A stretch of 64,000 nt of DNA from Planctomycetota bacterium (GTDB lineage Bacteria > Planctomycetota > UBA1135 > UBA2386): contig JBKAGP010000001.1 in the NCBI GenBank assembly GCA_046290465.1, positions 864,001-928,000 of the forward strand, in the 5' to 3' direction. A model generated the notes under the pieces. The model did no database searches, was not told the origin of the DNA, and saw only the letters and a list, made by a program, of their open reading frames with translations. Positions 1-64,000 of the stretch are shown here, piece after piece (within the stretch, counting starts at the first letter, position 1; the number at the start of each line of letters is the position of its first letter). Both the position numbers and the translations under genes were made by a program.

Positions 1-802
1 TCGGCAGGCCGTCGTCACCGAGTTCGGTGTCGACGATCTCGTCGAGGTCGCGTTCGACACTGGCGGTGCCGGCCTCGGCCGCGACGGCGGCCTGCGCGGC
101 CTCGGCGTCGATCTCGTCGCTCTCCGGGGCCTCGGCCTCGGCGGCTTCCGGTTCGTCGGCCTGCTCGGTCTCGTCGACCTGTGCTTCCTCGTCGACCTGG
201 GTTTCCTGGTCGACCTGGGCTTCCTGGTCGACCTGGGCTTCCTGGTCGACCTGGGCTTCCTGGTCGACCTGGGCTTCCTGGTCGACCGGCTCGGCCTCGA
301 CGCCTTGTTCCGTCTCGACGTCCAGGTCGGTCTCCGCCGCAGCCCCTTCCGCCGTTGCAGGATCTTCGTGCTCGGCGGGCTCGCCGTCGGCTTCGTCGGC
401 CTCCTGCTCGGCGCGTTCGTCCTGCTCGCCAGAATCCTGGCGAGCTGAATCCTGATGCTCAGAATCCTCGTGCCCAGAACCTTGCTCGTGCGCACCTTGC
501 TCGTGCGCACCTTGCTCGTGCGCACCTTGCTCGTGCGCACCAGGCGCGTCGCCGAGCGGTTCGTCCAGCTCGCTGCTGGCCATCACCAGTTCATCCTCGA
601 CCGGCTCCGGCTGCACGCGATCGGCGAGGAACTGGGCCCCCATGCCGGCGAGGCGGTCGCCCAGCGCGAGCGATTCGTCGGCCTGGTCGTCGCCGACCAA
701 CCCTCGCTCGAACCTGACCAACTCTTCCGGACCTTTCTGCTGCGCGCTGACCGGAGCTGCGCCGGAATCATCCGGCGGCAACTCACGCGAGATGTCGTCC
801 AT
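1..802 (-). CDS. Very acidic low-complexity protein, N-terminal part (runs off the left window edge); function unknown
   Basis: Own translation (not in ORF track): ATG at 802, open for 267 codons to the edge, MDDISRELPPDDSG...(GAHEQ)x4...(QEAQVD)x6...ERDLDEIVDTELGDDGLP; TAGATT box 6 nt upstream of ATG. Confidence 0.8.
   Translation of the reverse strand, partial: MDDISRELPPDDSGAAPVSAQQKGPEELVRFERGLVGDDQADESLALGDRLAGMGAQFLADRVQPEPVEDELVMASSELDEPLGDAPGAHEQGAHEQGAHEQGAHEQGSGHEDSEHQDSARQDSGEQDERAEQEADEADGEPAEHEDPATAEGAAAETDLDVETEQGVEAEPVDQEAQVDQEAQVDQEAQVDQEAQVDQETQVDEEAQVDETEQADEPEAAEAEAPESDEIDAEAAQAAVAAEAGTASVERDLDEIVDTELGDDGLP
173..287. repeat. In-frame 18-bp tandem repeat, about 6.4 copies of GTCGACCTGGGCTTCCTG, encoding QEAQVD on the minus strand
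   Basis: Units start at 173, 191, 209, 227, 245, 263, partial at 281; first two units slightly degenerate. Confidence 0.95.
481..540. repeat. In-frame 15-bp tandem repeat, 4 perfect copies of CTTGCTCGTGCGCAC, encoding GAHEQ on the minus strand
   Basis: Directly visible. Confidence 0.95.
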
Positions 803-833
803 GCGGCAAATCTAGCAGGACGAAAGCCTGGAG

Positions 834-1862
834 TCACTTGCCGGACTCCTGCGACTTCCGCTCTTCTTCGTTGCGCCAGCGCATCGTGTAGGCCGTCGTC
901 TCCAGCGGCGAGATCGGCTGCTGCTCCAGGTCGGCGTCGATCTCGGCCCGCACCTGCTCGAACGGCACGTCGCGGCCGGGACGGTGCTCGAGGCAGTAGA
1001 CCACGAACCAGCGCTGCTCGCCGCCCCAGGTGGCCTCGAACGGCTCGCAGACCTCGCCGGCCTGCAGCTCGAACGCGTGGGTCGCGGCCGGGTGCCGGAA
1101 GCCCTCGCCGAAGGCCGGCAACAGGCCGCCGTCGCGACGCGACGGGTCCTCGGACCAGCGCAGCGCCAGCGTCGCGAAGTCGGCGCCGACCCGCACCTTG
1201 TCGACGACCTCCTGGGCGACCTTGCGGTCCTTGTGCACCAGGAACCGCACCTGCACGCGGTCCTCGCGCAGCGCCAGGTAGCGCAGCACGTAGCCCTGGT
1301 AGAGCCGCTGCGCCGTGCGCAGCCGCAGGGCCGCCTGCCAGTCCCCTTCGCGCATGCCGAACAGCCGCCAGACGTAGTCAACGAACGTCACGCCCTCGAG
1401 CTCGGCCTGCACCTGCCGGCGGAGTTCGCGTTCTTCCTCGGACGCCAGCTCCTCGACGCGCGCTTCGCTGACCCGGATGCCGTACTGCTCGGCATGGCGC
1501 GCCACCAGCACGTCGAACACCAGCAGGTCGACCGCCGACAGCGCCAGCTTCGGGTGCGCGCTCAGCAGCCGCGTGTAGGCGTGGCTCTGCCGCAGCACCA
1601 GCGAACCGACGCGCGCGACCTCGGCGTCGCCGGCAGCCGGATCCGGCAGCAGGATCTCGGGGCCGAGGCCCTCGGCGAAGCGCGGCGGCTGCGGTGCGGC
1701 GATGACCGGCGGCTGGTCGGGCAGCGGGTCACGGCCGCCGCCGCGCGTGCCGTCCCCGCCACCGAGCGGCGGCAGCCGTTGGGGCCCGCCGGCGCACGCG
1801 GCCAGCGACAGCACCGCCAGCAGCAGGCAGCGCCGGTGCCCTCGGCGAGCCGGCACCGGCAC
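834..1862 (-). CDS. PpiC/parvulin-type peptidyl-prolyl isomerase lipoprotein (SurA/PrsA-like foldase)
   Basis: GTG overlapping upstream TAG; lipobox LSLAAC; rotamase motif GADFATLALRWSEDPSRRDGGLL...F; FEQVRAEI. Confidence 0.8.
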   Translation of the reverse strand: MPVPARRGHRRCLLLAVLSLAACAGGPQRLPPLGGGDGTRGGGRDPLPDQPPVIAAPQPPRFAEGLGPEILLPDPAAGDAEVARVGSLVLRQSHAYTRLLSAHPKLALSAVDLLVFDVLVARHAEQYGIRVSEARVEELASEEERELRRQVQAELEGVTFVDYVWRLFGMREGDWQAALRLRTAQRLYQGYVLRYLALREDRVQVRFLVHKDRKVAQEVVDKVRVGADFATLALRWSEDPSRRDGGLLPAFGEGFRHPAATHAFELQAGEVCEPFEATWGGEQRWFVVYCLEHRPGRDVPFEQVRAEIDADLEQQPISPLETTAYTMRWRNEEERKSQESGK

Positions 1863-3361
1863 TAGTACGCCTTGAAGCTGCGCACCCACTTGGTGTTCTG
1901 GCAGAGGTAGCACTTCATGCGCACCATCTTGCCCTCGGGGCCGATCTCCGGGGTGGTGCCCGCGCCGTAGCACGAGATGCACTGCTGCGCGGTCGCGAAC
2001 TTGACCTTCAGCTGGCCGCCGTACTCGGCGTAGTAGGCCCGCAGCCAGCTGGCCTGCTCGGACTTGCTGGCGTCGCTCCACCAGCCCTCCTCGGTCTGCT
2101 CGCGCTGGCCGCCCTGCTGGGCCTGGCCGCGGCGGCGTTCCATCGCCTGCCGCAGCAGCTTGGCGAAGCGCTCGATGTTGCGGTCGTTGCCGCCACCGGC
2201 GTTGTCCTGCTTGTTGGCGTCCTGCTTGTCCTTGGCCTTGCCGGCGGCCGTGTCCTTGAGGATCTCCTTCTCGCCGAGCACCCACGAGCCGACGCCGTAG
2301 GCGAAGTACTCGGTGCGCTTGCCGATCGGGTACTCCTCGCGCTTCTCCCACATCGACTTGATCTCGGCCTCCTCGAGCTCGAGCGACTTGACCAGCCGTT
2401 CGACGATCTTGTCGGTCATCTCGTTCTCGGCGAAGTCGCGCGCCGCCTGCAGCGTCAGGCCGCCCTCGGAGATCGCCTTCTTGGCGACCAGCTGGATCGA
2501 CTTGCGCCACTGGTCAGCGACCTTCTGGGTCAGGTAGCGATCGCGGGCCTTGTCGAAGCGGTCCTTGGCGCGATCGAACTCGGCCTTCAGCTTGCTGTTC
2601 GGAAACTCCTTCTCGAACGTCGCGACCAGCTCGACGCCCTTCTGGAAGTCCTTCAGCTTGCCGCGGCTGCGGTAGGCCTGCAGCTGCTCGATCATGCCCA
2701 GCTCCTTGGCCGCGGCCTTGTAGCGCTTCAGCCGGTCGATCAGCTTGTCGAGCCGGGCCGGATCGGTGGCGTTGCCGAGGTCCTTGGCCTGGTCGAGGTG
2801 CTCCGAGGCGCGGTCGTAGTCGCGGAACTTGACCAGCTCCTCGGCCAGCAGCATGTGCTTGTTGGCGTCCTCACCGGGCGCGAACCTGGCGAGCGCGTCG
2901 GTGTAGAACTCCTCCTTGGTGTAGACCTGCGTGGCCGGCACCTCGATCGTGCGCACGCCCTTCAGGTTGCGGCGCGGGACCGGATAGGGCACGCCCTTGG
3001 CCTGCACGACCAGCGGATCGCCCGACGGGTCGGTGATCCGGCCGATCACGGTCTGGCGGGTGCCGTTGCTCAGGTAGACGACCTCGGTCGCGCGCACCAG
3101 GACCTCGTCCTGGGCGTCGCCGATCAGGTCGAACTCCTTCTTCCAGCGGGTCGCGCTGGCCGTGCTGAGGTGGTCCCAGCGCAGGTCGAGCATGCCGCCG
3201 TTGTCGAGGCGGCGCACGCGCAGGCCTTCGCCGTCGGCGTTCTCGACCGACGCCAACAGCACGCGGCCGTCGGCGAGCTGCACGGACTGTGCGGTCGCCT
3301 GCGGCAGCAGGAACGCGAACAGCGCCGCCGCGGCGGCGAGGACGGGGAGCAGACGTTGCAT
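1862..3361 (-). CDS. Secreted hypothetical protein with helical core and C-terminal CxxCxGxG...CxxC zinc-finger-like motif (alternative starts 3367/3370)
   Basis: Signal peptide ending ATA-Q; CISCYGAG...KCYLCQNTK; GAGGTG upstream of ATG 3361. Confidence 0.75.
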   Translation of the reverse strand: MQRLLPVLAAAAALFAFLLPQATAQSVQLADGRVLLASVENADGEGLRVRRLDNGGMLDLRWDHLSTASATRWKKEFDLIGDAQDEVLVRATEVVYLSNGTRQTVIGRITDPSGDPLVVQAKGVPYPVPRRNLKGVRTIEVPATQVYTKEEFYTDALARFAPGEDANKHMLLAEELVKFRDYDRASEHLDQAKDLGNATDPARLDKLIDRLKRYKAAAKELGMIEQLQAYRSRGKLKDFQKGVELVATFEKEFPNSKLKAEFDRAKDRFDKARDRYLTQKVADQWRKSIQLVAKKAISEGGLTLQAARDFAENEMTDKIVERLVKSLELEEAEIKSMWEKREEYPIGKRTEYFAYGVGSWVLGEKEILKDTAAGKAKDKQDANKQDNAGGGNDRNIERFAKLLRQAMERRRGQAQQGGQREQTEEGWWSDASKSEQASWLRAYYAEYGGQLKVKFATAQQCISCYGAGTTPEIGPEGKMVRMKCYLCQNTKWVRSFKAY

Positions 3362-3398
3362 CGACATCACCTCTTGGATCTAGCTGGTTCGGGGGGCG

Positions 3399-3869
3399 CT
3401 AGCGGGGAGCCTCCGCGGCCCCTTCCTGGAACGACAGGACCCGGTCGCGCATCGGCAGCTGCCGCGGCACGATCCGAAGGAACTGCTCGACCACCGGCTC
3501 GCCTTCTTCAAGCCACCTGGCCTCGATCTTGACGAGCCACAGCAGCGGCCGGTTCTCGTCCTCGGTCGCCGTGGCCGACCACGTCATGCCGGGGAAGCCC
3601 GGCACCGGCTGGTCGATCAGCGGCACGAACTCAAGCTGGTCCGGCGTGCTGCTGCCGCTGACCGAGCGGATCGACTCGTAGCGCACGCGGTGCATCGCGA
3701 GGTCGCACAGCGCGGTCAGCTCGTGGCGCGCGTCGGTGGTCCGCCGCTGGCTGATGCTCGACGACAGCGCGCCGAGCAGCGCGGTCACGCCGAACAGCAG
3801 GATCGCCAGCGCCGCCAGCATCTCGGCGAGCGTGAAGCCGCCTTCGTCTCGGTTGGTTCGGCTAGCCAT
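3399..3869 (-). CDS. Prepilin-type minor (pseudo)pilin, PilV/GspI-like
   Basis: MASRTNRDEGG|FTLAEMLAALAILLFG class III signal peptide; 156 aa; LWLVKIEARW terminal strand. Confidence 0.85.
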   Translation of the reverse strand: MASRTNRDEGGFTLAEMLAALAILLFGVTALLGALSSSISQRRTTDARHELTALCDLAMHRVRYESIRSVSGSSTPDQLEFVPLIDQPVPGFPGMTWSATATEDENRPLLWLVKIEARWLEEGEPVVEQFLRIVPRQLPMRDRVLSFQEGAAEAPR

Positions 3870-5088
3870 TCCAGTCGTCCTTGGCGTGCAGCACGGGCAC
3901 GACGAACTCGACCGTGCGGCCGACGTTGACGACCGTGCCGGCCTGGTGTTCGAGGATCTTGGTGGCGCGCTGGCCGCGCTTGCAGCCGACCAGGCGGTCG
4001 CCGTCGAGCTCCGCGTAGCGGATCCACTCGGCACCGAGCTTGACGTAGCCGCCGTCCGGGTTGCCCGGGAACGACGTGCCGTCGTACAGGTAGATGCTGG
4101 TGTCCTCGGCGCCGAGGAAGCTCGCCAGCACGCCCTCGGGGCTCGCGTCGCGGTCCTGCGCCACCACCACGCGCACCAGGATGCCGTGCGGATGGATGTC
4201 GTCGGTCGGGTCGTCCTCGCTGGCAGGGCCGAGGTCGAACGCGAACTCGCCGCCGCTCTGCCGGTCGACCAGCCAGCCGCCGCGCGCGCTGTCCCAGATC
4301 GCCTGCGGGAACTGCAGGTTGCCGGCGGCACCCGACTGGTAGCCGTGCAACGGCCCGCGCTCGTCGCCCCACGACGTCGTGCGCTGCGACCACAGGCCGA
4401 ACTCGACGTGCAGCAGGTCCTGCAGGATCGGCTCGGTTAGCTCGAAGACGGTCAGGCCCGGCAGCTCGTCGCCGCCCGGCACGATCACGTCGAACGGATC
4501 GACGAAGCTGTCGACGCCGGCGGGGATCTGCTGGCCCGGCAGGAACCAGCCGGCGCGCAGTTCGAGCAGCGCGTCGTCGTCGCCCTCCTGGCGCCACGGC
4601 AGCATCAGCAGGTTGCCGATGCCGCGCAGCGGTTCGACCGCGGCCCGCTTCTGGACCTCGGCGACGATCTCCTCCGGCGTCAGCCCCGGGTCCTGCTCGA
4701 ACACGTCGGCGGCCAGCCGCTTGCCGACGATGGCGAGCTCGCGGGCCGGATCGAGGTGCACTGCGCCGCGCAGCACCTGCACCAGCGTCGCGCCCCGCTC
4801 GGGCGCGCGCGGCAGGCCGATCGGCAGCATCTGCACGACCAGGCGGTCCTCGACCTCGGTGCGGTCGCGGCCGGTCGAGCTGCCGCGCAGGCGTGAGAGT
4901 TCCTGACGCACGACCTGCTGGGCGCGCGCGCCGCGGTCGGCCAGCACCTGGCTGGTCTCGCCGTCCCGGAACATCGTCAGGCCACTGTCGACCAGCGACA
5001 CCAGCATCACCAGGAAGCCGCTCAGGATGCCCATCACGACCAGCAGTTCGATCAGGGTGAAGCCGTGCTGTTGCGTGCGTGCGTTCAT
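3862..5088 (-). CDS. Prepilin-type minor (pseudo)pilin, PilW/GspJ-like, 408 aa, with one C-terminal beta repeat
   Basis: MNARTQQHG|FTLIELLVVMGILSG; ATGA overlap with upstream gene. Confidence 0.85.
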   Translation of the reverse strand: MNARTQQHGFTLIELLVVMGILSGFLVMLVSLVDSGLTMFRDGETSQVLADRGARAQQVVRQELSRLRGSSTGRDRTEVEDRLVVQMLPIGLPRAPERGATLVQVLRGAVHLDPARELAIVGKRLAADVFEQDPGLTPEEIVAEVQKRAAVEPLRGIGNLLMLPWRQEGDDDALLELRAGWFLPGQQIPAGVDSFVDPFDVIVPGGDELPGLTVFELTEPILQDLLHVEFGLWSQRTTSWGDERGPLHGYQSGAAGNLQFPQAIWDSARGGWLVDRQSGGEFAFDLGPASEDDPTDDIHPHGILVRVVVAQDRDASPEGVLASFLGAEDTSIYLYDGTSFPGNPDGGYVKLGAEWIRYAELDGDRLVGCKRGQRATKILEHQAGTVVNVGRTVEFVVPVLHAKDDWNG

Positions 5089-8000
5089 CGCGCGGTCACC
5101 TGCTCGTCGAGGATGCGGCTCTGGCCTTCGTACTGCACGCGCACGTCCTCGACCCGCGCCGACGTCTTCCAGCCGTGCTGGGTGAACGCCTGCAGGTCGA
5201 GGCAGCCGGGCTGGTAGACCGTGTGGAAGCGGACCTCCAGGCGCGATGCCTGCCGGCCGATGCGGTGCGGCTTGCTGTCGGACGAACCGCCGGAGAACTC
5301 CCACAGCCCGGGGAACTCGTCGGGCACCGCCGTCCACGGCGCCAGGCTGTCGGTGCGCACCCGGCAGATCACGCGCACGCGCGGATCGATGGTCTCCTCG
5401 CGCCACTGCAGGTCGCGGTAGTAGACCGGCGCCTCGTTGGTCGTGAACTGGAAGTAGCTCAGCTCCGGATCGTCGCTGAAGTCCGCGTAGCGGTCCCAGT
5501 GACGGAACGGGAACTGGATCACCACCTCGCCGCTCGCGGCTCCCTGCGGCGCCGTGCCGTAGCGGCCGCGGAACAGGCCGCGCGCCGCCGACGTGCTGGT
5601 GTCGACGGTGCCGTCCGGATTCGGCGGATACCAGTTGGGCATCTCGAGCGTGTTCGCGTTGCGCCGCGACCAGCTGTAGTGCAGCAGTTCCTGGCCCATC
5701 AGCAGCGTGCCCGCGAGCGGCAGCGGCCCGATGTCCTGCACCGTCAGCACCGACTCGTTGCCGCCGACGCCGCCGGCCAGGATCGCCGCCGGCCGGTGCG
5801 ACAGGAACTTGACCCGCGCGCCGCGGTCGTGGCCGCGCGCCTCGGTGTTCAACAGGCCGCGACCGTTGTTCGCGATCGTGAACACGCCGTTGGCGCGCGC
5901 CGAGTACGCCATCACCTCGTCGTCGACCTGGATCAGGCCACCGGACTCCGGGAACCTGGCGCTGAGGTCGGCGCCGCCGGCCCACAGCGCCCCGAGCGAC
6001 GTGTTGGTGAAGAACGGGTTGGTCGTCAACTGCTGCGCGTTGGCGTCCATGATCTCGTCGAGCACCAGGTCGGGCGCGACGTGCGAGACCACCTCGACCT
6101 CGTCGACGACGCCCTGCATCTGCTGCTCGCCGTTGACGCCGCCGCCGATCGACGGGTTCGGACAGAAGGCCGCCGGCAGCTCGCCGCTCGGGAACTTGAC
6201 GATCCGGTCGTACTGGCGCGGATCCTGGATCTGGGTGTTCTGCGGCGGGCCGATGTACTGGTTGCGCACCTCGTCGCGGAACGCGATCAGCTGGAACGGC
6301 TTGGGCCCGAACAGCTCGGGCGGCGTGCGGTCCTGCTGCAGGTTGTCCGAGCCGAACCGGCGCGCCCCCCACGTGCAGGTGTGCCACTCGACCGCCGGCC
6401 GCGACGTGCCGCTCGCGACCGAGCCCTGCACCAGAGCGACGCGGTCGTGGCGTCCGACCCGGCCGGTGTAGGCGCCGTAGTTGCCCCACAGCAGCTGCAC
6501 CCGCTGGCACTGCGTCACCTGCGCGTTGTTCTGCGGGTGCGACGACGTGCCGGTGAACGGATCGCCGCGGAACGCCAGCCGGCGACGCGCCCAGTGGATC
6601 TGCGGGAACGTGCTCTCGAGCTGCGGCGTGTAGCCGATGAAGTTGGCCGACGCGGTGACCGTGCCCCACGGCGGCGTGGTCGGCACCGTCGGGGCGTCGG
6701 GGCCGAGCTGGCCGATGCCGACCCGGGTGCGCGTCACGGTCCGGGTCAGCTCCTGGAACAGGCTCTGCCAGGCGCTGCGGTTGCCGCGCACCAGGAAGCG
6801 GTTGTCGGCGATCGCGTCGTAGCGCACCCACTCGAGGTCGGCGTCCTGGCCGGCCGGCAGCAGCTGCACCCACTCGCTGGTGTTGGTGACCGCCGGGTCC
6901 CAGATGACGTTGGCGTTCTGCACCGTGATCGACACCGGCACCACCCACAGGATGCGCGTCGGCAGGTCGTCCCAGGTGCCCTCGCCACCGGCGAGCTGCC
7001 AGTCGTTCGGGTAGTCGGTGATGAACTTGCGGGCCTGGGCGTTGTAGAGATCGTTGCTGATCCGGTTGTCCTCGCCCGGCAGCGTCTGCGCGCGCTGCAC
7101 GTTGACCAGCCGCGTGCCCTGCCGCGACGCGTAGCGGATCAGTTCGATGCCGCCGACCTCGGCCGGCGTGCCGCTGATCTGGCCGTTGGTGTTGTTCTCG
7201 AAGCCGATGCGCTCCTGCAGCAGCAGCGCGTAGCCGCCGCTGGTCGAGAACGCGCTGGCGATCTCGTCGGACGCGTTCGGCGGCGGCTGGTCGTCGCCGG
7301 TCGGCACCGGGTCGGCGAGCTCGAGGTCGCCGGTCCAGTTCTCGTCGATGCCAACGCCGACCGGGATCGGCGGGCCCTGCAGCGGCACCAGCGAGATCGG
7401 ATCGGGGTTGCTGACGAAGCCGCGCGCGACCGCGAACTGGCCGATCGCGTCGGCCAGCTGGGTCTTGCCGACCATCATCGGCGTGTCTTCGGTCAGCACC
7501 GCGCCGTAGCCGTACAGCTCGACCAGCGAACCGACCGGGTGCTCCGGGAACACGTCGAGGTTGAGGCCCTGGAACTGCGGGTCGTTGACATCGACCGTCG
7601 GTTCGCCGTTCTGGTCGACCGGGATGTTCGGGCGGTGCTCGCGACCGATCTGGCGCGCGCCGCGCCCGCCGAGCGAATCGCGCCACTCGCAGACGAACGT
7701 GTTGCCGCTGATCGACGAGTACTCGAACAGCTCGAGGCCGATGCGCAGCACGCCGACCTGCGGAAAGTTCTCGGTCGACTCGACGGTGATGCTGAGGAAC
7801 CGTTCGTTGCCGTTGGTGGCGTTGGGGTCCTGGCCGTAGCCGACCGAGTTGTTGGCCAGCGTCGGGTCGAACGCCGGGATCGGCGCCGACAGGTAGGTGC
7901 AGTAGTTGCGCTTGCCGCGCGTCATGCCATCGACGAACACCGACATGTCGCCGGGCCGGCCGGTCGGCGCGCTGACGTTGAGGTGCACCGGCGTGTTGGC

Positions 8001-10268
8001 CGGCAGGCCGAGTTCGGCGAGCGGCAGGTTGACCTGCACCGCGGTGCGCTCGACGCCGGCCGGCGAGTCGCTCGGGTTGGGGTCGATGCCGGCCTCGTCG
8101 ATCACTTCGACCACCAGGTTGCCGTCGCGAGAGAGCACTGCGAGCCGGTTGCGGTCCGGGTCGCCGTCACCGTGGTCGAACAGGATCCGGTTCTCGAGCG
8201 TCTGCGGCTCGAGCCAGAACGAGGTCGCGAACCGCCCCATGAAGCCGCCGTCCACCGAGAACGGGAACGAGATCTGGTCGTGGCGACGGTTGCCGCCGGT
8301 CTGCGGCTGGCCACCGGGCTCGGTCGGCCCGGTGTTGTTCATGATGTAGGGGCCTTCCTTCTGCACGTCGCGGCCGCGCCGGTTGGGACCGAACGAGAAC
8401 GACTCGAGGCCGACGATGCCCTGCGCACCGCGCCACTGGCCGCGTCGCGAGATCGACGTCGCCGGCTCGATGCCGGAGTCGGCCGGATCGTCGACCGCGT
8501 AGCGGGCTGCGCCGAGGCCCATGCTCGGGTAGGCGATCGGCACCAGATGCGGCAGGTAGCGCGAGGCCGGGTCGTTGCCGGTCGAGGTCGGCTGCAGGTG
8601 GCCGAGGTTGATCGGCGACGTCAGCCAGAACGGCGACCGACGATCGAGCACGAACGCGTCCTCGAACTCGATCTGCGTCTCCCAGCGGCGCTCCATCTGG
8701 AAGCCGGGCAGGATCGCGGCCTTGCCGGTGCGTTCGTGGCGGCCGACCACGCCCGGCGCGACCACGCTGCGCTTCTTGCTGGCGGCGGCGCGGTAGGTCA
8801 CCCACGGCCCCGACTTGAAGCAGAGCGGCGCGGTGCCCATCTCGAGCACGCTGTCGCGGCCGGTGCGCACGTTGCGGTACAGGTCGACCCACTTGTTGCG
8901 GCCCTGGTTGTTGCCCTCGGCCTGCAGCTTCGGCGCGAAGAAGCGCTCGACCAGGTCCTGCCAGCCGGTGAACGGGCCCCCGCCCGCCACGCCGGTCGCT
9001 TGGAAGCGCAGCATCACGATCTCGTCGGCCAGCTCGGCGGCGGCGCGCGGCGAGATGTTCGGCGGCGCGCTGCTGCGGCGCTGGTTGTCGGCCGGGATCT
9101 GCAGGCCGTCGCTGCGGCGCACGTGCGCGAACAGCGCGGTCAGCACCTCGCGCGGCGCGGTGTTGACGTTGACCGGTGCCGGCACCAGCGGCTCGACCAC
9201 CGTGTCGACGGCCGGGAAGCCCTTCTGCACCGGCATCAGCAGGTCGAGATGGAACACCGACGGCAGCTGCAGCTGGGCCCGGCCCGGCTGCTGGGTCGCC
9301 GCCCGCATCAGCACCCCGTACTCGGACTCACCGGTGGCGACGTTGCGGATCCGGACCGTGCTGCCGGCCCCGAGGTGCAGCGCCGACTTGACCGTCAGGC
9401 GCCGCGACATGCCGGCCTGCAGCTCGTTGAAGACGCGCTCGGGGCGCCCCCACGACGGCGCCGTCTCGGCCTGCGCGTCGACCGCGAACGCCCGCGCGAA
9501 CGCGTCCATCTCGGCGGCCGTGAACGCCCCCATCTCGGCCTTCTGGATCTCGAGCAGCTCGCCGACGCTCTTGTACGGCACCCGCTTGCCGTCGCGATCC
9601 GGCCCGAAGAACGGCCAGATCGCCGCCAGCACGCAGCGGTAGTCGAGCACCAGCGCCTGCTGGCGCACCCCGGCGGTGCCGTCGGCGAAGCCGTATTCCT
9701 GCAGCAGGCCGCGCTGCACGCCGAGCAGCGAGCTGCCGTCCTTGCTGTCGTAGCTGACGACCTCGTTGGCGAGCCACAGGTAGCCCTGTTCGGGCAGCTT
9801 CGACGCGTCGTCGACGACCATCGTGGTCGCGTCGGGTTCGAAGTCCTCGCCCAGGCGCGTCGCGGTGCCGATCACGTTGGCGAGCAGCAGCGGGGACGCC
9901 GAGTCCAGCGACAGGAAGCGCTGCAGGTCGGTGACCTCGCCGCCGAGCAGCACGCGGCCGTCCTCGCGGATCGCGTCGAACGCCTCGGGCAGGTCGACGC
10001 CGGCCGGCCACTCGTCGAGGCCGTCGTAGTCGGGCGTCTCGTCGAACGCCGGGTGCGACATCGCGACGTCGGCCAGCAGCAGGTCGCGCACGCTCGCCGA
10101 GGCCTGCTCGGTGGCAGCCTGGTCGACGTCGCGCATGGCCGCGTCGGCGCCGACGCTCATCGACACCGCGAACGGCAGCGCCAGCAGCATCAGCAGGGTC
10201 AACGCGAACAGCACGGCGAGCAGGGCCAGGCCCCGTTCGTCCCGCTCCGGATGCACGTCACGGATCAT
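5085..10268 (-). CDS. Giant (1727 aa) GspK/PilX-like prepilin with split LamG-like domain and repeated beta modules; putative tip adhesin
   Basis: ERG|LALLAVLFALTLLMLLA (no Glu at +5, typical of GspK/PilX); VNVNTAPREVLTAL GspK-like motif; FATSFWL...VFVDG and IGG...QGVVDEVEV. Confidence 0.8.
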   Translation of the reverse strand: MIRDVHPERDERGLALLAVLFALTLLMLLALPFAVSMSVGADAAMRDVDQAATEQASASVRDLLLADVAMSHPAFDETPDYDGLDEWPAGVDLPEAFDAIREDGRVLLGGEVTDLQRFLSLDSASPLLLANVIGTATRLGEDFEPDATTMVVDDASKLPEQGYLWLANEVVSYDSKDGSSLLGVQRGLLQEYGFADGTAGVRQQALVLDYRCVLAAIWPFFGPDRDGKRVPYKSVGELLEIQKAEMGAFTAAEMDAFARAFAVDAQAETAPSWGRPERVFNELQAGMSRRLTVKSALHLGAGSTVRIRNVATGESEYGVLMRAATQQPGRAQLQLPSVFHLDLLMPVQKGFPAVDTVVEPLVPAPVNVNTAPREVLTALFAHVRRSDGLQIPADNQRRSSAPPNISPRAAAELADEIVMLRFQATGVAGGGPFTGWQDLVERFFAPKLQAEGNNQGRNKWVDLYRNVRTGRDSVLEMGTAPLCFKSGPWVTYRAAASKKRSVVAPGVVGRHERTGKAAILPGFQMERRWETQIEFEDAFVLDRRSPFWLTSPINLGHLQPTSTGNDPASRYLPHLVPIAYPSMGLGAARYAVDDPADSGIEPATSISRRGQWRGAQGIVGLESFSFGPNRRGRDVQKEGPYIMNNTGPTEPGGQPQTGGNRRHDQISFPFSVDGGFMGRFATSFWLEPQTLENRILFDHGDGDPDRNRLAVLSRDGNLVVEVIDEAGIDPNPSDSPAGVERTAVQVNLPLAELGLPANTPVHLNVSAPTGRPGDMSVFVDGMTRGKRNYCTYLSAPIPAFDPTLANNSVGYGQDPNATNGNERFLSITVESTENFPQVGVLRIGLELFEYSSISGNTFVCEWRDSLGGRGARQIGREHRPNIPVDQNGEPTVDVNDPQFQGLNLDVFPEHPVGSLVELYGYGAVLTEDTPMMVGKTQLADAIGQFAVARGFVSNPDPISLVPLQGPPIPVGVGIDENWTGDLELADPVPTGDDQPPPNASDEIASAFSTSGGYALLLQERIGFENNTNGQISGTPAEVGGIELIRYASRQGTRLVNVQRAQTLPGEDNRISNDLYNAQARKFITDYPNDWQLAGGEGTWDDLPTRILWVVPVSITVQNANVIWDPAVTNTSEWVQLLPAGQDADLEWVRYDAIADNRFLVRGNRSAWQSLFQELTRTVTRTRVGIGQLGPDAPTVPTTPPWGTVTASANFIGYTPQLESTFPQIHWARRRLAFRGDPFTGTSSHPQNNAQVTQCQRVQLLWGNYGAYTGRVGRHDRVALVQGSVASGTSRPAVEWHTCTWGARRFGSDNLQQDRTPPELFGPKPFQLIAFRDEVRNQYIGPPQNTQIQDPRQYDRIVKFPSGELPAAFCPNPSIGGGVNGEQQMQGVVDEVEVVSHVAPDLVLDEIMDANAQQLTTNPFFTNTSLGALWAGGADLSARFPESGGLIQVDDEVMAYSARANGVFTIANNGRGLLNTEARGHDRGARVKFLSHRPAAILAGGVGGNESVLTVQDIGPLPLAGTLLMGQELLHYSWSRRNANTLEMPNWYPPNPDGTVDTSTSAARGLFRGRYGTAPQGAASGEVVIQFPFRHWDRYADFSDDPELSYFQFTTNEAPVYYRDLQWREETIDPRVRVICRVRTDSLAPWTAVPDEFPGLWEFSGGSSDSKPHRIGRQASRLEVRFHTVYQPGCLDLQAFTQHGWKTSARVEDVRVQYEGQSRILDEQVTAR

Positions 10269-11224
10269 CGGCCAGCCTCCACGGCGTCCAGGTCCTCGTA
10301 GGTGATCACGGGGGCATCGACCGCTTCGCCGCGCTTGTCGTAGGTGAAGCGGAAGGTCTCGGTCGGCTGCAGCTCCATCGGCAGGTACTGCGGCGGCGCG
10401 AACGCGAACGCCAGCAGCCGCACCTCGTCGACGATGCCCGGGATCGCGGAGCCGACCGGCGAGATGTCGAGCGCCATGTTCTGCTCCTGCTCGGGCACGC
10501 CGCTCGCCGCTACGCGCGCGAACTCGCGCTCGTCGACCTGGAGCCAGAACGAACGGCCGTCGTAGCCGACCTCGAGCGTCGACCAGCGCCGCAGCGGCAT
10601 CGACAGTTGGCTCTGCAGCGACTTGCGCTGCGCCTGGCCCTGGCCGTCGGTCACCCGCAGGCGCGCATCGGGCCGCAGGTCGTCATCGAGGCGCACTTCG
10701 AGCATCGGCGGCATCTCGAGCACGACGCAGTCCTGACGTTCTTCGAGGAACAGGTCGAGGCGCAGCACGAAGCCGTCGCGCAGGTCCGCCAGCCGCGGCG
10801 GCAGCGGCCAGCGCAGCAGCGGCACCTTGTCGTCCTCGAGCGGCCGGCGCGCCGCGCCGAACCGGCCCGCAGTGACCTCTTCGCCGGCGAGGGCGGGGCG
10901 CATGCGCGCATCGAGGAACGGCTGGCCGGGCTCGAACTGGAACGACACCACCGGCTCGAGCAGCCGCGACTGCACCATCGCCGGCTCGCCCTCGGCGCCG
11001 GGCCGCACCCAGACCTCGGTCGGCACGCCTTCGGCGCGGGCCGTCATCTGCGCCGCCCGTCGCTCGCCGCGCAGGATCGTCTGCGCGACCATGTCGGGGT
11101 CGGTGCGGCCGAGGTAGCCGAGGCCGATGCCCATCAGCACCGAGATGATGCCGATGACGGCCAGCAGCTCGAGCAGCGTGAAGCCCGCCTCGGCCGCGTG
11201 GAATCGGGGTGCGGCGCGGTGCAT
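10265..11224 (-). CDS. Prepilin-type FimU/GspH-like minor pilin with inserted LamG-like domain
   Basis: AG|FTLLELLAVIGIISVLMGI; AQMTARAEGVPTEV; WSTLEVGYDG...LQVD...PGIVDEVRL; FTYDKRG. Confidence 0.8.
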   Translation of the reverse strand: MHRAAPRFHAAEAGFTLLELLAVIGIISVLMGIGLGYLGRTDPDMVAQTILRGERRAAQMTARAEGVPTEVWVRPGAEGEPAMVQSRLLEPVVSFQFEPGQPFLDARMRPALAGEEVTAGRFGAARRPLEDDKVPLLRWPLPPRLADLRDGFVLRLDLFLEERQDCVVLEMPPMLEVRLDDDLRPDARLRVTDGQGQAQRKSLQSQLSMPLRRWSTLEVGYDGRSFWLQVDEREFARVAASGVPEQEQNMALDISPVGSAIPGIVDEVRLLAFAFAPPQYLPMELQPTETFRFTYDKRGEAVDAPVITYEDLDAVEAGR

Positions 11225-11225
11225 G

Positions 11226-11882
11226 TCAGTTGGACGGCCAGACGACGTCGTCGTCAGTGCCGAAATCGAGATCGGGGCCGGCGCTGAGCAGCTGGAACTT
11301 GCGCTGGCCGTAGTACGAACCGTCCTCGCGCTTCTTCGCCTTGACGGTGACCGCCGCCTCGCCGACCGCCGGAACGACCTGCTGCGGCTTGTCGATGTTG
11401 AGCTTGCTGAAGTAGGCCATCGGCGTGCCCCAGCCGTCGGCGACCTCGTAGCGGCCGCGCATGCCGTCGAGCAGCGGCAGCGCTTCGCCGTGGCTGTCCT
11501 CGTCGGTGTTGATCAGCGCGTCGCCGAGGTCGGCCAGGCTGGTGCCGTCCTTCTTGTTCTGGCTCAGCATCACCACCAGCGACTCGATCCCGGTGTTCTT
11601 GCCGTTGTCGGCCTTCCAGGTCGGCTTCTTGTTGGCGCGCAGGTACTTGAGGTCGTCGCTCGGGTAGGTCCCGTTGACCCGCTCGAACTTCTCGATCGCG
11701 TTCTTCAGCTGCAGCATGCGCGCCTCGGTCGCCGCCTGGTCGGCGGCGCCGCGGGTGTCGAGCACGCGCGGCAGCAGCACCGCGGCGAGCGTGCCGATGA
11801 TCGCGATCACGATCAGCAGTTCGATCAGCGTGAAGCCGCGCTGGCCGGCCAAAGGGGCGGAGAGATCGGAACGAACGGTCAC
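11226..11882 (-). CDS. GspG-like major pseudopilin
   Basis: RG|FTLIELLIVIAIIGTLAAVLLP; AIEKF...GTYPS; DGWGTPMAY; FQLLSAGPDLDFGTDDDV. Confidence 0.85.
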   Translation of the reverse strand: MTVRSDLSAPLAGQRGFTLIELLIVIAIIGTLAAVLLPRVLDTRGAADQAATEARMLQLKNAIEKFERVNGTYPSDDLKYLRANKKPTWKADNGKNTGIESLVVMLSQNKKDGTSLADLGDALINTDEDSHGEALPLLDGMRGRYEVADGWGTPMAYFSKLNIDKPQQVVPAVGEAAVTVKAKKREDGSYYGQRKFQLLSAGPDLDFGTDDDVVWPSN

Positions 11883-14596
11883 TAGCGGGCCTCCTTGCGG
11901 CGCTCGAGTCGGTAGTTGTCGAAGGCGACGTCGGTGTGCGCCCGCTTGTTGCCGGACGTGAACAGGATCGTCTTCAATGCCGTGTTGGTGCTGCGGGTCA
12001 GCAGCTTGAGCTGCTGGCTGTGCACCATCGCATCGTTGCAGTAGACCTGCAGGATCAGCTGCCGGGCGTCCTCGTCACCGTTGGGCACGACCCGCAGCTC
12101 GAGCTCCTGGGAGCCGCTGCGCATCAGGCTCTGCGGCAGCTTCTTGCGCACCGGCTCGGCGGCGTTGTTGCCGCCGGCGCCGTCGACGACGGTGACCATC
12201 GGCTGGCCCTGGTAGACGCCGACCCGCGCCGAGAAGTCGACGCCCTGGCGGCCGCGATGGATCTCGATGCCGATGCCGTTCCACGACTCGCTGGTGTCGG
12301 TGCCGGGCAGCACCTCCAGCTCGACGCTGGTGGCGAGGAAGTTCTTGCCGCGCGCGATCGCGTCGACCCGCTCGGCATAGACCTCGCCAGCTCCGCTCGT
12401 CGAGAACGTGCCATCGAAGACCAGGCGGCCGTCGCGGATCCTGGCGCCGAGCGCCTTGTCGGCATCCCAGCTCCACAGGTCCCCCGGCGCATCGCGGTCG
12501 AAGCTGTCGCCGAGCGCCTCCTTCTGCGCGTGCGTCTCGATCGCCGACAGCGTCGCGCCGGCCCACTTGCCGAGCTCGCTGTCGCGGCCGAGGTCGCGTT
12601 CGACGCGCTCGAGCGTGGTGACGGCGTCGTCGACGCGGTTGCGGCTGTAGGCGACCACCGCCAGCGCGCCCTTGGCGTAGCCGCGCGCGGCGTCGTTCTC
12701 GACCAGGTCGCGCGCAGCCTCGAACGCGGCGCGGGCGGCGCGGCGGTCGGCGGCCTGGAACGCGCGCAGGCCCTGCAGCTCGAGCAGTTCGAGCTCCGGC
12801 TGCGGCGACAGCGCCACGGCCCGGTCCTGGTAGCGTCGCGCGGCCAGCCAGGCGGCCGCCTGGTCGGTGCCGGCCGCGTTCTGACCGAGCTCGTCCTGCA
12901 CCGCCGACATCTCGGCGATCGCGTGCACGAAGTCGTCGCGCACCCGCAGGCACTGCGTCAGCGCCTGCTCGGCGTCGCCGTACTGGCCCATCAGGCGCAG
13001 CGTGCGGCCCTTCAGGTAGAGCGCGTAGGGATCGTTGGGCGAAGCCTCGAGGGCCCGGTCGCAGTAGGCCAGCGCGGCCTCGAACTGGCTGGTGCGCGAG
13101 AACAGCAGCCCGAGGCCGGTCCAGGCACGGTGGCGCAGCAGCGGGTCCTCGTCGGCGATCTGCGTCAGCAGCGTGTAGGCCTCCTGCCACGAACCGCCGT
13201 TGAGCAGGCAGGCGGCGCGGCCGAGCCGGGCGGCGGCCGCGTCGTCGCTGGTCGCGGCCTGCTCGAACATCGAACGGGCGGCCGCCATGTCACCGGACGC
13301 GTAGGCGACGCAGCCGCGCAGGTAGCTGCGACCCGGCTCGCTCGGCGCCAGCTGGCGCGCGGCGGCGAGGTCACCGACGGCGAGCTGGCAGCCGACGATC
13401 GTGCGCACGATCTCGGCGCGCGCGACCGGGTCCTGCACGCTGCCGAGCGTCTGCTGGGCGCGGCGCGCGGCGTTGAGCGCCGGGATCGTGCGACCGCGCT
13501 TGCGGTAGAACTCGGCCAGCGTCCCGTGCGTCCTCGCGTCGGTCGGCGCCTTCTCGGTCGCCGCCCGCAGGTGCTGCTCGGCCTCGATCCACAGGCCGAG
13601 GCGCGCCTTGATGACGCCGAGGCCCATCAGGCGGAACGCGTCGGCCTCGTTGTCGCCGGTCGTTCCCTCGAGCAGCTTGACCTCTTCGGCGAGGTTGCCC
13701 ATCGCCTGCAGCACGCGCTGCATGATCCGGCGGCCGTCGAGGTTCTGCCCCGACATCTGCAGGTAGGCCTCCGACTGCTTCAGCGCCTCGTCGTAGACCC
13801 ACGCCTCGACCTTGGCCTGCTCGAGCAGCCACTCGATCAGCTGCAGGCGTTCGCCCTGGCGGCTGGCGTCGTTGGTCGGTACCGCGCGCACGCGGCGGGT
13901 CACCTCGTTGCGCAGCGTGTTTGCCAGCTCGAAGCGCGCCACCGGCTGGTTGCCGTCGCCGAACGGTTGCGGGCTGCCGAGCTTGCGCTTCTGCAGGCTG
14001 AACACGCGGAAGCGGATCTTGACGCCGTCGAAGGTGCGCCGCTGCTCGAGCTCGAACGGGTCGATACCCATCGCCGAGTCGAGCACGCCGTAGAACGGCT
14101 TGTTCAGGCCCTGCACGTAGAGGCGGTCGTAGAGCTTGGCCGCCTGCTCCTCGGTCATCGGCCCGACGCCGGTGTCCTGTGCGTCCTGCTCGCCGTCGCC
14201 GACCTCCTCGCCGTCGCCGGCTTCGGCGCCGCCCCCACCGGTGCGGTCGATGGTGACGTCCTCGACCTGTGCGCCGTCGAGGCGCAGCAGCCACGAGTGG
14301 CGGAAGTCGGGCCCGAAGTCGAGCGGCATGCCGCACAGCGACAGCGGCGGACGCGGCGGGAACTCGAGTTCGCGCGGCGGCAGCGGCTGGGTCTCGCTCG
14401 GCTCGGTGAAGAAGTTGCGCCGCGCCATCTCGGCGGCGTCGCCGTCGACCAGCGACGCCTCCTGGAACGCGCTCGGCTCGACCTCGATCGGATCGGGGTT
14501 GTAGCTGACGCGCAGCGGCTGGACCTCGAAGTAGTCGGTCGAGCAGTAGGCCGCCAACAGCACGACCAGGATCAACAGCACCTGTTCCTTGCGCAT
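11882..14596 (-). CDS. Membrane-anchored or secreted TPR-repeat protein (904 aa) with C-terminal beta-sandwich
   Basis: N-terminal hydrophobic segment; TPR units such as AWTGLGLLFSRTSQFEAALAYCDRALEASPNDPYALYLKGRTLRLMGQYGDA. Confidence 0.8.
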   Translation of the reverse strand: MRKEQVLLILVVLLAAYCSTDYFEVQPLRVSYNPDPIEVEPSAFQEASLVDGDAAEMARRNFFTEPSETQPLPPRELEFPPRPPLSLCGMPLDFGPDFRHSWLLRLDGAQVEDVTIDRTGGGGAEAGDGEEVGDGEQDAQDTGVGPMTEEQAAKLYDRLYVQGLNKPFYGVLDSAMGIDPFELEQRRTFDGVKIRFRVFSLQKRKLGSPQPFGDGNQPVARFELANTLRNEVTRRVRAVPTNDASRQGERLQLIEWLLEQAKVEAWVYDEALKQSEAYLQMSGQNLDGRRIMQRVLQAMGNLAEEVKLLEGTTGDNEADAFRLMGLGVIKARLGLWIEAEQHLRAATEKAPTDARTHGTLAEFYRKRGRTIPALNAARRAQQTLGSVQDPVARAEIVRTIVGCQLAVGDLAAARQLAPSEPGRSYLRGCVAYASGDMAAARSMFEQAATSDDAAAARLGRAACLLNGGSWQEAYTLLTQIADEDPLLRHRAWTGLGLLFSRTSQFEAALAYCDRALEASPNDPYALYLKGRTLRLMGQYGDAEQALTQCLRVRDDFVHAIAEMSAVQDELGQNAAGTDQAAAWLAARRYQDRAVALSPQPELELLELQGLRAFQAADRRAARAAFEAARDLVENDAARGYAKGALAVVAYSRNRVDDAVTTLERVERDLGRDSELGKWAGATLSAIETHAQKEALGDSFDRDAPGDLWSWDADKALGARIRDGRLVFDGTFSTSGAGEVYAERVDAIARGKNFLATSVELEVLPGTDTSESWNGIGIEIHRGRQGVDFSARVGVYQGQPMVTVVDGAGGNNAAEPVRKKLPQSLMRSGSQELELRVVPNGDEDARQLILQVYCNDAMVHSQQLKLLTRSTNTALKTILFTSGNKRAHTDVAFDNYRLERRKEAR

Positions 14597-14597
14597 G

Positions 14598-15401
14598 CTA
14601 CGCGTCCTCCTCTTGCTTCACGAACGCGATCCCCGACAGCGTCGCCTTGACCGTGATCGGCTCGCCCGGCCGCGCCGCCTCGGTCACCGTCAGGCGGTCG
14701 AGCACCAGCGTGCGGCCCGGCTTGCGGCACGACTCCAGGAAGTAGGCGAGCGTCGCCTCGTCGCACTGGAACTGCAGGTTGACGCGCTGCTGCTTGATCA
14801 GCTCGCTGATGTCGACGCCGCCGCGCCGGCGGCCCCGGCCGCGTCCGATCGTGCGCCGGCCGCGGTTGCTCTCGAGCTTGACGAACGCGATCGCGCTCAG
14901 CCCCTGGGCGTCCTCGTTCTCCTTGACGACGCGGTCGTGCGCGGCGAACAGCCGCTGCTGGGCCGCGTCGATCAGGTCGAGGCCGAACAGCGTGTCGCGG
15001 ATCTGGTCGATGCCGCTCGGCACCTCCCAGCTGATGTCGCTCTCCTCGACCAGCACGTCGCGGTCGCTCGCCGCGTTGACGATCTGCAGCCGCAGGTCGC
15101 GGCCGGTCTGGAACAGGTGGGTGTCGGCGGTGCCGGTCCACTGCCGGAACTTCGGCGCGACCTCGAAGGCCAGCTCCTTGGTCAGGCGCTCGCGCTCGGC
15201 GCCGAGCTTCTCGTTCTCATCCTGCGCGATCGACAGCGCCTCGCGGTTGTAGGCGTCGCGCAGGCGGTCCTGCTGGCGCGGGGTCGCGCCCGGCCCGGTC
15301 ACCGAGTCGATCACGGCGCTGCCGATCAGCCAGACGACCGCGCCGATCGCGCAGCCGACCAGCCACGGCTTGTTCTCCTGGGCGAATTCTCCGATGTCCA
15401 T
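14598..15401 (-). CDS. PilO/GspM-like inner-membrane pilus assembly protein (267 aa)
   Basis: MDIGEFAQENKPW + TM + coiled coil + ferredoxin-like end (VNLQFQCDEATLAYFLESC...LVLDRLTV...ITVKATLSGI); directly follows PilM-N. Confidence 0.65.
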   Translation of the reverse strand: MDIGEFAQENKPWLVGCAIGAVVWLIGSAVIDSVTGPGATPRQQDRLRDAYNREALSIAQDENEKLGAERERLTKELAFEVAPKFRQWTGTADTHLFQTGRDLRLQIVNAASDRDVLVEESDISWEVPSGIDQIRDTLFGLDLIDAAQQRLFAAHDRVVKENEDAQGLSAIAFVKLESNRGRRTIGRGRGRRRGGVDISELIKQQRVNLQFQCDEATLAYFLESCRKPGRTLVLDRLTVTEAARPGEPITVKATLSGIAFVKQEEDA

Positions 15402-17011
15402 CAGTTCGCCTCCAATTCGACGGTGAGCACGACGCGCTTGGCGCTGTCGGGGCTGGGACGTTCCTTCATGTCGGACACCAGCCGATCCTTGATCAGCGGA
15501 TCGGTGCGGAAGCTCTCGTAGAAGTTGACGATCTCGCGGCTCGGCTCGACGCCGTTGAGCTCCTTGGCCGCGAGCTCGACGGTCACGACCGGCAGCGCCT
15601 GGGCGCCGGCGCGGCCGCGCTTGTTGCCGACCTCGAACTTCTCGACCCACAGCTGCGGCTGCAGGTGCCGCGTGATCGCGCGCTGCACCCGCAGCACGCC
15701 GTGCAGCGGCAGCGCCCGCTGGCGCAGGTTCTGCACCAGCGCGCGGTCGATCTCGTTCTGCTCGATCAGCGCCGCGGCCTCTTCGTGGGTGCGGTTCTTG
15801 CCCGACACCATCTGCCGCATCTTGGTCTGGTAGCTGTTCTGCGCGGCCGCCGCCTCCTGGTTGTGGTTCACCTGCAGCGCGAACAGCGCCACGATCACCA
15901 CGCCGGCCAGGATGTTGAAGATCGTGCGCTGCTGGAAACGCTGCTTCTTGCGCACCGCCTCGGGCAGGATCTCGAGCGAATAGAGCGTGTCGTCGAGGCG
16001 GCCGACGGCGAGGCCGAGCGCGACCACGGCCTCGTGACGCATCTGCTCGAGCTGCTCGGCGTCGTCCGGCGGCAGCGCGCTCAGGTCGAGGTTGGCGAAC
16101 GGGTCGAACAGCTCGACCGGGCAGCGCAGGTTCTCGCGCAGCAGACCGCGCAGGCCGCGCAGGCGCGCGCCGCCGCCGCAGATCAGCACCTTGTCGAGGC
16201 GCAGGTCGCTGATCTTGGTCTGCGCCTTGCAGAACGACAGCGAACTGTTGATCGCCGCCGGGATCGACGTGGCCGCGCCGGCGGCGGCCATCGTGACCTT
16301 CTCGGCCTGGCCCGACTTGTAGTTGCCGCGACTGGCAGGATCGAGGTCGAGCAGGTCCTTCTTCAGCACCTCGGCCTTGCGCGCCGACACGTTGAAGTTG
16401 TTTGCGATCGCCTCGTCGAGCACCTTGGTGCCGCTGGTCAGGTTGCGCGCGAACAGCAGGTCGGTGCCGCGCACGATCGCCAGGTCGATGGTCTCGTGGC
16501 CGATGTTGACCAGCGCGACCACGGCGTCGGCGTCGACCGGCCCGCACTTCAGGTAGGCGTTGTAGAGCGCCGTGCAGTTGGGCACGAACGCCCCCACCGC
16601 GCCGCCACCGGCCACCACGTCGCCCTGCAGGCGTTCGAGCGCGTCGTCCTTGGCGAGCGCCAGCAGCACCGTGTCACTGCCCGACTCGTCGTCGATCGGC
16701 AGCAGGTTGTAGTCGGCCGAGAGCGCGCCGCCCGACTGTTGCGCCAGGTCCTGGATCTCCAGGTCCATCAGGTTGCGCAGCTGCCAGTCCGGGGTCGGCG
16801 GCACCTGGCTGTAGCGCAGCGTCATGTCGCGGCCGGCGAGGCCGCAGGTACTGTCCTTCAACGGGATGCCGGCTTCGGCCAGCGACATGTTGCCTTCGGC
16901 GCCCGGCAGGCCGGCGAAGCGCAGGACGCTGACGCCGTGCTTGCCGACCTGGGCGACGAGGACCTTGGCGCTGTGGCTGCCGATATCGACGGCGGTTGCT
17001 TTGCTTGCCAT
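15401..17011 (-). CDS. pilM: Type IV pilus assembly protein PilM fused to PilN-like domain
   Basis: AVDIGSHSAKV; ALVNIGHETIDL; VLICGGGARLRGL; VELFDPF; AVVALGLA; then LEILPE + TM + coiled coil + LWVEKF. Confidence 0.85.
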   Translation of the reverse strand: MASKATAVDIGSHSAKVLVAQVGKHGVSVLRFAGLPGAEGNMSLAEAGIPLKDSTCGLAGRDMTLRYSQVPPTPDWQLRNLMDLEIQDLAQQSGGALSADYNLLPIDDESGSDTVLLALAKDDALERLQGDVVAGGGAVGAFVPNCTALYNAYLKCGPVDADAVVALVNIGHETIDLAIVRGTDLLFARNLTSGTKVLDEAIANNFNVSARKAEVLKKDLLDLDPASRGNYKSGQAEKVTMAAAGAATSIPAAINSSLSFCKAQTKISDLRLDKVLICGGGARLRGLRGLLRENLRCPVELFDPFANLDLSALPPDDAEQLEQMRHEAVVALGLAVGRLDDTLYSLEILPEAVRKKQRFQQRTIFNILAGVVIVALFALQVNHNQEAAAAQNSYQTKMRQMVSGKNRTHEEAAALIEQNEIDRALVQNLRQRALPLHGVLRVQRAITRHLQPQLWVEKFEVGNKRGRAGAQALPVVTVELAAKELNGVEPSREIVNFYESFRTDPLIKDRLVSDMKERPSPDSAKRVVLTVELEAN

Positions 17012-17077
17012 TCTGGTCTGTGGTGGTTGAGCTCTTGGTTGGGCCCGGCGGTTTGGTCCCCCGCCGGGGCTGCGGCG

Positions 17078-19135
17078 TCAGTCCTTGCCTTCGCCCGCCT
17101 CCGACGATCCGTCGCCGTCGTCCGCGGTCTCCGGCAGGTGCTTGCCGATGTAGTCCTGCACCATCTTCTGCAGGCCCGGGTGCGCGGCCGAACCGAACGC
17201 CTTGGCGAGCAGCGTCAGGCGCTCCCGCTGCGACTGGTAGGTGGTCCGGTCGAACGCCCGCAGGCGCTGTTGGGCCTTCTGCTGCAGCTCGCGCTGCGCC
17301 GCCAGGTCCTCGATGTTGGCCTCGCCGTACAGCTCGACCAGCTGGTCGACTCCCTCGGCCACCCGCTCGTAACCGCCGCGGGTGTCGAAGAAGCCGGCCT
17401 CCTCGAAGTCCTTCTGCAGCTGCCGCGCGGCGGTGGCCTGCTCGGCCAGGATCGCGGTGCGCAGCTGCTGGGCGTTGCCGAGCTCTTCGGAGTCCATCGG
17501 CCAGGTCGCGAACACCTCGGCGATCGTCGCCAGCGCCTCGCCGGGACGGCCCTCCCGGTGCGCCTGGCGCGCGTCGCGCACGAGGTTGCCGGCCTGCAGC
17601 CGCTCGCTGCGGAAGCCGACCAGCAGCCTGGCCTTGGCGGTCTCGACGCAGAGGCCGTAGACGCCGCCGCCGACCACGCCGCGCACCGGCGTCGCGGCCT
17701 CGAACTGCAGCATGCCGCGGGTGCCGAAGCTGCCGAACAGCACGCTCTGCGCCGAGAACTCCGAGGCTGCCGCGGTCGATGCCCAGCGGCCGTCCTCGCC
17801 GGCGGCCATCACGCCGCTGCCCGAGTCGGCCGGCAGCACGAACTTGAGCGCGCCGACGCCGCTCGCTTCGAGCTGGAAGCCGCCCTCGTCCTGGCTGCAG
17901 GCGAGCGTCCCGCCGACGTCGGACAGCACGCACTGGCCGGCCTCGTGCAGCTTCTTCAGCGCCGCCGGCACCTGGTCGGGCACCACCGCCAGCACCGTCG
18001 CCGGATGCTGCGGATCGGCCGAACGCACCGCCAGCGCCGTGCCGAAGCCGAGCGCGGTCTCCCCCGATCCGAGCTTGTGCTCGACGACGTTCTTGTCGCC
18101 GCCCTCGGTGATCGCGACGTCGTCGACGTTGGCCTCGGCGCCGTCGCTCGGCAGCACCGCGACGACCTCGACCTGCAGGCGATCGCAGCCGGGCGGCACC
18201 GTGACGACCGCCTCGACGCGCTCCCAGCCGTCGCGAACGGCGATCTCGGAGCCGCTGACGAAGCGGAACGGCAACTCGTCGTTGTCGGCGAACGCGACCG
18301 CGCGCACGCCGATCTGCGCGTCCTCGAGCGTGCGGCAGTGGGCGGCGACGGTCAGCGTGCGGCCGGCGAACACCTGCACCGGCTCGCCGAGCTGCAGGAT
18401 CGCGAAGTCGTCGTCGGACTTCGGCGCGGTGGTCTTGCCGCCGGCAGCCTCGCCATCGCCGGCCCCGCCGTCGCCGGCCCCGTCGTCGTTGCCGCGGTAG
18501 GCGGCGAAGCCGTTGCCGCCGGTGTGGGCGTCGCCGCTGGCACGGAAGCCGAGGCCGCCGGCCTTCAGGTTCCAGCCCTCGTCGGTCTCGCAGTCGGCCA
18601 GTGCCTGGTCGAGCCGGTTGCCGGGCACCGACAGCGGGTCGCGGCGCTTCTGCGCGGTCGCGCCGCCGGTCGCCTGCTGCTGCTCCTGCTGCATCCACCA
18701 CCAGTAGCCGCCGCCGCCGCCGAGCACGACCAGCAGGATCAGCAGCAGACCGATCGGGCTGCCGCGCTTCTGCAGGCGCGCCGCGTCGAGCTTGCGCAGC
18801 GAGAACTCCTCGCCGTCGCCGTCCGCCGCCGCCGCCTCGTCGCCCTCGCTGCGGAACTTGACGCGCAGCCGGCCGACGGTGACGACGTCACCAGGGGTCA
18901 GCACCATCTCGGTGACGCGCTTGCCGTCGAGGAACGTGCCGTTGGTGGAGCCGAGGTCCTTCAGCACGAGTCGGTCGCCTTCCGGCGCGATCTCGCAGTG
19001 GACGCCCGACGTCTTCTCATCGGCGAGGACGAGGTCGTTGCCCGGTTTGCGGCCGATGCGCAGCACGGCATCGCCCACGGGCAGAACTTCGCCAGCGCGA
19101 TCCCCATCGAGGATCTCGAGGACGTAGTTGGCCAT
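17078..19135 (-). CDS. FHA-domain membrane protein with extracytoplasmic CBM4/9-like beta-sandwich and helical C-terminus
   Basis: IGRKPGNDLVL...SGVHCEI...DLGSTNGTFLDG; TM IGLLLILLVVLGGGGGYWWW; GWERVEAVVTVPPG...NVDDVAIT. Confidence 0.85.
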   Translation of the reverse strand: MANYVLEILDGDRAGEVLPVGDAVLRIGRKPGNDLVLADEKTSGVHCEIAPEGDRLVLKDLGSTNGTFLDGKRVTEMVLTPGDVVTVGRLRVKFRSEGDEAAAADGDGEEFSLRKLDAARLQKRGSPIGLLLILLVVLGGGGGYWWWMQQEQQQATGGATAQKRRDPLSVPGNRLDQALADCETDEGWNLKAGGLGFRASGDAHTGGNGFAAYRGNDDGAGDGGAGDGEAAGGKTTAPKSDDDFAILQLGEPVQVFAGRTLTVAAHCRTLEDAQIGVRAVAFADNDELPFRFVSGSEIAVRDGWERVEAVVTVPPGCDRLQVEVVAVLPSDGAEANVDDVAITEGGDKNVVEHKLGSGETALGFGTALAVRSADPQHPATVLAVVPDQVPAALKKLHEAGQCVLSDVGGTLACSQDEGGFQLEASGVGALKFVLPADSGSGVMAAGEDGRWASTAAASEFSAQSVLFGSFGTRGMLQFEAATPVRGVVGGGVYGLCVETAKARLLVGFRSERLQAGNLVRDARQAHREGRPGEALATIAEVFATWPMDSEELGNAQQLRTAILAEQATAARQLQKDFEEAGFFDTRGGYERVAEGVDQLVELYGEANIEDLAAQRELQQKAQQRLRAFDRTTYQSQRERLTLLAKAFGSAAHPGLQKMVQDYIGKHLPETADDGDGSSEAGEGKD

Positions 19136-19359
19136 ATGGATAGTGGTGAGGGGTCGTTGCGACGCCGTGAGGCGCCGTGACCGGCGGGGCGACCGGTGAA
19201 GGCTCGTCTCCGCCGGACGCGAAGGGAACCGTCTTGCATGCCCAGGGGGAGAGCGGGCGATACAGGACCATCACAAACTACCCGGTCCCGCCGGCACCGC
19301 AAGGTACTGTCGTGCGGACCAGCCGTTACAACGGACCGAACTTCCCGCGCGCACGTCGG

Positions 19360-20049
19360 ATGGCCAACCTCTACCACGTTCCAGGACTGCCCGATGCGGG
19401 CGAGGCGACGATCACCGGCGACGTCGCCCACCACCTGCTGCGCGTGCTGCGCATGCGCGAAGGCGACCGGATCGTGCTCGGCGACGGCCGCGGCCGGACC
19501 GCGCGGGCCACGATCCGGCAGGCCGGCAAGCGCGAGCTGGTCGCCGCGGTCGAACCCGCCATCGTGCACCGGCCCGTGCGCCCAGGGGTCACCGTGGCGT
19601 TCGCGTGCCCGAGGCCGGCGCGCACGGACTGGCTGATCGAGCACGGCACCGAGATCGGGGTGGCCCGCTTCCAGCCGCTGTGGACGACGCGCAGCCGGCC
19701 GCAGGCGCTGCGCGCCGACCGCTGGCGCAAGATCGCCGCGGCGGCCGCCGGCCAGTGCGCGCGGCCGTTCCTGCCCGAGGTGCGGGAGCCGCTGGAGCTC
19801 GCCGCGTTCCTGGCGACGGAGCTACCGTCGTGCCGGCTGCTCGCCGACGCGGCTGGCGACGTGCTCGACGGCGCGGGCGAAGCCGACGCAGCGGTGCTGC
19901 TGGTCGGGCCCGAAGGTGGCTTCGGCGAGCAGGAGCGCGCCGATGCGCTCGGGCACGGCTTCTCGGCCGTGCGGTTCGGCCCGCACATCCTGCGGACCGA
20001 GACCGCCGCGCTGCTCGGCGCGGCGGTGCTGCTGCGGGCCGCGACCTAG
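19360..20049 (+). CDS. rsmE: 16S rRNA (uracil-1498-N3) methyltransferase RsmE
   Basis: HHLLRVLRMREGD; TEIGV; AAGQCAR; VGPEGGF; ILRTETAA. Confidence 0.92.
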   Translation: MANLYHVPGLPDAGEATITGDVAHHLLRVLRMREGDRIVLGDGRGRTARATIRQAGKRELVAAVEPAIVHRPVRPGVTVAFACPRPARTDWLIEHGTEIGVARFQPLWTTRSRPQALRADRWRKIAAAAAGQCARPFLPEVREPLELAAFLATELPSCRLLADAAGDVLDGAGEADAAVLLVGPEGGFGEQERADALGHGFSAVRFGPHILRTETAALLGAAVLLRAAT

Positions 20050-20095
20050 CGCGGCCCCGAGGCCGTGCCGGATCGAGGCGCCGTGCGGTGGCCGG

Positions 20096-22174
20096 CTAGT
20101 TGCCGACCGTGACGCGCACGCCGTTCGACGTGATCACGCCCAGCTGGTTGGCCGGCACGTCGACGCACACCCACTGGTGGAACGCCGCGAGGCCGGCGAG
20201 CGCCGGGTTGTTCGGGATCACGATGCCGTAGCTGGCCGTGCCGATCGCCGTCGTCGGCACGCCGTTGAGCGCGTCGGGCGAGACCAGGATGTCGCAGCCC
20301 GGCGCGTTCGGCAGCGGAGCCGGCAGCGCGACGCCACCGCCCGTCTGGTCGGAGTAGCCCGAGACCAGCACCGCGAGGCTCGACGGAGCCGCGTCGGTCA
20401 GCTCGACGTTGTAGGTCGTGCCGAGGATCGGCAGCGCGTCGGCGCTCGCCGACGGCGTCAGGTTGAGCGGCTGGTTGGTGCAGTCGACGGTCCACGACGG
20501 ACGCATGATCTGGAAGCTCCACGGGCCGTTGCCGGTGCGCGCGTAGCCCAGGTTGACGTTGCCGGCCGACAGGTCGCTGAGGTAGGTCGTCTGCGGCGTG
20601 TTGTCGATGCCGATGTAGAAGTTCGCCGGCACCTGGATCGGCGGGTCGAACGTCGCCGTGTAGAAGCCCGGCGTCGCGCCGATCGTCATCGTCGTGGTCG
20701 CCAGCGGCGTCGGACCCGGGACGTTGCCCTGCACGCCGTAGATGCGCGCCGGCACCGTGACCTGACCGCCGGTCGAGGCGGTGAAGATCTGGAACTGGGT
20801 CAGCGTCGTCGCGGTCGACTGGCCGACGCGGTAGACGTACTCGTCGGTCGACGTGACCTGCGCCAGCGGGCCGCCGGCCGAGTTGAACGACGCACAGGTC
20901 GGCACCGCGATCTGCGTCGAGCCGACGCAGCCCGCGCCGAACGTGCCGTTCGAGGCGATCGTCGTGCCGCCGGGGACCTCGGTCTGGACCTGCACCGTCA
21001 TGGCGCCGGCACCCGGGCGGGCCTGCGTCAGCTCACAGAGCGACGTGCCCGGCGCGATGTCGGCGTCGAAGCCGAAGTTGTAGATCGTGTTCCACTCGAG
21101 CGCGTTCTGGCCGACCGGGGCGCTGAACACGATGCGGTTGTTGACGCGCGCGGCGGACCAGTCGTTGCTGGCGTCGTCGTCGAGGTCGCCGAACGTGAAG
21201 TTCGTCGCCGTCGCGGCCGCGTCGATCGGGACCTCGAAGGTCGCGCCGGCGCGGCTGTTGTCGACGTTGTGCACCGCGTACTCGTAGTGGTACTGGCCAC
21301 CGCCGAGCGGCGTGACCTTGACCGCGACGTAGAAGCGGCCGTCGTCGCTGCCGTTCGAGCCCGACTCGATCGACGCGCCCTGCCAGCGGCTCAGCACCGT
21401 GCCGAGCTGCATCGACGTGTTCGACTGGAAGAACCAGGTGCCGCCCGACTGGTTGGGCGTGAAGCCGCGGTGCGCGAGGTTGTCGCCGCGGTTGGCGACG
21501 TCCTCACCTTCGAGCACGAGGTGCAGCGCGTAGTAGTACTCGGCGCCGGCCACGAGCATGTCCTGCTCCTTGACCGTGCAGCGGTTGTCGACGCTGTCGA
21601 AGATGTTGGTCGCCAGGCTGAAGTTGCCGTCGGCCGGAGCCGGGTAGCCGGCCTGGTTCGGGTCGCCGATGTCGAAGTAGCTGCCGACCGGGTCCCACTC
21701 GCCCAGCCACGGGTTGATCTCCTCCGGCGGACCGAGGTCCGAGCGGTCGGCGTTGTTGCCGGCGCCGTAGGCGTCACCGCAGCCGAGGCCCATCTGGTTC
21801 CCCGGCGTGCTGGTGTTGCAGTTCGAGTTGCAGCCGGCGACCGTGTAGTTGACCGACAGCCACGCGTGCTTGCAGAACGACCACTCGTTGATCTGCTCGA
21901 TCTTGTCGTCGTGCACGCGCACGATCTGGAACCCGAAGAACGGGTGGTTCGGGTTCATCGCCGCGAACCACGGGATGTTCACGGTGCCCGGGTTGCACAT
22001 CTCGTTCATGAACGACATGCCGACCTCCCCGTTGTTGGTCGGACCGCGGCGACCCCAGTAGGTCAGGTTGCCGATGTCGATGACGGCCCCGTCGAGGCCG
22101 GGGACGATGTTCTGTTGGGCGGCGACGCCAGCCGCCAGCAGCATGGTGGCCGCGTAGGCAGAGATGCGATGCAT
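20096..22174 (-). CDS. Secreted Cys-rich multidomain protein, paralog A (692 aa), with planctomycete-type C-terminal domain
   Basis: Signal peptide VAA-Q; ends HQWVCVDVPANQLGVITSNGVRVTVGN. Confidence 0.85.
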   Translation of the reverse strand: MHRISAYAATMLLAAGVAAQQNIVPGLDGAVIDIGNLTYWGRRGPTNNGEVGMSFMNEMCNPGTVNIPWFAAMNPNHPFFGFQIVRVHDDKIEQINEWSFCKHAWLSVNYTVAGCNSNCNTSTPGNQMGLGCGDAYGAGNNADRSDLGPPEEINPWLGEWDPVGSYFDIGDPNQAGYPAPADGNFSLATNIFDSVDNRCTVKEQDMLVAGAEYYYALHLVLEGEDVANRGDNLAHRGFTPNQSGGTWFFQSNTSMQLGTVLSRWQGASIESGSNGSDDGRFYVAVKVTPLGGGQYHYEYAVHNVDNSRAGATFEVPIDAAATATNFTFGDLDDDASNDWSAARVNNRIVFSAPVGQNALEWNTIYNFGFDADIAPGTSLCELTQARPGAGAMTVQVQTEVPGGTTIASNGTFGAGCVGSTQIAVPTCASFNSAGGPLAQVTSTDEYVYRVGQSTATTLTQFQIFTASTGGQVTVPARIYGVQGNVPGPTPLATTTMTIGATPGFYTATFDPPIQVPANFYIGIDNTPQTTYLSDLSAGNVNLGYARTGNGPWSFQIMRPSWTVDCTNQPLNLTPSASADALPILGTTYNVELTDAAPSSLAVLVSGYSDQTGGGVALPAPLPNAPGCDILVSPDALNGVPTTAIGTASYGIVIPNNPALAGLAAFHQWVCVDVPANQLGVITSNGVRVTVGN
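21041..22100. repeat. About 1.06-kb direct repeat, copy 1 (near identical to 23387-24446)
   Basis: Constant offset of 2346 bp, only scattered substitutions. Confidence 0.92.
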
Positions 22175-22435
22175 CGGGGGGATCTCCAGAGGTGGGGTCA
22201 GGGGCAGAGACGCGAGAGCGGGTTCGCTCCAGCGAGTCGAGCGTAGCGCGCCGCCGGCCGCAGCACCAAGCCCCTCGCCCCCCTCCTTTCAAAGGACTTG
22301 CGCCGACCTGTCGGGCAGGCTTCCGCTCCATGGCACCGGCACGAAGCACACGCGCCCCGCCGCACGTTGGTGCGACGGGGCGCGCTGCGGCCGAGCGACC
22401 CGGCATGGCCGGACGCTTTGCGGACCGACCGGCGA

Positions 22436-24523
22436 TCAGTTGCCGATGGTGGCGATGCCGGCGTTCGACATCACGATCTTCAGGTTGTTGACCGTCGGGT
22501 CCCAGATGCCCCACTGGTGGAACACCGCGAGGCCGGTCAGCGCCGAGTTGTTCGGCACGACCATCGGCGACTGGGCGTTGCCCTGCGCGTCGGTGATCGC
22601 CAGCTCGAGCGACTCGGCGGCAACCAGCAGGTCACAGCCCGGCGCGTTCGGCAGGGGCAGCGGCAGCGGCAGACCGTTGTAGGCCTGGTCGGAAAGACCC
22701 GAGACCAGCACCGCAAACGTGTTCTCCAGCGCGTCGCTGACCGACGGGTTGTAGGTCGTGCCGAGCTGCGGCAGGCCGTTCACCGACATCGCCGGCGTCA
22801 GGTTGACCGAACCGGTGTTGCAGTTGACGCGCCAGGACGGCCGCTGGACCAGGCCCGACTGGTTCCAGGTCGTGCTCGATGTGCGGTAGAAGCCGACGCC
22901 GCCCGCACCCGCGGTCAGGTTGGAGATCACGCCGCTCGGCGAGTTCTCGTAGCCGATGTAGAACGTGCCGCTGACCGCGACCGGGGTCGCGAACGTCGCC
23001 GTGTAGAAGCCGGGCTGGGTGCCGACCGTGATCGTCGTCGACGCGAGCGGCGTCGCCGACGGGCCCCCGCCGACGTCGGCGTAGATGTGCGCCGGACGCG
23101 TCAGCGTGCCGTTGTTCGACTGCGTGTAGATGTCGAACGAGCTGACGTCGAATGCGGCACCGTTGGTGACGCGGAACGTGTACTCGTACTGGTTGGTGCT
23201 GCCCGACAGCGTGCCGCCCGAGCCGTTGAGCTCTTCCTGGCAGGTCACGACCGGCTCGGTCGCCGAGCCGGCGCAGCCAGCGCCGAACGTGCCGAACGTC
23301 GCGATCGTCGAGCCACCCGGCACCTGCGTCTGGACCTGCACCTCGTTGGCGCCGGCACCCGGACGGGCCTGCACCAGATCGGCGAACGACGTGCCCGGCG
23401 CGATGTCGGCGTCGAAGCCGAAGTTGTAGATGGTGTTCCACTCGAGCGCGTTCTGGCCGGCCGGCGCGCTGAACACGATGGTGTCGTTGACGCGCGCGGC
23501 GCTCCAGTCGTTGCTGGCGTCGTCGTCGAGGTCGCCGAACGTGAAGTTCGTCGCCGTCGCGGCCGGATCGATCGGGACCTCGAAGGTCGCGCCACCGCGG
23601 CTGTTGTCGACGTTGTGCACGGCGTACTCGTAGTGGTACTGGCCACCGCCCAGCGGCGTGACCTTGACCGCGACGTAGAAGCGGCCGTCGTCGTTGCCGT
23701 TCGAGCCCGACTCGATCGACGCGCCCTGCCAGCGGCTCAGCACCGTGCCGAGCTGCATCGAGGTGTTCGACTGGAAGAACCAGGTGCCGCCCGACTGGCC
23801 CGGCGTGAAGCCGCGGTGCGCGAGGTTGTCGCCGCGGTTGGCGACGTCCTCACCTTCGAGCACGAGGTGCAGCGCGTAGTAGTACTCGGCGCCGGCCACG
23901 AGCATGTCCTGCTCCTTGACCGTGCAGCGGTTGTCGACGCTGTCGAAGATGTTGGTCGCCAGGCTGAAGTTGCCGTCGGCCAGCGCCGGGTAGCCGGCCT
24001 GGTTCGGGTCGCCGATGTCGAAGTAGCTGCCGACCGGGTCCCACTCGCCGAGCCACGGGTTGATCTCCTCCGGCGGACCGAGGTCCGAGCGGTCGGCGTT
24101 GTTGCCGGCGCCGTAGGCGTCACCGCAGCCGAGGCCCATCTGGTTGCCCGGCGTGCTGGTGTTGCAGTTCGAGTTGCAGCCGGCGACCGTGTAGTTGACC
24201 GACAGCCACGCGTGCTTGCAGAACGACCACTCGTTGATCTGCTCGATCTTGTCGTCGTGCACGCGCACGATCTGGAACCCGAAGAACGGGTGGTTCGGGT
24301 TCATCGCCGCATACCACGGGATGTTGACCGTGCCCGGGTTGCACATCTCGTTGCGGAACGACATGCCGACCTCGCCGTTGTTGGTCGGGCCGCGGCGACC
24401 CCAGTAGGTCAGGTTGCCGATGTCGATGACGGCCCCGTCGAGGCCGCTGACCACGTTGCTCTGGGCCAACACGCCCGAAGCTGCGAGGGAACAAACGAGG
24501 AGGGATCGCGCGATGCGTTGCAT
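22436..24523 (-). CDS. Secreted Cys-rich multidomain protein, paralog B (695 aa)
   Basis: MQRIARSLLVCSLAASGVLA-Q signal peptide; ends HQWGIWDPTVNNLKIVMSNAGIATIGN. Confidence 0.85.
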   Translation of the reverse strand: MQRIARSLLVCSLAASGVLAQSNVVSGLDGAVIDIGNLTYWGRRGPTNNGEVGMSFRNEMCNPGTVNIPWYAAMNPNHPFFGFQIVRVHDDKIEQINEWSFCKHAWLSVNYTVAGCNSNCNTSTPGNQMGLGCGDAYGAGNNADRSDLGPPEEINPWLGEWDPVGSYFDIGDPNQAGYPALADGNFSLATNIFDSVDNRCTVKEQDMLVAGAEYYYALHLVLEGEDVANRGDNLAHRGFTPGQSGGTWFFQSNTSMQLGTVLSRWQGASIESGSNGNDDGRFYVAVKVTPLGGGQYHYEYAVHNVDNSRGGATFEVPIDPAATATNFTFGDLDDDASNDWSAARVNDTIVFSAPAGQNALEWNTIYNFGFDADIAPGTSFADLVQARPGAGANEVQVQTQVPGGSTIATFGTFGAGCAGSATEPVVTCQEELNGSGGTLSGSTNQYEYTFRVTNGAAFDVSSFDIYTQSNNGTLTRPAHIYADVGGGPSATPLASTTITVGTQPGFYTATFATPVAVSGTFYIGYENSPSGVISNLTAGAGGVGFYRTSSTTWNQSGLVQRPSWRVNCNTGSVNLTPAMSVNGLPQLGTTYNPSVSDALENTFAVLVSGLSDQAYNGLPLPLPLPNAPGCDLLVAAESLELAITDAQGNAQSPMVVPNNSALTGLAVFHQWGIWDPTVNNLKIVMSNAGIATIGN
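23387..24446. repeat. About 1.06-kb direct repeat, copy 2
   Basis: Matches 21041-22100. Confidence 0.92.
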
Positions 24524-24919
24524 GATCTGGAGAGGATTTCGGGAACAGGTCTGGGTAGGGGTTCGCGGCACGCCGGGCTCACCTCGTCTCCCGCCGGGCG
24601 CGGTGCCCGTGCGGGCACGCGAGTAGGGCGGCACGGCGCGACGCCGGCACGCCCGCCGACGGCGGGGAATGCGCTTGCATGAGGTGGAGAGAGGCCCGGT
24701 GCGACCGGGCGGTTGAGGCGAGGCAGGGTGGGTGCGGCTGCACCCGGCAGATCGAAGCGGCGGGCCGATAGGGCCGTCGGGGCAGGACGGCGATGGAGAT
24801 CGCAGAAGACTACCACGACCGCCCGCACGGTTACACGATGCAGACGCCGACGATCACCGCAGATCCCCTCGGGCTGCGGCCTTGCGCCGGAGCGCCACGC
24901 CCCCGATCGTGCACCGCGC

Positions 24920-27900
24920 ATGCGACGTCCCCTCCTTGCCATTGCGTCTTCCGGCCTGCTGGCGTTCGCGCCGACGGCCGACCTGTCCGCGCAGACCCGG
25001 CTGCTGCGCCACCCCGACATCCACGAAGACCAGATCGTGTTCACGTACGGCGGCGACCTGTGGCGCGCGTCGGTCGACGGCGGCACCGCCACCAGGCTGA
25101 CGGCGACGCCGGGCGTCGAACTGTTCGCCAAGTTCTCGCCCGACGGCCGCTGGATCGCGTTCACCGGTCAGGTCAACGGGGACGAGCAGGTCTGCGTGAT
25201 CCCGAGCGATGGCGGCGAGATCCGCCAGCTGACCTGGTACCCCGCGGACGGCCCGCTGCCGGCGCGCTGGGGCTACGACCACCAGGTCTACGGCTGGACC
25301 CCGGACGGCACCGCGGTGCTGTTCCGCAGCCTGCGGCAGGCGTGGACGCTGACCGGCGGCCGCCTCTACACCGTCGCGCTGCCGGCCGTGGCGCGGCGCC
25401 GCGGCGCGCTGCCGGTGCCGCTGCCGATGCCCGAGGCCGGCGCCGGCGAGTTCTCGCCCGACGGCGAACGCATCGTCTACGCGCCGCTGTTCCGCGACTT
25501 CCGCACCTGGAAGCGCTACCAGGGCGGCTGGGCGCAGGACCTGTTCGTGTTCGACCCGCAGACCAAGCGGGCGACCAACATCAGCAACCACGTGCGCACC
25601 GACCGCGACCCGATGTGGATCGGCGACCGGATCTGGTTCGCCAGCGACCGCAGCGGCACGCTCAACCTGTGGAGCTACGACTTCGCGTCGCGGACGGGCA
25701 ACCAGGAGACCGGCGGCACGACCTGGGACGTTCGCTGGCCGAGCGCCGGCGGCCCGCAGGACCGCCGCATCGTCTACGAGAAGGGCGGCCAGCTGTGCTG
25801 GCTCGACACCCGGACCCGCGAGGAGCACCGCATCGAGGTGCGCGTGCCCGACGACGGCATCTCGCAGCGGCGCCAGCTGGTCGACGCCAAAGACCAGATC
25901 GAGGGCTACGACCTGAGCCTGGGTGGCCGCCGCACCGCGTTCGCCGCGCGCGGCGAACTGCTGACCGTGCCCAAGGAGCACGGCGACGTGCGCAACCTCA
26001 GCAACACCCCCGGCGCGCACGAGAAGCACCCGTCGTTCTCGCCGGACGGCGCGACGCTGGCGTTCGTCAGCGACCGCAGCGGCGAGGAACAGATCTGGCT
26101 CGTCGACCACCTCGGCGAACGGCCGGCGCGGCAGCTGACCCGCGGCCTGCGCGCGATGCTCTACGAGCCCAACTGGTCGCCCGACGGCAAGCGGATCGCG
26201 TTCGGCGACAAGGACGGCGTGCTGCGCATCTGCGAGGTCGCGACCGGGACCCTGACCGAGGTCGCCGACGAGCCGCGCGGCCAGCTGCGCGACCACCGCT
26301 GGTCGCCGTGCTCGGGGCACCTGACGTTCTCGATGAGCGGCGCGACGCCGCTGCCGCAGGTCTACGTCTACACGCTCGCCGACCGGCAGCTGCGCTGCGT
26401 CTCGCGACCGCTCAGCAACGACAGCTCGCCGGTGTTCGGCCCGCGCGGCGAACGGCTGTTCTTCCGCGGCCTGCGCGGCTTCCAGCCGCGCCTGCCCGGC
26501 GCCTACGAGTGGGACTTCCAGATCGACCGCGGCTACGGCATCTACGCGCTGGCGCTGCGCAAGGACCTGCCGGCGCTGTTCGGCAAGCGCAGCGACGAGG
26601 CGGTGGCGGCCGACGAGCAGGACGAGCCGCCGAAGTTCGACGCCCCCATCGCGATCGACTTCGACGGCCTCGCCGACCGCGTCGAGCAGGTCCCGGTCGA
26701 ACTCGACAACTATTGGGGCCTGAGCGTCGCCGACGGCCACCTGATGTATGCCAGACGCGGCGGCTCGTACTACGGCCGCGGCAGCGACAAGCCGACGACC
26801 CTGCACGCCTACTCGCTGCGCGACCGCAAGGAGGCCGAGCTGGCGTCGGGCATCGGCGGCTACTCGCTGTCGCCCGACGGCAAGCACGTGCTGATCCAGA
26901 AGGGCGCGACGTTCGCGGTCACCAAGGCGTCGACCGCCGGCAAGGACGGCCAGCAGCAGCTCGACCTGTCGCAGCTGCGCACCACCAAGGTCGCGGCCGA
27001 CGAGTACTGGCAGATCTTCCACGAGGTCTGGCGGCGCTACCGAGACTTCTTCTACGTCGCCAACATGCACGGCCACGACTGGGTCGAGCTGCGCGAACAG
27101 TACGCGCCGCTGGTCGCCCACGTGCGCCACCGCAGCGACCTCAACCACCTGCTCGGCGAGATGATCGCCGAACTCAACGTCGGCCACGCCTACGTCGCCG
27201 GCGGCGACCTCGGCGCACCCGATCGGCCGCGCGTGGCGCTGCCGGGCGTCGTGCTCGAGTTCGACACCGCCGCCAGCCGCTACCGCGTCGCGCGCCTGCT
27301 GCGCGGCGAGAACGACAGCGAGGCCTACCGTTCGCCGGCGTCGGCGGTCGGCGTGCAGCTCAAGCAGGGCGACTACCTGCTGGCGATCGACGGCCACGAG
27401 CTGCAGCCGCAGGACAACCCCTACGAGCTGCTGCAGGGCAAGCTGTCGCGCACCGTGCACCTGACCGTGCACGGCCAGCCGTCGCTGCAGGACGCGCGCA
27501 CGGTCGCGATCGAACCGATCCGCAGCGAGTCCAACCTGCACTACCACGCGTGGGTCGAACGCAACCGCGCCCGCGTGCACGAGCTCAGCGAAGGCAGGCT
27601 CGGCTACGTGCACCTGCCCAACATGGGCGCCGACGGCATCCGCGAGTTCCTGCGCCAGTACTACCCGCAGCGCGACAAGCAGGGCCTGGTCATCGACGAC
27701 CGCTACAACGGCGGCGGCAACGTCAGCGAGATGGTCATCAACCGGCTGTCGCGCGAACTGATGATGTGCACGTTCGGCCGCACCACCGGCTACGACCCGT
27801 ACCCGAACTCGCTGTTCCACGGCCACCTGATCTGCCTGCTCAACCAGACGTCGGCCAGCGACGGCGACATCTTTCCGGCGATGTTCCGCCGCGCGAAGCT

Positions 27901-28201
27901 CGGCAAGCTGGTCGGCAAACGCAGCTGGGGCGGCATCATCGGCATCACCAACCGCGGCATGCTGATGGACGGCGGCACCGTCAACGTGCCGGAGTTCGGC
28001 AACACCGAGCCGGGCCCGGCGTGGACCATCGAGGGCTACGGCGTCGACCCCGACATCGAGGTCGACAACGACCTCGCGTCGCTGCTGCGCGGCGAGGACC
28101 CGCAGCTGCAGCGCGGCGTCGCAGAACTGCTGCAGCAGATCGCGGCCGATCCGCGCTCGCTGCCGAAGGCGCCCCCCGCACCCGTGAAGACCGGTCGATG
28201 A
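24920..28201 (+). CDS. Tricorn protease (S41 family; beta-propellers, PDZ, catalytic domain)
   Basis: LLRHPDI...IVFTYGGDLW; WKRYQGG; ELNVGHAY; GYVHLPNMG; DDRYNGGG; SASDGDIF; GKRSWGG; IEGYGVDPDIEV. Confidence 0.93.
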   Translation: MRRPLLAIASSGLLAFAPTADLSAQTRLLRHPDIHEDQIVFTYGGDLWRASVDGGTATRLTATPGVELFAKFSPDGRWIAFTGQVNGDEQVCVIPSDGGEIRQLTWYPADGPLPARWGYDHQVYGWTPDGTAVLFRSLRQAWTLTGGRLYTVALPAVARRRGALPVPLPMPEAGAGEFSPDGERIVYAPLFRDFRTWKRYQGGWAQDLFVFDPQTKRATNISNHVRTDRDPMWIGDRIWFASDRSGTLNLWSYDFASRTGNQETGGTTWDVRWPSAGGPQDRRIVYEKGGQLCWLDTRTREEHRIEVRVPDDGISQRRQLVDAKDQIEGYDLSLGGRRTAFAARGELLTVPKEHGDVRNLSNTPGAHEKHPSFSPDGATLAFVSDRSGEEQIWLVDHLGERPARQLTRGLRAMLYEPNWSPDGKRIAFGDKDGVLRICEVATGTLTEVADEPRGQLRDHRWSPCSGHLTFSMSGATPLPQVYVYTLADRQLRCVSRPLSNDSSPVFGPRGERLFFRGLRGFQPRLPGAYEWDFQIDRGYGIYALALRKDLPALFGKRSDEAVAADEQDEPPKFDAPIAIDFDGLADRVEQVPVELDNYWGLSVADGHLMYARRGGSYYGRGSDKPTTLHAYSLRDRKEAELASGIGGYSLSPDGKHVLIQKGATFAVTKASTAGKDGQQQLDLSQLRTTKVAADEYWQIFHEVWRRYRDFFYVANMHGHDWVELREQYAPLVAHVRHRSDLNHLLGEMIAELNVGHAYVAGGDLGAPDRPRVALPGVVLEFDTAASRYRVARLLRGENDSEAYRSPASAVGVQLKQGDYLLAIDGHELQPQDNPYELLQGKLSRTVHLTVHGQPSLQDARTVAIEPIRSESNLHYHAWVERNRARVHELSEGRLGYVHLPNMGADGIREFLRQYYPQRDKQGLVIDDRYNGGGNVSEMVINRLSRELMMCTFGRTTGYDPYPNSLFHGHLICLLNQTSASDGDIFPAMFRRAKLGKLVGKRSWGGIIGITNRGMLMDGGTVNVPEFGNTEPGPAWTIEGYGVDPDIEVDNDLASLLRGEDPQLQRGVAELLQQIAADPRSLPKAPPAPVKTGR

Positions 28202-29388
28202 GTCGCGGCCCTCGACAACCAGGTGGCGCACGCGGCCGCAAGCTGCCGGAGCTGCGGCTCAAGGTGCGCGCGCTCGGCCGGCATCCGTGGTTCTACCGCA
28301 AGATGATCCAGAAGCCGAAGGAGCCGCTGCCGGCGGGCTCCACGGTCAAGGTGCGCGACCGCGAGGGCCGCCTGGTCGGCACCGGCTTCTACAACCCGCG
28401 CGCCGAACTGGCGCTGCGCATGTTCTCGGACGGCGAGGTCAAGGATCCCCAAGGCCACTTCGTCGAGCAGCTCAACCAGGCGATCCTGCTGCGCGAGGAG
28501 GTCCTGCAGGTCACCCGCGTCACCGACTCCTACCGGCTGGTGCACGCCGAGGCCGACGGCTTCCCAGGCCTGGTCGTCGACAAGCTCGGCACCGCGATCG
28601 TCGCCCAGGTCGCCTCGCTCGGCATGCAGCAGCAGCTCGAGCCGCTCGGCGAGTCGCTGCTGCGGCACTATCCGAAGAGCCGGCTGGTGCTGCTGCAGGA
28701 CAAGGACTGGGCCGAGCGCGAAGGCATGGACAAGCTGCCGCGACCGAGCCCGGTGCACACGGTGGTTCGCGAGCACGGCATCCGCTACCAGGTGCAGGCC
28801 GGCACCGGCCACAAGACCGGCTTCTTCGCCGACCAGCGCGACAACCGGCTGACGGTGCGCATGCTGGCGCGCAACCGCGACGTGCTCGACCTCTGCTGCA
28901 ACAGCGGCGGCTTCGCGATGAACGCGGTCAAGGGCGGCGCCGTGCGGGTGCTGGCCGGCGACCTCGACGAGGCGATGGTGGCGCAGACCGAGGCCAACGC
29001 GAAGCAGAACAAGCTGTCGCTCGACTGCGTGCACGCCGACGCGTTCGACATGCTGCGCGAGGCCAAGCCGGGCCGGCACGATCTGATCGTGCTCGACCCG
29101 CCCAAGTGGGTCGCCAACAAGAACGAGATCGACCAGGGCCTGCAGCGCTACCAGGACCTCAACCGGCTCGGCTTCGAGAAGGTCGCGCGCGGCGGCATCG
29201 TCGTGACCTGCTCGTGCTCGGGCAGCGTCAGCGAAGAACGGTTCGTGCGCATGCTGCGCGAGGCGGCGGCCGCCGCGCGCCGCGACGTGCGCGTCACCGC
29301 GCTGCGCTCGGCCGGCGGCGACCACCCGTTCGCGCTCGAGTGCCCGGAGACCCGCTACCTCAAGGTCGCGTTCCTGCAGGTGCGCTGA
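28198..29388 (+). CDS. RlmI/RlmK-family class I SAM-dependent rRNA methyltransferase with PUA-like domain
   Basis: HPW; YRLVHAEADGFPGLVVD; GHKTGFFADQRDNR; VLDLCCNSGGF; DLIVLDPP; TCSCS; DHP...PETRYLK. Confidence 0.9.
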   Translation: MSRGPRQPGGARGRKLPELRLKVRALGRHPWFYRKMIQKPKEPLPAGSTVKVRDREGRLVGTGFYNPRAELALRMFSDGEVKDPQGHFVEQLNQAILLREEVLQVTRVTDSYRLVHAEADGFPGLVVDKLGTAIVAQVASLGMQQQLEPLGESLLRHYPKSRLVLLQDKDWAEREGMDKLPRPSPVHTVVREHGIRYQVQAGTGHKTGFFADQRDNRLTVRMLARNRDVLDLCCNSGGFAMNAVKGGAVRVLAGDLDEAMVAQTEANAKQNKLSLDCVHADAFDMLREAKPGRHDLIVLDPPKWVANKNEIDQGLQRYQDLNRLGFEKVARGGIVVTCSCSGSVSEERFVRMLREAAAAARRDVRVTALRSAGGDHPFALECPETRYLKVAFLQVR

Positions 29389-29576
29389 TGCACGTGTTCC
29401 GGATGTCGCTCGGCTGGCAGCTGTGCCTGTGCTCGATCCCGGTGCTCGGCTGCGCCGCGATGATGGTCGGGATCGCGCCGTCGCTGCTGTTCGACGAGGC
29501 TCCGTCCGAGCCCGAGCGGCTCGGGCCCGAGAGCCCCGCCCGGGCGACGCTGGCCGGGCTGCGCTTCGAGGACTGA
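29388..29576 (+). CDS. Putative small single-TM protein (62 aa)
   Basis: TGATG overlap with the methyltransferase stop; hydrophobic stretch LCLCSIPVLGCAAMMVGIAPSLLF. Confidence 0.35.
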   Translation: MHVFRMSLGWQLCLCSIPVLGCAAMMVGIAPSLLFDEAPSEPERLGPESPARATLAGLRFED

Positions 29577-29634
29577 CGGCGCGAATCGGCCGGCACCGGC
29601 CTCGACCCACCCCACGGGGAACCCAAGGACGCTG

Positions 29635-30105
29635 TTGCTGTGGCTCGTCGCGACGACGCCGCTCTCTGCGCAGGCGTGGATCACCGCGCCGGCCACGCCG
29701 ATGCCCGAACGCCACCTGGCCTCGGTCGCCTACGACCCGGCGGCGGCCCGCGCGGCCGTGTTCAGCGGCAACACGCTGCTGGCCGACACGTGGAGCCTGC
29801 AGGACGGCCAGTGGACCGACCTGACCGGCCCGATCGCACCGCCGCCGCGGTCGTCGGGGGCGATGGCCTACGACCCGGTGACCGGTGGCCTGCTGCTGTT
29901 CGGCGGCAGCGCCAGCGGCACCGATTCGCTGCTGCTCGGCGACACCTGGCTGCTGCTCGGCAACACCTGGCAGCCATTGTCGCCGAGCAACTCCCCGACC
30001 GCGCGCTGGGCCCACGCGATGGTCTACGACCAGGCGGCCGGCCGCGTCGTGCTGTACGGTGGACGCGACGTCAGCGGCCTCGGCGCGACCATTGGCTGGC
30101 AGTAG
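29635..30105 (+). pseudogene. Truncated secreted kelch-repeat protein (about 2.5 blades)
   Basis: PPPRSSGAMAYDPVTGGLLLFGG...GDTW; PTARWAHAMVYDQAAGRVVLYGG then early stop; only a TTG start. Confidence 0.55.
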
Positions 30106-30152
30106 CGGCTGCCAGTAGCGGCCCGCGGTCGCCCGCCGGCCGCCGCCCACGG

Positions 30153-31022
30153 TCACTGGAAGCGGTCGAGGAACCGTTCGAAGCCGATCTCGCGGCACAG
30201 CGGAGCGAGGTCGGGGGTGACGCCGCGCCACTGCAGGTCGTCGAGCGATTCCTGCAGCGGCACGTCGGTGCGCAGCGTCGCCAGCGTGCGATACAGTTCG
30301 GCCTCCGAGCGGTGTGCGCGCAGCACGTCGGCGAGGCCCTTGCGGCCGCGCACCTCGACCTGCCAGTCGTCGGCGTCGTCGGGGATCTGCTCGAGGTGGC
30401 CGTAGCCGACCAGCACGGCGGCGGTCGACTTGGCCCCCCACTTGGGCAGGCCCGGGATGCCGTCCTGCGCGTCGCCGACCAGCGCCAGGTAGTCCGGGAT
30501 CGACTCGGGCGGCACGCCGAACTTCTCGTAGACGGCGTCCTCGTCGTAGAGCTTCTGCTGCTTGCGGTCGTACTGCACGACCTTGCCGCCGACCATCTGG
30601 CCGAGGTCCTTGTCGGGCGTGCAGATGTAGACACGCTCGACCCGTTCGTCGGCGGCGAACCGCACCGCGCCCGCGGCGAGGCCGTCGTCGGCCTCGAACT
30701 CGACCATCGGCCAGACCACGCAGCCGAGCGCCTGGACCGCGCGCTCGGCCAGCGGAAACTGCGCCCACAGGTCCTCGTCCATGCCTTCGCCGGTCTTGTA
30801 GCCGTCGAACAGCTCGTTGCGGAACGACTCCACCACCGTGTCGAACGCGACCGCCACGTGCGACGTGAACTCGTCGCGCAGCAGCGCCCCCATGCTGGAC
30901 AGGAGGCCGCGCACGGCGCCGACCTCGCGGCCGTCGGGGGCCTGCGCCGGGGGCGCACCGAAGAAGCTGCGGAACAACTCGTAGGTGCCGTCGACCAGGT
31001 GCACGTTGACGCGCGCGGACAT
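30153..31022 (-). CDS. Stand-alone 5'-3' exonuclease / flap endonuclease (PolA N-terminal-like, H3TH)
   Basis: HLVDG; VAFD; FRNELFDGYK; FEADD; DKDLGQ; DYLALVGDAQDGIPGLPKWGAKS. Confidence 0.92.
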   Translation of the reverse strand: MSARVNVHLVDGTYELFRSFFGAPPAQAPDGREVGAVRGLLSSMGALLRDEFTSHVAVAFDTVVESFRNELFDGYKTGEGMDEDLWAQFPLAERAVQALGCVVWPMVEFEADDGLAAGAVRFAADERVERVYICTPDKDLGQMVGGKVVQYDRKQQKLYDEDAVYEKFGVPPESIPDYLALVGDAQDGIPGLPKWGAKSTAAVLVGYGHLEQIPDDADDWQVEVRGRKGLADVLRAHRSEAELYRTLATLRTDVPLQESLDDLQWRGVTPDLAPLCREIGFERFLDRFQ

Positions 31023-31028
31023 GCACGA

Positions 31029-31035
31029 CATCTTG
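31029..31035. promoter_or_regulatory. Putative bidirectional -10 element serving two divergent leaderless genes
   Basis: CATCTT (+) lies 8 nt before GTG 31043; CAAGAT (-) lies 7 nt before ATG 31022. Confidence 0.5.
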
Positions 31036-31042
31036 CCGCGGC

Positions 31043-31612
31043 GTGTTCGACGTCGACACACAACTTCGACAACGGCTGCGAGAAGTCGGCGGCTGGCAGC
31101 CGACCGAGCTGCGCCGCGCCGCCGTGCTGTGCCCGATCGTGGCGCGGGACGGGGTCGACCACCTGCTGTTCGGACTGCGGCCGCAAAGCCGCGACGCGCA
31201 CGCCGGCCAGATCGCGTTTCCGGGCGGCAAGGTCGAGGGCGACGAACGGCCGGTGGAGACCGCGCTGCGCGAGTGCCTCGAGGAGGTCGGCATGCCGCCC
31301 GAGAACGTCACCCCGCTCGGCGAACTGCCGCCGCGCACCAGCACGTCGCGCTTCTACGTGCACTGCGTGGTCGGGCGGGTGCGGCCGTTCGAGCTGCGGC
31401 TGGATCCACGCGAGGTCGATCGCGCCCTGTTCGTGCCGCTGCCGGACCTGCAGCGCGCCGACCGCTGGCGCGAACTGCCGCCGCCGGTGCCGACCCGCGT
31501 CGCGCAGCCGCGCACCAGCCCGCACTTCGTGTTCGGCGAGGATCGCATCTGGGGGCTGACCGGCCGGTTCGTGCGCGAACTGGTCGGCCTGCTCGGGGAG
31601 CTGCGGCCGTGA
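31043..31612 (+). CDS. NUDIX hydrolase, CoA pyrophosphatase-like
   Basis: RAAVL; HAGQIAFPGGKVEGDERPVETALRECLEEVG; IWGLTG. Confidence 0.9.
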   Translation: MFDVDTQLRQRLREVGGWQPTELRRAAVLCPIVARDGVDHLLFGLRPQSRDAHAGQIAFPGGKVEGDERPVETALRECLEEVGMPPENVTPLGELPPRTSTSRFYVHCVVGRVRPFELRLDPREVDRALFVPLPDLQRADRWRELPPPVPTRVAQPRTSPHFVFGEDRIWGLTGRFVRELVGLLGELRP

Positions 31613-33048
31613 TCCCGCGCCTGGTGGCCCTGCTGCTGCTGGCCGGGATCGTGGTGTGGGTGCTGCAGCGCCGCCGCTGTGCCGCCGCAGCGATGCGGCG
31701 TGCTGGTGGCGACGGCGACCTGTTCGACGAGCTGCAGCAGCACTTCGAGCAGGTCGAGCAGGCGCGCGAGCAGGCGAGCCACTGGAGCGATCGCGAGGTG
31801 CGGCTGGCGGTCGAGCAGTACCTGTTCAAGATCGCGCACAGCGACGACGACGGCGACCTCGGCCGGCAGATCGCGCAGCAGCCGCAGCTGGCGCGCAAGC
31901 ACGCGCTGGCGACGCTGCGCGACCCGGACATGCAGACCCGCCTGCAGAAGCGCGAACGCAGCGAGACGCCGTGGGTGCGCGCCTGCCGGCTGCTCGACGC
32001 AGCACCGACGAGAGAGGCGGTGCCGTTCGTGCGCGAGCTGCTCGACGACCGCGAGGAGCCGATCCGGCGGCAGGCGTGGCGGTGGCTCGCCCGCATCGGC
32101 AGCGACGACGTCGACGACGAGCTGGTGCGCGGCGTCACCGCGCCGCCGGACGCGTCGACGCGCGCGTGCATCGCGATCGGCCTGCGCGAGGCCGACGAGG
32201 ACGGGCGGCTCGGCCCACGGGTTCGCGAACGGCTGTTCGAGCCGTTGCTGGAGCACCTGGACGGCTACGACACCCGCGACGTTCCGGCGCTGCTGCTGCG
32301 CTGGGATCGCGAACGTGCGCTGGCCGGGTTCGCGCGGCGCGGCCTGCTGGAGGCCAGCCATCCGGAGTTCGGCTACGTCGTGCAGGCGATGGCGGCGGCC
32401 GGGCAGTCGCTGCCGCGCGAGCAGCTGCTGGCGCTGCTGCAGCAGGACCCCGGCGCGTTCGCGACGTCGACGTTCCGCGCGTTCGGCACGATGCTCGGCC
32501 GCCTGCGCGATCCGCAGGACGAGGCGACGCTGCTGCGGCACATGGGCGCCACCGACGAGCGCGCCGAGGCGGCGGCGGCCGGGATGCTCGCGCACAGCGG
32601 CATCGACGACTGGTTCGACCGGCTGCAGGCGCGGCGCGGCCGCTGGACCGAGACCGAACGGCGGCTCGACGCGATGCGGCGGGTCGAGGACGAGGTCTGC
32701 AGCGGTGGCTTCGTGCAGTACTTTGCGCTGGCGTCGGGCGACGGCTGGCGGGAGGCGGCGGCGGGGTTCGACGAGGTGCAGGATCCGCTGCGCGCCGACC
32801 TCGTGCGGCAGGCGGCGCAGCGGCTGTCGGGTCCGGCCGCGGGCAGCCGCGAGCAGCGACTGGCCCAGCTGGAGGCGCTCGGTGAGGACGAGCCGTTCGC
32901 CGACCTGGACGAGCGCTATACGGGCCCGCGCACCGACATCGACGTGGTGCTGACCCGCTACATGCTGGCCCACCTCACCGAACTACGGGCCGCGTGGGAT
33001 CGCCAGCGGCTCGACGACGGACCGCGCGGCGGCGGGCCGTTCGGCTAG
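31609..33048 (+). CDS. Membrane-anchored HEAT-repeat protein with C-terminal DUF4375/DMP19-like domain
   Basis: GTGA overlap; N-terminal TM; AVPFVRELLDDREEPIRRQA; EDEVCSGGFVQYF. Confidence 0.65.
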   Translation: MIPRLVALLLLAGIVVWVLQRRRCAAAAMRRAGGDGDLFDELQQHFEQVEQAREQASHWSDREVRLAVEQYLFKIAHSDDDGDLGRQIAQQPQLARKHALATLRDPDMQTRLQKRERSETPWVRACRLLDAAPTREAVPFVRELLDDREEPIRRQAWRWLARIGSDDVDDELVRGVTAPPDASTRACIAIGLREADEDGRLGPRVRERLFEPLLEHLDGYDTRDVPALLLRWDRERALAGFARRGLLEASHPEFGYVVQAMAAAGQSLPREQLLALLQQDPGAFATSTFRAFGTMLGRLRDPQDEATLLRHMGATDERAEAAAAGMLAHSGIDDWFDRLQARRGRWTETERRLDAMRRVEDEVCSGGFVQYFALASGDGWREAAAGFDEVQDPLRADLVRQAAQRLSGPAAGSREQRLAQLEALGEDEPFADLDERYTGPRTDIDVVLTRYMLAHLTELRAAWDRQRLDDGPRGGGPFG

Positions 33049-33165
33049 GGCGGCGCTCGGCCCGCGGGCTGCAACGTCAACCGAAGCCCGCCGGTCGCAC
33101 GCCCGCCGACGGCGCCGAGCCATTGGTCCGCAAGGTCTGGTCGCGGCACCAGACCTACCGAGCGG

Positions 33166-35580
33166 TCAGCCTCGGAGTTCGGCGCCGATCTGGTCGGCGT
33201 TCTTGCGGACCTTGTCGAGGAACTTGCCCTCGTCCTTGTCGGAGAGGGTGCGGTCGTCGGCGCCGAGCGTGACGGTGAAATTGAGGGACTTCTTGCCGGC
33301 CGGGACGTGCTCGCCGCGGTAGACCTCGAACAGCTCGACGCTGCGGATCAGCTTGCGGCCGGTGGTGCGCAGGAAGTCGGCGACGTCGCCGACCTTGGCG
33401 TCGGCGTCGACCAGGAGCGCGACGTCGACGGGCAGGTCGGGATAGACCGGCACCGGCGTGTACTTCGGCTCGGCGCGGCCGTTGGCGTGCAGCGCGCGCA
33501 CGTCGATGGTCGCGATCGCGACCTGCTTGGGCAGGCTGAGCGCCTTGGCGACACCCGGGTGCAGGTGCGCGACGTAGCCGACCGGGGAGCCGTCGCGGTC
33601 GACGGCGACGGCGCGCGCGGGGTGCACCCACGGCTGGTCGCTGCCGCTCCACGAACGGTGCAGCTCGACCGGGTAGCCGAGCCGGCGCAGCAGGTGCTGC
33701 ACGTGCTCGCGCAGCTCGCCGAACGGATGCTCGCCAGCACCATCGCGCCGCGCGAACACCAGCGCCAGCTCGCGCACCTCGTGCGGCAGGCCGTGCTCGT
33801 CCTTCATCTCGGCGTGGTAGCCCTTGCCGGTCTCGACCAGGCGCACCTCGGCGACCTGGCGCAGGTTGTTCTCGACCGTCGCCAGCAGGCTCGGCAGCAC
33901 GTGCCGGCGCATGCGCGTGATCTCGGGCGCGACCGGGTTCTGGACCCGCACGTAGTGCTGGCCCTTGGCACCGCACGCCTCGACCACCGCGTCCGGCGTG
34001 AAGCTGTAGTTGTAGACCTCGTTGCAGCCGAGCTCGAGGCAGCTGACCTCGATCATGCGCCGCACCAGGAACAGCTCCTCGTTGTGCGGCGGCGGTTCGA
34101 CCGCGCCGACCAGCGGCTGCTCCGGGATGTTGTCGTAGCGGAACATCCGGCCGACCTCTTCGATCAGGTCGTCCTCGATCGCGATGTCCTTGGTGGCCCG
34201 GAAGCTCGGCGCCCGGCAGACGAAGCCGTCGTCGCTCTGCTCGACCTCGAACGACAGCGACGTCAGGATCGCGACGACCTGCTCGTCCTCGAGCGCGACG
34301 CCGAGCTTGAGGTCGAGCCGGTCGCGGCGCAGCAGCAGCGGCTGCGGCTCGTACGAGAAGCCGGCCGGGTCCACCAGCGGGCCGGCGGCGACCGCGTCGG
34401 GGCAGTGCTGCTGCAGCAGCTGCAGGAAGTGGTGCACCGCGGTCTCGGCGTTGGCCGGGTCCTGCGCCTTCTCGAAGCGCGTGCTGGCGTCGGTGCGCAG
34501 ACCGAGGCGCATCGTGGTGCGCCGGATCGTGGTCGCGTGGAAGTTGGCCGACTCCAGGAACAGGCTGGTCGTGCCCTCCTCGACCATCGTTCCCTGCCCG
34601 CCCATCACGCCCGCCAGCGCCTCCGGCTCGTCGCCGGCGCAGATCAGCAGGTCGGTAGCGACGAGCTTGCGCTGCTGGCCGTCGAGCGTCGTGATCACCT
34701 CGCCGTCCCTGGCCCGCCGGACGCGGATCGCGCGCGCGCCGACGTGGCGCGCGTCGAACGCGTGCATCGGCTGGCCGAGGTCCAGCATCACGAAGTTGGT
34801 CAGGTCGACTGGCAGGTTGATGGCGCGCTGGCCGACCGCCTGCAGCATCCAGCGCAGCTCGTTCGGCGACGGGCCGCTCGCGACGCCGTCGATCCTCAGG
34901 CCGCAGTAGCGCGGACACGCCTCGCGGTCCTCGATGACGACCTCGACCGCCTCGCCATCCGTCGGCAGCTCCTGCGGCACGACCACCGGCTTCAGCTCAC
35001 GGCCGTAGATCGCCGCCAGCTCGCGCGCGAAGCCGTAGTGGCCCCACAGGTCCGGCCGGTGGTTCACCGACTTGTTGTCGATCTCGAAGATCCAGTCCTG
35101 CACCGGACAGACGTCGACGAAGCGCGCGCCGATCTCGGTGTCCTTCGGCAGCACGAAGATGCCGTCGGCCTCGTCGCTCAGGCCGAGCTCCGACTCCGAG
35201 CAGATCATCCCGTGCGACTCGACGCCGCGGATCTTGCCGACCTTGATCTTCAGCGCGCCCTTGCCGCCAGCGGCGGGCAGGGTGTCGCCGGGCTTGATGA
35301 CGACGACGCGCTGGCCGGCGTCGACGTTGGGCGCGCCGCAGACGATCTGCACGACGCCGCCGGACGGGCCGAGGTCGACCTCACAGACCGACAGCTTGTC
35401 GGCGTCCGGGTGCTTCTCGCGCTTGCGCACGTGGCCGACGACGAGCGGCTCGAGGCCGGCGCCGAAGTGGATCAGGTCCTCGATCTCGGCCGTCGACATG
35501 GTCAGATCGGCGAGGATCTGCTTGGGATCGATGCCCGACAGGTCGACGTGGCGGGACAGCCATCGCAGCGAGAGCTTCAT
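33166..35580 (-). CDS. pheT: Phenylalanine-tRNA ligase beta subunit
   Basis: MKLSLRWL; HPDADKL; IVCGAPN; IRGVESHGMICS; HRPDLWGHYGFARE; GQPMHAFD; LRTDASTRFEK; DLIEEVGR; GKKSL. Confidence 0.97.
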   Translation of the reverse strand: MKLSLRWLSRHVDLSGIDPKQILADLTMSTAEIEDLIHFGAGLEPLVVGHVRKREKHPDADKLSVCEVDLGPSGGVVQIVCGAPNVDAGQRVVVIKPGDTLPAAGGKGALKIKVGKIRGVESHGMICSESELGLSDEADGIFVLPKDTEIGARFVDVCPVQDWIFEIDNKSVNHRPDLWGHYGFARELAAIYGRELKPVVVPQELPTDGEAVEVVIEDREACPRYCGLRIDGVASGPSPNELRWMLQAVGQRAINLPVDLTNFVMLDLGQPMHAFDARHVGARAIRVRRARDGEVITTLDGQQRKLVATDLLICAGDEPEALAGVMGGQGTMVEEGTTSLFLESANFHATTIRRTTMRLGLRTDASTRFEKAQDPANAETAVHHFLQLLQQHCPDAVAAGPLVDPAGFSYEPQPLLLRRDRLDLKLGVALEDEQVVAILTSLSFEVEQSDDGFVCRAPSFRATKDIAIEDDLIEEVGRMFRYDNIPEQPLVGAVEPPPHNEELFLVRRMIEVSCLELGCNEVYNYSFTPDAVVEACGAKGQHYVRVQNPVAPEITRMRRHVLPSLLATVENNLRQVAEVRLVETGKGYHAEMKDEHGLPHEVRELALVFARRDGAGEHPFGELREHVQHLLRRLGYPVELHRSWSGSDQPWVHPARAVAVDRDGSPVGYVAHLHPGVAKALSLPKQVAIATIDVRALHANGRAEPKYTPVPVYPDLPVDVALLVDADAKVGDVADFLRTTGRKLIRSVELFEVYRGEHVPAGKKSLNFTVTLGADDRTLSDKDEGKFLDKVRKNADQIGAELRG

Positions 35581-36668
35581 CGCGCCACCTCCGGGAACTG
35601 CGACAAGAACCGCTGGTCGCCGCCCATGAAGTGGCGGATGTCGTCGATGCCGTAGCGCAACATGACGACGCGCTGCAGGCCCATGCCGAACGCGAAGCCG
35701 GTGTACTGCTCGGGGTCGAGGCCGCCCTCCTGCAGCACGTTGGGGTGCACCATGCCGCACGGCAGGATCTCGATCCAACCGCTCTGCTTGCAGACCGAGC
35801 AGCCCTTGCCCGAACAGAACGGGCAGTTCACGTCGAGTTCGAAGCCCGGCTCGACGAACGGGAAGAAGCCAGGGCGCAGCCGCACCTCGACGTCGCGCTC
35901 GAGGATGACCCGCAGGCAGGTCTTCATCGTGTGGATCAGGTTGGCGGTGCTGACGCCCCTGGAGTTGCCGTCGGCGTCCTTCTGCACGCGGTCCACGACC
36001 AGGCCTTCCATCTGGTAGAAGCTGTGCTCGTGGGTCTTGTCGACGGTCTCGCTGCGGAAGCAGCGGCCCGGCACGATGACCTTCAGCGGCGGCTGGAACC
36101 TGCCGGCCCCGTCCTTGCCCTTCTGGGTCAGGCGCTGCAGCGTGCGCACCTGCACCGGCGAGGTGTGCGTGCGCAGCAGGTTGCCGTCGTCGAGCCAGAA
36201 CGTGTCCTGGCTCTCCCGCGCCGGGTGGTCGCCCGGGATGTTGAGCGCGTCGAAGTTGAAGTACTCCGACTCGATCTCGGGGCCGTCCTCCCAGCGGAAG
36301 CCCATCGACGTGAACAGGTCGACCAGCTCGTTCTGCACGATCGTGATCGGATGCAGCGCGCCGCGGCGCGCGCGCGGGCCCGGCTCGGTCGGATCGAAGT
36401 CGGTCGCCTGCAGCTCCCGCTCGAGCTCCTGGGCCTCGAACGCCTCGCGGCGCTGTTCGAGCGCCTTCTGGACGGCCTGCTTGACCGCGTTGGCGGCCTT
36501 GCCGAAGGCCGGCCGCTCTTCCTTGGGCAGGGAGGTGACCGAGCGCACCAGCTCGAGCACCTCGCCCTTCTGGCCGAAGAGACGCGATTCGAGCTCGGCG
36601 AGCGCCGCGCTGTCGGTGGCGGCAGCGACCTGCTGCAGCCACTCGTCCTGTCTGGCGGTGATGTCCAT
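35577..36668 (-). CDS. pheS: Phenylalanine-tRNA ligase alpha subunit
   Basis: GALHP; NFDALNIPGDHPAR; LLRTHTSPVQVR; FYQMEGL; FPFVEPG; CPFCSGKGCSVC; GFAFGMGLQR. Confidence 0.97.
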   Translation of the reverse strand: MDITARQDEWLQQVAAATDSAALAELESRLFGQKGEVLELVRSVTSLPKEERPAFGKAANAVKQAVQKALEQRREAFEAQELERELQATDFDPTEPGPRARRGALHPITIVQNELVDLFTSMGFRWEDGPEIESEYFNFDALNIPGDHPARESQDTFWLDDGNLLRTHTSPVQVRTLQRLTQKGKDGAGRFQPPLKVIVPGRCFRSETVDKTHEHSFYQMEGLVVDRVQKDADGNSRGVSTANLIHTMKTCLRVILERDVEVRLRPGFFPFVEPGFELDVNCPFCSGKGCSVCKQSGWIEILPCGMVHPNVLQEGGLDPEQYTGFAFGMGLQRVVMLRYGIDDIRHFMGGDQRFLSQFPEVAR

Positions 36669-36753
36669 GAGAGTGGGAGTTGTGGCGGTACAGCACAACG
36701 GCGCTGGACTTGCCAGCGCCGTTTGCGGTTGCGGTCCGGGTTGCCGGCGCGCG

Positions 36754-37110
36754 CTAGCTGAGCGCGCTCTTGGCCTGGCTGCAGACGGCGCCGAAGGTCG
36801 CCGGGTCGTGGATGGCCATCTCGCTGAGCTCCTTGCGGTTCAGCTTGATACCGGCCTTCTGGATGCCGTGGATGAACTGCGAGTAGCGCAGGTCGTGCAT
36901 CTTGACGGCGGCCGTGATGCGGGTGATCCACAGGCGACGGAACGCGCGCTTCTTCTGCGCGCGGCCGGCGAACGAGAAGGCGTCCGCCCGCAGCGTGGTC
37001 TCCTTGGCGATGCGGAACAGATTGCCGCGACGCTGGCGGAAGCCCTTGGCGCGCTTGAGAACGCGGTTGCGGCGTTGGCGGGTAGCGGGACCGTTGGTTG
37101 CGCGACTCAT
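36754..37110 (-). CDS. rplT: 50S ribosomal protein L20
   Basis: LKRAKGF; KKRAFRRLWITRITAA; YSQFIHG; LNRKELSEMA. Confidence 0.97.
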   Translation of the reverse strand: MSRATNGPATRQRRNRVLKRAKGFRQRRGNLFRIAKETTLRADAFSFAGRAQKKRAFRRLWITRITAAVKMHDLRYSQFIHGIQKAGIKLNRKELSEMAIHDPATFGAVCSQAKSALS

Positions 37111-37116
37111 GGTTGG

Positions 37117-37314
37117 TTACCTCCCACCCAGCAGCATGGCCATGTTGGCGTTGATCTTGCCCGAGCACACGGCGGCCTTGCGCAGCTTGCGCTTACGCTT
37201 GGTCGAGCGACGCACCATGATGTGCGACGTGAACGCGTGGTGGAACTTGACCTTGCCGGTCTTGGTCAGCTTCATGCGCTTGACCACCGCCTTTTTGGTC
37301 TTCTGCTTCGTCAT
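37117..37314 (-). CDS. rpmI: 50S ribosomal protein L35
   Basis: MTKQKTKKAVVKRMKLTKTGKV...H...SH...KRKRKLR. Confidence 0.93.
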   Translation of the reverse strand: MTKQKTKKAVVKRMKLTKTGKVKFHHAFTSHIMVRRSTKRKRKLRKAAVCSGKINANMAMLLGGR

Positions 37315-37383
37315 GACTGCAGCTTCGATCCGTGTCGGAAAACGGGCCACCGGGCCCATCGGTCCGGGTGAGGAAGGGCGAAC

Positions 37384-37412
37384 ACGCTAGCGAGGGATCG
37401 GGGAGGCGGCAA
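37384..37412 (-). promoter_or_regulatory. Putative sigma70-type promoter of rpmI-rplT-pheS-pheT
   Basis: TTGCCG-N17-TAGCGT on the minus strand, about 70 nt upstream of the rpmI ATG. Confidence 0.6.
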
Positions 37413-37495
37413 GTGCGGCTTGGGGAAAAGTCTGGTATCCGGGTGCTCCGGCACCGAAAACCCGCTGTCGCCGGGGCGTTGCTCCGGCTTCGAGC

Positions 37496-38329
37496 ATGGA
37501 CCTCACGATCGCGCTGCTGCACCTGTCGGCCTGGCTGACGCTGGCCTTCGCCCTGACCCTGCCCCGGTTCCGTCGCGTCGCCATCAGCGTGCTGACGGTC
37601 GTCGCCGGCCTGACCCTGATGCACGGCGTCGGCGACGGCGAACGCACGCTGGAGACGGTGCACACGTTCGCCGGCTACGAGGGCGCCGACATGGAGGTCT
37701 CGATGGTGTCGTTCCCGACCGGGACGATCACCGCCGACGCCGGCCTCTGGGCGATCCCCTACGCCGGCTTCGCGATGCTGTGGATCCTGATCCTGTGGGC
37801 GATCCGCAAGCGACCGGTCAAGAACCCCTGGGGCCTGCCGCTGCTGCTGGCGTGGTCGAGCTTCGCCGCGTGGCTCGGCATGCAGTACCTCGCCGCCCCG
37901 GCGATCGTCGTGCAGCCGGTCGGCCTCGACCGGTTTCTGTGGCCGGCGGGCCTGGCCCTGTGCCTGGTCGCTGCGAAGCACGCCAAGAGCATGGCGATGC
38001 TGTTCGTGATGGTCAGCTCCGGCATCCTGCTCGGCCGGCTGCCGGCGGCGCTGTTCAGCAAGTATGCGAGCGACAACCACCTCAAGGGCGTGCTCGACAT
38101 CCACCTGGTGCAGGACATCGCCTACCCCGGCACCGACCAGGTCGCCCGCCTCGAGATCGGCTCGTCCAACCAGCAGTTCTGGCTGATCTGGCTCGAGCAC
38201 GTGATCTTCTACCCTGGCGTCTACGCGATGAGCCTGCTGGGCATTGCGTTCGGCGTCTACATGTTCCACAAACACGGCCACCCAGCGCCTGCAGCAGGCG
38301 TCCCCGGCCCGAATCCCACCCAGTCGTGA
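37496..38329 (+). CDS. Multi-pass membrane protein of unknown function (277 aa)
   Basis: About 7 hydrophobic segments; GTGA-coupled to egtB. Confidence 0.75.
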   Translation: MDLTIALLHLSAWLTLAFALTLPRFRRVAISVLTVVAGLTLMHGVGDGERTLETVHTFAGYEGADMEVSMVSFPTGTITADAGLWAIPYAGFAMLWILILWAIRKRPVKNPWGLPLLLAWSSFAAWLGMQYLAAPAIVVQPVGLDRFLWPAGLALCLVAAKHAKSMAMLFVMVSSGILLGRLPAALFSKYASDNHLKGVLDIHLVQDIAYPGTDQVARLEIGSSNQQFWLIWLEHVIFYPGVYAMSLLGIAFGVYMFHKHGHPAPAAGVPGPNPTQS

Positions 38330-39717
38330 ACGACAGCCCGGCTTTCCTGCGACGCGACGACCGGGGAACGCCGGCGGGGAGCCCGGATCTGGCGCGGCGG
38401 CGGCTGCTGCGCCGCTTCGCGCGCGTGCGCGCGACCACCGAACGGCTGATGGCGCCGCTGCAGCCGGACGACTTCCGGATCCAGTCGATGGAGGACGTCA
38501 GTCCCCCCTACTGGAACCTCGGCCACACCAGCTGGTTCTTCGCGACCAACGTGCTGCAGCGCTTCGGCCGCATGCCGGCGGGCTTCGACGGGCTCGACTA
38601 CGCGCTCAACAGCTACTACGAGGGCCTCGGCCCGCGCCTCGAGCGCGGGCGCCGCGGCCAGGTCGCGTCGCCGTCGACCGCGATCGTGCGCGACTACCGC
38701 GCGGCGGTCGACGAGGCGATGCAGGGCTGGATCGCGGAGTGCCCGCCGGAGCACCTCGCCGAAACCGCCAGGCTGGTCGCGATCGGCTGCGAGCACGAGC
38801 AGCAGCACCAGGAGCTGTTCGTCACCGAGATCCTGCACATCCGCTGGTCTGCGCCCGAGGCGCTGCGCCGCGGCTACCTGGAGTCGACCCGTTCGCCGGC
38901 GCCGGCGGCCACCGCGGGCCCGGGTCCACTGGTCGCGTGCGGCTTCGACGCCGCGACCACCGTGCTCGGCTACCAAGGACGGTCGATCGCGCAGGGGGGC
39001 TTCTGCTGGGACAACGAACTGCCCGCGCACCCGGCGCTGGTCGGCGACTTCGTGCTGGCCAACCGGCTGATCACCAACCGCGAGTGGCGCGCGTTCGTCG
39101 ACGACGGCGGCTACCGCGACCCGCTGCTGTGGCTGTCCAACGGCTGGGACTGGGTGCGGCGGCACGGCGTCGAGGCGCCGCTCTACTGGCAGCGCGACGG
39201 CGAGGGCGGCTACCAGCGGTTCTCGCTCTACGGCCTGCACGCGATCGATCCCGACGCGCCGGTCTGCCACGTGTCGTTCTACGAGGCCGAAGCGTTCGCG
39301 CGCTGGTTCGGCGCCAACAACGACGAATGGCGCGGCGCGCGGCTGCCCCGCGAGGTCGAGTGGGAGCACGCAGCGCGCCACGAAGGCTTCCACCGCGACG
39401 ACGCCAACCTGCTGCACGAGGACCTGTCGCGCAGCCCGTTCGACGTCGAGCCGGCGCGCCCCGATCGCCGCGGCCTGCAGCAGCTCGCCGGCACCGCGTG
39501 GGAGTGGACCATGAGCCACTACGAGCCCTGCCCCGGCTACCGCCCATTCGACGGCGCGCTGATGGAGTACAACGGCAAGTTCATGGACAACCAGCGGGTC
39601 CTGCGCGGCGGCTCGTTCGCCACCCCCCGCACCCAGGCCCGCGTCGCCTACCGCAACTTCTGGCCCCCCCATACCCAGTTCCAGGCCACCGCCATCCGCC
39701 TCTGCGCCGACCGCTGA
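38326..39717 (+). CDS. egtB: Ergothioneine biosynthesis sulfoxide synthase EgtB (DinB_2 + FGE-sulfatase domains)
   Basis: QSMEDVSPPYWNLGHTSWFF; NSYY; HEQQHQE; WDNELPAH; HVSFYEA; EYNGKFM; VLRGGS; YRNF. Confidence 0.9.
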   Translation: MNDSPAFLRRDDRGTPAGSPDLARRRLLRRFARVRATTERLMAPLQPDDFRIQSMEDVSPPYWNLGHTSWFFATNVLQRFGRMPAGFDGLDYALNSYYEGLGPRLERGRRGQVASPSTAIVRDYRAAVDEAMQGWIAECPPEHLAETARLVAIGCEHEQQHQELFVTEILHIRWSAPEALRRGYLESTRSPAPAATAGPGPLVACGFDAATTVLGYQGRSIAQGGFCWDNELPAHPALVGDFVLANRLITNREWRAFVDDGGYRDPLLWLSNGWDWVRRHGVEAPLYWQRDGEGGYQRFSLYGLHAIDPDAPVCHVSFYEAEAFARWFGANNDEWRGARLPREVEWEHAARHEGFHRDDANLLHEDLSRSPFDVEPARPDRRGLQQLAGTAWEWTMSHYEPCPGYRPFDGALMEYNGKFMDNQRVLRGGSFATPRTQARVAYRNFWPPHTQFQATAIRLCADR

Positions 39718-39853
39718 CGCCCCGTACGAAATCTCGCCGTTCGGTACGTTGCCGTACGGTACCTGGTTCGTCCTCCAACTTTCGCGGCCGGCCACCACCG
39801 AAAGCGAACGCGCCGGCACCTCCCCCGGCCTCCCCGCGTCTACGATCCGTCGC

Positions 39854-40711
39854 ATGCGCATGCACGCCGTCGTCACGTTCGCGCTGTCGCTCGGGAGCGC
39901 ATGCTGCCAGGTCGAACAGCTGCGACCATTCCTCGCCGAGGACGCCCGCCCGCCGACCGGCGCGGCCCTCGAACGGCACCTCGACACGCTCGACGGCCTG
40001 CTCGACCATCCGGATCCCAAGCTGCGCGACGACCTCGGCTACACGCTGCTGGCGCGCTGGATCGGCAAGGACGGCGCGGTGCCGGACGCGCAGCTGCGCC
40101 AACGGCTGCAGCGCTGGCAGCCGCGGCTCGCGGCGCCCGGCGACACCGACCGCGCGGTGCTGCAGCGCTCGTTCGCGGCGCTGTCGCTGGCGCTGCTGGT
40201 CGCGCGCGACAACCAGCATCCCTACCTCGACCGGGCTCGCTTCGACGGGCTGCTGCAGGCGACGCTGGCCTACTTCGCCAGGCAACGCGACGAACGCGGC
40301 TACGACGAGCAGCTCGGCTGGGTCCACTCGATCGCCCACACCGCCGATCTGTTGAAGTTCTTGGGGCGCAGCCGCCATCTGCAGCCGGCGCAGCAACGCC
40401 AGATCCTCGACGCGATCCGCGAACGGCTCGGCCGCGTGCGCCGCACCTTCTCGGCCGGCGAGGACGGCCGCCTGGTGCGCACCGTGCTGGCGCTGATCGA
40501 CCGCGACGACTTCGACGCCGAGGCCTACTCGGCGTGGACCCGCGCGCTGCTGCAGCCGCCGACGTTCGCATCGACGTCGCACCGGATCGCGTTCGGCCAG
40601 AACCGCCTGCACGTCGTCACCGGCCTGTTCGCGCAGCTCGCGCTCGACCGCGAGCCGTCCGAGGGCCGCAAGCGCGCGCTCGCGGCCACCCGGCTGCTGC
40701 TCGGGGGCTGA
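39854..40711 (+). CDS. DUF2785 family protein
   Basis: DPKLRDDLGY; RSFAAL; DERGYDEQLGWVHSIAHTAD; GEDGRL. Confidence 0.75.
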   Translation: MRMHAVVTFALSLGSACCQVEQLRPFLAEDARPPTGAALERHLDTLDGLLDHPDPKLRDDLGYTLLARWIGKDGAVPDAQLRQRLQRWQPRLAAPGDTDRAVLQRSFAALSLALLVARDNQHPYLDRARFDGLLQATLAYFARQRDERGYDEQLGWVHSIAHTADLLKFLGRSRHLQPAQQRQILDAIRERLGRVRRTFSAGEDGRLVRTVLALIDRDDFDAEAYSAWTRALLQPPTFASTSHRIAFGQNRLHVVTGLFAQLALDREPSEGRKRALAATRLLLGG

Positions 40712-40731
40712 CACCCCCGAGCCGGTCGCTG

Positions 40732-42399
40732 CTACTTGCGCTCGAGCTCGTCGGCGAGCTTCTTGGCGCCGTAGATCTTGCGCAGCGACTCGATGATGAT
40801 CGCCGGGTGCACCGAGACCGTGCGCGACACCTCGTCGTCGAAGACGTAGTTGTTGCCGAGCATCTCGATGTTGCCGTCGAACACCAGACCGATGACGTTC
40901 TGGTCCTTGTCGATCATCGGCGAACCCGAGTTGCCGCCGATGATGTCGCAGGTCGCGACGAAGTTGAACGGCGTGCGCAGGTCGAGCTTCTTCTCGGCCT
41001 CCTTCCACGCGTTCGGGATGTCGAACGGGTGCTCGTCGCCGAACTCCGCGTTGCGCGCGAACAGCCCGTAGAGGGTCGTGAAGTGCGGCGCGACGGTGCC
41101 GTTGTAGTCGTAGCCCTTGACGACGCCGTCGCTCAGGCGCAGCGACATGGTCGCGTCCGGCGGGATCGAGTTGCCGTAGACGGCAAAGCACGCCTCACCG
41201 ATCTGCTTCTCGATCTCCTTCTCCTTCGGGCCGAACTTCGACTCGACCTGGTTGAGGTTGGCACCGCCCTTCAGCGCCTGCACCTTCTCGCTCTGGATCT
41301 TGGCCATGCGATCCCAGGCGTCGCCGTACTTCTCCTGCAGCTCCGGCTTCTTGGCGACCTCGGCGCGCAGGTCGGCCTCGGCCTTGCGCTTGATGGCCAT
41401 GACGCGCTCGTCGCTGAGGCCGTCGAGGTAGCCCTGCAGCGCCTTGCGCGAGTTCTCGTAGCGCAGGATCGTCGAGCGCTGCGCCTTCTCGAACGCGGCG
41501 TCCTCGGCGGCGCGCGCCTTCATGCGCTTGATCGCGCCCTCGTACATCGGCACCAGCGTCGAGTAGTAGTGATCGCGCATGAACTCACACTGCGCGAACG
41601 TCTTGAGGCGGCCGGTCCGGCCCGGGTTGCCGGTCACGAACACGAGCTCACCCTTGTCGGCGCCCTCGGTGCGCCACTTGAAGCAGTGCTCCTTGCTGTC
41701 GACCGGCTTGCCGTCCGCGTCGTAGGCGCGCAAGAACGTGAAGTCGAGCCCCCAGCGCGGGTAGCAGAAGTTGTCCGGGTCGCCACCGAAGTGCGCGGCC
41801 TGGCCGTGCGGCGCGCACACCAGCCGCAGGTCCTCGTACAGCTTGAAGCTGTAGAGCTGGTAGTTGCCGCCCTGGTAGAGCGCGATCACCTGGTGGTAGA
41901 GGTCCGGCTGCGCTTCCTTGGCGGCCGCCAGCACGGCGTCCTCGCCGTTGGCCTTGACGTCGTCGGTGACGTCCTTCTGGCCGACCATCTGCGACACCAG
42001 CAGGCCCGGGATCTTGATCTCGCCCTCGTAGCTGCCGGCGTAGAAGCCGTCCTTCAGCCAGTCCGCTTCGCCCTGCACGCTGACGATGCCGTCACGCGAG
42101 CAGTGGTGGTTGGTCATCACCAGGCCGTGCTCGCTGACGAACGACGCCGAGCAGAAGTAGCTGATGTCGCCACCGTCGCGCTTGCCGAGGCGCAGCGACG
42201 ACAGGCGGGCGTGGTCGAGCCACTCCTTCGACGGCTGCCAGTCGTAGGCCTGCTGGAACCAGCCCAGCGGCGCAGCCTCGAAGGTCCACATGCGGCCCAG
42301 TTCCTTGCGGGTCTGGGCTTCGAGCGCCGGCGCGGCGAGCAGGCCGGCGAACGCGAACAGGAGCGCGCGGGCTCCCCCGGATCGAACAGAGATCTTCAT
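40732..42399 (-). CDS. S46 family dipeptidyl peptidase (DPP7/DPP11-like), 555 aa
   Basis: Signal peptide; GRMWT; CSASFVSEHGLVMTNHHC; FGGDPDNF; GNPGRT; PDATMSLRLS; DIIGGNSGSP; GLVFDGN. Confidence 0.92.
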   Translation of the reverse strand: MKISVRSGGARALLFAFAGLLAAPALEAQTRKELGRMWTFEAAPLGWFQQAYDWQPSKEWLDHARLSSLRLGKRDGGDISYFCSASFVSEHGLVMTNHHCSRDGIVSVQGEADWLKDGFYAGSYEGEIKIPGLLVSQMVGQKDVTDDVKANGEDAVLAAAKEAQPDLYHQVIALYQGGNYQLYSFKLYEDLRLVCAPHGQAAHFGGDPDNFCYPRWGLDFTFLRAYDADGKPVDSKEHCFKWRTEGADKGELVFVTGNPGRTGRLKTFAQCEFMRDHYYSTLVPMYEGAIKRMKARAAEDAAFEKAQRSTILRYENSRKALQGYLDGLSDERVMAIKRKAEADLRAEVAKKPELQEKYGDAWDRMAKIQSEKVQALKGGANLNQVESKFGPKEKEIEKQIGEACFAVYGNSIPPDATMSLRLSDGVVKGYDYNGTVAPHFTTLYGLFARNAEFGDEHPFDIPNAWKEAEKKLDLRTPFNFVATCDIIGGNSGSPMIDKDQNVIGLVFDGNIEMLGNNYVFDDEVSRTVSVHPAIIIESLRKIYGAKKLADELERK

Positions 42400-42479
42400 C
42401 TTGGAACGCCGCAGTCTACGCACGCTCCGCCGCGGTCGCGAAAGGCACCCCGCGCAGATCCCTGGAAAAACGGGCCCGC

Positions 42480-43640
42480 TCAGCCGCCGTGCCGCCCCGG
42501 ATCGACTCCGCGCGGCGCATCCGCCACCGGCAGCGCGGCCTCCCGCAGCAGCGGCAGGTGCACGACCACGCGCGTGCCGCGCCCGGGCTCGCTGTCGACC
42601 TCGACGCTGCCGGCAGCCGCGTCGACGATCGAACGCACTGTCGCCAGCCCGAGCCCGGTGCCGTCCGGACGGGTCGTGTAGAACGGCTCGAACGCGCGAT
42701 CGACCTGGGCCCGGTCCATGCCGACACCGGCGTCGACGACCTCGAGCCGCGCCAGCTGCGGGCCGTCCCCGGAGCGACCGGTCGGCGTGACCAGCACGCG
42801 CACCACGCCACCATCGGCCATCGCCTGCGCGGCGTTGCTGACCAGGTTGACGACCAGCTGCTCGAGCCCGGCTTCGGGCAGTTCGACGCGGCAGCTGACC
42901 ACGTCGACGCGCACCGTGACGCGCGGGCCGACCAGCAGCGTCAGCAGCGGCTCGAGACGATGCACGACGGCGGCGACGTCGACGCTGCCGCCGCGCTCGG
43001 TGCCCGCCGCGAACCGCAGCAGCTGCTCGGTCCAGCGCGTGACGCGATCGACCGCGGCGCGGATGCCGCCGAGGTGTTCGCTCGCCGACGGCACCGCGGT
43101 GCAGTCGAGTTCGAGCAGGTCGGCGCTGCCGTTGACGACGGTCAGCATGCCGTTGAGGTCGTGCGCGAGCCGGGCGGCGTGTTGGCCGAGCACCGCCAGC
43201 CGTTCGGCGCGGCACAGGCCCTCGGGCAGCTGCTCGCGCTGCCGGCGGTCGCGCCACGCGCACGCCATCCAGCGACCGTCCGGACTCAGCGGCGTCAGCT
43301 GCACCTCGACCGGCACCAGCCGGCCGTCGGCGCCGACGTGGGTCCAGTCGAACCGGTAGTGGCCGCTGCGCGCGGCCATCGCCAGCACCTCCTGTGCCTT
43401 CTCGTCAGAGCGCCGGCCATCGGGCTGCCGCTCGGGAGACAGGTCGACCGGCCGGCGCGCGCGACCCTGCGGCAACATCTCCTCCTTGTCGCGGTAGTCG
43501 AGCAGCCGCGCCGACGCGCGGTTGCCGTCGACGAAGCGGTTCTCGTTCAGGATCAGCAAGGCCTCGGGAGCCTCGTCGAACACACGGCGGTACAGATCGC
43601 CGGACGAACCGGACCAGGAAGCGACGTCAGTTGGGACCAT
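42480..43640 (-). CDS. PAS-domain sensor histidine kinase (cytoplasmic, no receiver domain)
   Basis: LSPERQPDG PAS motif; AHDLN H-box; NLVSNA; DAGVGM; FEPFYTT; GTGLGL. Confidence 0.88.
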   Translation of the reverse strand: MVPTDVASWSGSSGDLYRRVFDEAPEALLILNENRFVDGNRASARLLDYRDKEEMLPQGRARRPVDLSPERQPDGRRSDEKAQEVLAMAARSGHYRFDWTHVGADGRLVPVEVQLTPLSPDGRWMACAWRDRRQREQLPEGLCRAERLAVLGQHAARLAHDLNGMLTVVNGSADLLELDCTAVPSASEHLGGIRAAVDRVTRWTEQLLRFAAGTERGGSVDVAAVVHRLEPLLTLLVGPRVTVRVDVVSCRVELPEAGLEQLVVNLVSNAAQAMADGGVVRVLVTPTGRSGDGPQLARLEVVDAGVGMDRAQVDRAFEPFYTTRPDGTGLGLATVRSIVDAAAGSVEVDSEPGRGTRVVVHLPLLREAALPVADAPRGVDPGRHGG

Positions 43641-43742
43641 CAAGCGCGGGCGCGGGAAACCTCTCACTCTGGGGGCAGGCGTCGCGCAACGCGTTCGGGC
43701 CAACGGAAATTCCAACGAACTCCGATCGCGACGGAACGCGCG

Positions 43743-44960
43743 CTACTCGGCGATCACCGTCAGGTCGTTGACGAACCGTTCGCTGACCTCGAGGCACTCG
43801 CGCAACTCGGGGTGGCGCACGACGATCCAGCCGTCCCCGACGACGACCTTGCGCCAGTCGCGGCGCGGTTGGCCGATCGGCGTCAATTCGATGCTGGCGA
43901 CACAATCGCCGTAGCGACGCATCAGCCCGCGCAGGCCGCGGTGCTCGCGCACGATGCCGTCGCCCTGCGCGCGCTTGAAGATCATCGCGGCGTTGTACTT
44001 CTTGCTCGTGTCCTGGCTCAGCCTGCCGAAGCAGGTCGCCTCGGCCCAGCCGGTGAACAGGTCGATGTCGGCGGCGTAGTTCATTGCGTGCACCAGCCGC
44101 GCGCCCGGCGGCCGGCCGCCGATCTCGCCGAAGACCGCCTCGCCGGCGTCGGTCCGGAACCACTCCATGTGGGTGAAGCCGGTGGTGAAGCCGAGCGCCT
44201 TCAGCACGCCGTGGCCGAGTTCGACGCCGGGCCGCGGGAACTCGTGCTCGATGTCGCGCAGCACGATGTTCTGCATCGAGATCCACGGGTTCTGCGCCAG
44301 CACCATCGGCTTGGGGCGGTACCACGCGACGTTGTCGAACAGGATCCGGCCGTTGGCGCAGACCGTGTCGTAGGTCAGCTCCTCGCCCTCGATGAACTCC
44401 TCCACCGACAGTTCGTCGACGTGCCGGGTCTTGTGCAGCGCCTGCTCGAACTCGTCGCGGTCGTTGCAGCGGTAGGTGTCCTTGCTGCCGGCGCCGTCGA
44501 TCGGCTTGACGATGGCCGGGTAGCCGACCCGCTCGACGACCTCCCAGGCCTCCTTCATGCTGCGCGCGCGGCCGTGGCGCGGCACCCGCAGGCCGGCCGC
44601 CTCGACCGCCTGCTTCATCGACTCCTTGTCGCGCACGACCGCCGTCTGGGCCTTGTTCATGCCGGGCACGTCGAACGTCTCGCGCAGCGTCGCGGCCAGG
44701 TACATCAGCCGCTCCCACATGCACTCGACCCGGTCGATCGACTTCCCGCGCAGCCAGCCGCGGATCTCGTCGACGACCGCCGCCTCGTCGCCGAACGACC
44801 GCACCTGCAGGTAGTCGGTCAGGCCTTCGCGCGCCTCCTTGGGCAGCGCCTGCACCGGCTGATCGCCGACGCCGTAGACCTTCGCGCCGACCTGCGCGAG
44901 GCCGCGCACGAACAGCGGCATCTCGGCGGGGAACCCAGGACTCAGATAGACGACATTCAT
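43743..44960 (-). CDS. ATP-grasp domain ligase, paralog 1
   Basis: RDKESMK; GYPAIVKPIDGAGS; EEFIEGEE; THMEWF; GEIGGRPPG. Confidence 0.88.
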   Translation of the reverse strand: MNVVYLSPGFPAEMPLFVRGLAQVGAKVYGVGDQPVQALPKEAREGLTDYLQVRSFGDEAAVVDEIRGWLRGKSIDRVECMWERLMYLAATLRETFDVPGMNKAQTAVVRDKESMKQAVEAAGLRVPRHGRARSMKEAWEVVERVGYPAIVKPIDGAGSKDTYRCNDRDEFEQALHKTRHVDELSVEEFIEGEELTYDTVCANGRILFDNVAWYRPKPMVLAQNPWISMQNIVLRDIEHEFPRPGVELGHGVLKALGFTTGFTHMEWFRTDAGEAVFGEIGGRPPGARLVHAMNYAADIDLFTGWAEATCFGRLSQDTSKKYNAAMIFKRAQGDGIVREHRGLRGLMRRYGDCVASIELTPIGQPRRDWRKVVVGDGWIVVRHPELRECLEVSERFVNDLTVIAE

Positions 44961-44994
44961 GACCGTTCTCGCTGCCAGAGCTTGTGGATCGACA

Positions 44995-46242
44995 TCAACC
45001 GAGTTCGACGCGCACCGAACGCACCACCTCGTGCACGGCCTCGCGCACCAGGTCGCTGTCCGGGTGCCGGACGATCAGGTAGCCGTCGCCTTCGTAGGTC
45101 TCGGCCTTCGGCGCCCCGATCGTCGGCAGCTTCGCCTCCACCACCAGGTCGCCGAGCCGCTGCCGCACCTCGTCGAGGCCGCGCACCGCGCGCACCTGCA
45201 GCGGCTTGCCGGACGCGCGCAATGCGGCCGAAGCCTGGCCGCGCAGGTAGGCGGCACCGGCCGCGTAGCGACGCTCGGGCACCTCGAACTTCTCGAACAC
45301 CATCAGCTGCGCGAACAGCGCATACATGTCGACGTCGAGGCAGTGCCCGATCAGCGACACGAATTGCGCCCCCGGCGGCCGCGCGGCGACCTCGCTGATC
45401 GCGATCGTGCCGTCGTGGCGACGGAACCACTCCATGTGCGACATCCCCGTCCACATGCCGAGCGCGTCGAGCGCCTTCGGTCCGGTCCGGTGGATCTCGG
45501 CGAACTCCGGCCGCTCCAGTTCGCGCGGCAGCACCACGCACCACTGGATCCACGGGTGGTCCATGACCTCGAGCGGCGTCGGGTAGTAGCAGCAGATGTT
45601 GTGCAGCACGTGCTTGCCGTGCAGCGTCAGCGTGTCGAACGAGAACTCGCGGCCCTGCACGAACTCCTCGAGCAGCACCTCGCGGCCGGGCGCCGGCGCC
45701 ACCTGGCGCAGGAACGCGCGCAGCTCGCCCTCGTCGTTGCAGCGTGACGTCGCCTTGGCGCCCGCGCCGGCCGGCGGCTTGGCGACCACCGGGTAGCCGG
45801 AGTCCCGGCCAAACCGCAGCGCCTCGTCGACCGACGCGCACAGCCGGTAGCGCGCACACGGGATGTCGGCGTTGGCGAACACGTCCTTCATGCGCGCCTT
45901 GTCGCGGAAGTTGGTCGACGTGCGGCTGTCCATGCCGCGGATCTGCAGGTGCTCGCGGACCTCGGCGAGCGGCTCCTGCAGCGGCTCCAGGATGCCGAGC
46001 AGCCGCTCGACCCGGCCGAACTGCTGCTGCAGCCGCGCGACGGCGGCGGCGAGGTCGCGCGCCGACATGCCGTCCTGGACCTGCTCGAAGCCGACCAGCC
46101 GGGCGCGGAAGTCGGCCGGCAACCGCGAAGGCGCGTCCTGCGACACCACGCTCAGCTTCACCCCCGGCAACGCCGACGCCGCACGCGCGAAGCGCAGCGT
46201 GTTCTCCATGGCGAACGGGATCGCGAAGACGACGTGGACCAT
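44995..46242 (-). CDS. ATP-grasp domain ligase, paralog 2
   Basis: RDKARMK; GYPVVAKPPAGAGA; EEFVQGRE; SHMEWF; SEVAARPPG. Confidence 0.88.
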   Translation of the reverse strand: MVHVVFAIPFAMENTLRFARAASALPGVKLSVVSQDAPSRLPADFRARLVGFEQVQDGMSARDLAAAVARLQQQFGRVERLLGILEPLQEPLAEVREHLQIRGMDSRTSTNFRDKARMKDVFANADIPCARYRLCASVDEALRFGRDSGYPVVAKPPAGAGAKATSRCNDEGELRAFLRQVAPAPGREVLLEEFVQGREFSFDTLTLHGKHVLHNICCYYPTPLEVMDHPWIQWCVVLPRELERPEFAEIHRTGPKALDALGMWTGMSHMEWFRRHDGTIAISEVAARPPGAQFVSLIGHCLDVDMYALFAQLMVFEKFEVPERRYAAGAAYLRGQASAALRASGKPLQVRAVRGLDEVRQRLGDLVVEAKLPTIGAPKAETYEGDGYLIVRHPDSDLVREAVHEVVRSVRVELG

Positions 46243-46398
46243 CGGCGGCAGAAGCTAGGCGGCGGTGCCGGGAGTTGCACGAACTCTCCGCGCCATGGGC
46301 AGGGCCGCTCCGCGCCGCGGGTAGGGGCGGTCGCCCGCGAAATCCCGAGAAACCGTTGAGGCCGCGCCGGGCTTCCGACGCACGGACCGCACAGAACC

Positions 46399-47424
46399 AT
46401 GAAGCACCTCCCACTCGCCATCGCGGCCGCAGCCGCGCTCGCCGCCGCCCCCGCAGCCCAGAGCTGCGTCTTCCTGCCGTCGGACACCCCCGCCGTCGGT
46501 GCCCCCGACCCGCGACCGTTCGGCAACGGCAACGGCGCCGACCCGGTCTACGGCGACATGCGCTACCAGGTCCAGGTGCCGGCCGCCACGTTCGGCAACC
46601 AGCCGCGCCGCATCTACGAGCTGTTCGTCGCGCCGGCAGGCTCGCACCAGCGCACGTTCTCCGAACTGCAGGTTCGCATGGGCCACAACCCCAACCCCAC
46701 CATCAACCCGACGATGGTGTTCAACACGGTCGGCTTCACGTCGCGGCCGATTCAATACACCCAGTTCTCGTTCCAGGCCGACGCCGACGAGTGGGTGCCG
46801 CTCGGGATGGCGTTCCCGTTCGACTACGACCCGCAGTTCGGCGACCTGGTGCTCGAGTTCTTCGTGAGCGACGCCGCCGTCGAACCGGGCGGCACCGGCG
46901 ACTTCGGCCTGCGCACCGACCCGTCGATCCCGTTCGTCTGGACGTCGGGACAGGGCTACAACGGCACCGTCGTGCCCGGCGGCGGCATCAAGGTCCGCCT
47001 GTGCACGGACCACTACGGCACCGTCGAGTATCCGTTCGGTGGCTGCGTCGGCAGCAACGGCCTGCGCCCTCGACTCAGCTACTCCGGCTCGCCGCAGATC
47101 GGCTCGACGCTGCAGGTCGACCTGCAGGACGGCCCGCCCGCCAACGGCACGTTCAGCGTGCTGGTGTTCAGCGACCTGCCGCGCATCGGCCCGGTGGACC
47201 TGACCGGCATCGGCATGACCGGCTGCGACGCGCACGTGTTCGACGGGGTGCTGCTGACACGCTTCCTCAACAACGGCCAGGACTCGTTCCAGCTGCCGCT
47301 GCCGGCGACCCTGCCGGCCGGCCCGGCGATGTGGACCCAGTGGTTCTGCCTCGACCTCGCCGCCAACCCGTTCGGCCTGACGGCATCGAACGTCGGCCGC
47401 TTCATGATCGGCAACACCCCGTAG
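46399..47424 (+). CDS. Secreted hypothetical protein (341 aa) with planctomycete-type C-terminal domain
   Basis: Signal peptide AAA...AAQ; FGGCVGSNG...PQIG...GMTGC...TQWFCLDLAANPFGLTASNVGRFMIGN. Confidence 0.85.
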   Translation: MKHLPLAIAAAAALAAAPAAQSCVFLPSDTPAVGAPDPRPFGNGNGADPVYGDMRYQVQVPAATFGNQPRRIYELFVAPAGSHQRTFSELQVRMGHNPNPTINPTMVFNTVGFTSRPIQYTQFSFQADADEWVPLGMAFPFDYDPQFGDLVLEFFVSDAAVEPGGTGDFGLRTDPSIPFVWTSGQGYNGTVVPGGGIKVRLCTDHYGTVEYPFGGCVGSNGLRPRLSYSGSPQIGSTLQVDLQDGPPANGTFSVLVFSDLPRIGPVDLTGIGMTGCDAHVFDGVLLTRFLNNGQDSFQLPLPATLPAGPAMWTQWFCLDLAANPFGLTASNVGRFMIGNTP

Positions 47425-47433
47425 GTGCGCGGC

Positions 47434-50016
47434 CTACGGTTGGATCGACCGCACCGCGCGCAGCCCGATGCGCGCCGTGCGCTGCTCGGGTGGCGACGCG
47501 TTGCGCGCCGCGACCCGCGACAGCAGCCGCCGTTCGGCGAAGTCGCCGCCGCGCATCACCCGCACGGTCGGCGCGTCGTCGGCCGCGGGCCGTCGCAGGC
47601 CGTCGCCGGCGCGCACCGGCCGCACGTAGCTGACCAGCCAGTCCTGGCACCACTCGGCGACGTTGCCGTGGCAGTCGTGCAACCCGAAGCCGTTGGGCAG
47701 GAACGAGCCGACCGGCGCCGACAGCGCGAAGCCGTCGTCGAGGCCGGGCTCGAGCATCACCCGCAGGTGCCCGCGAGAGCCGGCGTCGGCGAGGTTCATG
47801 TGGCGGTCGAGCGGCGCGTCCGCGGCGACGCCGCCGAACACGCTGTGGCTGCCGGCGCGCGCTGCGTACTCCCACTGCGCCTCGGTCGGCAGCTGCAGGC
47901 CGCGTCGCCGCAGTGTGCGAACGGCCAGCGCGTAGGGGACCTGTTCGACCGGCCAGCGCAGGTCGGGGGCATGGCCGCGCGCGGTCTGCTGAGCCGTCAT
48001 CATGCTCGGCCGTTCGCCGGTCAGCCGCAGCCACTGGCCCTGGGTCACCTCGTGCTTGCCGACGAAGAACGGCGCCAGCGTCACGTCGTGCACGAAGCGC
48101 TCCATCGACGCCGCATCGGGGTCGATCGGGGCGGTGCCGCTGTGCTCGTCGCCGCGCTGCAGCGCCCCCATCGTGAAGCGGCCACCGGGCACCAGCACAA
48201 ACACCATGCCGCTGGCCTCGGCGACGGTGACGCCGTCGTAGCCGCCCTCGGGGTCGCGCTGCACGACCGGCCGTTCGCCGCTGCCGACGTGCCAGAATTC
48301 CCACAGCCCGCTGCGCGGATCCTGGCCGAGCGGCACCAGCCCGACCTGCGCGCCGGGCAGCTGCAGGCCGCCGTAGCGCGGCGAACGGCCGGGGTCGGCG
48401 ATCGCGGCGATCGCGGCGCTCCAGTCCTCGGCGTGCTCGCGCAGCGAGACCCGGCCGATCCGGTGCGCTTCACGGCGTCGCAGCAGCACGCCGGCGATGT
48501 TGTCGTCGTGCGGTTCGCTGGCGACCAGGTGCTCGATGCCGGCGAGCAGCCGCCGCAGCACGTCGCGCTGGTAGCGCAGCTCCTCCTGCAGTTCGACGTC
48601 GGGCTCCGACTCGGCGCTGCGCTCCAGTTCGTCGGCGCGCCGCTGCAGGTCGTCGCGGCGCGTCAGCAGGTGCTCGGCGCGCTGCTGCCATTGCTGCATC
48701 GCCGGCTCGGTCGCCGGCCACGGCGGCCACAGCCGTTCGCGCGCATCGGCGCGCAGATCGGCCAGGCGGTTGTCGTCGACCAGCCGGCGGTAGTCGTTCC
48801 AGTTGCGGTCAGCCTCGTTCCACAGCACCAGCAGCGCGACCAGCGACGCCAGCAGCAACAGCACCGCTCCCGCGGCGATCGCCGCCGGCACCCGATGCCG
48901 CCGCAGGAAGCGCCGCGCGACGTAGGCCAGCGTCGGCGCACGCGCGGCCACCGGCAGGCCGGCACGGGCCCGCTGCACGTCGGCGACGAACTCGTGCACG
49001 GTCGCGTAGCGCCGCTCGGGGTCGCTCTCGAGCGCCTTCAGCACGACCTGGTCGAGGTCCGCCGGCGCACCGGCGATCGCGTCCTGGTGCTGCGAGGGCC
49101 GCCGCAGCGGCGCCGCCCAGGCGTCGTCGCCGCCCTCCCCGGTCGCGCGGCCACGCGGCAGGGCCCCGGTCCAGAGCTGGTAGAGCACGGCGCCGAGCGC
49201 GTAGACGTCGCTGCGCGCGTCGGCCGACGCGGCGTCGCGCGCCTGCTCGGGGCTCATGTAGCCGGCCGTTCCCATCGCGACGTCGCGCTGCGTGTGCAGC
49301 GTCTCGTCGTGCTCGCCGCCGCCGAGCACCCGCGCGATGCCGAAGTCGATCACGCGCGGCTCCGTGCGTTCGCCGTGCTCGACCACCAGCACGTTCGACG
49401 GCTTCAGGTCGCGGTGGATCACGCCCTTCTGGTGCGCGTGCTGCACCGCCTCGCAGACGCCGGTGAACACGTCGAGCCGCAGTTCGAGCGACGGCTGCCG
49501 CTGCGCCACCCAGTCGAGCAGCGTGACGCCATCGACCAGGTCCATGACCAGGAACGGCCGGCCGTCGTCGGACACGCCACCGTCGAGCACGCGGGCGATG
49601 TTGGCATGCTCGAGCCGGACCAGCACCCGCTGCTCGGCCTCGAAGCGCGCTCGCTCGGGACCGGCGGCGAGGTGGCCGCGACGCAGCACCTTGACGGCGA
49701 CCTCGCGGCGCACCGGCTGCAGCTGCTCGGCGCGGTAGACCCGCCCCATGCCGCCCTCGCCGAGTTCGGCGAGCAGCCGGTAGCGGCCGAGCACCTCGCC
49801 GATCACCGCCGGCGCCCCGCCCAGCGGCGTGTGCAGCGGCGAACGCAGCGCGTCCTGGGTCGTGGCGCGGTCGGCGGCCAGCAACCCGAGCACCTCGGCG
49901 GCCAGCGCCTCGTCGCCGGCCGCCTCGCCGCGCACGAACGCCTCCCGCTGCGCCGCGTCCCGTTCGACGGCGCGGTGGAACAGCTCGGCTACACGTTCGC
50001 CATCCGGCAGCGACAT
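47434..50016 (-). CDS. Ser/Thr protein kinase with TM segment and C-terminal FGE-sulfatase (SUMF1) domain
   Basis: LGEGGMGRVY; VAVK; HRDLKPSN; DFG; GTAGYMSPE; FTMG...EVTQGQW...LPTEAQWEYAARAG...NGFGLHDCHGNVAEW. Confidence 0.92.
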   Translation of the reverse strand: MSLPDGERVAELFHRAVERDAAQREAFVRGEAAGDEALAAEVLGLLAADRATTQDALRSPLHTPLGGAPAVIGEVLGRYRLLAELGEGGMGRVYRAEQLQPVRREVAVKVLRRGHLAAGPERARFEAEQRVLVRLEHANIARVLDGGVSDDGRPFLVMDLVDGVTLLDWVAQRQPSLELRLDVFTGVCEAVQHAHQKGVIHRDLKPSNVLVVEHGERTEPRVIDFGIARVLGGGEHDETLHTQRDVAMGTAGYMSPEQARDAASADARSDVYALGAVLYQLWTGALPRGRATGEGGDDAWAAPLRRPSQHQDAIAGAPADLDQVVLKALESDPERRYATVHEFVADVQRARAGLPVAARAPTLAYVARRFLRRHRVPAAIAAGAVLLLLASLVALLVLWNEADRNWNDYRRLVDDNRLADLRADARERLWPPWPATEPAMQQWQQRAEHLLTRRDDLQRRADELERSAESEPDVELQEELRYQRDVLRRLLAGIEHLVASEPHDDNIAGVLLRRREAHRIGRVSLREHAEDWSAAIAAIADPGRSPRYGGLQLPGAQVGLVPLGQDPRSGLWEFWHVGSGERPVVQRDPEGGYDGVTVAEASGMVFVLVPGGRFTMGALQRGDEHSGTAPIDPDAASMERFVHDVTLAPFFVGKHEVTQGQWLRLTGERPSMMTAQQTARGHAPDLRWPVEQVPYALAVRTLRRRGLQLPTEAQWEYAARAGSHSVFGGVAADAPLDRHMNLADAGSRGHLRVMLEPGLDDGFALSAPVGSFLPNGFGLHDCHGNVAEWCQDWLVSYVRPVRAGDGLRRPAADDAPTVRVMRGGDFAERRLLSRVAARNASPPEQRTARIGLRAVRSIQP

Positions 50017-50108
50017 GCGCACGAGCTTGCCGCATGCCGCCGCCGCGGCCAACTCCCACCCGCGACCGGCCCTTCCCGAGCCTGCTGCCCGATGATCCAA
50101 TCCCCGCG

Positions 50109-50678
50109 ATGCCCGAACACCCGCTGACCGCCATCCTGCAGGCCGCCGCCGACGGCGACCCCGGGGCGGCCGAACGGCTGGTGCCGGCGGTCTACGACCA
50201 GCTGCGCGCGATGGCGCGCCGCCAACTGCACGGCGACGCGGCGACGCTCGACCCGACCGCTCTGGTGCACGAGGCCTGGCTGCGACTGGGCCCAGCCGAC
50301 GCCGCGGGCTGGCGGCATCGCGGCCACTTCTTCGGCGCGGCGGCGCAGGCGATGCGGCGCATCCTGGTCGACGCGGCGCGGGCGCGCCTGCGCCACAAGC
50401 GCCGCGCACCCGACCGGCCGCGCACGTCGCTGCGCGCGGCGGACGCGATCCCCGCCGGCGACCACGACCCCGCCGAGCTGCTCGACGTCGACGCCGCGCT
50501 GCAGCGCCTCGAACGCGAACGTCCGCGCGAGGCGCGGATCGTGTCCCTGCGCTACTTCGGCGGGCTGTCCAACGACGAGGTCGCCGCCGCGCTCGAGGTC
50601 TCGGTCGGCACCGTCGAACGCGACTGGCGGTTGGCGCGCGCCCGGCTGCAGCGCTGGCTCGACCAACCGGCCGGCTGA
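50109..50678 (+). CDS. ECF sigma factor (TALVHEA type, kinase-associated)
   Basis: VYDQLRAMA; TLDPTALVHEAWLRL; HFFGAAAQAMRRILVD; LRYFGGL; TVERDWRLARARL. Confidence 0.9.
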   Translation: MPEHPLTAILQAAADGDPGAAERLVPAVYDQLRAMARRQLHGDAATLDPTALVHEAWLRLGPADAAGWRHRGHFFGAAAQAMRRILVDAARARLRHKRRAPDRPRTSLRAADAIPAGDHDPAELLDVDAALQRLERERPREARIVSLRYFGGLSNDEVAAALEVSVGTVERDWRLARARLQRWLDQPAG

Positions 50679-50720
50679 TTGCGCTCGCACCGGACGTTCC
50701 GCCGTGACAACATGCTGCGC

Positions 50721-52226
50721 ATGCGTCCCCTGCGCCTCGCCCTCGCGGCCTCCGAGCTGACTCCGTTCGCCAAGACCGGCGGCCTCGCCGACGTGCTGCT
50801 GGGACTCGGCCGCTGGCTCGGCAAGCCAGTCGACCGGAGCGACGGCGCCGACCCCGAACACGGCCCCGGCCACGACGTGCGCCTGTTCGTGCCGTACTAC
50901 AAGCGCATCGCCGACAGCGGCGTCGACGTCACCGACCTGCCGCGCGCGCAGAAGATCGACGTGCGGTTCCCGCAGCGCACGATCCGCTTCGGCATCAAGC
51001 AGGGCAAGCTGCCGCAGTCGGACGTGTCGGTCTACTTCGTCGACTGCCCGGAGCTGTACTTCCGCGACGGCATCTACACCGAGGACGGCGACGAGGCGCT
51101 GCGCTTCGCGATGCTGAGCCGGGCGGTGCTGGAGACCTGCCAGCGGCTGCAGTGGGCGCCCGACGTGATCCACTGCAACGACTGGCACACCGGCCTGCTG
51201 CCGCTGTACCTGCGCACGGTCTACACGTGGGACCAGCTGTTCGCGCAGACCAAGACGCTGCTGACGATCCACAACATCGGCTACCAGGGCTTCTACGACG
51301 AGAGCCAGCTCGACACGCTGGGCCTCGGCGAGCAGCGCGCGCACGTGCACCACGGCGACCTGAAGGACAAGAAGTTCTCGTTCCTCAAGACCGGCGTGCT
51401 GCACGCGACCCGCCTGTCGACGGTCTCGAAGACGTACGCCAGGGAGATCCAGACCGACGAGTTCGGCATGGGCATGCAGGAGCTGCTGAAGACCCGCAGC
51501 GCCGATCTGGTCGGCATCGTCAACGGCGTCGACTACGGCGAGTGGAACCCGAGCGACGACCCCAAGATCCCGCACCACTACTCGGTCGACGACATGGCCG
51601 GCAAGGCCAGGATGAAGGCCGCGCTGTGCAACCGCTTCCAGCTGCCGTACGACGCGCGCGCCCCGGTGTTCGGGGTGGTCTCGCGGCTGACCAGCCAAAA
51701 GGGCTTCGAGCTGTTCTCCGACTCGATCCCGATCTACCTGCAGCGCGAGGACATGCGCCTGTGCGTGCTCGGCTCGGGCGAGAGCAAGCACGAACAGTAC
51801 TTCCAGTGGCTGCGCGACACCTGGCCCGAGAAGGTCGGCATCTACCGTGGCTTCCAGGAGGAGCTGGCGCACTGGATCGAGGCCGGCAGCGACGTGTTCC
51901 TGATGCCGAGCCGGTTCGAGCCGTGCGGGCTCAACCAGATGTACTCGCTGCGCTACGGCACCCCGCCGATCGTGCGCCACACCGGCGGCCTCGCCGACAC
52001 CGTGCAGGCGTGGGATCCGGGCACGCGCACCGGCACCGGCTTCCCGTTCCACGAGTTCTCGAGCGCGGCGCTGTCCGGCACCATCGACTGGGTGCTGCGC
52101 AACTGGCGCGACCGCGACGGCTGGAAGCAGCTGGTCGAGAACGGCATGAACCAGGACTTCTCGTGGGACCGCCAGGGTCCCGAGTACGTCAAGCTCTACC
52201 GCTCGCTGCTGCCGAACCGCCCGTAG
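50721..52226 (+). CDS. glgA: Glycogen/starch synthase (GT5); alternative start 50712
   Basis: PFAKTGGLADV; IHCNDWHTG; TIHNIGYQG; GIVNGVD; SRLTSQKG; MPSRFEPCGLNQMYSLRYGT; TGGLADTV; DFSW. Confidence 0.95.
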   Translation: MRPLRLALAASELTPFAKTGGLADVLLGLGRWLGKPVDRSDGADPEHGPGHDVRLFVPYYKRIADSGVDVTDLPRAQKIDVRFPQRTIRFGIKQGKLPQSDVSVYFVDCPELYFRDGIYTEDGDEALRFAMLSRAVLETCQRLQWAPDVIHCNDWHTGLLPLYLRTVYTWDQLFAQTKTLLTIHNIGYQGFYDESQLDTLGLGEQRAHVHHGDLKDKKFSFLKTGVLHATRLSTVSKTYAREIQTDEFGMGMQELLKTRSADLVGIVNGVDYGEWNPSDDPKIPHHYSVDDMAGKARMKAALCNRFQLPYDARAPVFGVVSRLTSQKGFELFSDSIPIYLQREDMRLCVLGSGESKHEQYFQWLRDTWPEKVGIYRGFQEELAHWIEAGSDVFLMPSRFEPCGLNQMYSLRYGTPPIVRHTGGLADTVQAWDPGTRTGTGFPFHEFSSAALSGTIDWVLRNWRDRDGWKQLVENGMNQDFSWDRQGPEYVKLYRSLLPNRP

Positions 52227-52236
52227 GCCACCACCC

Positions 52237-53472
52237 ATGCACGTCGTCTTCGTCGAACCCTGTTTCCCGGCCAACCAGCGCGAGTTCCTGCGCGGCCTGT
52301 TGAGCACCGGCGCCCGCGTCTCCGCGATCAGCGAACGTCCGGTCGAGGCACTGCCGGCCGAGCTGCGCGAAGGGCTGTTCCAGTTCGAGCGCGTGCGTTC
52401 GGTCGTCGACGAACGGGCGATGGCCGACGCCGTCAAGCGGCTGTCGGCGCGCGTCAAGGTCGACCGCCTCGAGGCGACCGTCGAGGCCCACGTGATGGCC
52501 GCAGCGCACGTGCGCGAGCACCTCGGCATCCCCGGCACGACGTCGAAGACCGCCTGGCTGTGCCGCGACAAGCCGGCGATGAAGGACGCGGTGCGCGCCG
52601 CCGGCATCGCCTGCGCGGCGTCGGCGCGCGTGACCTCGGTCGACGACGCGGTGGCGTTCGCCAACGAGACCGGCTACCCGCTGATCCTGAAGCCGCTGGA
52701 CGCAGCCGGGGCGTCGGGCACCCACCGCGTCGACGACGACGAGCAGCTGCACGCGGTGCTCGACGAGCTGCGCGTCGCCGCCGGCCGCGAGGTCGCGATC
52801 GAGGAGTTCCTGACCGGCCACGAGGGCTTCTACGACACCCTGGCGGTCTGCGGCAAGGTCGTGCTCGACTTCGCCTGCCACTACTACCCGAACGTGCTCG
52901 AGGCGATGCGCACGCGCTGGATCTCGCCGCAGATCGTGGTCACCAACCGCATCGACCACGACAGCTACGGCGAGGTGCGCCGGATGGGCCAGCAGGTCAT
53001 CGACGCGCTCGGCATCTGGACGTCCCCGACCCACATGGAGTGGTTCGCCGGCACCGGCGCCGACGGCAGCGGCGGCCTGAAGTTCTCCGAGATCGGCTGC
53101 CGCCCGCCCGGCGTCGGCGTCTGGGACCTCTACTGCGCCGCCAACGAGTTCGACCTGTTCGCCGCCTGGGCGCACGCGATCGTGCACGAGAGCGTGCCGT
53201 TCCGCGCCTCGCGCAAGTACGCCGCCGGCATGATCGCGCTGCGCCCCGACCAGGACGGCACCATCACCCACTACGACGGCATCGAGCAGATGCAGCAGGA
53301 GTTCGGCGACTGCATCATCGACCACCACTTCCCGCCGCAGGGCAGCCCAACCCAGAGCGTCGAGGGCGGCTACATGGCCAACGCCTGGGTCCGCCTCAAG
53401 CACCCCGACTACGACCACCTGCGCAGCATGATGAACCGCATCGGCGAACTCGTCCAACTCCACGCCCGCTGA
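52237..53472 (+). CDS. ATP-grasp domain ligase, paralog 3
   Basis: RDKPAMK; GYPLILKPLDAAGA; EEFLTGHE; THMEWF; SEIGCRPPG; 10 bp after the glgA stop. Confidence 0.88.
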   Translation: MHVVFVEPCFPANQREFLRGLLSTGARVSAISERPVEALPAELREGLFQFERVRSVVDERAMADAVKRLSARVKVDRLEATVEAHVMAAAHVREHLGIPGTTSKTAWLCRDKPAMKDAVRAAGIACAASARVTSVDDAVAFANETGYPLILKPLDAAGASGTHRVDDDEQLHAVLDELRVAAGREVAIEEFLTGHEGFYDTLAVCGKVVLDFACHYYPNVLEAMRTRWISPQIVVTNRIDHDSYGEVRRMGQQVIDALGIWTSPTHMEWFAGTGADGSGGLKFSEIGCRPPGVGVWDLYCAANEFDLFAAWAHAIVHESVPFRASRKYAAGMIALRPDQDGTITHYDGIEQMQQEFGDCIIDHHFPPQGSPTQSVEGGYMANAWVRLKHPDYDHLRSMMNRIGELVQLHAR

Positions 53473-53559
53473 CACCGCATACCGAACCGGGTTCATCCTG
53501 CGCCACTTGCTCCGCCGACGCCGCGCGCACGCGAGGCAGACCCCGTCACCGAACGAAGA

Positions 53560-54294
53560 TCACGCGTCGGTCGGGAACCGGAAGCACTTCACCGTGATCC
53601 CGGTCGCCCGCATCGCCACCGCGCCGACGAACTCCGGCCCCGGCGAGACGTCCAGCATCGACCACTGCTGCGGGTCCTCGCGGCCGTCGTGGCAGGCCAG
53701 GAACTTCGGCTCCTCGCACAGGCTGACGTCGAACGAGTCGAGCGCCATCGACAGGCCTTCGCCGAGCGCCTTGATGTAGGCCTCCTTGCGGGTCCAGCAG
53801 CGGTAGAACGCCAGCTCGCGGTCGCCTTCGTGCAGGCGCTCGAGCGCGCCGAACTCGGTGTCCGAGAAGTGCCGCTGCGCGATCTGGGTCAGGCTCTCGA
53901 GGTGCCGCACCTTCTCCACGTCCAGGCCGAGCTCGGTGGCGGCGACCCCGATCAACGCCAGCTTGCCTGAGTGCGACAGGTTGAAGAACAGTCCGTCGCC
54001 GTCGAGGTAGGGCTTGCCGCGCGGACCCTGCCGGAACGCGATCTCGCGCGGATCGCGGTCGAGGTAGCCGCCGAGGATGCGCCGCAGCGCGCCGTGGCCG
54101 ATCTGGTAGCGACGCTGGTGGTCGGCGAAGCGGAACCGACGCAGCCGTTCGTGTTCGGACGACGACAAGAGCTCGCCGAACGGCGCCGGGTCGCCGTGCA
54201 GCGGCACCGCCCAGACGTGCACCTCCGTGGCGCCGAGAGGGGGCGAACCGGGGTCGGTCGGGGCGAACGTCGGGTGCAGCGCGTTGTCGTCCAT
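53560..54294 (-). CDS. Sfp-type 4'-phosphopantetheinyl transferase
   Basis: GKPYL; FNLSHSG; LGLDVE; FYRCWTRKEAYIKALGEGL. Confidence 0.93.
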   Translation of the reverse strand: MDDNALHPTFAPTDPGSPPLGATEVHVWAVPLHGDPAPFGELLSSSEHERLRRFRFADHQRRYQIGHGALRRILGGYLDRDPREIAFRQGPRGKPYLDGDGLFFNLSHSGKLALIGVAATELGLDVEKVRHLESLTQIAQRHFSDTEFGALERLHEGDRELAFYRCWTRKEAYIKALGEGLSMALDSFDVSLCEEPKFLACHDGREDPQQWSMLDVSPGPEFVGAVAMRATGITVKCFRFPTDA

Positions 54295-54339
54295 GCGGAG
54301 AGGTCCGACAGCCTACCCCGCGACCCGCGCAAAGGCACG

Positions 54340-56235
54340 TCAGCGGGCCTGCATCGAGAACGGCGGCGCCGGCAGGCCGTGCTCGTCGGCGAGCGTCCAC
54401 TTCGGCGCCTGGCTCCACGCGTAGCGCACCCGCACCGGCTCCGGCACGTCGGCGCTGCGCAGCACCACCGTACGCCCTTCGACCGACGCCTCGGCGCGGT
54501 ACCACGGTCCCTTCTGGGCCGCGATCCAGAAGCCGTCGCCGCCGTGCCGCAACTGCAGTTCGCCCTGCTCGTCGAACGTCACCCGCAGCGTGTCGTCAAG
54601 CCGCCGCGCCGACCGCGCCACCGGCCCCATCGCGTCGACCGCTTCGCCGTAGTGCTGCGCCAGCGCGTGGCGCGCCAGCCGTTCGCCGACCGGCGCCTTG
54701 TTGCGCGGATGGATGTCGCGCGGGTCACCGCAGTCGAGCGTCACCGCCATGCCGGTACCCGGCAGCTGCAGCGCTGCGGCCTGCGCCGCGCGCAGACGCG
54801 CCGTCAGAGCGCCGCCGTCCTTGCCGTATTCGAACGGCGCGATCTGCACGAAGTAGAACGGCAGGCTGGCGCCGATCGCACGCCGCCAGTCCCGGATCAT
54901 CGCCGGGAACAGCCGCGAATACTGCTCGGGGTTGCTGCGGTTGGACTCGCCCTGGTACCAGATCGCACCGGTGAACGCGAACGGCAGCAGCGGCTGCACC
55001 ATGCCGTTCCACAGCACCGCCGGGCGGTTGGGACCGCCGTTGCTGCGCGGCCACTTCGGCAGCGACGACAGGCTGGCACGGCGCGCGCGCTGCCAGCTCC
55101 CGGCCAGCGGCACCGCCCGCTCCGGCGCGTCCTTGCGCGACAGCTTCATCTGCTCGGGCCTGCCGGTGAAGCCGCCCTCCCCGCCGGTGTCGATCACGCA
55201 GACGCGCAGCGAGACCGCGCCGGTGGTGTTGGCCTCGGCCGGCACGACGTAGCGACGCGGCACGTTCCAGACGCCGTCGCGACGGCTGCCGGCGACGGCC
55301 TTGCCGTTCCAGAAGACGACGTCCATGTCGTCGATCGCGCCAAGTTCGAGCACCAGCTCGACGCCGACGAGGTCGTCGGGCAGCTGCAGCTCGCGCAGGT
55401 AGTCGACCGCGCCGTCGAAGCCGTCGAGCCCGGCCTGCGACCAGCGCTCCGGCAGCGTCACCTCGGTCGTGTGCAGCGGCTGGAATGCCTCCTCGAGCTG
55501 CTCGAAGAACAGCTCCCGCCGCGCGGCCACCAGCTTCTTGGCGGTGCCCTTGCTCTGCGCAATCAGCTGGTCGGCGAACTCCGGAAAGCGTGCGAGTCCC
55601 GGCGCGCTGGTCCACGCCTGGCAGACGGTGCCGCCCCACGAGCTGTCGACGATGCCGATCGGCCCCTTGCCGCGCCGCAGCAGTTCGCGCGCGAAGTAGA
55701 AGCCGACCGCGGTGAACTTCGGCGCGGTCGCGGGCGTGCAGACCACCCACTCGCCACGCACGTCCTTCGCGGGCGTGTCGCCGGTGGCGCGCTCGACGGT
55801 GAACACGCGCAGCTCCGGCAGCTTTGCCGCGGCCGCGTCCTGCTCGGCGCCGTCGCAGCTCTCGAGCTTCCACTCCATGTTGGACTGCCCCGACGCCAGC
55901 CAGACGTCCCCGAACAGCACGTCGTCGATCTGCTGCCGCTCGTCGCCCGAGGTCAGCGTCAACCAACCCGACTCGCCGCGCGCCGGCGTCCTCAGCTCGA
56001 GGCTCCAGCGGCCCGAGCGGGCGACGCGCGTGCGCACCGCGTCGCCCCACGACGGCTCGACCACGACCTCGCGGCCGGGCGTGCCGAAGCCGTGCACCGG
56101 CACGGCCTGGGCGGCCGGCAGCACCATGTGGTCGCCGAAGATGGCCGCCGCCGCGAACGGCGCCTGCTGCGCCGCGAGGGCGCCGGTCAGGATCGGGAGG
56201 ATGGCGAACGAGACCGACGGAAGGAAGCGCAGCAC
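54340..56235 (-). CDS. Sialate O-acetylesterase (SASA domains) with inserted sugar-binding domain
   Basis: IFGDHMVL; GDVWLASGQSNME; SWGGT; WYQGESN; FYFVQIA; DIHPRNK; VRYAW. Confidence 0.9.
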   Translation of the reverse strand: MLRFLPSVSFAILPILTGALAAQQAPFAAAAIFGDHMVLPAAQAVPVHGFGTPGREVVVEPSWGDAVRTRVARSGRWSLELRTPARGESGWLTLTSGDERQQIDDVLFGDVWLASGQSNMEWKLESCDGAEQDAAAAKLPELRVFTVERATGDTPAKDVRGEWVVCTPATAPKFTAVGFYFARELLRRGKGPIGIVDSSWGGTVCQAWTSAPGLARFPEFADQLIAQSKGTAKKLVAARRELFFEQLEEAFQPLHTTEVTLPERWSQAGLDGFDGAVDYLRELQLPDDLVGVELVLELGAIDDMDVVFWNGKAVAGSRRDGVWNVPRRYVVPAEANTTGAVSLRVCVIDTGGEGGFTGRPEQMKLSRKDAPERAVPLAGSWQRARRASLSSLPKWPRSNGGPNRPAVLWNGMVQPLLPFAFTGAIWYQGESNRSNPEQYSRLFPAMIRDWRRAIGASLPFYFVQIAPFEYGKDGGALTARLRAAQAAALQLPGTGMAVTLDCGDPRDIHPRNKAPVGERLARHALAQHYGEAVDAMGPVARSARRLDDTLRVTFDEQGELQLRHGGDGFWIAAQKGPWYRAEASVEGRTVVLRSADVPEPVRVRYAWSQAPKWTLADEHGLPAPPFSMQAR

Positions 56236-56279
56236 GATGCTCGGACTCTACCCGCAGCCCGATCTTCCCGGCGACCCCG

Positions 56280-57293
56280 TCACGGCAGCAGCCGGCCGAC
56301 GCGGCCGTTCGCGCCGCAGGCCCAGACCGCGCCGTCGGGCGCGCGCGCGACGCTGTGGAACGGCGTCTCGCCGAACCCGGCGAACGTGCGGCCGCCGTCG
56401 CGCGACCAGCTGGCGCCGTGCGAACCGACCGCCAGCACGTCCTGCGAGGAGATCCACGCGACCCCCGAGCGGTAGCCGAGCGCGTCCGAGGCCTGCCAGG
56501 TGCGGCCACCGTCGTCGCTGGTCGCCGCAGTGCCGTCGGCGACCTCGGGCCTGGTGTAGTCACCGCCGACGACGACGCCGCGCGCGCCGTTCCACGCCAC
56601 CGAGAACGCGCCGCGCGCCGGCGCGCCATGCTGCAGCGGCAGGCCGACGCTCTGGTGGCGCACGCCCGGATCGAACCAGATGTGCCGGCACGGACCACCG
56701 CCGGTCACCAGCGAAAAGTTCCGGGGACCGACGACCAGGCACGTGCCGCTGGCCGCGAACGCCGCCTCGCCGTCGCCGGGCGCCGGCAGCGCCGGGTCGG
56801 GCACGTCGCGCCAGCTGCGGCCGGCGTCGAACGACTCGAGCAGGCACAGCCGGCCGTCGATCGCATCGCCGAACACCACGCCGTGCTCGCCGTCGAACGC
56901 GACCGCGTCGAAGAACGCCGGCTGGCGCGGATCCTCGTGCACCAGCCGCCAGGAGACGCCCCCGTCGACGGTGCGGTAGAGGCGCGCCGGCTGGCCGGCG
57001 ACCATCGCCACGACCACGTCCGCGGTGATCGCCTCGACGTCGCGGAAGTCGCAGCCGACGGATCCCGGCGGCGCGACGTCCAGCCAGGTCCGGCCGCCGT
57101 CGACCGTCTTGCGCAACGTGCCGTTGGCGCCGCCGACGTAGCAGATCCGTTCGCTGACCGCGGCGAGCCCGCGCAGGCTCTGCTCGGCACCGCACGACGA
57201 GAGCTGCCACGACGCCGTGTCGAACGACGGCGCCGCCTGGCAGGCGACCAACAGCAGCGAGACGGCGAGCGACGCGGAGCGCGAGCGGGTCAT
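56280..57293 (-). CDS. BNR/Asp-box (YCF48-like) beta-propeller lipoprotein
   Basis: Lipobox LLVAC; repeated T/SxDGGxTW; DFRDV; AFAASGT. Confidence 0.85.
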   Translation of the reverse strand: MTRSRSASLAVSLLLVACQAAPSFDTASWQLSSCGAEQSLRGLAAVSERICYVGGANGTLRKTVDGGRTWLDVAPPGSVGCDFRDVEAITADVVVAMVAGQPARLYRTVDGGVSWRLVHEDPRQPAFFDAVAFDGEHGVVFGDAIDGRLCLLESFDAGRSWRDVPDPALPAPGDGEAAFAASGTCLVVGPRNFSLVTGGGPCRHIWFDPGVRHQSVGLPLQHGAPARGAFSVAWNGARGVVVGGDYTRPEVADGTAATSDDGGRTWQASDALGYRSGVAWISSQDVLAVGSHGASWSRDGGRTFAGFGETPFHSVARAPDGAVWACGANGRVGRLLP

Positions 57294-57310
57294 GCCGCCA
57301 TCGTGCCGCG

Positions 57311-59974
57311 TCAGCGGCGAGAGAACAGCTTGCGCATGCGCTCGCGCAGCTCGGGATCCTGGAGCCGCATCACCAGTTCGCCGAACTCGCCCCACAGCTC
57401 CCAGTCCACGCCGTCCATGCCCTGGCCGGGGCGCGTCCGGTCCGGGCGGCGACGGCTGCCGGGACCGGCAGCACCGCGCGGTCGTTGGCCGGGTTCGCCG
57501 GGCGGCGGCCCCTCGGCCTCGCCGTCCTGCTTACGCAGCGCGTAGTGCCGCTCGAACAGGTCCATCGCCAGCCGTGCCTGCTCCAGCGCCGCGTCGCGAT
57601 CGCCGTCCGCCAGCAGGAACTTGCCGAGCGTGCCGCGGCCGCCGAGCACCGCCAGGAAGAAGCGCGGGTCGCGCAGGTCGTCCTGCACCGCCCGCTCGCC
57701 GACGACCAGCGCCGCGCGGATGCGATCGTGCGCCAGCTGGGCGCGCGCGGCCCGCTCTTCGCCCTCCAGGCGCTGCGAGCTGCGGTAGAGTTCCCCGGCA
57801 TAGCGGGTGCGGACCCGCAGCAGCATCGAACGGTACTCGCGGAACAACGGCTGAGCGGCGACCAGCTGGGCGGCCATCTCGTCGGCGGCGGCCAGCTCCG
57901 ACAGCGACGCCCCGCGCCCGCGCCGCGCCATCACCGCCTGGCAGTATTCGAACCGGAACTCGAGCCGTTCGGGGTGTTCGGTCGCCAGCGAACGGAAGAT
58001 CGCGACGACCTCGTCCTCGACCACCCGGCCGTCCGGCCCGCGCGCGTCCTCGCGCAGGCAGCGCGCATGCAGCGCCCGCACCTCGGGGTCGTCGCCGTCC
58101 TCGTCGAGCAGCCGCCCGAGCATCGCCATCGCGGCGACGAACTCCATCGAGCCCCAGGGGCCCTCGCGGCGGCGGTAGCGGCGGTGCTTGCTGCGATAGA
58201 GTTCGAACAGCACGGTCGCGCGACGCAGCCGGATCGCCGGCGTATCGGCGGCCGGCAGCTCCTGCAGCAGCGCCAGCGCCCGCTGGAAGTGCTCGGTCGC
58301 CTCGCGCGTGCTGCGCCGCCGCGCCGACAGCAGGCCCAGGTCGATGTGGACCTCCGCCCGGTCGCGACGCACGTCGCGGTCGTCGATGTTCGCGAAGCCC
58401 TCCAGCGCCCGTTCGAACGATTCGCGCGCGACCTCGAGGCTCTTCGGTTCGCCGAGCTGCGCGTGGATCGCGCCGACGCGGCGGTTGGCGCGCGCCGTCT
58501 CGTAGCGCAGCGACTGGCTGGTCGCGTTCTCGTTGGCGAAGCGATCGTAGAACGCCAGCATCTCCTGCAGCAGCACGACGTCGCGCTGCGACACCGCCGA
58601 CTGCACCACCACGGTCTCCTCACCGGTGTCGGGATCCGCCTCGAAGTCGAGCACCGGATCGCGACCGACCAGCGCGTCGAACACGTCGCCGAATGCGTCC
58701 AGGCTCAGCCGCAGGTTGTTCTCGGCCCGCTGGCCCTCCTTCTGGGCCAGCTGCAGCGCGTCCTGCGCGACCCCGTAGAACGCCCAGCCGCTGACCGCCG
58801 CCCCGACGATCGCGACGGCCGCCGCCGCGATCGCCGCCGACATGCCGCGGTTGCGGCGACACCAGCGCAGCACCAGCGACAGCGTCGACGGCCGCCGCGC
58901 CATGATCGGCCGGTCCTCGAGAAACGCCTCGAGGTCCTGCTGCAGCGCCTGCGCGTCCTGGTAGCGGTCGCGCGGATCGCGCGCCATCGCCTTGCCGATG
59001 ATCACCGCGAGGTCCTGCGGCACGTCCGGACAGGTGCGCTCCAGCGCCTCGACGCGGTGTTCGCGCACCAGCTCCATCAGTTCGCTGCGATGCCGGCCCT
59101 GGAACGCCGGGTGCAGCGTCAGCAGTTCGTAGAGCGTGACGCCGAGCGCGTAGACCTCGCTGCGAACGTCGTAGCTGCCGGCGAACTGCTCGGGCGCCAT
59201 GTACTGCAGCGTGCCCAGCAGGTCGCCGGAGTTGGTCAGCCCTTCGCTCTCCAGCGCCTTGGCCAGGCCGAAGTCCGTGACCCACAGGTTGTCCTCGTGG
59301 TCGAGCAGGAAGTTGCCCGGCTTGATGTCGCGGTGCAGCGTGCCGAGCCCGTGCGCGCAGTGCAGCGCGCCGGCCGCGGCCGCGCCGATGCGCGCGACGA
59401 ACCGCGCCCGGCTGGCCCACTGCCCGCTGCCCTGCGGCGGCTGCGCGCTCTGGGTCTCGCGCCAGCGGTCCAGGCTCTGCCCCTGGATGAACTGCATCGC
59501 ATACCAGTGGTAGCCGTCGCTCTCGCCGCTGCCGTAGACCGGCACGATGTTGGTGTGGTGCAGCCGCGCGGCGATCTGCGCCTCGCGGCGGAAGCGCTCC
59601 AGCTGGTTGCCGGTCAGCAGCGATGCCTGCGGCATCACCTTCAGCGCGACTCGGCGGTCGAGCGACTCCTGCACCGCTTCGAACACCACGCCCATGCCGC
59701 CGCGGCCGAGCTCGCGGTCGATGCGGAAGTCGCCGAGCCGCTCGAGCTTCGGCAGCGACACGCGCTGCTGGCTGGAGCCCGACGAGGCCCGTTCGCGCTT
59801 GACGTCCTCCAGCGCCAGCAGCGTCGGCAGCAGGTCGAGCAGCTGCTGCTCGTGCTCTGGGTGCTGCTCCGCGAACGTCTCGGGCGTCACCGGCTCACCT
59901 GCGCGGTGCAGCTCCAGGAAACGCTCGATCAACAGATCGAGCGGGTCCCGTGCGGACGACGCGTCGGCGCTCAC
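57311..59974 (-). CDS. Ser/Thr protein kinase with TM segment and TPR-like C-terminus
   Basis: LGRGGMGVVF; VALK; HRDIKPGN; DFG; GTLQYMAPE; GTGA-coupled to upstream ECF gene. Confidence 0.92.
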   Translation of the reverse strand: MSADASSARDPLDLLIERFLELHRAGEPVTPETFAEQHPEHEQQLLDLLPTLLALEDVKRERASSGSSQQRVSLPKLERLGDFRIDRELGRGGMGVVFEAVQESLDRRVALKVMPQASLLTGNQLERFRREAQIAARLHHTNIVPVYGSGESDGYHWYAMQFIQGQSLDRWRETQSAQPPQGSGQWASRARFVARIGAAAAGALHCAHGLGTLHRDIKPGNFLLDHEDNLWVTDFGLAKALESEGLTNSGDLLGTLQYMAPEQFAGSYDVRSEVYALGVTLYELLTLHPAFQGRHRSELMELVREHRVEALERTCPDVPQDLAVIIGKAMARDPRDRYQDAQALQQDLEAFLEDRPIMARRPSTLSLVLRWCRRNRGMSAAIAAAAVAIVGAAVSGWAFYGVAQDALQLAQKEGQRAENNLRLSLDAFGDVFDALVGRDPVLDFEADPDTGEETVVVQSAVSQRDVVLLQEMLAFYDRFANENATSQSLRYETARANRRVGAIHAQLGEPKSLEVARESFERALEGFANIDDRDVRRDRAEVHIDLGLLSARRRSTREATEHFQRALALLQELPAADTPAIRLRRATVLFELYRSKHRRYRRREGPWGSMEFVAAMAMLGRLLDEDGDDPEVRALHARCLREDARGPDGRVVEDEVVAIFRSLATEHPERLEFRFEYCQAVMARRGRGASLSELAAADEMAAQLVAAQPLFREYRSMLLRVRTRYAGELYRSSQRLEGEERAARAQLAHDRIRAALVVGERAVQDDLRDPRFFLAVLGGRGTLGKFLLADGDRDAALEQARLAMDLFERHYALRKQDGEAEGPPPGEPGQRPRGAAGPGSRRRPDRTRPGQGMDGVDWELWGEFGELVMRLQDPELRERMRKLFSRR

Positions 59975-60567
59975 GCCTCTCCGAGACCTCCCAGGTAGCC
60001 CTTGAGCCGACCGAGCGCCCGCACGTAGCGGTTGCTGGCGGCGTTCTCCTGGATGCCCAGAACGGTCGCGACGTCCTTGTTCGACAGGTCCTCGAAGTGT
60101 CGCAGCATCAGCACCTCACGGTCGATCTCGTCCATCTCCTGGAGCGCGCCTTCGATCTTGGTGCGGATCTCCTCGCGCATCATCGCGCGCGACGGGGACG
60201 TGATGTGTCCAACGAACAGACCCGACATCGTCCCACTTTGCGGCGCGGCCACTTCCTTGCCGGCGGTGCGCATCTTGGCGCCGAGGTGCTTGCGGTGCAG
60301 GTCGATCATCGTCTGCTGCGTGATCAGCCGGATCCACACCAGGAACGGCTTGTCGTCGTCGCGGTAGGCCTGCAGCCGCTTCTCGGCCTCCAGGAACGTC
60401 TCCTGCAGCACGTCGTCGGCGTCGATGCGGCCGACCAGGCGCGGGTCGAGGCGAAACTGCACCATGCGCGCCAGCCGGTCTCGGTGGTTCTCGAACAGCG
60501 GGCCCAGCGCCGCGTCCTCGCCACAGCGCAGCCGCTGCTCGAGCGGTTCGTCTTCGACAGGATCCAT
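59971..60567 (-). CDS. ECF sigma factor (planctomycete-type, kinase-associated)
   Basis: RDRLARMVQFRLDPRL..RIDADDVLQETF; TSPS; DREVLMLRHFEDLSN; RYVRAL. Confidence 0.9.
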   Translation of the reverse strand: MDPVEDEPLEQRLRCGEDAALGPLFENHRDRLARMVQFRLDPRLVGRIDADDVLQETFLEAEKRLQAYRDDDKPFLVWIRLITQQTMIDLHRKHLGAKMRTAGKEVAAPQSGTMSGLFVGHITSPSRAMMREEIRTKIEGALQEMDEIDREVLMLRHFEDLSNKDVATVLGIQENAASNRYVRALGRLKGYLGGLGEA

Positions 60568-60720
60568 CGTGCACGACAGTAGCCGCTGGCGCGGCGCCGG
60601 TTGCCTGCCGGTTCGTACTTCGTTGGTCGCGGTCACGCCGCCGGACGGCCACATGCTGCCTTCGCATCGGAATCCGCAAACGATCTGCCGTTCGCGGTGG
60701 GCGTCGCCGATGCGCTGCGT

Positions 60721-62331
60721 TCAGCGGCAGCGACCGATCAGGCGCGCGCGGAACCCCGCGGCGTGCACCGGTCCGCGGCGCTGCCGCGACCGCTCGAGCG
60801 CGGCCGGCAGCAGCCGCCGCGCCGCGATCGCGAGACCCGACGGCGTATCGGCCCGCACGGTCACCAGGTAGCCGCCGCCGGCAGGAGCCCGCTGCAGCAC
60901 GTCGTCCGCGCGGTCGTCGGCCGCGACCACCAGGCGATCGCCTGGCGCGGGGTTCGAGCCGACGACGCGCACCCCGACCCGGTCGACCAGCACGGTGAAC
61001 TCGCGCCAGGCGTTGCGGTCGTGGCGGGTCGGGTCGCGCACGAAGAAGACCTCGTCGACCGAGCCGAGCCAGCACTCGCGCAGCAGCGCGTGCAGCGACT
61101 CGCGGGTCCAGTCCGGCGAGCCGACGTCGACGACCAGCGCGTCGTCCGACGCGACGGCGCCCATCCGGTAGCAGCCGAACGGCACGCCGTCGTCGCCGCC
61201 GGCGCGCAGCGCCTGGAACAGCGCCGCGGTCGCGTCGGCCATCGCCCCGAGATCCTGCGCGCGCACGACCAGCCGTTCGCCGACGTCGAGCACGAACGCG
61301 GCGTCGAGCCGTGGCTCGAGCCGCAGCACCAGGTCGCCGGCCGCGCCGGCGTCGCCGTCGACGAGGCCGGGGCGCGAGGTCGCGGGCAGGTCCAGCTGGT
61401 CCAGCAGGTAGGCGGCGAGCGGCCGCAACTCCGCGGGGGTGTGGCACCGCGCGCCGCGCCCGAGCCGGAACGCGCCGTCGCCGGCGTCGGTGCGCTCCAG
61501 ACGCGGCACCACCGGCAGCTCGGCCCAGCGGCCGCGGCGCTGCTGCCGCTGGTCCTGCGCGAACAGCCAGTCGAGGCCACCGTCCGGACCGTAGGCGACC
61601 TGCCACGCGTCGTGCTCGACACCGGGTAGCTGGTGCGCCTGCAGCGGCATGCCGTGGCGGGCAAACGCCGCGAGCATCGCGCGCGTCTGGTCGATCGGCA
61701 CGACCGGATCGTCGACGCCGTGAAAGACCTGCATCGGCAGCCCGCACAGCGCGCCCACCCGCGTCGGGTCGCCGCCGCCGCAGACCGCGAGCGCCGCCGC
61801 GAACCGATCGGCGTGCCGCATGGCCAGGTCCCACGTGCCGTAGCCGCCCATCGACAGGCCGGTCAGGTAGACCCGCGCCGGATCGACGCCGTCGCGCCGC
61901 AGCACCTCGTCGAGCGCCTGCAGCACCGCCCGCATCGGTCGCGACGGCCGGTCGGGCATCGGTTGGGGTTCGCGCTCGCCCCACGCCACCTCGACCCAGC
62001 GCGCGTCGTCGGGGCACTGCAGCGCCAGCAGGTAGCACGGGTAGCGTTCGCGCAGCTCCGGCCGCGCCAGGCGCTGCGGCAGCCACGTCAGCTGCCGCAG
62101 GTTGTCGTCGCCGCGTTCGCCGGCGCCGTGCAGGAACACCACCAGCGGGCGCGCGACGTCGCGCTGGTCGGGCCGCGGCGTCAGCAGCCGGTACGGGTAG
62201 CGCACGCCCTCGACCTCGACGGCGTGCGCCTCGAACGCCTCGACGTCGGGCTGCGGGCGCTGCTGGCCGTGGGCGGGCGCCATCAGTGCGACCAACAGCA
62301 GGCTGGAAAGCGGGATCGGATAGGCGCGCAC
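60721..62331 (-). CDS. Secreted alpha/beta hydrolase (predicted peptidase/esterase) fused to degenerate GH20 hexosaminidase-like domains
   Basis: FLHGAGERGDDN; TGLSMGGYG; FHGVDDPVV; GVEHDAW; C-terminal half LPVVPR...GDGAFRL...LAAYL...ATAALFQAL. Confidence 0.8.
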   Translation of the reverse strand: MRAYPIPLSSLLLVALMAPAHGQQRPQPDVEAFEAHAVEVEGVRYPYRLLTPRPDQRDVARPLVVFLHGAGERGDDNLRQLTWLPQRLARPELRERYPCYLLALQCPDDARWVEVAWGEREPQPMPDRPSRPMRAVLQALDEVLRRDGVDPARVYLTGLSMGGYGTWDLAMRHADRFAAALAVCGGGDPTRVGALCGLPMQVFHGVDDPVVPIDQTRAMLAAFARHGMPLQAHQLPGVEHDAWQVAYGPDGGLDWLFAQDQRQQRRGRWAELPVVPRLERTDAGDGAFRLGRGARCHTPAELRPLAAYLLDQLDLPATSRPGLVDGDAGAAGDLVLRLEPRLDAAFVLDVGERLVVRAQDLGAMADATAALFQALRAGGDDGVPFGCYRMGAVASDDALVVDVGSPDWTRESLHALLRECWLGSVDEVFFVRDPTRHDRNAWREFTVLVDRVGVRVVGSNPAPGDRLVVAADDRADDVLQRAPAGGGYLVTVRADTPSGLAIAARRLLPAALERSRQRRGPVHAAGFRARLIGRCR

Positions 62332-62364
62332 GGCATCGTGGTCGGGCGGAGGACGTCGGTGGGG

Positions 62365-63873
62365 TCAGGTGACCGGCGGGCCGTCGGTCGCCGCGACCGC
62401 CGAGCCGGCAAGGTAGCCGCGCAACACCGCTGCCGGCAGGTCCTCGCCGCAGAACAGCCGGACCTGCGCACGGGCCTGCGCGAGGAACATCTCGACGCCG
62501 GGCACGGCGCGCGCGCCGGCAGCCGCGCAGTCGCGCAGCAGCCGGGTCCAGGTCGGCCGGTAGACCAGGTCGTGCACGATCACGTCGTCGCCGGGCACGT
62601 AGTCGGGCAGCAGCCGTTCGTCGCCGTCGCGGCCCTGGCTGCCGACCGGCGTCGCCTGCACCAGCACCTTGGGCCGCAGCTGCTTCAGCACGTTCTCGCT
62701 GAGGCTGCCGAGCTTGATGCCGTGCACGTCGGCGAAGCTGCGCGCCGCGTCGAGCGAACGACCGAGCATGGTCACCTGGTAGCCGAGCTGGCGCAGCGCG
62801 AACGCGGCGGCGCGGGCGGCGCCGCCGGCGCCGAGCACGACCGCCGGGTCCCCGTCGGCGGCGACGGCGCCGGCCTGGGTCAGCGCATCGCGCACGCCGA
62901 GCACGTCGGTGTTGTAGCCGACGAAGCCGCCGCCGTCGGCGGGCACCATCGTGTTGACGACGCCGACCGCCGACGCCTCGTCGCTGGTGTGCACGCACGC
63001 ATCGAGCATGCGTTCCTTGAACGGCGCGGTGACCGAGAAGCCGCCGACGCGGTCGGCCGGCAGCATGCCGATGACCGCTTCCGGCCGCGAGGTCTCCAGC
63101 GGCAGGTAGACCGCATCCAGGCCGAGGCGACGGAACGCGCGGTTGTGCAGCCACGGCCCGAGCGACTGCAGCGCCGGGTTGCCGAGCAGGCCGAACCAGC
63201 GCGTCGCCGGCCCGAGCCGCTGCACGCGGTAGATGCCGGCCAGCATCGCGACCGTCGGCTGGTCGGGCACCACCACCTCGCGCGCATCGAGCGCGCCGTA
63301 GACGAACGGCGCTCCCATCGCCGCGGCCATCACCCGGGTCGGCCACGCGGTCCGCCCCATCGCGAACGCCGTCGTCGGCTGCTCGTCCTGGTCGGTCCGC
63401 CGCAGCAGTTCGAGCACCGGCGCGGCATCGGCGAGGTCGTGCGCGGTGACCACCAGCTTGACGACCGTTCCGGGCGTCGACAGCTCGTCGCGGATCCGCC
63501 CGAGCTCCTTGGGCACGCCGGTGAAGCTGTGGAACGAACGGATCCGCAGCTTGAGGCCGGTGTGGCCGGCCGGCGGCGTCCAGGTCTCCCACTGCTCGAG
63601 GTCGATGCCCTGCGCCCCCGAACGCAGCGCGTGCGTCAGCAGTTCGCGGCGCGCGGTCAGCGTGCCGCGGTACGCACCGCCGTCCTCGGGCGTGCGGCAG
63701 GCGACCAGCACCGGCAGGCCGATCGCCGCGATGACGCCCTCGAGGTCGTCGGCGGCCTGCCAGGTGTCGAGGCGCAGTTCGACCCAGTCGGCGCCGAGCA
63801 TCGCGGCGCGCCGGGCGTCGCGCACCACCTGCGCGCGGGTCCGCGCGAGCACGCTGGCGATGATCTGGGCCAT
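62365..63873 (-). CDS. aroE: Bifunctional type I 3-dehydroquinate dehydratase / shikimate dehydrogenase (AroD-AroE fusion)
   Basis: DWVELRLD; CRTPEDGG; SFHSF; FAMG; GNPALQSLGPWLHN; SVTAPFK; VNT; GYNTD; GAGGAARA; DLVY; GVEMFLAQA. Confidence 0.92.
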   Translation of the reverse strand: MAQIIASVLARTRAQVVRDARRAAMLGADWVELRLDTWQAADDLEGVIAAIGLPVLVACRTPEDGGAYRGTLTARRELLTHALRSGAQGIDLEQWETWTPPAGHTGLKLRIRSFHSFTGVPKELGRIRDELSTPGTVVKLVVTAHDLADAAPVLELLRRTDQDEQPTTAFAMGRTAWPTRVMAAAMGAPFVYGALDAREVVVPDQPTVAMLAGIYRVQRLGPATRWFGLLGNPALQSLGPWLHNRAFRRLGLDAVYLPLETSRPEAVIGMLPADRVGGFSVTAPFKERMLDACVHTSDEASAVGVVNTMVPADGGGFVGYNTDVLGVRDALTQAGAVAADGDPAVVLGAGGAARAAAFALRQLGYQVTMLGRSLDAARSFADVHGIKLGSLSENVLKQLRPKVLVQATPVGSQGRDGDERLLPDYVPGDDVIVHDLVYRPTWTRLLRDCAAAGARAVPGVEMFLAQARAQVRLFCGEDLPAAVLRGYLAGSAVAATDGPPVT

Positions 63874-63877
63874 GGGG

Positions 63878-64000
63878 TCAGGAGGGGTCGTGGTCGGAGG
63901 CGTCGTGGTCGGGGGCGTCGTCGCGCGCCCGCGAGGAGAGCAGGTCGGCCAGGCGTTCGCAAACGTCGTCGGGCAGGCCCTCGCCGCGGGCCAGCCGCAG
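63878..64000 (-). CDS. C-terminal end of a gene entering from the right edge
   Basis: Open frame LRLARGEGLPDDVCERLADLLSSRARDDAPDHDASDHDPS*, stop 4 nt before the aroDE ATG. Confidence 0.6.
   Translation of the reverse strand: MRLARGEGLPDDVCERLADLLSSRARDDAPDHDASDHDPS

What the first reader, a model, noticed from the sequence alone, without database searches (positions are those of the whole stretch)
3925..9860. Phage-structural-protein-like beta repeat occurs about six times in the giant pilin and once in the PilW-like pilin
Seen: a recurring module L....TxTV....FP..G.L.I..E...Y.......L....RG...T....H..GA.V. Copies lie near 9650-9857 (TTMVVDDASKLPEQGYLWLANEVVSYDSKDGSSLLGVQRG), 7680-7800 (SITVESTENFPQVGVLRIGLELFEY), 7080-7260 (GIELIRYASRQGTRLVNVQRA), 6780-6935 (LEWVRYD), 5810-5960 (FPESGGLIQVDDEVMAY...RGLLNTEARGHDRGARV) and 5520-5790 (LTVQDIGPLPLAGTLLMGQELLHY...RGRYGT). 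The neighbouring pilin has one at 3925-4135 (GGYVKLGAEWIRY...GCKRGQRATKILEHQAGTVV). Recollection, not searched: this pattern resembles a small beta domain frequent in tailed-phage virion proteins. Inference: a pilus tip built from virion-like modules that may bind surfaces or other cells.
Basis: partly seen in the sequence, partly recalled or inferred. Interest (0 to 1): 0.75.

Follow-up and report, generated by a model that had tools for sequence, protein, structure and literature searches.

The report
Phage-type barrels on giant pilus tip
A giant pilin-like protein of planctomycete bacteria carries six copies, and its neighbour one copy, of a small barrel domain that also occurs in phage tails and many other large proteins; together they likely build a bulky adhesive pilus tip, and the domain is an old shared building block rather than a recently borrowed phage part.

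Summary
The repeat is real. The 1727-aa protein (5085-10268, minus) holds six copies of a ~75-aa module and the 408-aa neighbour (3862-5088) one. All six match a profile of the module from other proteins at 96-99% (8 control segments under 1%); copies 3 and 4 are disguised by insertions. AlphaFold models give a small barrel matching phage tail and capsid proteins (GP4, VP1, Chi, JBD30 baseplate hub; Z 9-10, rmsd about 2 A). The carriers are a GspK-like and a GspJ-like pseudopilin in a conserved FHA-PilM-PilO-TPR-G-H-K-J-I operon; the giant's N-terminal part was found in 129 of 201 Planctomycetota genomes. Three barrels sit inside a split LamG lectin-type fold. The barrel is not phage-specific: 18,923 protein clusters carry it, and pilin copies are as far from phage-like copies (24-26%) as from each other. 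No ligand is known; in solved phage hubs it is described as a stabilising or fibre-docking part. Best reading: a likely tip complex whose barrels are scaffold and whose LamG may bind glycans. I found no paper on it. The scan reported the same system before on other genomes (e1-7666626 and two others).

The parts
5085..10268 (-). Giant GspK/PilX-like minor pseudopilin, 1727 aa (P0001)
   Evidence: orthologues
8679..10232 (-). GspK-like core (aa 13-530): class III prepilin helix without Glu5, DxQ..L and NxNTA helical-domain motifs, closing strands; barrel 1 is inserted in it
   Evidence: PF03934 in 14 of 34 orthologues, best 2e-5; best PDB profile hit XcpX 5vtm_X, E 0.058; fold not predicted here
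9636..9866 (-). Barrel copy 1 (aa 135-211)
9171..9467 (-). Possible seventh, degenerate barrel (aa 268-366), unproven
   Evidence: hhalign 59-70% to copies 1 and 2, 35% to outside profile, 4% to virus-like profile
7899..8243 (-). LamG/pentraxin-type beta-sandwich, first part (aa 676-790)
   Evidence: model residues 1-730 span LamG matches at Z up to 11.3, about 134 residues aligned, rmsd about 3.2
7506..7901 (-). Barrel copy 2 (aa 790-921), with two insertions, inside the LamG fold
7014..7403 (-). Barrel copy 3 (about aa 956-1085), with insertions
6510..6947 (-). Barrel copy 4 (about aa 1108-1253), split by a ~70-aa insertion between EWVRYD and FRG..T..H
   Evidence: strand pattern
6207..6509 (-). 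Conserved beta domain of unassigned type (aa 1254-1354)
   Evidence: no match to the module profile, 0.6%; confident strands
6078..6206 (-). LamG-type sandwich, closing strands (aa 1355-1397; KFPSGELP..G..DE)
5799..6074 (-). Barrel copy 5 (aa 1399-1490)
   Evidence: VIA Z 9.7 to 8jov_1, 9.4 to 9in6_M, 9.3 to 8vjh_A, 74-76 residues, rmsd 1.7-2.1
5511..5789 (-). Barrel copy 6 (aa 1494-1586)
   Evidence: VIA Z 9.3 to 8rk3_o, 79 residues, rmsd 1.9
5088..5471 (-). C-terminal beta-sandwich-like domain (aa 1600-1727), unassigned
   Evidence: strand pattern; conserved in orthologues
3862..5088 (-). GspJ/PilW-like minor pseudopilin, 408 aa (P0002)
   Evidence: N_methyl motif; model matches XcpW Z 10.2, EpsJ 9.6, GspJ 9.0 over residues 36-395
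3913..4134 (-). Barrel copy in the J-like pilin (aa 319-392), inserted before the last pilin strand
   Evidence: pLDDT 82-96; VIA Z 10.1, 9.9, 9.8, 9.5 to GP4, VP1, Chi, JBD30 chains
3399..3869 (-). GspI/PilV-like minor pilin, 156 aa
10265..11224 (-). GspH/FimU-like pilin, 319 aa, with a weak LamG hit
   Evidence: (PF13385 E 0.066)
11226..11882 (-). GspG-like (pseudo)pilin, 218 aa
   Evidence: TIGR01710 2e-14, below cut-off
11882..19135 (-). Upstream operon genes: TPR protein (11882-14596), PilO-position gene (about 14598-15240; named by position only), PilM-like protein with C-terminal extension (15401-17011), FHA protein (17078-19135)
834..3370 (-). Downstream operon genes: conserved unknown 502-aa protein (1862-3370) and PPIC-type prolyl isomerase (about 834-1865)

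Best explanation
The two proteins are enlarged GspK-like and GspJ-like pseudopilins that likely cap a type IV filament, and their seven barrels are copies of an old, widely shared insertion domain that likely serves as scaffold and protein-docking surface around a LamG-type fold predicted to do any glycan binding. Shown here: repeat, homology to phage domains, predicted folds, operon and its spread. Inferred from known T2SS/T4P biology: prepilin cleavage, K-I-J tip assembly, H linking to a G fibre, use of a motor and secretin encoded elsewhere. Inferred and untested: surface display, adhesion to particles or cells, and the scaffold role of the barrels.
For: J model has the GspJ fold with the barrel inserted. 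Giant has a prepilin helix without Glu5 and GspK helical-domain motifs. K and J lie in the same order with G, H, I and PilM in the order-level loci fetched and in most phylum-level ones. The 1058-aa C-terminal part is predicted with pTM 0.87 and pLDDT 91, which suggests one packed head rather than beads on a string. Residues conserved per copy (G, E, Y, RG, H, G) are the same ones conserved in outside copies, which points to fold rather than a pilus-specific site. In JBD30 a small six-stranded barrel of the hub 'stabilis[es] the baseplate architecture' (PMC11445458, passages), and the matching R4C megatron stretch 1196-1294 lies in its fibre-binding domain (PMC10276861, passages). Precedent for a GspK-like tip pilin with a large inserted ligand-binding domain: ComZ (PMC6561018, passages). 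Motors and secretins exist elsewhere in the genome.
Against: No ligand, localisation or expression data. The GspK core was not folded and scores far below curated cut-offs (21 bits against 130). The match of JBD30 residues 481-559 to 'domain VI' is my inference, since the boundaries are in a figure I could not see. A head of about 187 kDa (at least about 75 A if spherical, my arithmetic) is large for a secretin pore of about 60 A (figure from PMC6561018). Barrel folds also occur in N-terminal parts of tailspikes (7w1c Z 7.4, 6e0v Z 6.2), and long tandem arrays in apparent surface proteins would also fit a binding role. The LamG sugar or calcium site was not tested. The genome has several other type IV filament loci, so the partner machine is unassigned.
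Confidence: 0.55

Rival explanations
1. Periplasmic T2SS-type piston: the G-H-K-J-I set forms a short pseudopilus and the large head recognises and pushes folded cargo (for example the giant surface proteins of planctomycetes) through a secretin, never leaving the cell.
For: All pilins resemble T2SS pseudopilins more than T4aP pilins; no PilY1 family hit in the operon proteins scanned; head is large for a secretin pore; a stand-alone secretin-ATPase-platform cluster without pilins nearby lies at C1:6.37 Mb.
Against: The operon has PilM-like rather than GspL genes and PF05134 was not found in the genome; Thermus T4P minor pilins also look like pseudopilins (PMC6561018); LamG and these barrels typically occur in exposed proteins (established knowledge).
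Confidence: 0.25
2. The barrels themselves are multivalent adhesins: seven weak binding sites for glycans, surfaces or other cells.
For: Arrays of up to about 30 copies in giant proteins, and company of FG-GAP, PA14, CBM5/12 and tail-fibre domains; independent use in two other PilX-type pilins.
Against: No copy has a described ligand in the papers I read; solved examples are called stabilising or fibre-docking; copies here carry long, different insertions and share only fold-type residues.
Confidence: 0.15
3. Captured or domesticated phage tail gene, or a phage-mimic decoy, fused to pilins.
For: Closest solved folds are all phage proteins; 33 cyanophage and pelagiphage records hit the J copy by tblastn at 33-46%.
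Against: No phage family hits outside the barrels; host-like codon GC; no viral contig encodes a relative (0 of 24 pattern hits confirmed); copies group by position across lineages and are only 24-28% identical to virus-like copies, so any transfer would predate the spread through the phylum and its direction is unknown.
Confidence: 0.05

Closest known systems
T2SS minor pseudopilin tip complex GspK-GspI-GspJ (XcpX-V-W; PDB 3ci0, 5vtm; PF03934, NF037980)
   Same: G-H-I-J-K gene set, prepilin helices, K without Glu5 and with NxNTA motif, J with GspJ fold (Z 9-10).
   Different: K is more than five times the 307-position NF037980 model with six barrels and a split LamG; J has an inserted barrel; PilM-type rather than GspL genes; no ATPase, platform or secretin in the operon.
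ComZ of Thermus thermophilus and other modular tip pilins (PilB of S. sanguinis, CofB)
   Same: Pilin fold enlarged by inserted ligand-type domains, placed at the tip on steric grounds (PMC6561018, passages).
   Different: Different inserted domains, much larger, and both K and J are decorated with the same barrel.
Small six-stranded barrel of phage baseplate hubs and other virion proteins (JBD30 8rk3_o, Chi 8vjh_A, GP4 8jov_1, VP1 9in6_M, R4C megatron 8gtc_M; Pfam PF23666 Rcc01698_C; PHROG 4406, 1101, 708, 2885, 11439)
   Same: Sequence motif (E, RG..T..H..G), fold (Z 9-10, rmsd 1.7-2.1 A) and habit of sitting as an insertion in another domain.
   Different: Here in chromosomal pilins; no Pfam model covers it well (PF23666 in 7 of 51 members, best 0.0025).
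Verru_Chthon cassette (TIGR02596/98/99/2600) and T4aP FimU-PilVWX-PilY1
   Same: Four minor pilins with one very large tip-type member.
   Different: No TIGR02600 or PilY1 hit for the giant; only the prepilin helices of the small pilins hit B, C, D models, far below cut-off.

Membership tests
GspK minor pseudopilin | Class III prepilin helix with hydrophobic residue instead of Glu5 | tested here: met
   G13 invariant, hydrophobic helix, no Glu5 in 34 of 34 aligned orthologues
GspK minor pseudopilin | Helical (SAM/HhH-like) domain with NxNTA motif | tested here: met
   PF03934 in 14 of 34 members at E<=0.01, best 2e-5; XcpX best PDB hit, E 0.058; window protein itself is below the Pfam cut-off
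GspK minor pseudopilin | Full-length match to the ~300-aa family model | tested here: not met
   NF037980 21 bits against cut-off 130; 1727 aa
GspK minor pseudopilin | Three-dimensional GspK fold of the N-terminal part | not tested
GspK minor pseudopilin | Heterotrimer with GspI and GspJ | tested here: inconclusive
   see Tried and rejected
GspJ/PilW minor pseudopilin | N-methylation motif and GspJ fold | tested here: met
   PF07963 above cut-off; Z 10.2 XcpW, 9.6 EpsJ, 9.0 GspJ, about 149 residues, rmsd 4.2-4.5
Canonical T2SS operon | GspC/D/E/F/L/M genes with the pseudopilins | tested here: not met
   no secretin, ATPase or platform match falls in the window; PF05134 not found in the 94% complete genome
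T4aP PilY1 tip complex | PilY1 beta-propeller adhesin in the minor-pilin cluster | tested here: not met
   no PilY1/PilC family hit among 10-11 operon-region proteins in Pfam and NCBIfam; the PilO-position gene was not scanned
Verru_Chthon cassette | TIGR02600 protein A and B/C/D above cut-off | tested here: not met
Phage baseplate-hub-type small barrel | Fold and E / RG..T..H motif | tested here: met
   J copy, copy 5 and copy 6 superposed; all six giant copies by profile; copies 1-4 not superposed individually
Pfam PF23666 Rcc01698_C | Score above the curated cut-off | tested here: inconclusive
   7 of 51 module sequences at E<=0.1, best 0.0025
Prophage or GTA structural gene | Phage gene context and phage-family match beyond one domain | tested here: not met
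LamG/ConA-like lectin domain | Fold | tested here: met
   Z 11.3 with pentraxin and laminin G, 134-138 residues; PF13385 6.6e-8 in orthologue P0185
LamG/ConA-like lectin domain | Carbohydrate or calcium binding | not testable with these tools
   needs binding assays

The most novel reading that the evidence does not exclude
Much of the Planctomycetota builds a type IV filament whose tip is an adsorption head assembled from the same docking barrels that phage baseplates use, and the barrels dock further fibre or receptor-binding proteins as in phage hubs, giving a retractable, phage-tail-like device for capturing particles, prey or partner cells.
Probability: 0.15. Interest if true: 0.85.

Novelty: new variant of a known kind. 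Interest (0 to 1): 0.55.

Why it matters
It identifies a conserved filament tip in roughly two thirds of sampled Planctomycetota genomes, made of proteins that sources call hypothetical, and gives it a testable domain map. It also defines a common domain (about 19,000 clusters at 50% identity) that has no good Pfam model and links phage tails, giant-virus-like proteins and bacterial surface proteins, much as Ig-like domains do. If the tip is displayed outside the cell, it raises the question of how a ~187 kDa head passes a secretin.

Tried and rejected
four of seven sub-regions were given in the wrong frame; their blanks were discarded and the scan redone (copy 1 hits PHROG 4406 at 2e-5; copies 3, 4 and 6 alone hit nothing better than E 0.05). 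Pfam has no model for the module above weak PF23666 hits. Complex prediction of I + J(1-340 of the aligned J, cut to fit, which removes half the barrel and the last strand) + K(13-520): no verdict, score 0.54 with a control at 0.51; not used either way. Sequencing runs: no RNA holder listed. ESM Atlas feature search: best scores 0.78, below the useful level; its structure search gave TM 0.82-0.84 to viral proteins, one Planctomycetota pilin cluster and one T9SS-tail cluster, leads only. Foldseek against PDB gave no clear whole-model hit. An eighth barrel at aa 1254-1354 was considered and not supported (0.6%). No viral contig with a relative of the giant (one short pattern only). The module was found in no other gene of the own genome (next best E 0.18). 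The tree of 235 module copies (76 columns, FastTree, midpoint root, no clade test) cannot give a direction of transfer. Taxonomic scan by alignment failed for lack of conserved stretches; a single-sequence scan named only close relatives, mostly 'Planctomycetota bacterium'. The Chi structure paper was not held; a search for the Klebsiella K1 lyase domain found 0 papers; GP4 and VP1 chain functions were not found (listing only). Searches for a description of this system (listings only) showed none; subscription papers and bioRxiv supplements were not visible.
Full report
Observation. The window encodes, on the minus strand, a 1727-aa protein (5085-10268, P0001) and a 408-aa protein (3862-5088, P0002). 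Single-sequence comparisons between the seven segments are weak and uneven, so I collected orthologues. P0002 matched 39 of 41 related genomes, 15 of them near full length in the first family members listed and weaker ones across the order; 20 loci were fetched and gave 18 complete giants. Profile-profile comparison then gave 92.7-98.8% for all 10 pairs among copies 1, 2, 5, 6 and the J copy, mixed values for copy 3 (93, 91, 25, 15, 8%), one moderate value for copy 4 (61%), and under 9% for all 84 control pairs. With about 100 orthologues, all six giant copies match a profile of 81 copies from other proteins at 96.5-99.4%, and 8 control segments at 0.8% or less. Three compact orthologues from other families show six detectable copies in a 1+3+2 layout; others among the 19 phylum-level giants show only 3-5 at that threshold. 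So the count of six plus one is right; copies 2-4 are longer than stated because of insertions.

What the module is. A profile of 51 copies (A2) hits PHROG virion, tail and baseplate-wedge families (23, 18, 13, 12 of 51 members), Chi minor tail protein 8vjh_A (2e-5) and JBD30 tip protein 8rk3_o (4e-3) in the PDB, and Pfam only weakly (PF23666, 7 of 51). The J copy alone finds 33 cyanophage and pelagiphage records annotated as structural protein or tail tube B. The AlphaFold model of P0002 (pLDDT 85.5) has a GspJ fold (XcpW Z 10.2, EpsJ 9.6) with a small barrel inserted before the last strand; the barrel superposes on GP4 8jov_1 (Z 10.1, rmsd 1.8, 71 residues), VP1 9in6_M (9.9), Chi (9.8) and JBD30 (9.5), then more weakly on a tail tube, tailspikes, the R4C megatron and lambda gpJ, and 42 predicted viral structures match at E<=0.001. 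The model of residues 670-1727 of the giant (pLDDT 90.9, pTM 0.87) shows a LamG/pentraxin sandwich whose two halves are separated by about 565 residues holding copies 2-4 and one unassigned domain (Z 11.3), followed by copy 5 (Z 9.3-9.7 to the same phage chains) and copy 6 (Z 9.3 to JBD30). Copies 1-4 were not superposed individually.

It is not phage-specific. The profile finds 18,923 of 1.84 billion cluster representatives at E<=0.001. Of the best 150, 94 are orthologues or fragments of the giant (88 plus 6). The other 56 include phage tail-fibre-like proteins, 4,000-5,800-aa proteins with 15-24 copies that look like giant-virus proteins (my label; a Bodo saltans virus protein is among the fold hits), giants with an N-terminal LExLExR motif that I recall as the planctomycete export signal (recalled, not hit), PA14/FG-GAP proteins, and two unrelated PilX-type pilins (P0244 with PF14341; P0138). 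This list is ranked by total score and so favours many-copy proteins; it does not give the viral share of the family. Mean identity of pilin copies to phage-like and giant-virus-like copies is 24-28%, the same as between pilin positions (23-27%), and copies cluster by position (33 of 34 copy-6 sequences, 17 of 18 J copies). The duplications are therefore older than the carrying lineages, and no direction of transfer can be read.

Context. The genes lie in an operon FHA - PilM-like - PilO-position - TPR - GspG-like - GspH-like - giant - J - GspI-like - unknown 502 aa - prolyl isomerase. The order is kept in the 20 order-level loci as far as contigs reach and, at least H-K-J-I or K-J, in 16 of 20 phylum-level loci; in 4 only the giant was recognised. 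The module was found in 158 of 201 and the giant's N-terminal part in 129 of 201 Planctomycetota genomes at least 85% complete; it was not found in those searched of several families, such as f13 (0 of 9) and f20 (0 of 10). Named homologues are hypothetical proteins, nearly all of Planctomycetota. The giant begins with a prepilin helix without Glu5 and carries GspK helical-domain motifs, though far below curated cut-offs. The operon has no ATPase, platform or secretin; the genome has 7 secretin, 13 ATPase and 4 PilT matches and a separate canonical PilM locus.

Mechanism. Most likely K, J and I form the first-assembled tip of a type IV filament, as GspK-I-J do, with a motor and secretin supplied from elsewhere (inferred). 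The high pTM suggests a packed head. The residues kept in each copy are those kept in all outside copies, and the papers I read in passages describe the matching phage parts as architectural: a six-stranded barrel stabilising the JBD30 hub (PMC11445458; the assignment of residues 481-559 to that domain is mine) and a stretch within the fibre-binding domain of the R4C megatron (PMC10276861). I therefore read the barrels as scaffold or protein-docking parts and the LamG fold as the candidate glycan binder, with ComZ as precedent for an enlarged GspK-like tip pilin (PMC6561018, passages). Confidence 0.55. The main rival is a periplasmic secretion piston (0.25), favoured by the head's size against a pore of about 60 A. 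Barrels as the adhesin (0.15) and a captured phage part (0.05) are less likely. Nothing here shows a ligand, location or expression.

Comparison and novelty. It works like a GspK-I-J tip but fails the family's length and operon criteria; it is not a PilY1 or Verru_Chthon cassette by family models. Four literature searches (listings only) showed no description. The scan itself reported this system on other genomes, once with nearly the same reading; I saw those notes after my own tests of repeat, fold of J and distribution. Verdict: real, a new variant of a known kind, interest 0.55.

Noticed in passing
window 9171-9467 (-): Possible seventh, degenerate barrel inside the GspK-like core (LxV....F..G.tVRI..g..EY..V), lacking the RG..T..H motif.
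   Followed up: partly
window 10265-11224 (-): The GspH-like pilin also appears to carry a LamG-type domain (PF13385 E 0.066), so three of five pilins are enlarged.
   Followed up: no
window 834-3370 (-): A conserved 502-aa protein of no family and a PPIC-type prolyl isomerase close the operon in most loci; the isomerase may help fold the giant (guess).
   Followed up: no
P0244, P0138 (one search hits): Unrelated PilX-type pilins with 5-6 barrels and none of the giant's other main segments: the barrel seems to have joined tip pilins more than once.
   Followed up: partly
P0123-P0136, P0128, P0133-P0139 and others: Proteins of 3,600-7,600 aa with 12-29 barrel copies, some giant-virus-like with a tail-collar domain, others apparent planctomycete surface giants; the domain lacks a Pfam model.
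   Followed up: partly
L050:8827-14458 (+): The giant is in two overlapping frames in genome G217 (frameshift or assembly error).
   Followed up: no
family f13: 7 of 9 near-complete genomes have barrel hits (single ones in the rows listed) but none has the giant pilin: the domain persists in other proteins there.
   Followed up: no
L061; P0021: Close homologues in records labelled Luminiphilus and Neolewinella, probably misbinned contigs.
   Followed up: no
G000:C1 5469857-5471521, 6093047-6098156, 6371535-6377777, 6564981-6567313: Other type IV filament loci in the genome: a second GspK-like gene, a canonical PilM-to-secretin cluster, a secretin-ATPase-platform cluster and a small pilin cluster.
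   Followed up: partly
window 2-802 (-): Acidic, repetitive ORF (EQGAH and QEAQVD repeats) running off the window start; no Pfam hit.
   Followed up: no
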